Assembly: GCA_050695915.1 (NCBI GenBank)
Contig: JBOGUK010000171.1
Location: 1 to 35,389 of the forward strand
Reading direction: 5' to 3'
Length of the DNA: 35,389 nucleotides
Source: Anaerolineales bacterium
GTDB lineage: Bacteria > Chloroflexota > Anaerolineae > Anaerolineales > UBA11579
The notes below the pieces were generated by a model that had not been told where the DNA came from, searched no databases, and was given only the letters and a program-made list of their open reading frames with translations. Shown here piece after piece: positions 1-35,389 of this stretch. Made by a program: the position numbers and the translations under genes. Numbering within the stretch: position 1 is the first letter of the stretch; every line of letters starts with the position of its first letter.

Positions 1-373
1 AACCGAAACAGTTGAATCGCACCTGTTCTTACTGTCGCTGTCTGCCCTTGCTGACGTTGGAATTAAGCTGAACCTTCCGAGGGGCGAATCGTTCGCCTCG
101 CCACTCAAAAGGGTTGCGGAAATTCCAACTTCGTAAACCACACGATAGGAGCCATCCCCGGTCCTGACTGCCTCGACCAGCACGGGAATGAGGGTTGTTT
201 CATGACCGCCATTCTTTCGAATCGAGGCAAATGCTATGGCTTGCTTTGCAAGCTCCGGAAAGCCGGGTGGATCCCCAGGGCCCCACATTGGGCGCTGCAT
301 TAGAATCAAAGATGGGTACGAAGCTTATGAAAACGACTGCTAATATTAGAAAAAATCGAAATTGTGTCTTCAT
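1..373 (-). CDS. hypothetical exported protein, 3'-partial at window edge, apparent frameshift between signal peptide and body
   Basis: ATG at 373 (complement), preceded by GGAG, gives the signal-peptide-like MKTQFRFFLILAVVFISFVPIF..., but that frame stops at 200. A second frame (ATG at 300: MQRPMWGPGDPPGFPELAKQAIAF...VVYEVGISATLL...) stays open to position 1. A 1-nt indel in the G/C run near 278-290 would join the two frames. Confidence 0.35.
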
Positions 374-502
374 CGCTCCATCACTTTCCTGTATAGGTAG
401 TACCCAAAACGTCCGCATGATCTTACCCCCGGTTCGCGCCTCGCGTCAATTATTCTTCCGAAACTGTAAGCGGATGGATTGATATTGGGGATTTTTGGTG
501 GG

Positions 503-1336
503 CTACACTCGCTCCGTCCAGCGCTCGTGGGCATAGCGCTCCGCATCCAGGCGCTCGGCCGTTGTGATCTCGTCTGTCGTTAGGTCCCCCGCTACAAATT
601 CAATATTCAGTGTTTCGGCAAATCCCTGGGCGAAGGCTGCGGCTGCCTCGTCCCAATCGACGCGGCGTTTTAGGCCTTCTTCTACGGTTGCTGCATGAGC
701 GCGGACGCGATCGGCAGCCTCGTTCCTCTTGGCTTCGCTTTCGAATTGCAAGGTTTGCGTGATGCGGGCAATGTCCCCGTGAAGCGGTAGGCTGCCGTGC
801 TGCAGCACGCCGCCTTTGCGCCGCGCCTGGGCGCTGCCCACTAATTTTTTGCCGCCTAATGTGATCTCGTAATCCGAAGGCACTTCAAAACAAACAGGAT
901 TATTTTCCATCCGTGAGTGATGCCCATTTGGACCCTGATGTATCACCGGAAGGCTGAGCAGTTCCAACGCGTGAAGCATGGCTTTTGATAATCGCTGGTA
1001 GCTTTCGATCACGCCGCCAACCAGGCGCGGTTCTTCGGTGGGTCCGATCACCGAGTAGGTGAGTTCGTCGGTGTGCAGGATGGCGCGCCCGCCGGTGAGC
1101 CTGCGCACCATCTCCCAACCGTGGGAATGCAACGCATCCAGATTGACATCCTTTACGGTCTGGGCGAAGCCCAGCGAGAGGCATGCTGGTTCCCAGGCAT
1201 ACAGCCGCAGGGTGGGCGGAGACTCTCTTCGCTGAACACCTTCGAGGATGGCTTCGTCGATCGCCATGTTCCAGGCGCCGCGAGCTGGTTCATGGTGGAT
1301 TATGCGCCACCGGGCGCGGTGGAGATTGGGGAGCAT
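503..1336 (-). CDS. lipoate-protein ligase / octanoyltransferase family protein (BPL/LplA/LipB catalytic domain)
   Basis: 277-aa ORF with NMAIDEAIL near the N-terminus, RRLTGGRAILHTDELTYS (RRxTGGGAVxH-like) and the GKKLVGSAQ lysine motif. It starts 9 nt after the upstream hydrolase gene ends. Confidence 0.85.
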   Translation of the reverse strand: MLPNLHRARWRIIHHEPARGAWNMAIDEAILEGVQRRESPPTLRLYAWEPACLSLGFAQTVKDVNLDALHSHGWEMVRRLTGGRAILHTDELTYSVIGPTEEPRLVGGVIESYQRLSKAMLHALELLSLPVIHQGPNGHHSRMENNPVCFEVPSDYEITLGGKKLVGSAQARRKGGVLQHGSLPLHGDIARITQTLQFESEAKRNEAADRVRAHAATVEEGLKRRVDWDEAAAAFAQGFAETLNIEFVAGDLTTDEITTAERLDAERYAHERWTERV

Positions 1337-1345
1337 GGCGGTATT

Positions 1346-2191
1346 TTATCTGGCAACGAATCCGGTGATTTGCGTTTCTATGCTTCTTTTAGACGCACTA
1401 ACATTTTCGCGTTTTACTCGATAACTTGTAAAGAATCTATCCTCTGTCTGGATTGAGAGAATAGGGACCTGCAGTCCTTGTAAAGATTGGCTTCCTTCCC
1501 AATCCCTCAATGCGTAAATGTAGATATTCTGCAAGATTGCTGCGGACGAACCTGAAATGACAAAAGGCGCAACCAGGGCAAACTGCCAGTGATGCAAATT
1601 GAAAAGGGAGTGAAAACGAGATTTCAGCTGAAACTTGTTTGGTGTGTTAATAAGAACCAATTTTTCAACATCCTCTGGACTTCGAGAAGCATATGTGGCT
1701 GCAATTGGGCCGCCAAGGGAGTGGCCAATCAGAAAAAATGGAGCTCCGATATTGATGCTCGTCAGGATTTTTTGGAGTTCATCGACAAATAAATCCATCG
1801 TGTAAACGATTTTATGCTGTTGCGCTTTTGGTGAGCCTCTGATTCCCTCCGCCACATCGTAGTAATGACCTATACCCGTGAGGCTCATTGGCGCGGCGGC
1901 ATCCCGGTTGTGCCGTGCGCGAGACCAATCGCCATATTCGGGCTCGAAGGCCGGGATAAACAATTGCTTGTCCGATTTCCCGTGTCCGCGCAAATCCAGC
2001 GCAACGACTCGGTTCCTTGGGGCGAAATGACGTAAATAGTCGCGCCAGTCAGTCGCCTGGCCGCCAAAGCCGTGCAGGAAAACCAAGGTTCGCTCGGCCC
2101 TGGTCGGCTGGATATCTATGAGCGATAATTTGACAAGAGGGGATTGGGAAATCGTTATCTGGCGCCGATACGAATCTAAGATCATCTCCAT
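1346..2191 (-). CDS. alpha/beta hydrolase
   Basis: 281 aa with LVFLHGFGGQ (oxyanion-hole HG motif) and a GHSLGG nucleophile elbow. Confidence 0.8.
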   Translation of the reverse strand: MEMILDSYRRQITISQSPLVKLSLIDIQPTRAERTLVFLHGFGGQATDWRDYLRHFAPRNRVVALDLRGHGKSDKQLFIPAFEPEYGDWSRARHNRDAAAPMSLTGIGHYYDVAEGIRGSPKAQQHKIVYTMDLFVDELQKILTSINIGAPFFLIGHSLGGPIAATYASRSPEDVEKLVLINTPNKFQLKSRFHSLFNLHHWQFALVAPFVISGSSAAILQNIYIYALRDWEGSQSLQGLQVPILSIQTEDRFFTSYRVKRENVSASKRSIETQITGFVAR

Positions 2192-2283
2192 AAACCCCCT
2201 TCATTTTACTGTTACTTTGAAAGTCGGATCACTCTTCGTGGAGCTTACACTGAATTAACGAAGGGTCAGTGGAAACCGCTTGT

Positions 2284-3165
2284 TTATTTTGCAGTGAAGC
2301 CCAAATGATTGCCTACTGGGCGCTCGTTACCAGGGATTCCCTGGTGGATGGGGGAATTCAGGATTTCAGGTTTGCCGTTTTCTCCCTGGATGACCAGCGT
2401 CGAAGAGCCGCCGCCATCCAGGTTCATCGCAGAAACAGCGCCATGATCCAGCAGGATCTGGGCGAGTTCCGCCAGCGTTGCACCCTCGCTGTAGCCAGGC
2501 TGGCGCCCATCGACAACCACCAGGATCAAAACGCGGCCGGATTGATTGATGCCTACTGCAGTGCGCGGGTCGGCAACGGAATTGTCCAGTACCTGAGAAA
2601 TGCTGCCACGCCAAAGCAGCAATTGATATCCAGAGATCGCGTTGTGCAACCGGCCTTCGTAGGCGTTGATGCTGGATCGATTACTTTTATAGATGTATAA
2701 GGTGGGGTGTCCATCGATCCGCTCGCCATAGGCTGTCCCTTGCGAGGCAGCGTAGCCAATTGGCGTCACGCGGTCGCCATCTTTTGGCGCATACCCCAGC
2801 AGACCAAGGTCATACCATGGTGTAAAGGCATCCCCGTTGATGGCGATTTGAAGGTTGTTCCTTTTAAGGAATTCTGATGTCGTTGTCGCCGCAAGCGGAC
2901 GGGAAGCTTCAGGGTCGCCAGGGGTGACGAACGTGCCGACGCCTTCTTCTCTGAGGTCAACAGTGACGATGTGGATCACCATGGGGCGCGGATCCCGGCG
3001 AACAATGCGTTCGTAGGTGATGCCCTGAAAAAGCTGCCGCTGCTCGGCTGGCGGTTGGCCGAGCTGGATTCTCGTTGAGGGAATTCCGGCCAGGTCACAA
3101 GCCAACCCGATCAACACGGGGATAGCGAAAAGTAAGCGGAAATGCTTCCTCGGTCTCATGAGCAT
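2284..3165 (-). CDS. phosphodiester glycosidase family protein (NAGPA/DUF2233-like), exported
   Basis: 293 aa with an N-terminal hydrophobic anchor or signal (LLFAIPVLIGLAC) and the C-terminal NLDGGGSST motif typical of this domain. Confidence 0.7.
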   Translation of the reverse strand: MLMRPRKHFRLLFAIPVLIGLACDLAGIPSTRIQLGQPPAEQRQLFQGITYERIVRRDPRPMVIHIVTVDLREEGVGTFVTPGDPEASRPLAATTTSEFLKRNNLQIAINGDAFTPWYDLGLLGYAPKDGDRVTPIGYAASQGTAYGERIDGHPTLYIYKSNRSSINAYEGRLHNAISGYQLLLWRGSISQVLDNSVADPRTAVGINQSGRVLILVVVDGRQPGYSEGATLAELAQILLDHGAVSAMNLDGGGSSTLVIQGENGKPEILNSPIHQGIPGNERPVGNHLGFTAK

Positions 3166-3212
3166 GGTGAAAAATTCTATCTTTCTGAGGGAGAAAGGGG
3201 TATGAGAGGAGG

Positions 3213-4112
3213 CTAAGCGGCTACTTTTTCTGCTTTTCTCTCGAGTCGCCGCATGGCGTTGAACGCGGCGATGCCGACCTCCAGCATGCGCTTGTCTGGC
3301 GGGCGCGTAGTGAGGCGCTGCATCGCCAGGTTGGGGGCAACCAGCACGCGAACCAATGGAACGTGAAAATAACGCGCCGTGAAGCGCAAATACTCGTAAG
3401 CGACGCTTGCCAGAAGCGGGATCAGGGCCACGCGCAGTGCTATACGCTGTAGCAACGGCATCGGGCCGATGAGCGCGAAGAGCAGAACCGAGAACAGGAC
3501 AACGGTAAGCAGGAACGCCGTGCCACAGCGCGGGTGTTCGATGGGATATTTGCGAACAACCTCTGGCCTGAGCTTCGCCGCGGACTCGAAGGCGTTGATG
3601 GTTTTATGTTCGGCGCCGTGGTATCCGAAGACGCGTTTGATCTCCTTAAGCCGCCCGATGGCGACCAGATAGCCGATCAGGATTGACAAGCGGATAACGC
3701 CTTCGAGAAGGTTCCCGATAGTTGGGGAGAGATTCAAGAAACCCTCTATCAAATGACTTATCCCTGCAGGCGCGATAAAGAACAATCCGATTGCAAGGGA
3801 AAGGGAAACGACCATGGTCAGGGCCAGGGAGGCTCCGCTGAGTTTTTCCTCCTTTTTCGTAACCTGCGCGTTGGCCGAAATTGTCAGTGCCCGCGATCCG
3901 AGCGCCAGTGAGTCCCACAGCAGCACCAGCCCGCGGACGAAGGGAATGCGCACCCAGAGGCTGCTGTATATCGGGCTGAGTTTCTCCCTGTAGATGGTGA
4001 TCTTTCCGCTCGGTTTGCGCATCGCCATGGCCATGTAATGCCGCCCGCGCATCATCACCCCTTCGATCACCGCCTGCCCGCCATACAGCGGAACGCCTTG
4101 CTTGCGGGGCAC
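3213..4112 (-). CDS. DUF1385 domain-containing membrane protein
   Basis: YGGQAVIEGVMMRG near the N-terminus, HGAEHK, and several TM segments. I prefer the GTG start at 4112, which shares 1 nt with the TAG stop of the upstream M20 gene (TAGTG). The track start at 4169 would overlap that gene by 58 nt. Confidence 0.8.
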   Translation of the reverse strand: MPRKQGVPLYGGQAVIEGVMMRGRHYMAMAMRKPSGKITIYREKLSPIYSSLWVRIPFVRGLVLLWDSLALGSRALTISANAQVTKKEEKLSGASLALTMVVSLSLAIGLFFIAPAGISHLIEGFLNLSPTIGNLLEGVIRLSILIGYLVAIGRLKEIKRVFGYHGAEHKTINAFESAAKLRPEVVRKYPIEHPRCGTAFLLTVVLFSVLLFALIGPMPLLQRIALRVALIPLLASVAYEYLRFTARYFHVPLVRVLVAPNLAMQRLTTRPPDKRMLEVGIAAFNAMRRLERKAEKVAA

Positions 4113-5494
4113 TAACTTTCGCCGATGTTGTAAATAAAATGGATCAGCGCGTCGATGCCCTTCTCCCACGTGGGCAGGTGCATATGTTCGTTCGGAGAGT
4201 GGATGAGGTCATCTGGCAGCCCGAAGCCGGTGTTCACGCATTCTGCCCCCAGGACATTTTGCATATAAGCCACCGCCGATATCGTGCCGCCCTCACGGCG
4301 GAAAATTGTCTTTTTGCCCCAAAGGGTTTCAAGGGCCTTGCTCATCGCTTGCATTTCACGCGAATCCCGTTTGGAGATTACCGCATCGCCATCGGAGATC
4401 ATTTTCACTTCCCATTTCACCGCGGGATGGCAATTTTCCTTCATGTAGGCGATCATTTGTTGCTCCACCTCTTTGGGCGACTGATCCGCTACCAGGCGGC
4501 AGGAAACTTTGGCCATCGCCTTTGACGGCAGCACGGTCTTGGGCCCTTCGCCTGTGTAGCCGGTGAGAATGCCGTTCACTTCCAGCGTGGGACGAGAGGT
4601 GGCGCGTTCGAAAGCAGTGTAGCCTTCTTCGCCCCAGAGCCCGCTAACCCCGGCTTCCCGGGCGTAGTCTGCATCGCTGGTGTGCGGCACGCGCTTGAAT
4701 TCGGCGCGTTCTTCGTCGTCCAGGTCGCGCACGCTGTCGTAGAAACCGGGCAGCGTGACGCGGTTCTCGTCATCGTGCATACCTGCGATCAGCCGGGCCA
4801 GTTCGTTGGCAGGGTTGCGCACCGCGCCGCCAAAGTAGCCTGAATGTAAGTCCTTGTCCGGGCCGGTCAGGTGAATCTCGAAATAGGCCAGGCCGCGCAA
4901 GCCGTAGGTCAGCGTTGGCTGATCAGCCGCCAGCATGCCTGCGTCTGGGTTGAGCGCGAAATCACACGCAAAAGTCTTTGCGTTTTCTTTGATGAACCCC
5001 TCCATGCTGCCGGAGCCCATCTCTTCTTCGCCTTCGATCATCCATTTGATATTCACAGGCACGTCGCCCGCATGCAAAGCAGATTCGACTGCGGCGATGC
5101 TGGCAATCACTTGGCCCTTCATGTCCGAAGTGCCGCGACCTACCAGATACTCGCCCTTTTGAACGGTTTCAAATGGCTTGCTTTCCCAAAGTTCCAATGG
5201 ATCTTCGGGCTGCACATCGTAGTGTCCATAAACGAGCATAGTTGGCGCATTTGGGCCGGCTTTCATCCAATCGCCATACACGATCGGATTTCCGCCGGTG
5301 TCCATGCTCTTGACGTTCTCGAAGCCAAGGGATTTCAGTTTTGCTTCGAGCCAACTTGCGGCGCGCAGAATATCCTGCTTGTGCGCGGAATCGGCGGAAA
5401 CGGATGGAATGGCCACCAGTTCGCCGACCTCACTGAGAAAATTGGCGCGGTTGTCCTTTGCGTATTGCAATGCCGTAGTGCGAGCGTCTGCCAT
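4112..5494 (-). CDS. M20 family metallopeptidase (dipeptidase-like)
   Basis: 460 aa with the M20 hallmarks HYDVQP, GRGTSDMKG and EGEEEMGS. Confidence 0.85.
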   Translation of the reverse strand: MADARTTALQYAKDNRANFLSEVGELVAIPSVSADSAHKQDILRAASWLEAKLKSLGFENVKSMDTGGNPIVYGDWMKAGPNAPTMLVYGHYDVQPEDPLELWESKPFETVQKGEYLVGRGTSDMKGQVIASIAAVESALHAGDVPVNIKWMIEGEEEMGSGSMEGFIKENAKTFACDFALNPDAGMLAADQPTLTYGLRGLAYFEIHLTGPDKDLHSGYFGGAVRNPANELARLIAGMHDDENRVTLPGFYDSVRDLDDEERAEFKRVPHTSDADYAREAGVSGLWGEEGYTAFERATSRPTLEVNGILTGYTGEGPKTVLPSKAMAKVSCRLVADQSPKEVEQQMIAYMKENCHPAVKWEVKMISDGDAVISKRDSREMQAMSKALETLWGKKTIFRREGGTISAVAYMQNVLGAECVNTGFGLPDDLIHSPNEHMHLPTWEKGIDALIHFIYNIGES

Positions 5495-5506
5495 GAGAGT
5501 GTCCTT

Positions 5507-6520
5507 TCAGTCTGCCATCGCGGCAGAAAGGGCCGCGAAAGATACGTCGTAGCGGTGCCTCATATAACGGTGGGTGCCTTCGTACTCTTCGTAATGGAAG
5601 GGGATGTTCAGCTTGCGCAGTTTCTCCGTCAGCAACCGCGCCCCGTAGAGCAAATTATACTCATCGCCTTTGGCGCAATCGAGGTACAGCAACCGCAGCG
5701 CACGCAGCGCATCCGCGTGGCGCTCGACGATCAGCAGCGGATCGAATTCAAGCCAGCGCTCCCAAACATCGGGTTTGTGCTCGCCGGTTTTCAAATCAAC
5801 GGGCAAGTCAAACCCAAAAGACGACTTTGGATTTGGAGAATATGCCGCGGCTGTCGCCAGCTGTGAGAGCACTTCGTGCGGGGCGCCGGCGCGTAGCGCG
5901 GCCCTGGGGTCTTGCAATAAGGCGCGCAGCCCCTCATCGCCGACTCGCTCGTAATAGCGCAATAGCTCGCCAAACCAGGGCTTGAATTCCATTTCGAAGT
6001 ATTTGTCGCCGCTGTGGTCTGCGACCAGGCCAAACACGTCCGGGTGGCGCATGCCGAGCCACAGCGCGCCGAAGCCGCCGGAAGAATGCCCGGCGACGGC
6101 GCGGAAGCCCGGCTCAGCCCGCGTTTGGTACTTGCCATCGATGTAAGCAACCAGTTCGAGGATGTGGTCTTCATAGTTACCTGTAGCCGATGAATTCACG
6201 TATTGCGAGCCGCCATATCGCGTGCTGGCATCCGGCATCACCACGATCATCGGGCGCACGCTGCCCGCGGCGATGAGGCGGTCCAGGCGCTGCTGGATGT
6301 TCTCCTCCCAAAGATCGTCGTTGAGGAATTTTAGCCCGCGGTTGCCGAAGGAGGGCAGCAGGTACAAGGTTGGATACCGGGCGCTGGCGTCGTTTTCTGC
6401 TGGCAAGTAAACCGGCACCCTGCGGGTTGCGGGATCGTCAAGCGGATTGCCTTCGAGTGATTGGCTGTGAAATTCTTCGATAATGATTTCGGAAACCACG
6501 TTGGCATTATAAACAGTCAA
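5507..6520 (-). CDS. esterase family protein (putative esterase / enterochelin-esterase-like fold)
   Basis: 337 aa with YPTLYLLP and the GHSSGG nucleophile motif. It ends 12 nt before the M20 gene start. Confidence 0.8.
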   Translation of the reverse strand: MTVYNANVVSEIIIEEFHSQSLEGNPLDDPATRRVPVYLPAENDASARYPTLYLLPSFGNRGLKFLNDDLWEENIQQRLDRLIAAGSVRPMIVVMPDASTRYGGSQYVNSSATGNYEDHILELVAYIDGKYQTRAEPGFRAVAGHSSGGFGALWLGMRHPDVFGLVADHSGDKYFEMEFKPWFGELLRYYERVGDEGLRALLQDPRAALRAGAPHEVLSQLATAAAYSPNPKSSFGFDLPVDLKTGEHKPDVWERWLEFDPLLIVERHADALRALRLLYLDCAKGDEYNLLYGARLLTEKLRKLNIPFHYEEYEGTHRYMRHRYDVSFAALSAAMAD

Positions 6521-6603
6521 TCACTCATCGTAACGCAATAGCCTGACCTCCCGCAGAGGTGCGGAGACAGCGCAATGGTATGATTTCGCCGTGCGAGGAA
6601 ACG

Positions 6604-7125
6604 ATGCAGGCGCTTGCGTTTTGGAAGACGATTATCATGGATGAAGAAGCGCAATTAGAAACCATCCTTGCGTTTCTGGATGAACACGGCGTGCGGTATT
6701 GTGTCGTTGGGGGGCAGGCGGTGAACGCTTACGTCGAGCCGCTTGTCAGTCTTGACCTCGATCTGGCTGTGGCGGCTGAGCACCTCGAGGAAATAGAAGG
6801 TTTGCTGGCGAGGAAATATCGCACTGAGCGTTACCCGCATAGCATCAATATAGTCCTTCCTGGCTCTGACCTGCGCGTTCAGATCCAGACGGACAAAAGG
6901 TATTCGGAATTTGTCGATCAAGCCGAAAAAAGGGATGTTTTAGGTATTGCAATACCTGTTGCAAATCTGGAAGACGTCCTGCGAGGCAAGGTTTGGGCTG
7001 CGCAGGACGAAGAGCGCAGGGGAAGCAAACGGCAAAAGGATTTAGCCGATATTTCCAGAATCCTCGAAGCCTATCCTGAGATGCGCTCGCAGGTCCCAGC
7101 CGAAGTGTTGGCGAACCTGCTTTGA
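6604..7125 (+). CDS. minimal nucleotidyltransferase-fold protein, function unknown
   Basis: VVGGQAVNAYVEPLVSLDLDLAV fits the hGGxA...TxDxD NTase pattern. I chose the ATG at 6604 because of the GAGGAA Shine-Dalgarno 4 nt upstream; the track start at 6559 (GTG) and the ATG at 6634 remain possible. Confidence 0.55.
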   Translation: MQALAFWKTIIMDEEAQLETILAFLDEHGVRYCVVGGQAVNAYVEPLVSLDLDLAVAAEHLEEIEGLLARKYRTERYPHSINIVLPGSDLRVQIQTDKRYSEFVDQAEKRDVLGIAIPVANLEDVLRGKVWAAQDEERRGSKRQKDLADISRILEAYPEMRSQVPAEVLANLL

Positions 7126-7203
7126 CGGCCTCTTAGCAGATTTCTAATTGAATAGCTGCCCACTTCGGTGGGGATACTCTAGCACGCCGTTATAATCCCT
7201 CCC

Positions 7204-7447
7204 ATGACTTTTCATTTCGATAAGCAAAGACTGACCGAGCTGTGCGAACAGAACTCTATTTCGTATCTTGTCCTTTTGGATCTCACGCGAGAGGAGAAGA
7301 ATCAACAGATAGCGACCCCGATTTGCTCGTAGATTACTCCGAATCAAAAAGCATGTCGATGTTGATCTCGTTACCCAGCGCTCCTTAAGTCACTACATCA
7401 GGGAATATGTGAAATCAGATCTAAAAGTCTTGTATGCAAAAAAATAA
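7204..7447 (+). pseudogene. decayed MNT-type nucleotidyltransferase (HEPN/MNT antitoxin-like) remnant
   Basis: Frame 1 (7204-7332) reads MTFHFDKQRLTELCEQNSISYLVLLDLTREEKNQQ...*. Frame +1 (7334-7447) reads ...KKHVDVDLVTQRSLSHYIREYVKSDLKVLYAKK*. The N- and C-terminal blocks resemble small MNT proteins (...LxLFGSxxRG... / ...DLV...), but the GS...D.D catalytic core is degenerate or deleted, the frame is broken, and no HEPN partner follows. Confidence 0.5.
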
Positions 7448-7490
7448 TCTTGTGACGGGTCTGTCTGCAGTAGGTGAAATCCAATGATAT

Positions 7491-7556
7491 AACCCCTTCC
7501 CGCGCCTGGCGGGGCCACCCTTCCCCCTTTAAAGGGAAGGGTAGGGGATGGGGTTT
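7491..7556. repeat. REP/MITE-like palindromic element, copy A
   Basis: Terminal inverted repeats AACCCCTTCCC / GGGATGGGGTT (1 mismatch) flank the 26-nt near-perfect palindrome ACCCTTCCCCCTTTAAAGGGAAGGGT. The reverse complement aligns with 17214-17316. Confidence 0.65.
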
Positions 7557-7574
7557 TTAACGTCCACCACACTC

Positions 7575-8933
7575 ATGCTCATCCACAACGCCAACATCAT
7601 CACATGGGGTTCACAAAATTCTGTCCTTAGCAGCCACGCGGTTTATATTGAGAACGGCCTGATATCCGATCTTGGCCCAGGTTCGCAGATCCTCGCCAAA
7701 TATCCAAGGACTGAAAAGCTGGACGCTGGCGGCCAGTATTTGATGCCCGGCAACATCTGTGCCCATACGCACTTCTACGGCGCCTTCGCCCGCGGGATGG
7801 CGATCCCCGGGCCTGCGCCTAAGGATTTCCCTGAAATCCTCAAACGCCTGTGGTGGCCGTTAGATAAGGCGCTAGATGAGGAAAGCGTGCGGCTCTCCGC
7901 GGTTGTCCATTTCGTCGATGCCATCAAGAACGGTACCACCACTCTGATCGATCACCACGCATCGCCGAATTTCATCGATGGATCGCTCGACGTCATCGGC
8001 GAAGCCGTGGATGAAAGCGGATTGCGAGCTGTGCTCTGCTATGAGGTCACGGACCGCGATGGGGATGCCAAGGCGAAAGCGGGCATTCGCGAGAATGTGC
8101 GCTTTATCGAACGCGTTCGCAAAGTGAAGCCGGCGGATGGCAGGCTGACTGGAGCCTTCGGCTTGCATGCCAGCCTGACACTGTCTGATGAAACGCTTGA
8201 ACAATGCCGCGCTGCGTTGCCAGATGAATCGGGTTTCCACATTCACGTCGCTGAACACGAAGCGGACCAGGAAGATAGTCTGGCGAAAAGCGAATTGCGC
8301 GTGGTTCCGCGGCTGACGAAGCATGGCATCCTGGGTCCGCGCACCATAGCAGCGCACGCCGTCCACGTGGACGCCGCCGAGATTGAAATGCTTGCCGAAA
8401 GCGGAACTTGGGTGACCCACCAGCCGCGCTCGAACATGAACAACGGGGTGGGAGCTGCAGGCATCGAAGCCCTGACCGCGGCAGGCGTGAAGGTCTGCCT
8501 TGGGAACGACGGGTTCACACAAGATATGTGGGCAGAGTGGAAGTCTGCGTACCTGCTGCACAAAGCCTGGAATCGCGACCCGCGCAAGATGAATGGCGCG
8601 GATTTGGCAAAAATTGCTGTTCAACATAACTCCGAGCTGGCTGGACAATTTTTCCCCGGCGCACCGATTGGCAAGATTTCCGTCGGCGCCCGCGCAGATC
8701 TAATCCTTGTCGATTATCACCCGCACACACCGCTGACTTCTGATAATCTTCCGTGGCACATCATTTTTGGGTTCCAGGAACGCATGGTGACCATGACGAT
8801 GGTGGACGGCCGTGTATTGATGCGGGACGGAAAGCTGGAAACGATGGATGAAGAAGAGATCTCGGCTAAAGCGCGTGAGGTGGCTCCAGCCGTTTGGGAG
8901 AGGTACGCAAAATATGTTCAGGAAACAATGTGA
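7575..8933 (+). CDS. ssnA: putative aminohydrolase SsnA (amidohydrolase superfamily)
   Basis: Metal-binding HTHFY is present. Long blocks are collinear with E. coli SsnA as I remember it: LKRLWWPLDKALDEES, TTLIDHHASPNFIDGSL, RSNMNNGVG. The start at 7575 (MLIHNANIITW) matches the SsnA N-terminus; the track ATG at 7548 lies inside repeat copy A. Confidence 0.85.
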   Translation: MLIHNANIITWGSQNSVLSSHAVYIENGLISDLGPGSQILAKYPRTEKLDAGGQYLMPGNICAHTHFYGAFARGMAIPGPAPKDFPEILKRLWWPLDKALDEESVRLSAVVHFVDAIKNGTTTLIDHHASPNFIDGSLDVIGEAVDESGLRAVLCYEVTDRDGDAKAKAGIRENVRFIERVRKVKPADGRLTGAFGLHASLTLSDETLEQCRAALPDESGFHIHVAEHEADQEDSLAKSELRVVPRLTKHGILGPRTIAAHAVHVDAAEIEMLAESGTWVTHQPRSNMNNGVGAAGIEALTAAGVKVCLGNDGFTQDMWAEWKSAYLLHKAWNRDPRKMNGADLAKIAVQHNSELAGQFFPGAPIGKISVGARADLILVDYHPHTPLTSDNLPWHIIFGFQERMVTMTMVDGRVLMRDGKLETMDEEEISAKAREVAPAVWERYAKYVQETM

Positions 8934-8938
8934 GGCTG

Positions 8939-9000
8939 TTGCGTATTACGTATTTCGTATCGGCTGCATGTTTACGCAGTACGCAATACATAATACGCAC
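8939..9000. repeat. inverted arrays of the heptamer TACGCAA
   Basis: TTGCGTA TTACGTA TTTCGTA (8939-8959), a 13-nt spacer, then TACGCAG TACGCAA TACATAA TACGCAC (8973-9000). The arms 8941-8954 and 8985-8998 are complementary at 13 of 14 positions. Confidence 0.6.
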
Positions 9001-9017
9001 TTTGGCGCCACAAACCC

Positions 9018-9680
9018 ATGAACCCCAAGACGATCTCCATCCTCGGCGGCACTGGAGACCTCGGTCCCGCGCTCGCCTTGCGCTGGGCGCACGCGGGGCA
9101 TCGCGTCATCATTGGCTCGCGGCAAGCGGAGAAGGCTCAAGGCGTAGCTGCTGAGCTGAATGCCGAATTGGGTAATGGCGGTATCGAAGGGATGCAGAAT
9201 GCCGACGCTGCCCGATCAGCAGAGGTCTGCGTTCTCACCGTGGACCAGGAAGCTCACCAGGCGGCGCTGCAAAGCGTGAGAGATGTCGTTCAGGGCAAGA
9301 TCCTCATCGATACAACGGCTCGGGTTTCGTTCCCCGATCTCACGCCGCCTGCACCCCCGGCGGCGGCGCGTATCGCCCAGGATCTCCTCGGAAGTGGTGT
9401 ACGGGTTGCGGCCGCCTTCCAGACGGTGCCTGCCGCATCGCTGCGGAAGAATATCGATAAACCCCTGGAATCCGATGTATTGGTTTGTTGTGATAATGAG
9501 GCTGCAGCACAAATCGCTTTGGAATTAGTTAGCGATGCAGGGTTGCAGGGTTATTACGCAGGGTCGCTGGATAAGGCCATTGTGATCGAAGGACTTACCT
9601 CTCTCATGGTATCCATGAACAAGTATTACAAGAGTCGCCACGGCACGATCAAAGTCGCTGGTATCAAAAAGCCCACTTGA
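9018..9680 (+). CDS. npdG: NADPH-dependent F420 reductase
   Basis: 220 aa with the Rossmann N-terminus ISILGGTGDLGPALALRWAHAGHRVIIGSR, typical of NpdG/Fno. It lies in the F420 gene block. Confidence 0.85.
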   Translation: MNPKTISILGGTGDLGPALALRWAHAGHRVIIGSRQAEKAQGVAAELNAELGNGGIEGMQNADAARSAEVCVLTVDQEAHQAALQSVRDVVQGKILIDTTARVSFPDLTPPAPPAAARIAQDLLGSGVRVAAAFQTVPAASLRKNIDKPLESDVLVCCDNEAAAQIALELVSDAGLQGYYAGSLDKAIVIEGLTSLMVSMNKYYKSRHGTIKVAGIKKPT

Positions 9681-10441
9681 CGCCTGACGCGCTTGTCATT
9701 ACACCGCTCGAAGGAATCCCCATGGTCGAGGAGGGTGATGACCTTGGTGATTTCATCCTTTCCGCGCTGGCCCGAAAACCCATGGTTTTGGAGAATGGCG
9801 ACATAATTGTGCTGGCGCAAAAGATCGTCTCCAAATCAGAGGGGCGATTGATCGATTTGAAACGCGTTAAGCCCGGCGCCCGCGCTACGGAACTTGCGGA
9901 GAAAGTGAACAGAGATCCCCGGCTTGTGGAGTTGATCCTCCAGGAAAGCAACGAGGTCTTGCGTGCCCGAAAGGATCTGCTCATTGTGGAGCACCGGTTG
10001 GGCTTTGTATGCGCCAATGCCGGCATCGACCATTCCAATGTCGAGGGAGGCGAGGACTTCGTGCTGCTGCTGCCCGAGAACCCTGATGCCAGCGCCCAGG
10101 CTATCCGCCGACGCTTGGAAGAGACCAGCGGGCAACGGCTCGGAGTGTTGATCATCGACTCTCACGGGCGAGCCTGGCGCGAGGGCGTGGTGGGCGTGGC
10201 GATCGGGCTTTCCGGAATGCCCGGTCTAGTTGACGAACGTGGGCGCGACGACCTGTTTGGCCGCCAGTTGCGGGCCACACTTGTGGGCGCAGCCGACGAG
10301 TTGGCGGCCGCTGCCTCGGCTGTCATGGGGCAGGCCGCCGAAGGCATTCCGGCGGTTCACATCCGCGGCTTCCAGTATCCCTTGCGTGATGGCAGCCTCA
10401 ATGAGCTTCTGCGTCCGAAAGAGCGCGACGAATTTCGGTAA
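9677..10441 (+). CDS. cofE: coenzyme F420-0:L-glutamate ligase (CofE; FbiB N-terminal-domain equivalent)
   Basis: 254 aa with the CofE-type blocks GDIIVLAQKIVSKSEGR, NAGIDHSNV and IIDSHGRAWREG. The TTG start overlaps the npdG stop (TTGA). Confidence 0.9.
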   Translation: MTPDALVITPLEGIPMVEEGDDLGDFILSALARKPMVLENGDIIVLAQKIVSKSEGRLIDLKRVKPGARATELAEKVNRDPRLVELILQESNEVLRARKDLLIVEHRLGFVCANAGIDHSNVEGGEDFVLLLPENPDASAQAIRRRLEETSGQRLGVLIIDSHGRAWREGVVGVAIGLSGMPGLVDERGRDDLFGRQLRATLVGAADELAAAASAVMGQAAEGIPAVHIRGFQYPLRDGSLNELLRPKERDEFR

Positions 10442-10484
10442 GACATCCTTTCTGTAGGAGTCGATAAGATTGAAAGGAGACACG

Positions 10485-10883
10485 ATGAAGGGAATCCCAG
10501 AAGAATTCAATGACTTGCTCGCGGACGAGACCAAAGCGTTCGCATTCCTCGCGACGGTGATGCGCAACGGCTCGCCCCAGGTTACGCCCGTCTGGTTTAA
10601 CGTGGACGATAAGCACATTCTGATCAACTCAGCGACGGGCCGCGTGAAGGATAATAATATACGCAAACGCCCCCAGGTGGCGATGACAATTATGGACCCA
10701 AAGCGGCCGTATCGTTATCTTCAAGTCCGAGGCAAGGTAGTTGAGATCACAGAGGAAGGGGCTGCGGATCACATCCACGCGCTCTCAAGAAAGTATCATG
10801 GGCACGACTACAACATTCCCGAGGGCATGGTCAGGGTGACCTACAAAATCCTGCCGAATCACACGCTTGATAAGGAATATTAG
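10485..10883 (+). CDS. PPOX-class (pyridoxamine 5'-phosphate oxidase fold) probable F420-dependent enzyme
   Basis: The ATG at 10485 is preceded by AAAGGAG. The protein shows the small split-barrel pattern ...GSPQVTPVWF...RPQVAMTI...YLQVRGKV... and is a tandem paralogue of the next gene. Confidence 0.8.
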   Translation: MKGIPEEFNDLLADETKAFAFLATVMRNGSPQVTPVWFNVDDKHILINSATGRVKDNNIRKRPQVAMTIMDPKRPYRYLQVRGKVVEITEEGAADHIHALSRKYHGHDYNIPEGMVRVTYKILPNHTLDKEY

Positions 10884-10890
10884 TTAGCTT

Positions 10891-11298
10891 ATGATCTCCA
10901 TGGTTCCTGAATCACAACAATACTTGCTGAAAGACGAAACAAAGGCTTTCGCTTATGTGGCCACTGCCATGTCCAATGGCCAGCCACAGCTGACCTGCGT
11001 TTGGTTCAACACGGACGGGGAGGGGCACATCCTCTTTAACACTGTGGATCGAGCGGCAAAATTTCGTTATCTATCAAAGAATCCACGCGTGGCCATTCTG
11101 ATTTCCGACCCGCAGGATCCGCACAAATACGTCCAAATCCGCGGCCGAGTTGAAATGACCAAAGAGGGGGCCGTGGAGCACACTCACGCGCTTTCCCGCA
11201 AGTACACGGGCAAGGATTTCGAACTCCGCCCCGGCACGCTGCGCGTGATGTACAAGGTGAAACCCAAGCGGGTGACTGTTTGGCCTCCCCAACGCTAA
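10891..11298 (+). CDS. PPOX-class probable F420-dependent enzyme (tandem paralogue)
   Basis: 135 aa, roughly half identical by eye to the preceding gene (DETKAFA..AT.M.NG.PQ.T.VWFN...HALSRKY.G.D). Confidence 0.8.
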   Translation: MISMVPESQQYLLKDETKAFAYVATAMSNGQPQLTCVWFNTDGEGHILFNTVDRAAKFRYLSKNPRVAILISDPQDPHKYVQIRGRVEMTKEGAVEHTHALSRKYTGKDFELRPGTLRVMYKVKPKRVTVWPPQR

Positions 11299-11903
11299 CC
11301 CACAAAACCTTGCACACCTGGCTGCGCTCCCGCCGCTCGGTGCGCAGGTTTCGCCCGGAAACGATTCCGCCCGAAATTTTGAGCCGCATCCTGGAAACCG
11401 CCACTTGGGCGCCGAACGCGCACAACCGGCAGCCCTGGCGCTTTGTGCAATTGGCATCACTTGCCAGCCGCGACGCGCTTGCCGGCGCCATGGGTGCGGA
11501 ATTCGAGCGCGCGCTGCGCGCCGAAGGCAAAGATGCACATGAAATCGCGGCACAGCTCAGGCGCTCGCGGGATCGGATTCTGGAAGCGCCCGAAGCCATT
11601 TTGCTCTGCCTTGATTCCAATGTGCTGGATAAATATGAAGATGTGAACCGCACTCATGGCGAATACCTCATGGGCGTGCAAAGCGTGGCGCTGGCAGGCG
11701 GTCAGCTGTTGCTGGCGGCGCAGGCCGAAGGTATCGGCGGTGTGTGGATCTGCGCGCCGCTGTTTACTCCCGTGGAGGTGGCCAGCGCCTTAGAATTGCC
11801 GGAGACTTGGCAGGCGCAAGGTTTGATCTTATTGGGATTTCCTGCCCGAGATGCTGAACCTCGGCCGCGAAAAGCGATTCTTGATGTATTCAACTCCGCC
11901 TAA
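11280..11903 (+). CDS. stand-alone nitroreductase-family protein (FbiB C-terminal-domain-like; candidate dehydro-F420-0 reductase)
   Basis: RRSVRRFRPETIPPEILSRILETATWAPNAHNRQPWRF is the classic nitroreductase N-terminal motif. The gene sits between the PPOX genes and cofD, and its TAA stop directly abuts the cofD ATG. The start is uncertain (TTG at 11280 or TTG at 11310). Confidence 0.75.
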   Translation: MASPTLTHKTLHTWLRSRRSVRRFRPETIPPEILSRILETATWAPNAHNRQPWRFVQLASLASRDALAGAMGAEFERALRAEGKDAHEIAAQLRRSRDRILEAPEAILLCLDSNVLDKYEDVNRTHGEYLMGVQSVALAGGQLLLAAQAEGIGGVWICAPLFTPVEVASALELPETWQAQGLILLGFPARDAEPRPRKAILDVFNSA

Positions 11904-12839
11904 ATGAAAGTCGTCACATTCGCCGGTGGGGTGGGTGGCGCCAAAATGGCGGATGGGCTTGCTCAAGTTCTTCCAAAAAAAGAACTAACCGTGGTGGTCA
12001 ACACTGGAGACGATTTCGAGCATTTCGGCCTGACGATATGCCCTGATCTCGACACCGTCTGCTACACGCTGGCGGGTCTCGCCAACCCCGAAACTGGCTG
12101 GGGGCGCGTTGGCGATACAGAGAACGCACTGAAAAGCGTTGGCGTGCTTGGCGGCCCAACCTGGTTTTGGCTTGGCGACCGCGACTTGGGGACGCATCTC
12201 GAGCGCACCCGCAGGCTGCAAGCGGGCGAGCCGCTTAGTGTGATCACCGCGGATTTCTGCCGCAGGTGGGGGGTCGACGCAGCCCTATTGCCGATGAGCG
12301 ATCAGACGGTGCGCACGATTGTGGAAACCGGCGAAGGAGAACTGCCGTTCCAGGAATACTTTGTCGCTCGCGCCTGCGAGCCGCGTGTGCGCGGCTTTCG
12401 TTTCCAGGGAGCGGAGGCGGCGCAGCCGGCGCCCGGCGTGCTGGAGGCGATAAAAACCGCTGATGCAGTAATTTTTTGTCCGTCCAATCCATGGGTGAGC
12501 ATCGCGCCGATCTTGTCAGTTCCAGGAATCCGCGCCGCCGTGGAGACGAAACCCGTGATCGCAGTTTCGCCGATCATCGGCGGGAAAGCCGTGAAGGGAC
12601 CCGCAGCGAAAATGTTTAGCGAGTTGGGCATTGAACCCAGCGCGCTCGCGGTGGCGCAGCATTATGGAAAATTACTCCGCGGCTTCTTGTTAGACAACCG
12701 GGACGCCGCGCAATCGAGCGCGATTGAGGCCCTAGGTATAATGCCGCTGGTGACCGACACGTTGATGCAGGATCGCGCCGATCGCGCTCGTCTGGCAAAA
12801 GAAGTCCTCGCATTCGCATCCGCTCTTCTCGCCAAATGA
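11904..12839 (+). CDS. cofD: 2-phospho-L-lactate (or EPPG) transferase CofD/FbiA
   Basis: 311 aa with MKVVTFAGGVGGAKMADGL at the N-terminus, VVNTGDDFEHFGL and PSNPWVSI, all typical CofD blocks. Confidence 0.9.
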   Translation: MKVVTFAGGVGGAKMADGLAQVLPKKELTVVVNTGDDFEHFGLTICPDLDTVCYTLAGLANPETGWGRVGDTENALKSVGVLGGPTWFWLGDRDLGTHLERTRRLQAGEPLSVITADFCRRWGVDAALLPMSDQTVRTIVETGEGELPFQEYFVARACEPRVRGFRFQGAEAAQPAPGVLEAIKTADAVIFCPSNPWVSIAPILSVPGIRAAVETKPVIAVSPIIGGKAVKGPAAKMFSELGIEPSALAVAQHYGKLLRGFLLDNRDAAQSSAIEALGIMPLVTDTLMQDRADRARLAKEVLAFASALLAK

Positions 12840-12852
12840 ACCCGGCTTTAAT

Positions 12853-12900
12853 TACGCAATACGCAACACGCAATAGGTATTTCGTATCCTGTATTGCGTA
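12853..12900. repeat. inverted arrays of the heptamer TACGCAA
   Basis: TACGCAA TACGCAA CACGCAA (12853-12873), a 6-nt spacer, then TTTCGTA TCCTGTA TTGCGTA (12880-12900). TTACGCAATAC (12852-12862) and GTATTGCGTAA (12891-12901) are perfect complements. Confidence 0.6.
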
Positions 12901-12911
12901 AGGAACTCCTG

Positions 12912-13508
12912 ATGACACTATGGGCCATCGTGCCTGTGAAACCGCTGCGCCGCGGCAAATCCCGTTTGGCGCCCGTCTTATCCGATGAGGATCGCGTCGA
13001 ACTGAACCAGCGCATGCTGCTGCGCACGATCGACACCCTGAAGCAGGTTGACGAACTAGGCGACGTGCTAGTGGTCAGCCGGGATCCGGAAGCGCTTTCG
13101 CTGGCCCGCGAGCACGGCGCCCGCACACTGCAGGAAGATGGTGCGCCGCATTTAAATGTGGCACTGAAGCGCGCTACTGTGGTTGCAAAGAGCTACATGG
13201 CCGAAAGCGTGCTGGTTCTCCCCGCTGACCTGCCGCAGATCAGTACGCAGGACATTCACGCCATGTTGGAAGCTGGCAGCGAACCGCCCGTAGTGGTGAT
13301 CGCTCCGGACCATCACCGGGAAGGCACCAACGCCCTCTTTGTGAATCCAGCGGGACTCATCGAATACGATTTCGGCCCGGGTTCCTTTGCCCGCCATAGC
13401 GAGAATGCGAATAAGGCGGGAGCGAAGTTGGTTGTGTTGGATTTAGCCTCGCTAGCCCGGGATGTGGACGTTCCCGAAGACCTGGGCTTCCTCGAAGTTC
13501 AGAGCTGA
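12912..13508 (+). CDS. cofC: phospholactate/phosphoenolpyruvate guanylyltransferase CofC/FbiD
   Basis: [29 protein letters not shown] matches the CofC N-terminal motif. The ATG at 12912 has AAGGA 7 nt upstream; the track start at 12894 lies inside the heptamer repeat. Confidence 0.85.
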
Positions 13509-13513
13509 TCACA

Positions 13514-13543
13514 CGCCCAATTTGGGCGGCTTTCCAAATTTGG
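13514..13543. promoter_or_regulatory. twin palindromes sharing a CCAA(A/T)TTTGG core, upstream of the LLM gene
   Basis: CGCCCAATTTGGGCG (13514-13528) followed by the perfect palindrome CCAAATTTGG (13534-13543), lying 13-40 nt before the LLM start. Confidence 0.35.
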
Positions 13544-13555
13544 TTTAAGATTAAG

Positions 13556-14557
<1,002 letters not shown>

Positions 14558-14577
14558 GGGCGCACGGCAGTGCGCCC
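14558..14577 (+). other. GC-rich stem-loop directly after the LLM stop (REP-like or terminator-like, no U tract)
   Basis: GGGCGCAC-ggca-GTGCGCCC forms a perfect 8-bp stem starting 1 nt after the TAG at 14555-14557. Confidence 0.4.
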
Positions 14578-14615
14578 GTGCCCTCGCCATGCTGAGCGGA
14601 GCGAAGCATCCACCC

Positions 14616-15095
14616 ATGATGAAAATGGAAAAACTCCCTAACTCGCGCAACTGCTTTGCTTGCGGAATGGAAAACCCCATTGGTTTGAAGCTTGAAATGT
14701 ACGGCGATCCCAAAACAGGCATTGTTACTTGCGATTACACTATCCCCAAGCATTTTGAAGGCTATCCGGGGATTGCGCATGGCGGAATCGTTTCCTCATT
14801 GCTGGACGAGGTGATCAGCCGCGTCTACATGATGGGCGATCACAATCGGTTTATGTACACGGCCAAGCTCACCTCCCGCTTTCGTAAGCACGTTCCCGTC
14901 GAGGTTCCATTGCATATGACCGGCTCGTTCATCAAGGATCGCGGCCGCACAGCTGAGGCCGAGGCCAAGATCTTCACTTCCGATGGTGAGTTGCTGGCCC
15001 AGGGCGAGGCCCTGCTCGTTGCCGCCGAGGAAATAGGTGGGGGCGATTTGGAGGAACTGGGCTGGAAGGTGTATCCTGATAACAGAGTTCCATGA
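14616..15095 (+). CDS. PaaI-family hotdog-fold thioesterase
   Basis: NCFACGMENPIGLKLEMY and GIAHGGIVSSLLDEV are typical PaaI-like thioesterase blocks. I chose the ATG at 14616 because the upstream extension overlaps the LLM gene. The stop overlaps the next start (ATGA). Confidence 0.75.
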   Translation: MMKMEKLPNSRNCFACGMENPIGLKLEMYGDPKTGIVTCDYTIPKHFEGYPGIAHGGIVSSLLDEVISRVYMMGDHNRFMYTAKLTSRFRKHVPVEVPLHMTGSFIKDRGRTAEAEAKIFTSDGELLAQGEALLVAAEEIGGGDLEELGWKVYPDNRVP

Positions 15096-15853
15096 TCACC
15101 GAATATCACCGCCCGTCTACGATCGAGGAAACTCTCAAGCTCCTTCGCCGCAAGCGCCCGCAGACGCGCCCCCTAGGCGGTGGCACGGTGCTTTCGGCGC
15201 CTTCCGCCGAAGCCGTGGCCGCCGTGGACTTGCAGAACCTTGGGCTGAATAAAATCTCCTTGCGAGGCCAAAATCTTCATTTCGGCGCCACCGCGACATT
15301 GCAATCATTACTGGAAACCGAAGGCATCCAGCCAGCACTGGCTGCCGCCATCCGTCACGAAGCCACCTACAATCTGCGCCAGGCAGCTACGGTTGCTGGC
15401 AGCCTGGTCGCCGCTGAGGGTCGCTCGCCCTTCGCAAGTGCCATGTTGGCGTTGGACGCCAAGTTGGAAACGCAGCCCGGCGACGAAAAACTGAGCTATG
15501 GCGAAGTTCTCGCCCTGCGCGCGGACAAGTTGCGCGGTCGGTTGATCACCAAGATCATCATCAGCGCGCAAACAAAACTTAGCTACCAATTCGTTTCGCG
15601 CACTCCCGCTGATCTTCCCATCGTTTGCATTGCGTTTGGCGTCTGGCCCTCCGGCCGAACGCGGCTGGCAGTGGGCGGCTTCGGCGCCGCACCCACACTC
15701 GCCCTCGATGGCCGCGACGACAGCGGGCTATCCGAGGCGCTGGAAAACGCGCTTACTCATGCCAGCGACCAGTGGGCGAGCGCTGAATACCGGCTCGAGG
15801 CCGGCAAGGCGCTGCTGCAGCGCGGCGTCGCTGAGATTGCAGGCAATGCATAA
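15092..15853 (+). CDS. molybdenum hydroxylase FAD-binding (medium) subunit, YgfM/CoxM-like
   Basis: 253 aa with YHRPSTIEETL...PLGGGTVL (AGGTDL-like) and RQAATVAGSL (RNxGTxGGN-like). Its size matches E. coli YgfM. Confidence 0.8.
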   Translation: MITEYHRPSTIEETLKLLRRKRPQTRPLGGGTVLSAPSAEAVAAVDLQNLGLNKISLRGQNLHFGATATLQSLLETEGIQPALAAAIRHEATYNLRQAATVAGSLVAAEGRSPFASAMLALDAKLETQPGDEKLSYGEVLALRADKLRGRLITKIIISAQTKLSYQFVSRTPADLPIVCIAFGVWPSGRTRLAVGGFGAAPTLALDGRDDSGLSEALENALTHASDQWASAEYRLEAGKALLQRGVAEIAGNA

Positions 15854-17204
15854 CGTGGATGCCCTATTGCACAACGCGGCGGAACGCGGCGTTAAATATC
15901 TTCGTGAGATCGATGGACGCCGCGCGTTTCCTGCACAAGAAGATATTGATCGATTGCAAGAACTCGACTTCGATCTGCCAGAATCCGGTCGCCCTCCCGA
16001 ACACATTTTGAAACTCCTCGATGAAATCGGTTCTCCGGCCACCGTTGCCACGGCAGGGCCGCGCTATTTCGGTTTCGTCATCGGCGGTTCACTGCCCGCT
16101 GCGTTGGCGGCCAATTGGCTGGCAGGCGCCTGGGACCAGAACGCCTTCAGTCCGCTCAGTTCCACGGTCGGCGCAAAGCTCGAGGAGATTTCGTTGGGGT
16201 GGCTTCGTGAGGTCTTCGGCTTTCCAGAAACTGCGGATGGTGCGCTCGTCACCGGCGCTACGATGGCGAATTATTGCGGCGTCATGGCAGCTCGCCACGC
16301 TCTCTTGGCGAAGAAGGGATGGGATGTTGAAGCCAGGGGACTCTACGGCGCGCCGGAGATCAACGTCCTCGTTGGCGAAGAAGTCCACTCCAGTTTGATC
16401 AAGGCTTTGGGCATGGCGGGACTCGGACGCGAGCGTGTTACCCGCGTTCCCGTGGACGCGCAAGGCCGCATGCGCGCCGATGCGCTTCTCAAACTGATCG
16501 ATCTGACCCTGTTGTGCATCCAGGCGGGCAACGTGAATTCCGGCGCCTTTGACCCCGCCGAGGAACTATGTGCCGCAGCGCGCGCGGCGGGTGCATGGGT
16601 ACACGTGGACGGCGCCTTCGGCCTGTGGGCTACGGCTTCGCCTAAGTTCGCGCATTTGGCCAAGGGAGCCGACCAGGCGGATTCCTGGGCCTGCGATGCA
16701 CATAAATGGCTCAACGTTCCGTATGACTGCGGCTTCGTGTTTGTGCGCGAACCGCAGCACTTAGGCGACACCTTTTCACAGCGCGCCGCCTACCTCAAAC
16801 GCATCCAACCCCACGAGCCTTACGATTACACACCCGAGAGCTCGCGCCGCGCCCGCGGCATCGAAGTCTGGGCGTCGCTGCTATCGCTCGGCAGGCAGGG
16901 GCTTGCCGAAATGATCGAGCGCAACTGCGCGCAGGCGCAGCGAATAGCCGAAGGGTTGAGGAAAGCCAACATTGAAGTGTTGAACGACGTAGTCCTCAAT
17001 CAAGTTGTGGTCACATTTGGCGACGAAACGCGCACCAATCGCGTAATCGCCGCGCTGCAGAAAGACGGCACCTTCTGGGCAGGTGGGACGACCTGGCGAG
17101 GCCGCGCCGCAATGCGAATTAGTTTTTCGTCATGGAAAACAAATGATAGCGATGTCGATCGAAGTCTTGAAGCAATATTGCGTGTTAACGCAGAAGAAGC
17201 TTAA
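15846..17204 (+). CDS. group II pyridoxal-phosphate-dependent decarboxylase family protein
   Basis: The PLP lysine motif CDAHKWLNVPYDCG and TGATMAN are present. The ATG at 15846 overlaps the FAD-subunit stop by 8 nt (ATGCATAA). I reject the track extension back to 15630 because it overlaps the FAD subunit. Confidence 0.8.
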   Translation: MHNVDALLHNAAERGVKYLREIDGRRAFPAQEDIDRLQELDFDLPESGRPPEHILKLLDEIGSPATVATAGPRYFGFVIGGSLPAALAANWLAGAWDQNAFSPLSSTVGAKLEEISLGWLREVFGFPETADGALVTGATMANYCGVMAARHALLAKKGWDVEARGLYGAPEINVLVGEEVHSSLIKALGMAGLGRERVTRVPVDAQGRMRADALLKLIDLTLLCIQAGNVNSGAFDPAEELCAAARAAGAWVHVDGAFGLWATASPKFAHLAKGADQADSWACDAHKWLNVPYDCGFVFVREPQHLGDTFSQRAAYLKRIQPHEPYDYTPESSRRARGIEVWASLLSLGRQGLAEMIERNCAQAQRIAEGLRKANIEVLNDVVLNQVVVTFGDETRTNRVIAALQKDGTFWAGGTTWRGRAAMRISFSSWKTNDSDVDRSLEAILRVNAEEA

Positions 17205-17213
17205 GATGAACAT

Positions 17214-17316
17214 AACCCCATCCCCAACCCTTCCCCTTTCAAGGGGAAGAGCCTGTCCCGAGGAACTGCCATGGGCAGCGACGAGAGAGTGCCTGCGCAG
17301 CAGGCGGGAAGGGGTT
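17214..17316. repeat. REP/MITE-like palindromic element, copy B (inverted relative to copy A, with about 40 nt extra)
   Basis: The termini AACCCCATCCCC ... GGGAAGGGGTT are exact reverse complements of the termini of copy A. It carries the same central CCCTTCCCCTTTCAAGGGGAAG palindrome and ends 14 nt before the ATG at 17331. Confidence 0.65.
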
Positions 17317-17330
17317 TGAGGTATGCATAA

Positions 17331-20300
17331 ATGAAAATCGAGCTCTCCGTCAACGGCTACCTCCGCAACCAGGAGGCAGCGCCCGGTACCAGTCTTCTGA
17401 ATGCTCTCCGTTCAGAAGGCTATTATTCCGCCAAGCATGGCTGCGAGACCGGCGAGTGCGGTGCTTGCGCAGTGCTCATCGATGGCAAGCTGCTGAACTC
17501 CTGTGTTCATCTGGCTGCCCAAGCTGAGGGCCACGAGATCCAGACGCTTGAAGATGTCGGCGCGCATCCTCAGCTCGGTTGGAAACTGACCGAAGGTCTG
17601 CATCCGCTGCAGCAGGCGTTCGCCGAAAGCGGCGCCATCCAGTGCGGCTACTGCACGCCCGCCATGATCCTGGCTTCCAAACAATTGGTTGACCGCAACC
17701 CGAATCCTTCCGAAGCCGAGGTCCGCGAAACGCTCTCCGGTGTGCTGTGCCGCTGCACGGGCTACGTGAAGCCCGTGCAGGCCGTCCTGCACGCTGCCGC
17801 CGTGATGCGCGGTGAAGCCGCGCCCGGCGACATGTTCACGCCCAGCGAACTGGACAAGTTCTTCATCCCTCCCGCCGCCGATAAACCCGGCGGCAACGGC
17901 GACCTGGTCTCGGGCGACGGAACCGCCATCCAGGTCCTGCCTAAAGTGTTAATCGCCCCGCAGACAGAAACCTGGAAGAAGGTTGGTCGCCCGGAAGTGA
18001 AGGTCGACGCGGTGAAACTCGTGCAGGGCAAGCCCGCCTTCGCCGCTGATTTCGAGAAACGCGGCTTGCTACACGCCAAAGTGCTCAAGAGCCCGCATGC
18101 GCACGCGCGCATCAAATCCATCGATGCCAGCAAGGCGCGCGAGCTGCCCGGCGTGGCCGCAGTCCTCACGCACGTGGATCTTCCGCGCGTGGTGTATTCC
18201 ACAGCCGGCCAATCCGATCCCATCCCGGGCCCTCTCGATATGTTCTCGTTGGACAACAAGATGCGCTTCGTCGGCGACCGCGCCGCCTTCGTGGCCGCGG
18301 AGACGCCGGAGATCGCTGAGCAGGCGCTTGGGCTAATCGACGTCGAATACGAAGTCCTGCCTGCGATCCTCGACTCGCGCGAAGCGATGAATCCCGGCGC
18401 GGTGCAGCTCCACGACGAGCCTGAATACGTCAACTTTGAAGAATCAGATCCAACGAAAAACCTGGCCGCGCACATCCACATCGACATCGGCGACGTTGAA
18501 AAGGGCTTCGCCGAAGCCGACCAGGTCTTCGAGTTCGAGTATGCCGTCCCCAAAGTGCAGCAGGTCTCCATCGAGCCTCACGTGGTAATCACTTATTGGG
18601 ACGAAGACGATCGCCTCGTCATCCGCACCAGCACGCAGGTTCCCTTCCACGTGCGCCGCCAAATGGCACCGGTACTTGGCCTGCCCATCAAGCGCATCCG
18701 CGTGGTCAAGCCGCGCATCGGCGGCGGTTTCGGCGGCAAACAGGAGGTGATGATCGAGGATGTCGCTGCACACCTCACCATCGCCACCGGTCGCCCCGTG
18801 ATCTACGAATACACTCGCGAAGAAGAATTCATCGCTGCCCGCTCGCGCCATCCCATGCGCGTGCGTATGAAGACCGGCGTGAAGAACGATGGCACCATCA
18901 CCGCCAACGCCATGTACGCCCTCAGCGATACAGGCGCCTACGGTTGCCACGCGCTCACCGTGGCCGGCAACACCGGACACAAAGCCATGGCGCTCTACGT
19001 TGGTGATGGCGCCTATCGCGAAAAGCCCAACATCCAGTTCATCACCGACGTGGTCTACACCAACACCCCGCCATCGGGCGCCTTCCGCGGCTACGGCGTG
19101 CCGCAGGGCTTCTGGCCCGTCGAGCGCCACATGGAACGCATCGCCCGCGCGCTGGGTTTGGACCCCATCGAATTCCGCCTCAAGAACGCGCTGCGCCAGG
19201 GCGAGCTGCAGCCGTTCAGCACTGCTTGGAGTGAAGGCCGTGAGCCCAGCCCCGAGACCATCATGACCAACGGTCTCGAGGAGTGCGTGCGCCAGGGGCG
19301 CGCCGCCATCGGCTGGGATCAGAAGTTCGGTAACGTGCAATGGAAGGAAGTTCCCGGCAAACTGCATCTGCGTAAAGGCATCGGCATCGCCATGGTGATG
19401 CAGGGCACCGCCATTCCTTATCTCGACATGGGTGGCGCCAGTATCAAGATGAACGACGATGGCTCGTTCAACTTGCTCGTGGGCGCCACGGACCTGGGCA
19501 CCGGCTCCGACACCGTACTGGCGCAGATGGCCGCTGAGGTGCTGGGCACCTCGCTGGATAACCTCATCGTCTATTCCTCCGATACCGATTTCACGCCCTT
19601 TGACAAAGGCGCCTATGCCTCCAGCACCACGTACATTTCCGGCGCCGCGGTAGTGAATGCCGCCGGCAAAGTGGCTGAGCGTATCCGCCTTCGCGCCGCA
19701 AAGATGCTGAACAAACGCGGCGACGAGCCCGAGGTGGACGCCGGCGAAGTCTATTTGGAGGACAGCCATGCTATCGCCCTCGATGGCCGCTCGGTAACGT
19801 TCAGCGAGATCGGCCTCGACTCCCTCCACCACGACCAGCAGGAACAAATCATGGGCGTTGGCTCCTACGTGTCGCCTGTCGCCCCTCCGCCCTTCGCCGC
19901 CCAGTTCGCCGAGGTCACAGTGGATATCGAAACCGGCATGGTCGTCGTCGACAAGTTAGTGATGGCGGTCGACTCCGGAATCATCGTTAATCCGCTCACC
20001 GCCAGCGGCCAGATCGAAGGCGGAATGACTCAGGCGCTAGGCTACGCCGTCTGCGAAGAAATGGTCTACGACGAAAAGGGTAGAGCGCGCGAACGCGATC
20101 TGCGCGACTATCACATCTACGCCGCCCACGAAATGCCGGAGCTCGAGACTATCTTCGTGGAAACCTTCGAGCCCTCGCACCCCTTCGGCGTCAAAGCCGT
20201 CGCCGAGATCCCCATGGACGGCGTGGCGCCCGCCGTGGGCAACGCCATCCTGGATGCCTGCGGCGCCGACCTGTCGGAGAACCCGGTCACGCCGGAACGC

Positions 20301-20345
20301 GTCTGGCGGGCGGTGAAGCAAAAAGGCGTCCTAGGCTTGCCATAA
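17331..20345 (+). CDS. fused [2Fe-2S] + molybdopterin-binding subunit of an XDH-family hydroxylase (XdhD-like)
   Basis: 1004 aa. The N-terminus has both 2Fe-2S cysteine clusters (CETGECGACAV; CGYCTPA...CRCTGY). The Moco domain has GGGFGGKQE, FRGYGVPQG and the catalytic Glu in KAVAEIPMDG. Blocks LIDVEYEVL, YTREEEFIA and LVIRTSTQVPFHVRRQ match E. coli XdhD as I recall it. Confidence 0.9.
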   Translation: MKIELSVNGYLRNQEAAPGTSLLNALRSEGYYSAKHGCETGECGACAVLIDGKLLNSCVHLAAQAEGHEIQTLEDVGAHPQLGWKLTEGLHPLQQAFAESGAIQCGYCTPAMILASKQLVDRNPNPSEAEVRETLSGVLCRCTGYVKPVQAVLHAAAVMRGEAAPGDMFTPSELDKFFIPPAADKPGGNGDLVSGDGTAIQVLPKVLIAPQTETWKKVGRPEVKVDAVKLVQGKPAFAADFEKRGLLHAKVLKSPHAHARIKSIDASKARELPGVAAVLTHVDLPRVVYSTAGQSDPIPGPLDMFSLDNKMRFVGDRAAFVAAETPEIAEQALGLIDVEYEVLPAILDSREAMNPGAVQLHDEPEYVNFEESDPTKNLAAHIHIDIGDVEKGFAEADQVFEFEYAVPKVQQVSIEPHVVITYWDEDDRLVIRTSTQVPFHVRRQMAPVLGLPIKRIRVVKPRIGGGFGGKQEVMIEDVAAHLTIATGRPVIYEYTREEEFIAARSRHPMRVRMKTGVKNDGTITANAMYALSDTGAYGCHALTVAGNTGHKAMALYVGDGAYREKPNIQFITDVVYTNTPPSGAFRGYGVPQGFWPVERHMERIARALGLDPIEFRLKNALRQGELQPFSTAWSEGREPSPETIMTNGLEECVRQGRAAIGWDQKFGNVQWKEVPGKLHLRKGIGIAMVMQGTAIPYLDMGGASIKMNDDGSFNLLVGATDLGTGSDTVLAQMAAEVLGTSLDNLIVYSSDTDFTPFDKGAYASSTTYISGAAVVNAAGKVAERIRLRAAKMLNKRGDEPEVDAGEVYLEDSHAIALDGRSVTFSEIGLDSLHHDQQEQIMGVGSYVSPVAPPPFAAQFAEVTVDIETGMVVVDKLVMAVDSGIIVNPLTASGQIEGGMTQALGYAVCEEMVYDEKGRARERDLRDYHIYAAHEMPELETIFVETFEPSHPFGVKAVAEIPMDGVAPAVGNAILDACGADLSENPVTPERVWRAVKQKGVLGLP

Positions 20346-20372
20346 GCTAATACTGCAAGTAAGGGGATTGGC

Positions 20373-20391
20373 GTGGGATCCAACGTCCCAC
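20373..20391 (+). terminator. weak terminator-like hairpin after the XdhD-like gene
   Basis: GTGGGA-tccaacg-TCCCAC followed a few nt later by ATTTT. The stem is only 6 bp. Confidence 0.3.
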
Positions 20392-20528
20392 ATTCAGATT
20401 TTCACCGGTCGGAGACGAACTCACTTCCCTACAAGCGACCCCAAGGCCTTTCAGGCGTCGAACCTGAACCGATCTAAATGATATACTTACGCTGTAAGCA
20501 CATTATTCGGCTAAGGAGAAGATCTGGC

Positions 20529-20774
20529 ATGCTGAGAAAAATCTTCAAAACGGGTAATAGTCTGGTAGTTTCGCTTCCGCGCGAAGTTCTGGAACCGCTC
20601 GGCCTGGCCGATGGGACAGATGTTTCCGTTGAGTTGGATCGAGAAAACTCGGAGATCGTCATCCGCCGGGCAGGCTCGCAAATCCCTCACGGTTTGGACG
20701 AAGAATTTGCTCGCCAGGTCAAAGAATTCATCGAAGAATATCGTCCTGCGCTTGAGTCCCTGACCGGGAAATGA
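20529..20774 (+). CDS. AbrB/MazE/SpoVT-family antitoxin
   Basis: MLRKIFKTGNSLVVSLPREVLEPLGL is the classic looped-hinge-helix motif. AAGGAG lies upstream and the stop overlaps the doc start (ATGA). Confidence 0.75.
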   Translation: MLRKIFKTGNSLVVSLPREVLEPLGLADGTDVSVELDRENSEIVIRRAGSQIPHGLDEEFARQVKEFIEEYRPALESLTGK

Positions 20775-21157
20775 TTTTCCTGACCACGGAGCAGGTACTT
20801 TTCATCCATTCACGCATAATTTCTGAAACTGGTGGAAGCCATGGCGTTCGTGATCTCGGCTTGTTGGAATCAGCCGTGGCGAGACCGCGATCTACTTATG
20901 AAGGAAGAAACCAGTATCCCGATCTGTTCGCAAAGGCGGCGGCGCTGATGCATTCCCTGGTTAACAATCATCCATTTGTCGATGGGAACAAACGGACCGG
21001 CGTCGCATCGGCTGCGTTGTTCCTGCGCCGCAACGGCTGGAAGCTCACCGTTTCGTCTGATGATTTGGAGTCTATAACCCTTCGTGTGACTAGCGGAAAC
21101 GTTCCTATTAATGAACTCTCCAATTGGCTGCGCTCAAATAGTGTTGGATTGTCCTGA
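20771..21157 (+). CDS. doc: type II toxin, death-on-curing (Doc, Fic fold)
   Basis: 128 aa with the Fic/Doc motif HPFVDGNKRTG. Confidence 0.85.
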   Translation: MIFLTTEQVLFIHSRIISETGGSHGVRDLGLLESAVARPRSTYEGRNQYPDLFAKAAALMHSLVNNHPFVDGNKRTGVASAALFLRRNGWKLTVSSDDLESITLRVTSGNVPINELSNWLRSNSVGLS

Positions 21158-21165
21158 CCACGGAA

Positions 21166-21247
21166 CCAATGGCGTGGTTGCTGCCATCGGAGCGCCATCC
21201 TGGATGCCCACGGCTGCAGGATAATATTTTTACCTTACACTGATTAG
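21166..21247 (+). pseudogene. 3'-terminal remnant of an XDH-family molybdopterin-subunit gene
   Basis: Two frames read NGVVAAIG / AILDAHGCRIIFLPYTD*, paralleling the C-terminus DGVAPAVGNAILDACG... of the 17331-20345 gene. They share a 16-nt identical core CGCCATCCTGGATGCC (21193-21208 vs 20243-20258), and a 1-nt gap breaks the frame. Confidence 0.45.
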
Positions 21248-21250
21248 CTC

Positions 21251-21566
21251 GTGCTAAAGTATCGATCCGTAAAAATCGGTTTTCTTTCCATCGCCGCCCT
21301 GGTGTTGGTCTTTCTCGTCGCCCGTTTTGCTCCCAATGCGGTTGACTGGCACCTTACGTTCCGTCCTGCCGCTGTTCGAGGGGCGCTCGCCGTACGATGC
21401 ACGTGTTGGCTTCACTAATGCGCCCTGGGCTCTGCTGCCATTGTTGCCAGTTGCGCTGCTGCCGGAGGCCGTCGGGCGCGGTGTCTTGTTCGTGATCACG
21501 TTTGCTGTGATGGCTGTTGCCGCCGTCAGGCTCGGCGCCAAGCACATTGACCAGTTGACCTCCTGA
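21251..21566 (+). pseudogene. truncated, frameshifted N-terminal fragment of a polytopic membrane protein (DUF2029/GT87-like by eye)
   Basis: The frame from GTG 21251 reads VLKYRSVKIGFLSIAALVLVFLVARFAPNAVDWHLTFRPAA. The +1 frame continues LFEGRSPYDARVGFTNAPWALLPLLPVALLPEAVGRGVLFVITFAVMAVAAVRLG...*. Only about 105 aa remain in total. Confidence 0.3.
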
Positions 21567-21596
21567 CCTCCTGACTTCCCGACCTCCAGACCTCGA
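21557..21596. repeat. five tandem copies of an 8-bp unit GACCTCCN
   Basis: GACCTCCT GACCTCCT GACTTCCC GACCTCCA GACCTCGA, read directly from the sequence and ending 17 nt before the xdhC ATG. Confidence 0.8.
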
Positions 21597-21613
21597 TCCA
21601 TTATCATTACCCC

Positions 21614-22429
21614 ATGCCCGTCTTCTCCCGCCTCGCCGAGCTGCAAGCTAGCGGCGAGGCCGCCGCTCTCTGCACCGTCACCCGCACCAGCGGCTCCGTT
21701 CCCCGGCGTGAGGGCGCCAAAATGCTGGTGTTCCCCGATGGCAGCATCGAGGGCACCATCGGCGGCGGCGAGATGGAAGCCCGCGTCGTCGCCGAGGCGC
21801 TTGCCGGTCTCGCCGACGGTCAGTCGCGCACACTGGAATATTCGCTTGTCGACTCTTCCCGCGGCGACCCGGGCATCTGCGGCGGCACAGTGGAGGTCTT
21901 TGTGGAACCCATTCAACCCCAACCCGCGATCCTGATCATCGGGGCTGGTCACGTCGGGCGCGCGCTGGCCCAGCTTGCCGGTTTCCTCGGCTACCGCGTG
22001 CTGGTCAGCGACGACCGCCCGGAAATGGCAACCCAGGAAAACGTACCGCACGCGCAATCCGTGTATCCAATACCCATTGCCGAAATCCCAAACAAATTGG
22101 ACATCAACTCTCAAACGTACATCGCTCTCACTACGCGCAACGCCCAGATCGATATCGAAGGGCTGCCTGCGCTGCTGGACAGCCCCGCGGCCTACATCGG
22201 AGTGATTGGCTCGAAGAAGCGCTGGGCCGAGGCGCGCCAAAAGATGGAAGCCAAAGGCGTCGACAAAACGAAGCTCGACCGGGTGACCTCGCCAATGGGC
22301 CTCGAACTCAATGCGGAAACCCCCGAAGAGATCGCACTAAGCATTATGGCTCAGATTGTTGCGCTACGAAGAAGGGGGGACGGGACTCACATGGCCAGCG
22401 GAGAATCGTTACCCAGCCACACTGGGTAG
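21614..22429 (+). CDS. xdhC: XdhC/CoxI-family molybdenum hydroxylase maturation factor
   Basis: 271 aa with the N-terminal XdhC_CoxI block (LCTVTRTSGSVPRREGAKMLV...GTIGGGEME) and the C-terminal Rossmann block ILIIGAGHVGRALAQLA. Confidence 0.85.
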   Translation: MPVFSRLAELQASGEAAALCTVTRTSGSVPRREGAKMLVFPDGSIEGTIGGGEMEARVVAEALAGLADGQSRTLEYSLVDSSRGDPGICGGTVEVFVEPIQPQPAILIIGAGHVGRALAQLAGFLGYRVLVSDDRPEMATQENVPHAQSVYPIPIAEIPNKLDINSQTYIALTTRNAQIDIEGLPALLDSPAAYIGVIGSKKRWAEARQKMEAKGVDKTKLDRVTSPMGLELNAETPEEIALSIMAQIVALRRRGDGTHMASGESLPSHTG

Positions 22430-22437
22430 ATTCTCCC

Positions 22438-22454
22438 GCGTTGCGAAGCAACGC
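22438..22454 (+). terminator. hairpin 9 nt after the xdhC stop (no U tract)
   Basis: GCGTTGC-gaa-GCAACGC forms a perfect 7-bp stem. Confidence 0.3.
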
Positions 22455-22666
22455 ATGAGATTAGTGATGCTGAGTCGCGGCAGCGACGGCGCCAAGATGA
22501 GCGATTAAGTGTTGGCGACCTTAATCCAGGATGGCCTAAGAAAGGGCTAATAAAAGCTAAGAAGGCGCCCGATTCCGAAAACCTATGTCCTGATATGGTT
22601 TTAGAAAACCATAGGCTTTCTACGTATTCCTGGACGCGGGCCTTTACAACGATTGCATAACTGTAG

Positions 22667-22703
22667 GGACAGGTCTCAGACCTGTCCGCCCGCCGAAGGC
22701 GGG
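22667..22703. repeat. double hairpin (REP-like)
   Basis: GGACAGGTCT-c-AGACCTGTCC (22667-22687) is immediately followed by CCCGCC-gaag-GGCGGG (22689-22703). Confidence 0.5.
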
Positions 22704-22888
22704 GACTTAGTTTACAAAAACCCCAATGTCCTGTGAAAGTAAGCAGCCTGTGGCATGATGCCAATGGGTCAGGACCGATTTGGGGGCACCGAAGGTTGTC
22801 AAGTTGTATCGACCCCCACCCCCACACAAAATCACAACAACTGGACAGGCGTCGCCTAGGCGATGGCGCAAGGCAACGTGCCGTTGCT

Positions 22889-22894
22889 TATAAT
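22889..22894 (+). promoter_or_regulatory. candidate -10 box (TATAAT) for operon 2, near-leaderless geometry
   Basis: A perfect TATAAT lies 11 nt before the ATG at 22906. The 12-bp perfect palindrome TCGCCTAGGCGA (22852-22863) lies just upstream. I found no convincing -35. Confidence 0.35.
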
Positions 22895-22905
22895 GGAATA
22901 GGAAT

Positions 22906-24339
22906 ATGTGGAAAAAATATATCACAGCCAGCAATATTGACCAGGTGGTCGAAGCCTTGGCCGAGCATGGCCCCAGCGCACGAATCGTTGCGGGCGCAAC
23001 TGACCTCATCCTGGAAATGGAACTTGGCGTTCGGTTGGGGATCGATACGCTGATCGATATCACGCGGATTTCGGGTTTAACCGAGATTCGCATCGACGAC
23101 GATGACGTTATACACCTTGGTCCCCTCGTAACGCACAACGACTGCGTGGCGTCGCCGCTGCTGCGCAAACGGGCGCTGCCGCTGACGCAGGCTGCCTGGG
23201 AAGTCGGCGCGCCGCAGATCCGCAACCGCAGCACGGTGGCCGGGAACCTGATCACGGCTTCGCCCGCCAACGACACCATCCCACCGCTGATGGCGCTGGG
23301 CACATCAGTAGTGCTGCGCTCGGTGCGCGGAGAGCGTACGGTTCCGCTTGCCAAATTCTATACCGGCCTGCGCAAAATGGTAATGGAGCCCGATGAGATG
23401 CTCACAGATATCCATTTCCCGGCGCTCGATCCCAAGATGGCGCGCGGCGCATTCATGCGCATCACGCTGCGTCGCGCCCAGGCGATCTCGGTGGTCAACG
23501 CAGCCGTTGTTTTGCATTTTGCCGGGGAGAAGGTAAAAGATGCGGCCATCACGCTCGGAGCTGTGGCTCCCGTGATCATCCAAGCAAAGAAACCTGAAGC
23601 TTTCTTGCGCGGCAGGAAACTTACCGAGAAAAATATTGCTCAAGCCGCTGAACTGGCCATGCAGGCCGCAAAACCGATTGACGACGTGCGCAGTTCCGCG
23701 GATTATCGCAGCGAAATGGTGAGGGTTGCCGTCAGCCGCATATTAGGCGAGTTGGCTCAGAAGCAGCAGCCTCAACGGATACCAGCGAAGCCGGTGATGC
23801 TTAGCTCTCTCTCAGTAGGGGCGGGGTCACCCCGTCCCATTTCACAGCAATCGGTCTTCCGCTCCGCGGAGACAGCGATTGAAACTACGATCAATGGAAA
23901 AACCTACTCGTTTTCATCCGGCCATGAAAAAACCTTGCTGCGTTTTTTGCGCGAGGAGGCACTGCTCGTTGGAACAAAAGAAGGCTGCGCCGAAGGCGAA
24001 TGCGGAGCCTGCACCGTGTTCCTGGATGGCAAGGCAGTGATGAGTTGCCTGGTCCCAGCGCCGCGGGCGCATGGCGCCGAAATTGTTACGGTTGAAGGCC
24101 TAATGCAAAATGGAAATCTGCACCCCGTCCAGCAGGCCTTCATTGAGGACGGCGCCGTGCAGTGCGGCTATTGCACGCCGGGCTTCGTGATGTCCGCTGT
24201 CAAGCTGCTGGAAGAAAGGCCAAAGCCGACCCGGGAGGAGGCGAAGCAGGCGGTAGCAGGCAACCTGTGCCGCTGCACCGGATATTACAAGATCCTGGAT
24301 GCCATTCAGCATGCAGGCCAAATGGAGGTGAAAGCATGA
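22906..24339 (+). CDS. fused FAD-binding (CoxM-like) + [2Fe-2S] (CoxS-like) subunit of an XDH-family hydroxylase
   Basis: 477 aa. The N-terminal part has VAGATDLILE and IRNRSTVAGNLITASPANDTIPPLMALG. After an approx. 40-aa linker, the C-terminal part has GCAEGECGACTV, CGYCTPG and CRCTGY. Confidence 0.9.
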   Translation: MWKKYITASNIDQVVEALAEHGPSARIVAGATDLILEMELGVRLGIDTLIDITRISGLTEIRIDDDDVIHLGPLVTHNDCVASPLLRKRALPLTQAAWEVGAPQIRNRSTVAGNLITASPANDTIPPLMALGTSVVLRSVRGERTVPLAKFYTGLRKMVMEPDEMLTDIHFPALDPKMARGAFMRITLRRAQAISVVNAAVVLHFAGEKVKDAAITLGAVAPVIIQAKKPEAFLRGRKLTEKNIAQAAELAMQAAKPIDDVRSSADYRSEMVRVAVSRILGELAQKQQPQRIPAKPVMLSSLSVGAGSPRPISQQSVFRSAETAIETTINGKTYSFSSGHEKTLLRFLREEALLVGTKEGCAEGECGACTVFLDGKAVMSCLVPAPRAHGAEIVTVEGLMQNGNLHPVQQAFIEDGAVQCGYCTPGFVMSAVKLLEERPKPTREEAKQAVAGNLCRCTGYYKILDAIQHAGQMEVKA

Positions 24340-24698
24340 GAGGTCAACGAAGGCAAAGCGGTCCGTTTCCGTGGAAGGTTCACCCGATTTGGCGAGGCAT
24401 CGGCTTGTTCATGGCCATTTTGATCCCGGTGATTGCATACGGTCTGGTGGAGACTATCCTGGAGCGCGCCCAGATTGGAAACAGCGAGCTGGCTCGCACA
24501 CTGCAAAGTCCGAGCCCCTGGGGCCTTGACTTCCCCGTTCTAAGGGTCATTTTGGTCGTGGTTGCCAGCTTTGTTCTCTATCTCGTTTTTTCCATCCTTG
24601 GATCGCTTCTGTATTCGCTCCTCGGTGGACCTCAGAACGAGGAACTCGCCCAGCGCACACCACCGAACATTTTCCGAAGTGGGAGATCGGGCCGGTGA
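24336..24698 (+). CDS. small two-TM membrane protein, no recognised family
   Basis: 120 aa with basic termini and two hydrophobic spans (IGLFMAILIPVIAYGLV; VILVVVASFVLYLVFSILGSLLYSLL). The ATG overlaps the upstream stop (ATGA) and its own stop overlaps the downstream GTG start (GTGA). Confidence 0.6.
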   Translation: MRGQRRQSGPFPWKVHPIWRGIGLFMAILIPVIAYGLVETILERAQIGNSELARTLQSPSPWGLDFPVLRVILVVVASFVLYLVFSILGSLLYSLLGGPQNEELAQRTPPNIFRSGRSGR

Positions 24699-26926
24699 CG
24701 CAAAGCATCGGCGTTTCCATTCCGCGTATTGATGCACGCGCCAAGGTAACGGGAGAAGCGCTTTATCCGGGGGATATCAATAAGCCAAATCAAGCTTACG
24801 CAAAGATTCTATTTGCTCGGAGCCCGCACGCCCGTATTCGGAGCATCGATACCCGCAAGGCTGAAGAACTGGATGGTGTCATCGCCATCTTCACGGCCAA
24901 TGATGTTCCTGTAAACGAGTACGGTTTGATTCTGCACGATCAACCGGTGTTGTGCGGCCCCGGTTCCGACAAACCTCATTCCGACCGTGTCCGTTTTGTT
25001 GGCGACCAGGTGGCTTTCATTGTGGCCGAAAGCGAGCAAGTCGCCGCAAAGGCCCGCGATCTGATCGTGGTCGATTACGAAGATCTTCCAGTGATCACCG
25101 ACCCCTTGAAGGCCCGCCGACCCGGTGCCGAACTCTTGCATCCGGAAACTGGTTCGAACGTATTTTGCCATTATCAAATCCGCCACGGCGACGTAAAGAA
25201 AGGATTCGCCGCCGCGGACGTGATCGTGGAAAGCGAATATCGAACGCCTGCGCAGGAGCATGCCTACTTGGCGCCCGAAGCCGGGCTTGGTTACATCGAT
25301 GAAGAAGGGCGTGTGACGGTGGAGGTGGCCGCGCAGTGGGCGCACGAAGAACGCATGGCCATTGCACATTCGCTCGGCTTACCGGAAGAAAAAGTGCGCG
25401 TGATCCATCCTGCCATTGGGGGCGCGTTTGGCGGGCGCGAAGACATGTCCATCCAGATCGTGCTGGCGTTGGCCGTTTGGCGGCTGGAGCAGCGCGGTAT
25501 CCGCCGCTCGGTGAAGATCATTTGGAGCCGGGCGGAATCGATCATCGGGCATCACAAACGTCACCCGTATATTATTCGCTCGAAATGGGGAGCGACCAAG
25601 GACGGCAAGATCGTCGCCGCGGAATCCGAAGTGATCGCGGATGGCGGCGCTTACGCCTACACCTCGACCAAGGTATTGGGGAACGCCACGCTGATGTGCA
25701 GCGGTCCCTATGTAATCCCCAACGTGAAAGTGGATTCCTATGCGGTGTATACGAACAATATCCCCGGCGGCGCGTTCCGCGGCTTCGGCGGACCGCAGGG
25801 CGCCTTTGCGGCCGAGACGCAGATGAACAAACTTGCCGGGGCGCTCAAGATGGATCCTATCGAGCTGCGCATGCGCAATGTGGCGAAGGACGGCGATCTG
25901 CTGGCAGTGAACACACCGATGCCATTGGGCGTGACGCTGGACAAAGTCATCCCCTCCGCGGCCAAGGCGGCAGGATGGCAAAAAGTAAATTCCAAATGGA
26001 AGCGATCGAAAAGCAAGGCGCGCTGGCCGAATGTTAAACCAAGCTCGAAGGCAATCAAGCGCGGTGTAGGGTTTGCCAGCGGATTTAAGAACGTCGGGTT
26101 TTCCTTTGGTTTTCCGGAACGCTGTTGGGCAACGATTGAATTGCATGGCGGCGCTGAGATTGAGCGCGTGGTGGCGCACCACGCCGGTTCAGACGTAGGG
26201 CAGGGCGCACACACAGTGTTCAAGCAACTGGCAGCAGAAGCAGTTGGCGTTTCCCTCGAGAAGGTGGAACTGGTACTGGCAGATACCGCAACCACCGGCG
26301 ATTCCGGAAGCGCATCTGCTTCGCGCATGACCTTCATGGGGGGCAACGCCATCAGAGGTGCCGCCGAGCTGGCGATGCAAAAATGGAATAACGAGGATCG
26401 CCCGGCGATCGCTGAGTTCAAATACGTTCCTCCAGCCACAACGCCGTATGACCCAAAGACAGGAGAATCCACACCGAACTTTGCTTACGGGTACGTGGCG
26501 GAGGCCGTTGCCGTGGAAGTGGACACGGAGACGGGGCATGTGCACATTTCTGACGTGATCTGCGCAGATGACGTGGGCAAGGCGATCAACCCGCAACAGA
26601 TCGAAGGGCAGATCGAGGGGGCCGTGGTGCAGGCGGCCGGGTACACGGTGCTGGAAAACTTTGTGCAGCTAGATGGGTACGTGAAAACGCAGTTCTTGTC
26701 GAATTACCTCATCCCCACAGTGATGGATGTTCCAGATCGCGTGAAGTCGATAATTCTTGAGTACCCCGATCACGTCGGCCCATGGGGGGTGAGGGGGATG
26801 GCAGAGATGCCGTATATCCCATTTGCCGCCGCGGTGATTGCCGCGGTACACGACGCAACGGGGGTGTGGATCGATGAGTTCCCGCTGATCCCTGAGCGCG
26901 TTCTGCGCGCCCTCGGCAAAATCTAG
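24695..26926 (+). CDS. XDH-family molybdopterin-binding (large) subunit
   Basis: 743 aa with IPRIDARAKVTGEALY at the N-terminus, GGAFGGRED, the xanthine-dehydrogenase-like FRGFGGPQG, and the catalytic Glu in GMAEMPY. Confidence 0.9.
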   Translation: MTQSIGVSIPRIDARAKVTGEALYPGDINKPNQAYAKILFARSPHARIRSIDTRKAEELDGVIAIFTANDVPVNEYGLILHDQPVLCGPGSDKPHSDRVRFVGDQVAFIVAESEQVAAKARDLIVVDYEDLPVITDPLKARRPGAELLHPETGSNVFCHYQIRHGDVKKGFAAADVIVESEYRTPAQEHAYLAPEAGLGYIDEEGRVTVEVAAQWAHEERMAIAHSLGLPEEKVRVIHPAIGGAFGGREDMSIQIVLALAVWRLEQRGIRRSVKIIWSRAESIIGHHKRHPYIIRSKWGATKDGKIVAAESEVIADGGAYAYTSTKVLGNATLMCSGPYVIPNVKVDSYAVYTNNIPGGAFRGFGGPQGAFAAETQMNKLAGALKMDPIELRMRNVAKDGDLLAVNTPMPLGVTLDKVIPSAAKAAGWQKVNSKWKRSKSKARWPNVKPSSKAIKRGVGFASGFKNVGFSFGFPERCWATIELHGGAEIERVVAHHAGSDVGQGAHTVFKQLAAEAVGVSLEKVELVLADTATTGDSGSASASRMTFMGGNAIRGAAELAMQKWNNEDRPAIAEFKYVPPATTPYDPKTGESTPNFAYGYVAEAVAVEVDTETGHVHISDVICADDVGKAINPQQIEGQIEGAVVQAAGYTVLENFVQLDGYVKTQFLSNYLIPTVMDVPDRVKSIILEYPDHVGPWGVRGMAEMPYIPFAAAVIAAVHDATGVWIDEFPLIPERVLRALGKI

Positions 26927-26933
26927 CGGACGA

Positions 26934-27824
26934 ATGTCCCTGCTCAATCTCCTTTATGGAGAGCGCCTGCCGTTGGATGAAGCTGCGCGCCGCGGCATGC
27001 CAGGCGGAACGGCCCGGCTAACAGATGGGGTGACTTATTATGAAATGTCAGGGGGAAAAGGAACTCCAGTTGTTCTAATTCACGGATTTTCCGTTCCCAA
27101 TTTCATCTGGGATCTCAATTTTTCAACGTTGGCCGAGGCCGGATTCCGGGTGGTACGCTACGATGTGTTTGGGCGAGGATATTCGGACCGGCCGAAGATC
27201 AGGAACGACAAAGCCCTCTTTGTCCGGCAGTTGGCTGATTTGTTGGATGCCCTGAAGATCGAACAAGCGGACCTTGTATCGCTTTCCATGGGCGCTGTGG
27301 TGGCTGCGGAATTTGCGTTTCGGTTTCCGAAGAGAGTGCGGAAGCTGGTCTTCATTGACCCAGCCGGTTTCGAACTGGCGCTGCCGTTTGCCTTTAGGCT
27401 GCTATACGTGCCCATGATCGGCGAGATGCTGCTCGGTATCCTGGGGTTGCTGGGCAGCCGCAGCCTGCTGCAAAGCATGCTCAACGATTTTTACGATCCC
27501 ACCGAAGAAGCGCGTAATTATTTTGTGCCGCGGTACCTGGAGCAAATGAAATTCCAGGGTTTCAAACGCTCGCTGCTCTCGACGCTGCGAGCCCGACTGT
27601 TGGAAGAAGACCTGACGCTGTTCAAAGGGCTAGGCGAGTTGCAGAAACCTGTTTTGCTCATCTGGGGCGAAGCCGATCCCACGGTGCCGTTTCGACATCA
27701 CGAAACATTCCTTAAACTGGTTCCACAAACCGAATTCCACGCGATCCAAAGGGCTGGACATATCCCGCACTTCGAAAGGCCGGAGGCGGTGAATCCACTG
27801 CTCGTCGGATTTCTGGCTCGCTAA
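26934..27824 (+). CDS. alpha/beta hydrolase
   Basis: 296 aa with VVLIHGFS, the nucleophile elbow SLSMGA and a C-terminal GHIPHFE histidine. It starts 7 nt after the Moco subunit stop. Confidence 0.8.
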   Translation: MSLLNLLYGERLPLDEAARRGMPGGTARLTDGVTYYEMSGGKGTPVVLIHGFSVPNFIWDLNFSTLAEAGFRVVRYDVFGRGYSDRPKIRNDKALFVRQLADLLDALKIEQADLVSLSMGAVVAAEFAFRFPKRVRKLVFIDPAGFELALPFAFRLLYVPMIGEMLLGILGLLGSRSLLQSMLNDFYDPTEEARNYFVPRYLEQMKFQGFKRSLLSTLRARLLEEDLTLFKGLGELQKPVLLIWGEADPTVPFRHHETFLKLVPQTEFHAIQRAGHIPHFERPEAVNPLLVGFLAR

Positions 27825-27848
27825 CCTAAGGTCTCTCTACCCTCCACT

Positions 27849-27854
27849 TATAAT
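27849..27854 (+). promoter_or_regulatory. candidate -10 box (TATAAT) for the yqeB operon, leaderless geometry
   Basis: CTTATAAT with 9 nt between the -10 box and the ATG at 27864. The same CTTATAAT context occurs at 22887-22894. Confidence 0.35.
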
Positions 27855-27863
27855 CGTTACCGC

Positions 27864-28673
27864 ATGTCAATTCCTGTGGTGATCCGTGGGGGAGGCGATC
27901 TGGCTTCCGGTGTGGCGCTGCGCCTGCATCGTGCGGGGATTCGTGTGGCGATCCTCGAATTGGAGAAACCATTGGCCGTGAGGCGCACGGTTTCTTTTGC
28001 TGAGGCTGTTTTTTCGGGGAGTGTCGAGATCGAGGGGGTTCGGGGGCGAAAGGCAGCAGATGCCAACCAGGGCGAAGGGTTTGCGAAAGGGGGCCAGATC
28101 CCTGTCCTCGTTGATCCCGATGGGGCACAGCTTGCGGCGTTGAGCCCGACTGCAATCATCGATGCGCGGATGACGAAAAAGCCGCCGGTGAACGCTTTCG
28201 ACGAAAGAGCACTGCTGGTCGGACTGGGGCCTGGATTTGTCGCCGGAGAGAATTGTGAAGCGGTTGTAGAAACCGTCCGCGGACATAGCCTTGGGCGCGT
28301 GTTTTGGGAAGGCAGCGCTCAGCCCGATACCGGGGTCCCCGGAACGATCGCTTCCTACAACCTGGATAGGGTTTTGCGCGCCCCAGCGGACGGAAATGTG
28401 AAAGCGGCGGCCGAAATCGGAGACAAACTTAGGGAAGGACAAATGATTGCAAGGGTCGGCGAAGCCCAACTCAAAGCACCGTTTGACGGCGTGCTGCGCG
28501 GTTTGGTTCATCCTTCGCTGAATGTGCACAAAGGGATGAAGATCGGGGATGTCGATCCGCGCAACGATCCGAGTTACTGCTGGCGTGTTTCTGACAAGGC
28601 CCTGGCCATCGGCGGCGGGGTGTTGGAAGCGCTGCTCATGCGCCTCGAAATCCGTCAGCAGCTTTGGTCATGA
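27864..28673 (+). CDS. yqeB: YqeB-family (short form) selenium-dependent molybdenum hydroxylase system protein
   Basis: 269 aa. VVIRGGGDLASGVALRLHRAGIRVAILELEKPLAVRRTVSFAEAVF matches the family N-terminus as I recall it (EF2563 / C-terminal half of E. coli YqeB). Confidence 0.75.
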   Translation: MSIPVVIRGGGDLASGVALRLHRAGIRVAILELEKPLAVRRTVSFAEAVFSGSVEIEGVRGRKAADANQGEGFAKGGQIPVLVDPDGAQLAALSPTAIIDARMTKKPPVNAFDERALLVGLGPGFVAGENCEAVVETVRGHSLGRVFWEGSAQPDTGVPGTIASYNLDRVLRAPADGNVKAAAEIGDKLREGQMIARVGEAQLKAPFDGVLRGLVHPSLNVHKGMKIGDVDPRNDPSYCWRVSDKALAIGGGVLEALLMRLEIRQQLWS

Positions 28674-29998
28674 TCGAATTGCGCCGCGCCCTGCGCCTGG
28701 AGAATGCTCCGCAAATTGCGTTTGTGGGTGCAGGGGGCAAAACGGCCACGATCTTCACCCTGGTAAGGCAATTTGATAAGCCGGTTCTGGTTACTTCCAG
28801 CACGCATTTCGCGACAGATCAGACGCAGTTTGGTGATCTGCATGTGGCGATCGATGGGGCTGCAGATATCGAAAAGATAAATGTTGATGAGTTGCCGGCT
28901 GTAACGGTATTGACAAGCAGCCGTTTTGAAGATGACCGTGTTGTTGGTTTGAGCATGGAGTCATTGAATGCCCTAAACGATTTCGCCAGGGTTCACGGCT
29001 TGCCGCTGATCATCGAAGCGGATGGGGCCCGCCGGCTGCCGCTGAAAGCGCCTGCCGTGCATGAGCCGGCCATTCCCGGTTTTGTGGAAACCGTGGTTGT
29101 GGTGACTGGACTCTCGGGATTGGGCAAGTCATTGAGCGAAGAATTTGTCCACCGCCCGGAGCGGTTCACGGAACTCAGTGGGTTAAAGCTTGGAGAACCA
29201 ATTACAGCAAACTTGGTTGCGAAGGTATTGCTGCACCCAAACGGCGGCTTGAAAAATGTACCGGCTGGAGCCCGCAAGATTGTGCTGCTCAATCAGGCGG
29301 ACACCCATGAATTAATTTCGGCAGGGCGCGGATTGGCAGAGGACCTGCTATCCGCATTCGACGCCGTATTGATTGCTTCACTTGAGATATCTCCCGACGT
29401 TGTGGCCGTGCACGAACGGGTTGCTGCGATCATTATGGCGGCCGGCGATTCAAAACGACTGGGGAAACCGAAGCAACTATTGGATTGGAAGGGGAAGCCA
29501 TTTGTGCGTGCCGTAGTGGAAACCGCGTTGGCTGCAAAGCTCGATCCCGTGATTGTGGTTACTGGGTCCAACTCCGATCAGGTGGGAGGAACGTTGGATG
29601 GGTTAAGGGTGGAAATTGTGAACAATCCGATTTGGCCGAATGGTCAAAGCACTTCCGTGAAAGCAGGGATAGCCGCTTTGCCGGCAAACGTTGGTGCGGC
29701 GCTCTTTATGGTAGTGGACCAGCCGCAGGTGCCTGTTTCCCTGATCGAGGCCCTGCGGGCTGAGCACTCGGACAGCCTGGTGCCCATCGTGGCGCCGATG
29801 GTGGATGGGCAGCGCAGCAACCCGGTGCTTTTCGACCGCGCAACGTTTGCTGATTTCGCTCAACTTGAAGGGGACGTGGGCGGCCGGGCGATCTTCTCGA
29901 AACACCAGGTGACCTGGCTGCCGTGGCTGGATGCTTCGCTGGCGATTGATGTGGACGTCCCCGAAGATTACGATCGGTTGCTGAGGCGGGCCGGATGA
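28670..29998 (+). CDS. fusion protein: YqeC-like P-loop accessory domain + MocA-type molybdenum cofactor cytidylyltransferase domain
   Basis: The N-terminal half has IAFVGAGGKTATIF...VLVTSSTHF (YqeC pattern). The C-terminal half has AAIIMAAGDSKRLGKPKQLL, NGQSTSVKAG and MVVDQP (MobA/MocA pattern). It is a single uninterrupted ORF. The ATG at 28670 overlaps the yqeB stop (ATGA). Confidence 0.8.
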   Translation: MIELRRALRLENAPQIAFVGAGGKTATIFTLVRQFDKPVLVTSSTHFATDQTQFGDLHVAIDGAADIEKINVDELPAVTVLTSSRFEDDRVVGLSMESLNALNDFARVHGLPLIIEADGARRLPLKAPAVHEPAIPGFVETVVVVTGLSGLGKSLSEEFVHRPERFTELSGLKLGEPITANLVAKVLLHPNGGLKNVPAGARKIVLLNQADTHELISAGRGLAEDLLSAFDAVLIASLEISPDVVAVHERVAAIIMAAGDSKRLGKPKQLLDWKGKPFVRAVVETALAAKLDPVIVVTGSNSDQVGGTLDGLRVEIVNNPIWPNGQSTSVKAGIAALPANVGAALFMVVDQPQVPVSLIEALRAEHSDSLVPIVAPMVDGQRSNPVLFDRATFADFAQLEGDVGGRAIFSKHQVTWLPWLDASLAIDVDVPEDYDRLLRRAG

Positions 29999-30582
29999 AG
30001 GGTTTTGTCCGCGCGTTTGTTGCACTTGAATTGCCCGCAGAAATCCAAAGCAGACTCAATGAAATCATTTCACATCTGAAACGCGACCTGGATGGTTTGC
30101 CGATGAGGTGGGTGAAGCCGGAGAACATTCACTTGACGTTGAAATTTATCGGTGATCTGGCCGAGGAACAAACTCAAGAAGTCAGCCATCTTGTGGAAAC
30201 GGAGGCGAAGGGGCAAAAGCCATTTGAAGTCGCGCTAAGCAAATTGGGCGTCTTTCCGGATGTGCGACGGCCGCGCGTGCTTTGGGTCGGGCTGCATGCG
30301 CCCCATGCGCTGCCGGATTTTCAACAGCGGCTTGAGCAAGGATTAGGCGCGATGGGATATGAGCGGGAACAACGACGCTTCTCGCCGCATCTCACGATGG
30401 CGCGTTTCAAGCGCAGCTTGAATCGGGCTGGATTAGACGCGTTGAGGTCATCACTCGAGAGAACGAACCTTAATCCCTCAGGTGGGATTGTAGATTCAAT
30501 TACATTATTCAAGAGCGAGCTAAAACCTGACGGCCCAGTATATAATCGTCTGGTTCAATTCAAACTCGAGGGACCCACCTAA
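29995..30582 (+). CDS. thpR: RNA 2',3'-cyclic phosphodiesterase (2H phosphoesterase, LigT/ThpR)
   Basis: 195 aa with two HxT motifs (HLTLKFIG and HLTMARF). The start overlaps the upstream stop (ATGA). Confidence 0.85.
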   Translation: MKGFVRAFVALELPAEIQSRLNEIISHLKRDLDGLPMRWVKPENIHLTLKFIGDLAEEQTQEVSHLVETEAKGQKPFEVALSKLGVFPDVRRPRVLWVGLHAPHALPDFQQRLEQGLGAMGYEREQRRFSPHLTMARFKRSLNRAGLDALRSSLERTNLNPSGGIVDSITLFKSELKPDGPVYNRLVQFKLEGPT

Positions 30583-30600
30583 GGAGGCAAACCACCCCGT

Positions 30601-30945
30601 TTGGAACCATTTGAACTAGCGCGCAGTATTGTGGAAGCCCTGGAGGACAAGAAGGGGGAAGACATCTTGCTTCTTGATCTCACAGAGCTCGCCCCGCTCA
30701 GTGACTATTTTGTAATCTGTTCAGGCAGCAGCGAACGTACGCTTAAGGGTCTCGTGGACGCGGTCGTGGAGGAGGCTCACGAGAGTTTCGACCTGAAACC
30801 TAGGCTTGAAGGCAAGCCAAGGGAAGGCTGGTTGCTCGCTGATTTTGGGAGTGTTGTGGTTCACGTGTTTTCGAACGCACAACGTGCGTATTACCAGCTT
30901 GAAGAGTTATGGTCGGATGCGAAGGTGTTACTGCACGTGCAGTAA
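30601..30945 (+). CDS. rsfS: ribosome silencing factor RsfS (iojap-like)
   Basis: 114 aa with EDKKGEDILLLDLTELAPLSDYFVICSGSSERTLKGL, typical of RsfS. It has a TTG start with GGAGG upstream. Confidence 0.85.
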   Translation: MEPFELARSIVEALEDKKGEDILLLDLTELAPLSDYFVICSGSSERTLKGLVDAVVEEAHESFDLKPRLEGKPREGWLLADFGSVVVHVFSNAQRAYYQLEELWSDAKVLLHVQ

Positions 30946-31046
30946 AGATCTTATGTTTAAGGTTTAATGTTGATAGTTAGGAAGATGGTTGTTGAATTAG
31001 GTATGGTTTGCCAATTTCGCCAACACGATAAGAATTTGGTATCGAC

Positions 31047-31406
31047 CTAAGGTAATTGATTAACCCATATATCTGCTTTTGAACACTTTTCCGCGAGCTC
31101 AATAACCTGACTGACTTGCGCGTGCGACACATATCCCAAATCAAAGGCCACAATACAATTGGGAACGAACTTCGCCCGCCGAGGCCTTTGCGTTTCCAAG
31201 GTAATCTAAGAATTTAGACTGTGTTTGAGATTCGAAGCCCTCAGTAATATTGCTCATTGTAGAAACTGCTGCACGGCATATTTGAATTCCTAAGACCATA
31301 ATCAGTCTGCATTTCTCCAGTTTTGGCGAACCTATAAATCCAACCTACCAATTCGCGGGCCGAATTCCAGCATTCCAAATCTTCGGATCTCCCTTGCCGA
31401 CGTCAT
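31047..31406 (-). pseudogene. frameshifted four-helix-bundle protein gene (23S rRNA intervening-sequence protein family)
   Basis: Three minus-strand frames read in order [33 protein letters not shown] / [47 protein letters not shown] / [33 protein letters not shown]. Together they are collinear with the family pattern (DLxVW...NIAEG...GSxxE...LGYI). The candidate ATG at 31406 lies in yet another frame. Confidence 0.6.
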
Positions 31407-31456
31407 CTAACCCTCTTATTTTGAATAACCCAACCTTAAACATTCACTCTCAAACC

Positions 31457-31915
31457 TTAAACCTGCTCTTCGTATAACCAGTGATCGAGATCCCGTTTCC
31501 AAGAAACCAGTTCGTTTTCATCGAACCAAAGCGTGACTTCCTGCTCGCCGCGCTCAGGTTTATCGGAGGCGTGTGTGAGGTTGCGGCCAATCTGTAAAGC
31601 AAAATCGTGGCGCAGGCTTCCGGGCGCGGCCTCGGTCGGCTTGGTGGCGCCCATCGTCTGGCGGATGGCCGCCACTGCATCGGGGCCTTCCCAAACCATC
31701 GCCATTACTGGTGCGGAGGTAATATATTCAATGAGTCCGCTATAGAAAGGTTTCCCCTTGTGTTCAGCATAATGATTTTCGGCCAAATCTTTGCTGACAT
31801 TCAAAAACTTTGACGCGATAAGCCGCAGGCCGCGGCGTTCCAAGCGTGTAATTACCTCGCCAATCAAGCCACGTTGCACCCCATCTGGTTTCACCAGCAC
31901 CAAACTACGTTCCAA
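31457..31915 (-). CDS. ndk: nucleoside-diphosphate kinase
   Basis: 152 aa with MERSLVLVKPDGVQRGLIGEVI and NLTHASD (NxxHGSD-like). Confidence 0.95.
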   Translation of the reverse strand: MERSLVLVKPDGVQRGLIGEVITRLERRGLRLIASKFLNVSKDLAENHYAEHKGKPFYSGLIEYITSAPVMAMVWEGPDAVAAIRQTMGATKPTEAAPGSLRHDFALQIGRNLTHASDKPERGEQEVTLWFDENELVSWKRDLDHWLYEEQV

Positions 31916-31945
31916 TGTTCCTCCGTGTTCTTACGTAGTTGTTTG

Positions 31946-34384
31946 TCAGAGCAGGTCTTCGGCTTTGGTGTAGCAATCCAGGGCTTTGCGCAATTCGTTG
32001 TTGCGCATGTAGGCGTCGCCCAGTGTTTGCCAGAGGGTGGCATCGCCAGGGTGACGGTGGACCGCCGCATCGAGATCGGTAATCACCTCATCCAGCAACA
32101 GGCGTCGGCGAAGAAGGTGACCATAGTGGTCGGCGGCGTCTGACAACTTGCCATAGGACAGGGATTGGCGCGCCTGCTCCAGGCGATCCGTCGCCGACAC
32201 CCGGTCAGCAGCTTGTTGCTGCTGAAGCACTTTGGTCACGCCGCGAGGTTTGACCTGGGGTGGGGCCGGGATTTCATCTTCAGCTTCATCTTCTTCGCGG
32301 GTCTCTGGGATCCAGTTCATCTTTGTTTCGCGCTCGGTTTCCTCGAGGCGCGGCGGTCCCAATTCAGCTAGCCAATCGATGGCAGGCTCACTGTCGGAAT
32401 CGGGAAGTGCGGGTTCTGCGGCTTTTTCATCTGGCAGTTCATAGGTTCCGGGCCTGAGTTCATCGAGCCAGTCTGGCGCTTCATCCAGGGGGCGAGGAGC
32501 AATTGGCTCCTCGGCCTCCGCGGTCTCTGGGCGCAGCTCCTCCAACCAGTCGGGTTTCCCTTCGGACAGCCGCATACTCGTTGGCTCTCGCAATTCCGAT
32601 GTCTCCCGTGTCGACGGGTCGGGCGTAGTATTAAGTTCTTGTAACCAATCTGGGAGAGCGCCTGTACCCTCTTGAACAGGGGTACTGGGCAAAACTGGCT
32701 CTTCGGCCACAGGTGGAGCCATGGGCGCCGCGTCTTCATCGCCTTTTCCTTCTGAGACTTCAGTTTCCTCTCTTAGTTCCTGGAGCCAATCAGGAAGCGC
32801 GCCGGTAGTTTCTACGCGCGGCTGGTCACCTGCGGGAGGTTCAAGAGGGGTGGCGTCTTCAGGTTCCGCCGGTTCTTCGATTGCGAGTGGCGCTTCGTCG
32901 GTTTCCATGGGCCGGTCTTCCTCTGTGTCAGATAGTTCATCTAGCCAGGCGAGGGCAGCGCTCTTGTTAGAAGAGGCGTCTGGTTCCTGAGGAACAGGCT
33001 CTTCCGCACGTATAGGTTCATCCCCTTCAGCGAGGAATGGCGCTTTACTTTCCTGCTGATCGGCGGCGAGTTCGTCAAGCCAGCTTAGATCCTGCTCCTC
33101 TTCGGCTTGTGACGTCGGGGGTTGCGTGGCAGGTTCGCCTTCCTCAAGGGATTCTTGAGCCCCAGTCCCCTCAAGATTATCCAATTCTTCGAAATGGGAG
33201 GGCAAGCCCAACGATAGATCCATCTCAGCGGCCTCCGCTCCGGAAAGTTCCCCTGTATTTGTTTTTTGTGGACTCAACTCGGACAGCCAATCGGGTATCT
33301 CCGAGGTAACCCCTTTTTGTGGCTCGCTTGGCGTCGATTCAGCTGGTAAATCCTCTCCAGGTTGATGTTCGGTAACGAGTTCATCGTTTGGTTGCGGAGC
33401 AGTGGAGGGTTCCTCCGAATCGATGGATAACCAATCCGGAAGTTCCTCGCGCTCAAAGAAATGCTCTTCGGCGGCCAGTGCCTCGGTGGGCTGCAGGATT
33501 TCGGCGCTGGCCTTGGACACTGCGGCGCCCTGTGCATCCGTTTCTAGCATGACGCGAACTCCAGGAACCTTTTCCGGTGGAGTGCGCGCATCCGTGAGGG
33601 CAGCATACGGGTCTAATTCGACTACGCGATCCAGAAATGTTTGAGCTTCAACCTGGCGACCGCTGGCCTTCAAAATGTTCGCCATCACGCGGTTGGCGTA
33701 GAGACAGTAGGGCAGTTTTTCCAGGAGGCGCGTGCAAATATCGATCGCCTCTGTTTCCTTATTGGTCTTGAAATACATCTCTGCAAGCAAAACCTGCAAA
33801 TCGGCGCGCTGCGGATCTTCCGACAGTGCGCTGGTTAGTTCGCCGATTGCCTGGGAATACAGGTCGCCGTGAGCGTACATTCGGGCGAGCGCGCCGCGAG
33901 TAAGACGCACTTTGGGAATGTCGTACCCTTCGCGCTTTTGGTACAGCCTGCGCAATTCGTCTTGCACCGCGCGATTTGAGGGTTGCGCCTCAAACGCACG
34001 CTCCATATGCCCGATGGCCGCATTCAGGTTTTCTTCATCTTCGCGGACGATGCTCATGCCGATATGGGAAACAAAATCATCGGGGCAGGAAGAGAGAACC
34101 CGCTGAAAGAGATCGCTTGCCTCACCGTGACGATGGGCCTCGAGGTAGGCCTTGCCCATCATGCGGTAGGTGTCGACGTGTTTCGGGTACGTTTCGAGGA
34201 TTTGACGGCAACGAGTGAGCGCATCTTCTATCCGCCCATTATCGATTAACTCCTCAGTCTGTTTAAGGTAATCCCTGAGACTAATAGTTGCCAAGCTCCG
34301 ACTCCGGTGAGTTAGTATGCCATCTCTCACGGCAAGATGCAAGCTATGGGCCAAAAAGGTGGGGGTCTTGACAAAACATCTCAT
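31946..34384 (-). CDS. tetratricopeptide-repeat protein with a central acidic (P)DWLxEL repeat region
   Basis: There are TPR-like helices at both ends and about 9 copies of the (P)DWLxEL motif in an E/D/P-rich middle. The real start may be the TTG at 34294 (LATISLRDYLKQ...), which has GGAG 7 nt upstream. Confidence 0.8.
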   Translation of the reverse strand: MRCFVKTPTFLAHSLHLAVRDGILTHRSRSLATISLRDYLKQTEELIDNGRIEDALTRCRQILETYPKHVDTYRMMGKAYLEAHRHGEASDLFQRVLSSCPDDFVSHIGMSIVREDEENLNAAIGHMERAFEAQPSNRAVQDELRRLYQKREGYDIPKVRLTRGALARMYAHGDLYSQAIGELTSALSEDPQRADLQVLLAEMYFKTNKETEAIDICTRLLEKLPYCLYANRVMANILKASGRQVEAQTFLDRVVELDPYAALTDARTPPEKVPGVRVMLETDAQGAAVSKASAEILQPTEALAAEEHFFEREELPDWLSIDSEEPSTAPQPNDELVTEHQPGEDLPAESTPSEPQKGVTSEIPDWLSELSPQKTNTGELSGAEAAEMDLSLGLPSHFEELDNLEGTGAQESLEEGEPATQPPTSQAEEEQDLSWLDELAADQQESKAPFLAEGDEPIRAEEPVPQEPDASSNKSAALAWLDELSDTEEDRPMETDEAPLAIEEPAEPEDATPLEPPAGDQPRVETTGALPDWLQELREETEVSEGKGDEDAAPMAPPVAEEPVLPSTPVQEGTGALPDWLQELNTTPDPSTRETSELREPTSMRLSEGKPDWLEELRPETAEAEEPIAPRPLDEAPDWLDELRPGTYELPDEKAAEPALPDSDSEPAIDWLAELGPPRLEETERETKMNWIPETREEDEAEDEIPAPPQVKPRGVTKVLQQQQAADRVSATDRLEQARQSLSYGKLSDAADHYGHLLRRRLLLDEVITDLDAAVHRHPGDATLWQTLGDAYMRNNELRKALDCYTKAEDLL

Positions 34385-34401
34385 TTATTTTATAAAATAA
34401 A
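34384..34401. promoter_or_regulatory. 18-bp perfect AT-only palindrome upstream of padR (candidate operator/promoter)
   Basis: TTTATTTTATAAAATAAA ends 14 nt before the padR ATG. It lies in the divergent gap to the TPR gene. Confidence 0.4.
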
Positions 34402-34415
34402 ACTAATAGGCCAAA

Positions 34416-34724
34416 ATGAGAATTCTTTCGCGGACGGAAGAAATGTTGCTTTTGGCAGTAAGGGCGCTTGAACCACTGGCCTACGGCCTGTCAATCGGCG
34501 AATTCTTAAAGGAGCATTCTGGGAGGGCCTGGTCTGTGGGCGCGATCTATATCCCGCTGGAAAGGCTGCGAAAGCGCGGGCTCTTGAGCGCGTTGGATGG
34601 CGATCCGACTCCGGAACGCGGTGGGCGCAGCAAGCGCTTTTACCGTTTGACCAGCAAAGGCCTTGAAGCATTGGGCGAAGTCAAAAGGCTGCACGATTTG
34701 CTGTGGGCGGCTGCGGATCGATAG
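34416..34724 (+). CDS. PadR-family transcriptional regulator
   Basis: 102 aa with the winged-helix pattern LLLAVRALEPLAYGLSIGEFL...IYIPLERLRKRGLL...KRFYRLTSKGLEAL. Confidence 0.85.
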   Translation: MRILSRTEEMLLLAVRALEPLAYGLSIGEFLKEHSGRAWSVGAIYIPLERLRKRGLLSALDGDPTPERGGRSKRFYRLTSKGLEALGEVKRLHDLLWAAADR

Positions 34725-34727
34725 GTT

Positions 34728-34958
34728 TTGATGATCGATAGGCACTCTTCTCCAGGGGCGGCAATCTTGGCTCGTTTCCTGCCGTCTGATATTGAAGAAT
34801 CTGTCATGGGTGATTTGGACGAGACCTTCCACCGCATCGCTACTTTGCGAGGACGCCTGCTTGCGCAGATCTGGCTTGTCGCTCAGGTAGCCACGTTGAC
34901 GCCTAAATTCTTTTTGTTTCACCTGCAAACTCTTGAACCATGGAGGATTTTCCAGTGA
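34728..34958 (+). CDS. PadR-associated 'permease prefix'-like N-terminal domain ORF
   Basis: ILARFLPSDIEESVMGDLDETFHRIA...RLLAQIWLVAQV resembles the N-terminal prefix seen on PadR-linked membrane proteins. It starts 3 nt after padR and may be the 5' part of the next ORF (frameshift). Confidence 0.4.
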   Translation: MMIDRHSSPGAAILARFLPSDIEESVMGDLDETFHRIATLRGRLLAQIWLVAQVATLTPKFFLFHLQTLEPWRIFQ

Positions 34959-35347
34959 ACGGAAACTTTTTTGTAAAAGGAAGCAAATGGACAGCGGCGG
35001 CAGGCAGCTTAGCCCTCCTGCCAGCGCTGTTCCTTGTCAGCATCGGACTGATGTTTAGTTTTGGATCGCGGGAACTGGGAGATCTACTGCTCACACGGGT
35101 GTATTCGGGGGAATGGTACTGGCGGATTGCCCATCCCGTTTTTGTGTTGGGCGGGCTGGTCTCCGCATTCCTGATTAACTCCTTTTCGGTGGCCTCTTTT
35201 GATGTGCGCCGGACGAAGGAAGAGGTTGGTTTTTCGCTCAAGGTTCGGAAAAGCGTGTTGAACCTTGTCGTGATGGCGGTGGCGGCGATTACCCTGCTTA
35301 TCCTGCTGGCTTACGCCTTTGGCGAAACCCTCTCCTATCCCCTGTAA
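34940..35347 (+). CDS. small multi-TM membrane protein, unknown family
   Basis: 135 aa with 3 hydrophobic spans (AAGSLALLPALFLVSIGLMF; IAHPVFVLGGLVSAFLI; LNLVVMAVAAITLLILLAYAF). It overlaps the previous ORF by 19 nt in another frame. Confidence 0.45.
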   Translation: MEDFPVNGNFFVKGSKWTAAAGSLALLPALFLVSIGLMFSFGSRELGDLLLTRVYSGEWYWRIAHPVFVLGGLVSAFLINSFSVASFDVRRTKEEVGFSLKVRKSVLNLVVMAVAAITLLILLAYAFGETLSYPL

Positions 35348-35389
35348 ATCGCAACCCCAAAGTTTATTTGAATGGCGATGTCATCTTGA

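What the first reader, a model, noticed from the sequence alone, without database searches (positions are those of the whole stretch)
28670..29998. YqeC-MocA Rosetta-stone fusion
One uninterrupted 443-444 aa ORF joins a YqeC-type P-loop domain (VGAGGKTATIF...TSSTHF) to a MocA-type CTP:molybdopterin cytidylyltransferase domain (AAGDSKRLGKPKQLL...QSTSVKAG...DQP). The junction lies near 29390-29420. In E. coli, yqeC and mocA are adjacent but separate genes. The fusion physically ties the uncharacterised YqeC step to MCD cofactor synthesis, which predicts that YqeC acts on or next to the cytidylylated cofactor. It also implies that both hydroxylases use MCD.
Basis: partly seen in the sequence, partly recalled or inferred. 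Interest (0 to 1): 0.65.

Follow-up and report, generated by a model that had tools for sequence, protein, structure and literature searches.

The report
YqeC–MocA fusion maturation protein
This is a genuine single gene that joins a YqeC-type P-loop protein to a MocA-like nucleotidyltransferase, next to yqeB and two xanthine-dehydrogenase-type enzymes; the same fusion is standard in Anaerolineae bacteria and was already reported in 2008, so it is an ordinary member of a known kind.

Summary
ORF 28670-29998 (+), 442 aa, has an N-terminal YqeC domain (TIGR03172, 168 bits against a cutoff of 73). Its C-terminal domain is a MobA-like NTP transferase whose best family is MocA. A 13-aa linker at 29384-29422 joins them, with no stop or frameshift. 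The fusion is not an artefact: 80 of 80 related species genomes and all 150 best 50%-identity cluster representatives carry both domains in one ORF. AlphaFold2 gives one compact model (pLDDT 94, pTM 0.92).

The gene overlaps yqeB upstream by ATGA and lies downstream of XdhC and two Mo hydroxylases.

Zhang et al. 2008 listed a YqeC(HP2)-MobA-related fusion in Moorella thermoacetica and drew the same functional link. Haft & Self 2008 grouped YqeB, YqeC and YgfJ/MocA as accessory proteins.

Three caveats apply:
- The C-domain scores below the MocA equivalog cutoff (145 against 186 bits).
- About half of the related genomes carry a second, more canonical MocA gene directly downstream.
- No SelD gene is nearby.

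The YqeC half folds as a SIMIBI-class P-loop NTPase, with MeaB/IcmF as the closest structures but only weakly. A specific MobB relationship was not supported.

Verdict: a new member of a known kind, of low interest.

The parts
28670..29998 (+). yqeC-mocA fusion gene, 442 aa (alternative TTG start at 28664 gives 444 aa); stop TGA at 29996-29998
   Evidence: ORF list; homologues all start at the MIxLxxALRL position; boundaries read directly
28670..29383 (+). YqeC domain (aa 1-238), a P-loop NTPase of the SIMIBI class
   Evidence: TIGR03172 168.3 bits and PF19842 113 bits. 32% identity to E. coli YqeC, E 4e-28. AF2 domain model pLDDT 93.3; best PDB matches are MeaB/IcmF, SRP54/FtsY, MipZ and BioD at TM about 0.4
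28727..28744 (+). Walker A motif G20-A-G-G-K24-T25
   Evidence: Read; G20, G22, G23 and K24 invariant in 66 homologues; GxGGK[ST] present in 81/81
29015..29026 (+). Walker B-like E116-A-D118-G119 (ExxG pattern)
   Evidence: E116, D118 and G119 invariant; [LIVF]xE[AS]DG found in 79 of 81
29384..29422 (+). Inter-domain linker, aa 239-251 (EISPDVVAVHERV); no stop or frameshift
   Evidence: Sequence read. Median linker 17 aa in relatives. The AF2 model shows a continuous strand 243-257 through the boundary
29423..29995 (+). MocA-family (MobA-like) nucleotidyltransferase domain, aa 252-442, 'F-type' subclade
   Evidence: PF12804 118 bits; TIGR03310 144.9 bits, below the 186.45 cutoff. PDB profile hits to Rv0371c 2we9 (E 3e-29) and Sso 3d5n. 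Foldseek TMt 0.85-0.88 to 2we9/2wee and 0.76 to MobA. 24% identity to E. coli MocA
29435..29482 (+). Nucleotide-binding motif M256-AAGDSKRLGKPKQLL-271 (corresponds to MocA TAAG... and MobA LAGG...)
   Evidence: Alignment with E. coli MocA and MobA; G259, R263 and K268 invariant
29717..29725 (+). D350-Q-P motif (aligns with MocA GDMP and MobA CDTP)
   Evidence: D350 and P352 invariant; alignment
29816..29836 (+). S383-NPVLFD motif that distinguishes fused copies (xNPV) from free paralogues and E. coli MocA (GHP)
   Evidence: xNPV in 80/81 fused copies; GHPW in 48/49 free paralogues
27864..28673 (+). yqeB (269 aa), stand-alone; its stop overlaps the fusion's ATG (ATGA at 28670-28673)
   Evidence: TIGR03309 323.8 bits, cutoff 220; overlap read; directly upstream of the fusion in 35/68 relatives with enough upstream sequence
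21614..22429 (+). xdhC-family Moco insertion chaperone
   Evidence: PF13478 and PF02625; TIGR02964 130 bits and NF045664 230 bits, both below cutoff
22906..24339 (+). Hydroxylase 2, FAD-binding + [2Fe-2S] subunit
   Evidence: PF00941, PF03450, PF01799 and PF00111
24695..26926 (+). Hydroxylase 2, molybdopterin-binding subunit (PucD-like)
   Evidence: PF01315, PF02738 and PF20256; TIGR03196 594.6 bits
17331..20345 (+). Hydroxylase 1, fused [2Fe-2S] + molybdopterin-binding subunit (1004 aa)
   Evidence: PF00111, PF01799, PF01315, PF02738 and PF20256. Best NCBIfam hits are TIGR03313 (690 bits) and XdhA (674 bits), both below cutoff
15092..15853 (+). Hydroxylase 1, probable FAD-binding subunit
   Evidence: PF00941 72 bits; TIGR03312 74 bits, below cutoff
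26934..27824 (+). Alpha/beta hydrolase between the Mo subunit gene and yqeB; conserved at this place in the closest relatives
   Evidence: PF00561 90.6 bits; present in 13 related loci, always between the Mo subunit and YqeB
29995..30582 (+). thpR/LigT-type RNA 2',3'-cyclic phosphodiesterase; its ATG overlaps the fusion's stop (ATGA at 29995-29998)
   Evidence: TIGR02258 150 bits, cutoff 65.7; overlap read; downstream of the fusion in 35/80 loci
7548..8933 (+). ssnA (putative selenium-metabolism aminohydrolase), a gene linked to the selenium-dependent hydroxylase trait, 20 kb upstream
   Evidence: NF005540 508.6 bits (cutoff 444); TIGR03314 474.5 bits (cutoff 455.5)

Best explanation
The gene encodes a bifunctional accessory protein for maturing xanthine-dehydrogenase-family molybdenum hydroxylases.

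**Shown**
- It is one polypeptide with a YqeC P-loop NTPase domain and a MocA-family nucleotidyltransferase domain.
- Both halves keep their nucleotide-binding motifs under strong purifying selection.
- The gene is translationally coupled to yqeB (ATGA overlap).
- It lies in one co-directional cluster with XdhC and two Mo hydroxylases.
- The architecture is fixed across Anaerolineae.

**Inferred**
- The C-domain attaches a nucleotide, most likely CMP from CTP, to Mo-molybdopterin to give the MCD cofactor.
- The YqeC domain uses NTP binding or hydrolysis as an adaptor or chaperone. It would pass the dinucleotide cofactor on to YqeB/XdhC, where the terminal Se (or S) ligand is installed before insertion into the apo-hydroxylases.
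- In logic this resembles MobB with MobA, or MeaB fused to its mutase in IcmF.

Fusing the two steps would channel a labile cofactor.
For: - Domain assignments.
- Invariant residues: Walker A, ExxG, H46, R90, K126, E132 and H161-R162 in the N-half; G259, R263, K268, D350 and the NPVLFD motif in the C-half, across 66 homologues at 50-80% identity.
- Single ORF in 80/80 species genomes and 150/150 top cluster representatives.
- The AF2 full-length model has pLDDT 94.3 and pTM 0.92, with a continuous strand through the boundary, so the model predicts a fixed inter-domain arrangement.
- C-domain fold equals MocA-related/MobA structures. N-domain fold is SIMIBI class, with the cofactor-chaperone GTPases MeaB/IcmF on top.
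- ATGA coupling to yqeB. YqeB is directly upstream in 35/68 relatives.
- XdhC and two hydroxylases sit upstream; SsnA is in the window.
- Literature: YqeB/YqeC/YgfJ were proposed as SDMH accessory proteins (PMC2276186). The same fusion and YqeB-MobA-related fusions were listed in PMC2432076.
- A C. difficile yqeC deletion has little phenotype while a yqeB deletion does (PMC11448449). This fits a facilitating rather than essential role.
Against: - No biochemical data exist for any YqeC.
- The C-domain is below the MocA equivalog cutoff (144.9 against 186.45 bits). It is only 24% identical to E. coli MocA.
- 13/81 fused copies have LAGG, as E. coli MobA does, so CTP specificity is not secured.
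- 42 of 68 relatives carry a second, more canonical MocA paralogue directly downstream. That copy could be the real MCD synthase.
- No SelD lies in the window or within 10 kb in any of 80 related loci, so selenium involvement is not shown for this organism.
- About 30 relatives keep the fusion away from yqeB and the hydroxylases.
- The structural similarity of YqeC to chaperone GTPases is weak (TM about 0.43) and has no sequence-profile support.
Confidence: 0.7

Rival explanations
1. The fused nucleotidyltransferase domain is not the MCD synthase. It is a specialised MocA paralogue ('F-type') with another substrate or nucleotide, or a non-catalytic cofactor-binding module. Canonical MCD synthesis would be done by a separate 'A-type' MocA, encoded next door in many relatives and elsewhere in this genome.
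For: - A free paralogue lies directly downstream in 52/80 loci.
- It scores higher on TIGR03310 (164-179 bits against 145 bits) and is closer to E. coli MocA (27% against 22% identity).
- The fused copies invariantly replace GHP with xNPV (80/81).
- 13/81 fused copies have LAGG.
- Triple fusions YqeC + F-type + A-type exist in several clusters. This shows the two paralogues coexist rather than substitute for each other.
Against: - The fused domain keeps the nucleotide-binding LAAGxSxRxGxxK motif, the DQP motif and the C-terminal DxDTPEDY motif.
- The window and its closest relatives (L001-L008) have no second copy beside the fusion.
- The xNPV form also occurs in a stand-alone structure-determined homologue (Sso 3d5n).
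- MocA is by far the best-scoring family.
Confidence: 0.2
2. The fusion belongs to a selenium-independent pathway. In Anaerolineae, YqeC-MocA would be a general MCD synthesis and delivery module for sulfurated (not selenated) hydroxylases, and the 'selenium cofactor' name is an annotation carry-over.
For: - No SelD lies in the window or within 10 kb of the fusion in 80 loci.
- About 30 loci place the fusion among housekeeping genes without YqeB.
- The literature notes that YqeB or YqeC homologues occur in organisms lacking SelD, and that only joint SelD/YqeB/YqeC presence marks the trait (PMC2432076; PMC5029168).
Against: - YqeB passes its equivalog cutoff and is translationally coupled to the fusion.
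- SsnA passes its cutoff in the same window.
- SelD is usually not adjacent to yqeB/yqeC even in trait-positive organisms: it was nearby in only 5 of 32 (PMC2432076). Its absence nearby is therefore uninformative.
Confidence: 0.25
3. The single ORF is an assembly or sequencing artefact: a lost stop codon or frameshift has joined two adjacent genes.
For: Logan contigs of the source-like cave metagenome do not cover 29404-29580, so the stretch just after the junction lacks independent read-level confirmation.
Against: - The same architecture is found in 80/80 independent species genomes, in 120/120 best hits and in 150/150 cluster representatives, with a linker of conserved length.
- No stand-alone YqeC occurs in any related locus.
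- Contigs agree perfectly on both sides of the gap.
- AF2 packs the two halves as one unit.
Confidence: 0.01

Closest known systems
HP2(YqeC)-COG2068(MobA-related) fusion gene of Moorella thermoacetica (Zhang et al. 2008, BMC Genomics 9:251, Table 1)
   Same: - It combines the same two families in one gene of about the same size (1368 nt against 1329 nt).
- It has the same neighbourhood: yqeB directly upstream, a Mo-binding subunit gene upstream and XdhC nearby.
- The same inference of a functional link was drawn from it.
   Different: It comes from a different phylum (Firmicutes, not Chloroflexota). Its sequence was not retrieved here, so domain order, identity and common versus independent origin were not tested.
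Anaerolineae YqeC/NTP_transf_3 proteins in public databases (NCBI 'selenium cofactor biosynthesis protein YqeC'; JGI 'molybdenum cofactor cytidylyltransferase')
   Same: Full-length homologues at 47-80% identity, with the same architecture, motifs and often the same yqeB / fusion / thpR / rsfS order.
   Different: The window's protein is at most 80% identical to any deposited protein and at most 67% identical to any species-representative genome. It lacks the free MocA paralogue that follows the fusion in about half of the relatives.
E. coli YqeC (b2876) and MocA (b2877)
   Same: The N-half is 32% identical to YqeC (E 4e-28) and the C-half 24% identical to MocA (E 3e-12). The genes are neighbours and lie beside yqeB.
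   Different: - In E. coli they are separate, divergently transcribed genes.
- E. coli YqeB is itself fused to XdhC, whereas here XdhC and YqeB are separate.
- The C-half has xNPV instead of GHP and is below the MocA equivalog cutoff.
MobA/MobB bifunctional proteins (NCBIfam NF011056, NF011059) and IcmF (MeaB fused to its mutase)
   Same: They share the design logic: a small P-loop NTPase fused to the protein that makes or uses a complex cofactor. MeaB/IcmF are the top structural matches for the YqeC half.
   Different: - No detectable sequence homology of YqeC to MobB, ArgK/MeaB or HypB (hhalign probability below 1%).
- MobB is absent from the top 50 structural matches.
- TM-scores are only about 0.4.
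Rv0371c (PDB 2we9/2wee/2yes) and Sulfolobus Q97W15 (3d5n), MocA-related proteins of known structure
   Same: They are the best sequence and structural matches for the C-domain (E 3e-29 and 3e-25; TMt 0.85-0.90). 3d5n shares the GNPVL motif.
   Different: They are stand-alone single-domain proteins with no YqeC partner domain.

Membership tests
YqeC family (TIGR03172 / PF19842) | Profile score above the curated cutoff | tested here: met
   TIGR03172 168.3 bits against 73.05; PF19842 113.2 bits against 27.6
YqeC family (TIGR03172 / PF19842) | N-terminal P-loop (Walker A) and conserved acidic Walker B-like motif | tested here: met
   GAGGKT at aa 20-25 and IEADG at aa 115-119; invariant in homologues; aligned with E. 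coli YqeC GAGGKT and IEADG
YqeC family (TIGR03172 / PF19842) | Co-occurrence with YqeB and Mo hydroxylase genes | tested here: met
   YqeB (TIGR03309, 323.8 bits against 220) overlaps the start; XdhC and two XDH-family enzymes lie upstream
Selenium-cofactor (SDMH) trait as defined by SelD + YqeB + YqeC | SelD present in the same genome | not testable with these tools
   No SelD in the 35-kb window or within 10 kb in 80 related loci; the whole genome is not available
MocA, CTP:molybdopterin cytidylyltransferase (TIGR03310 equivalog) | Profile score above the equivalog cutoff | tested here: not met
   144.9 bits against a cutoff of 186.45. It is still the best-scoring family, far above the MobA models at 31-35 bits
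MocA, CTP:molybdopterin cytidylyltransferase (TIGR03310 equivalog) | MobA-like NTP-transferase fold and domain | tested here: met
   PF12804 118.4 bits; Foldseek TMt 0.85-0.88 to 2we9/2wee and 0.75-0.78 to MobA
MocA, CTP:molybdopterin cytidylyltransferase (TIGR03310 equivalog) | MocA-type rather than MobA-type specificity motifs (TAAG/GLLTS against LAGG/GPLAG). The motif definition is recalled from Neumann et al. 2011; that paper is not held. | tested here: inconclusive
   The window has MAAG and GQSTS, resembling E. coli MocA TAAG and GLLTS. However, 13/81 fused homologues have LAGG, and the source paper could not be read
MocA, CTP:molybdopterin cytidylyltransferase (TIGR03310 equivalog) | Catalyses MCD formation from Mo-MPT and CTP | not testable with these tools
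   Needs an enzyme assay or complementation
MobB (MGD biosynthesis adaptor GTPase) | Detectable homology of the P-loop domain to MobB | tested here: not met
   hhalign probability 0.5% against E. coli MobB; no MobB Pfam hit at E up to 10; MobB not in the Foldseek top 50
G3E family cofactor-chaperone GTPases (MeaB/ArgK, HypB, UreG) | ExxG Walker B, NKxD motif, G3E fold | tested here: inconclusive
   E116-A-D-G119 fits ExxG, and LLNQAD resembles NKxD (61/81). MeaB/IcmF are the top Foldseek hits, but TMq is 0.42-0.43. hhalign probability is 0.2% against E. coli ArgK and HypB
Published YqeC-MobA-related fusion (Moorella thermoacetica type) | One gene covering both HP2 and COG2068, next to HP1 | tested here: met
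   The window has this layout. The Moorella coordinates 2089404-2090771(F) are given for both families, directly after HP1 at 2088495-2089295. A sequence-level comparison was not done

The most novel reading that the evidence does not exclude
YqeC would be a divergent G3E-like NTPase chaperone. The fused 'F-type' transferase (xNPV) would be functionally distinct from canonical 'A-type' MocA (GHP). Together with the free or triple-fused A-type paralogue and YqeB, they would form a physical assembly line that makes MCD and gates its hand-over for selenium insertion. That would give the first mechanistic role for YqeC, unknown since 2008, and define a new MocA subfamily.
Probability: 0.15. Interest if true: 0.55.

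Novelty: new member of a known kind. Interest (0 to 1): 0.2.

Why it matters
How selenium-dependent molybdenum hydroxylases acquire their labile Se ligand is the least understood route of biological selenium use, and YqeC has no assigned biochemical function (PMC11448449). A stable, naturally fused YqeC-MocA protein could be a convenient reagent. It may be easier to express than the separate proteins. It fixes the stoichiometry with the nucleotidyltransferase step. It also gives a high-confidence model in which to design Walker A and interface mutants.

The biological message, that YqeC acts together with the MocA-type step and YqeB/XdhC, was already drawn from the same kind of fusions in 2008. 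This window therefore adds a lineage (Anaerolineae from a cave metagenome) and some detail (F-type and A-type paralogues, triple fusions, SIMIBI fold), not a new concept.

Tried and rejected
1. **YqeC as a MobB homologue** (which would make this a MobB-MobA analogue): rejected at the homology level. hhalign gave 0.5%, there was no Pfam MobB hit at E up to 10, and MobB was not among the Foldseek top 50.
2. **Sequence-level G3E membership**: not supported. Only motif resemblance and weak structural matches remain.
3. **PDB sequence search with the YqeC profile**: nothing below E 0.5.
4. **Read-level check of the junction**: only Logan contigs were available, at about 8x depth, and 29404-29580 is uncovered even at 80% likeness. 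Inconclusive.
5. **SelD search**: none in the window or in 80 loci.
6. **MocA/MobA specificity papers (Neumann 2009 and 2011)**: not held. The motif criterion rests on memory plus direct alignment to the E. coli proteins.
7. **Fusions outside Chloroflexota**: the top 150 cluster representatives and the 80 best genomes are all Chloroflexota where named. One 'Acidobacteriota' label sits on a 4.7-kb contig in the same 90% cluster as a Chloroflexota protein and is probably a binning error. The spread outside the phylum comes from the literature only (Moorella).
8. **Active-site geometry of the two domains**: not testable, because model coordinates are not exposed.
Full report
**1. Observation**

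The window holds one uninterrupted ORF, 28664..29998 on the + strand (444 aa from a TTG). All homologues begin at the ATG at 28670 (MIELRRALRL...), which gives 442 aa, the coordinates the finding states.

Direct reading shows two 4-nt overlaps. The ATG at 28670-28672 overlaps the TGA of the upstream gene (ATGA, 28670-28673). The fusion's TGA at 29996-29998 overlaps the ATG of the downstream gene (ATGA, 29995-29998).

- The N-terminal half matches PF19842 YqeC (113 bits, cutoff 27.6) and TIGR03172 'selenium cofactor biosynthesis protein YqeC' (168.3 bits, cutoff 73.05).
- The C-terminal half matches PF12804 MobA-like NTP transferase (118.4 bits). Its best NCBIfam family is TIGR03310 MocA/YgfJ at 144.9 bits, below that equivalog's cutoff of 186.45.
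- The linker is aa 239-251 (EISPDVVAVHERV), nt 29384-29422, with no stop and no homopolymer run.

**2. Is the fusion real?**

Yes.
- All 120 best hits in the 5.8-billion-protein collection carry both Pfam domains, are about 440 aa long, and range from 80% down to 50% identity.
- A scan of one genome per GTDB species found at least 575 genomes with a relative. In all of the 80 best, separate profiles for the two halves hit the same stop-to-stop ORF, and no stand-alone YqeC was found in those loci.
- An exhaustive HMMER search of 1.84 billion 50%-identity representatives returned 150 of 150 top hits aligned across profile positions of about 2-440, still 432 bits at rank 150.
- The linker length is conserved (median 17 aa).
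- AlphaFold2 on a 66-sequence alignment gives pLDDT 94.3 and pTM 0.92, with a continuous strand (243-257) running through the domain boundary. The model therefore predicts a fixed, compact two-domain body.

The sequence occurs in Logan contigs of cave-metagenome runs. These agree with zero differences over 28400-29403 and 29581-30065 but leave 29404-29580 uncovered, even at 80% likeness. Given the cross-genome conservation, an artefact is effectively excluded.

**3. Context**

Upstream, on the same strand, the cluster reads as follows.

| Coordinates | Gene or product |
|---|---|
| 15092-15853 | FAD subunit |
| 17331-20345 | 1004-aa [2Fe-2S] + molybdopterin subunit (hydroxylase 1) |
| 21614-22429 | XdhC-family chaperone |
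| 22906-24339 | FAD/[2Fe-2S] subunit (hydroxylase 2) |
| 24695-26926 | PucD-like Mo subunit (hydroxylase 2) |
| 26934-27824 | alpha/beta hydrolase |
| 27864-28673 | stand-alone YqeB (TIGR03309, 323.8 bits against 220) |

Downstream lie a ThpR/LigT phosphodiesterase and RsfS. SsnA, another gene tied to the selenium-dependent hydroxylase trait, is at 7548-8933 and passes its cutoffs. No SelD is in the window.

Among the 68 related loci with enough upstream sequence:
- YqeB is directly upstream of the fusion in 35.
- 42 have a second, free MocA-family gene directly downstream.
- 16 have both, and 7 have neither.

LigT and RsfS follow in about 35 of the 80 loci, and SelD is within 10 kb in none. 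About 30 loci place the fusion, usually with the free paralogue, among housekeeping genes. L028 is an example: Lon, acyltransferase, DAG kinase, Ile-tRNA ligase.

**4. The two halves**

*YqeC half.* It is 32% identical to E. coli YqeC (E 4e-28). Invariant residues across homologues include Walker A G20-x-G-G-K24, H46, R90, E116-A-D118-G119, K126, E132, H161-R162 and G193.
- No solved structure is detectable by sequence.
- A domain-only AF2 model (pLDDT 93.3) matches SIMIBI-class P-loop NTPases. MeaB (E 1.6e-4) and IcmF come first, followed by SRP54/SR-alpha, MipZ, dethiobiotin synthetase and FtsY. TM-scores are only about 0.4.
- The E-x-x-G and LLNQAD motifs resemble the ExxG and NKxD motifs of G3E chaperone GTPases. 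Profile comparison with E. coli ArgK, HypB and MobB nevertheless gives below 1% probability.
- I therefore claim only a class-level fold. My working idea that YqeC is a MobB homologue was not supported.

*C half.* It is 24% identical to E. coli MocA. Its best structural and sequence matches are the 'MocA-related' Rv0371c and Sulfolobus Q97W15, followed by GlmU and MobA.
- It keeps LAAG-type (here MAAGDSKRLGKPKQLL), DQP and DVDxPEDY motifs.
- The fused copies form their own subclade. xNPV occurs in 80/81, whereas E. coli MocA and the free paralogues have GHP (48/49 GHPW).
- The two paralogue groups are only about 31% identical to each other.
- 13/81 fused copies have LAGG, as in E. coli MobA.
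- The free paralogue scores higher on the MocA model (164-179 bits).
- Triple fusions (YqeC + F-type + A-type, 628-672 aa) recur in several clusters, on contigs up to 21 kb.

**5. Mechanism**

*Shown:* one polypeptide, both nucleotide-binding sites conserved, translational coupling with yqeB, and placement in a hydroxylase maturation cluster.

*Inferred:* the C-domain adds a nucleotide (most likely CMP) to Mo-MPT. The YqeC domain, as an NTP-dependent adaptor or chaperone, hands the dinucleotide cofactor to YqeB/XdhC for installation of the terminal Se or S ligand and for insertion into the apo-enzyme.

Two observations fit this picture.
- The network of published fusions links the components: YqeB-XdhC in E. 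coli and Haloarcula, YqeB-MobA-related in several Clostridia, and YqeC-MobA-related in Moorella.
- The C. difficile yqeC deletion has a mild phenotype, whereas the yqeB deletion has a clear one.

The main rival is that the fused transferase is a specialised paralogue and the A-type protein is the real MCD synthase. A second rival is that the pathway here is selenium-independent.

**6. Comparison with what is known**

In E. coli, yqeC (-) and mocA (+) are adjacent but divergent separate genes. E. coli YqeB is an XdhC-YqeB fusion.

Haft & Self 2008 proposed YqeB, YqeC and YgfJ (now MocA) as SDMH accessory proteins. A reviewer of that paper had already pointed out that YgfJ is a nucleotidyltransferase consistent with MCD.

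Zhang et al. [quoted passage not shown] They listed the Moorella thermoacetica HP2/COG2068 fusion (2089404-2090771) directly after HP1, and concluded there were functional links.

Later papers still call YqeC's function unknown and do not discuss the fusion. Databases annotate these Anaerolineae proteins automatically as YqeC or as molybdenum cofactor cytidylyltransferase.

**7. Verdict**

The window's gene is a new member, from a cave-metagenome Anaerolineae lineage, of a known and abundant fusion family.
- the size and taxonomic concentration of the family;
- the F-type/A-type paralogue split and the triple fusions;
- a confident model showing a SIMIBI-class fold for YqeC.

Interest is low (0.2). 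The most novel reading still open is a G3E-like chaperone role for YqeC together with a functionally distinct F-type transferase. It has a low probability.

Noticed in passing
L074:7138-7728, L070:6421-7008, L056:1592-2191 and about 50 other related loci (absent from the window): A second, free MocA-family gene ('A-type', GHPW motif, about 200 aa) sits directly downstream of the fusion in 52/80 related genomes, often overlapping it. It is closer to canonical MocA than the fused copy is. The window and its closest relatives (L001-L008) lack it at this position.
   Followed up: partly
P0051 (653 aa), P0121 (670 aa), P0123 (628 aa), P0135 (672 aa): Triple fusions of YqeC + F-type MocA + A-type MocA in one polypeptide. 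They recur in several 50%-identity clusters, on contigs up to 21 kb.
   Followed up: partly
window 29995-30945; 35 of 80 related loci: A ThpR/LigT RNA 2',3'-cyclic phosphodiesterase gene is translationally coupled (ATGA) to the end of the fusion and is followed by rsfS. This yqeB / fusion / thpR / rsfS order is conserved in many Anaerolineae. Whether ThpR has any link to cofactor maturation, or this is just conserved gene order, is unknown.
   Followed up: no
window 9018-14557: A coenzyme F420 gene set (npdG, cofE, FbiB C-terminal nitroreductase-like domain, cofD, cofC) and an LLM-class F420-dependent oxidoreductase lie directly upstream of hydroxylase 1. This hints at an F420-linked redox partner or pathway.
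   Followed up: no
window 7548-8933 and 4112-5494: SsnA (passing NCBIfam cutoffs) lies 20 kb upstream of the fusion. An M20 dipeptidase with a weak YgeY-like hit is nearby. Together with the XdhD/DOPDH-like architecture of hydroxylase 1 ([2Fe-2S] fused to the Mo subunit), this recalls the anaerobic purine / 2,8-dioxopurine gene set.
   Followed up: no
window 15630-17204, overlapping 15092-15853: A 524-aa PLP-dependent decarboxylase ORF (PF00282) overlaps the end of the FAD-subunit ORF by about 220 nt as listed. Its true start is probably further downstream. Its role next to the hydroxylase is unknown.
   Followed up: no
window 26934-27824; 13 related loci: An alpha/beta hydrolase gene is conserved between the Mo-subunit gene and yqeB in the closest relatives. 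It may be the next catabolic enzyme of the pathway served by hydroxylase 2.
   Followed up: no
L017, L031, L052, L057, L068, L072, L077: In some relatives the fused transferase domain carries an insertion of about 25-35 aa in mid-domain, after the GQSxS motif region, which splits the profile hit in two.
   Followed up: no
window 29404-29580: Logan unitigs of two cave-metagenome runs break on both sides of this 177-nt stretch, although flanking contigs match perfectly. Low depth or strain variation at the start of the transferase domain could explain it.
   Followed up: partly
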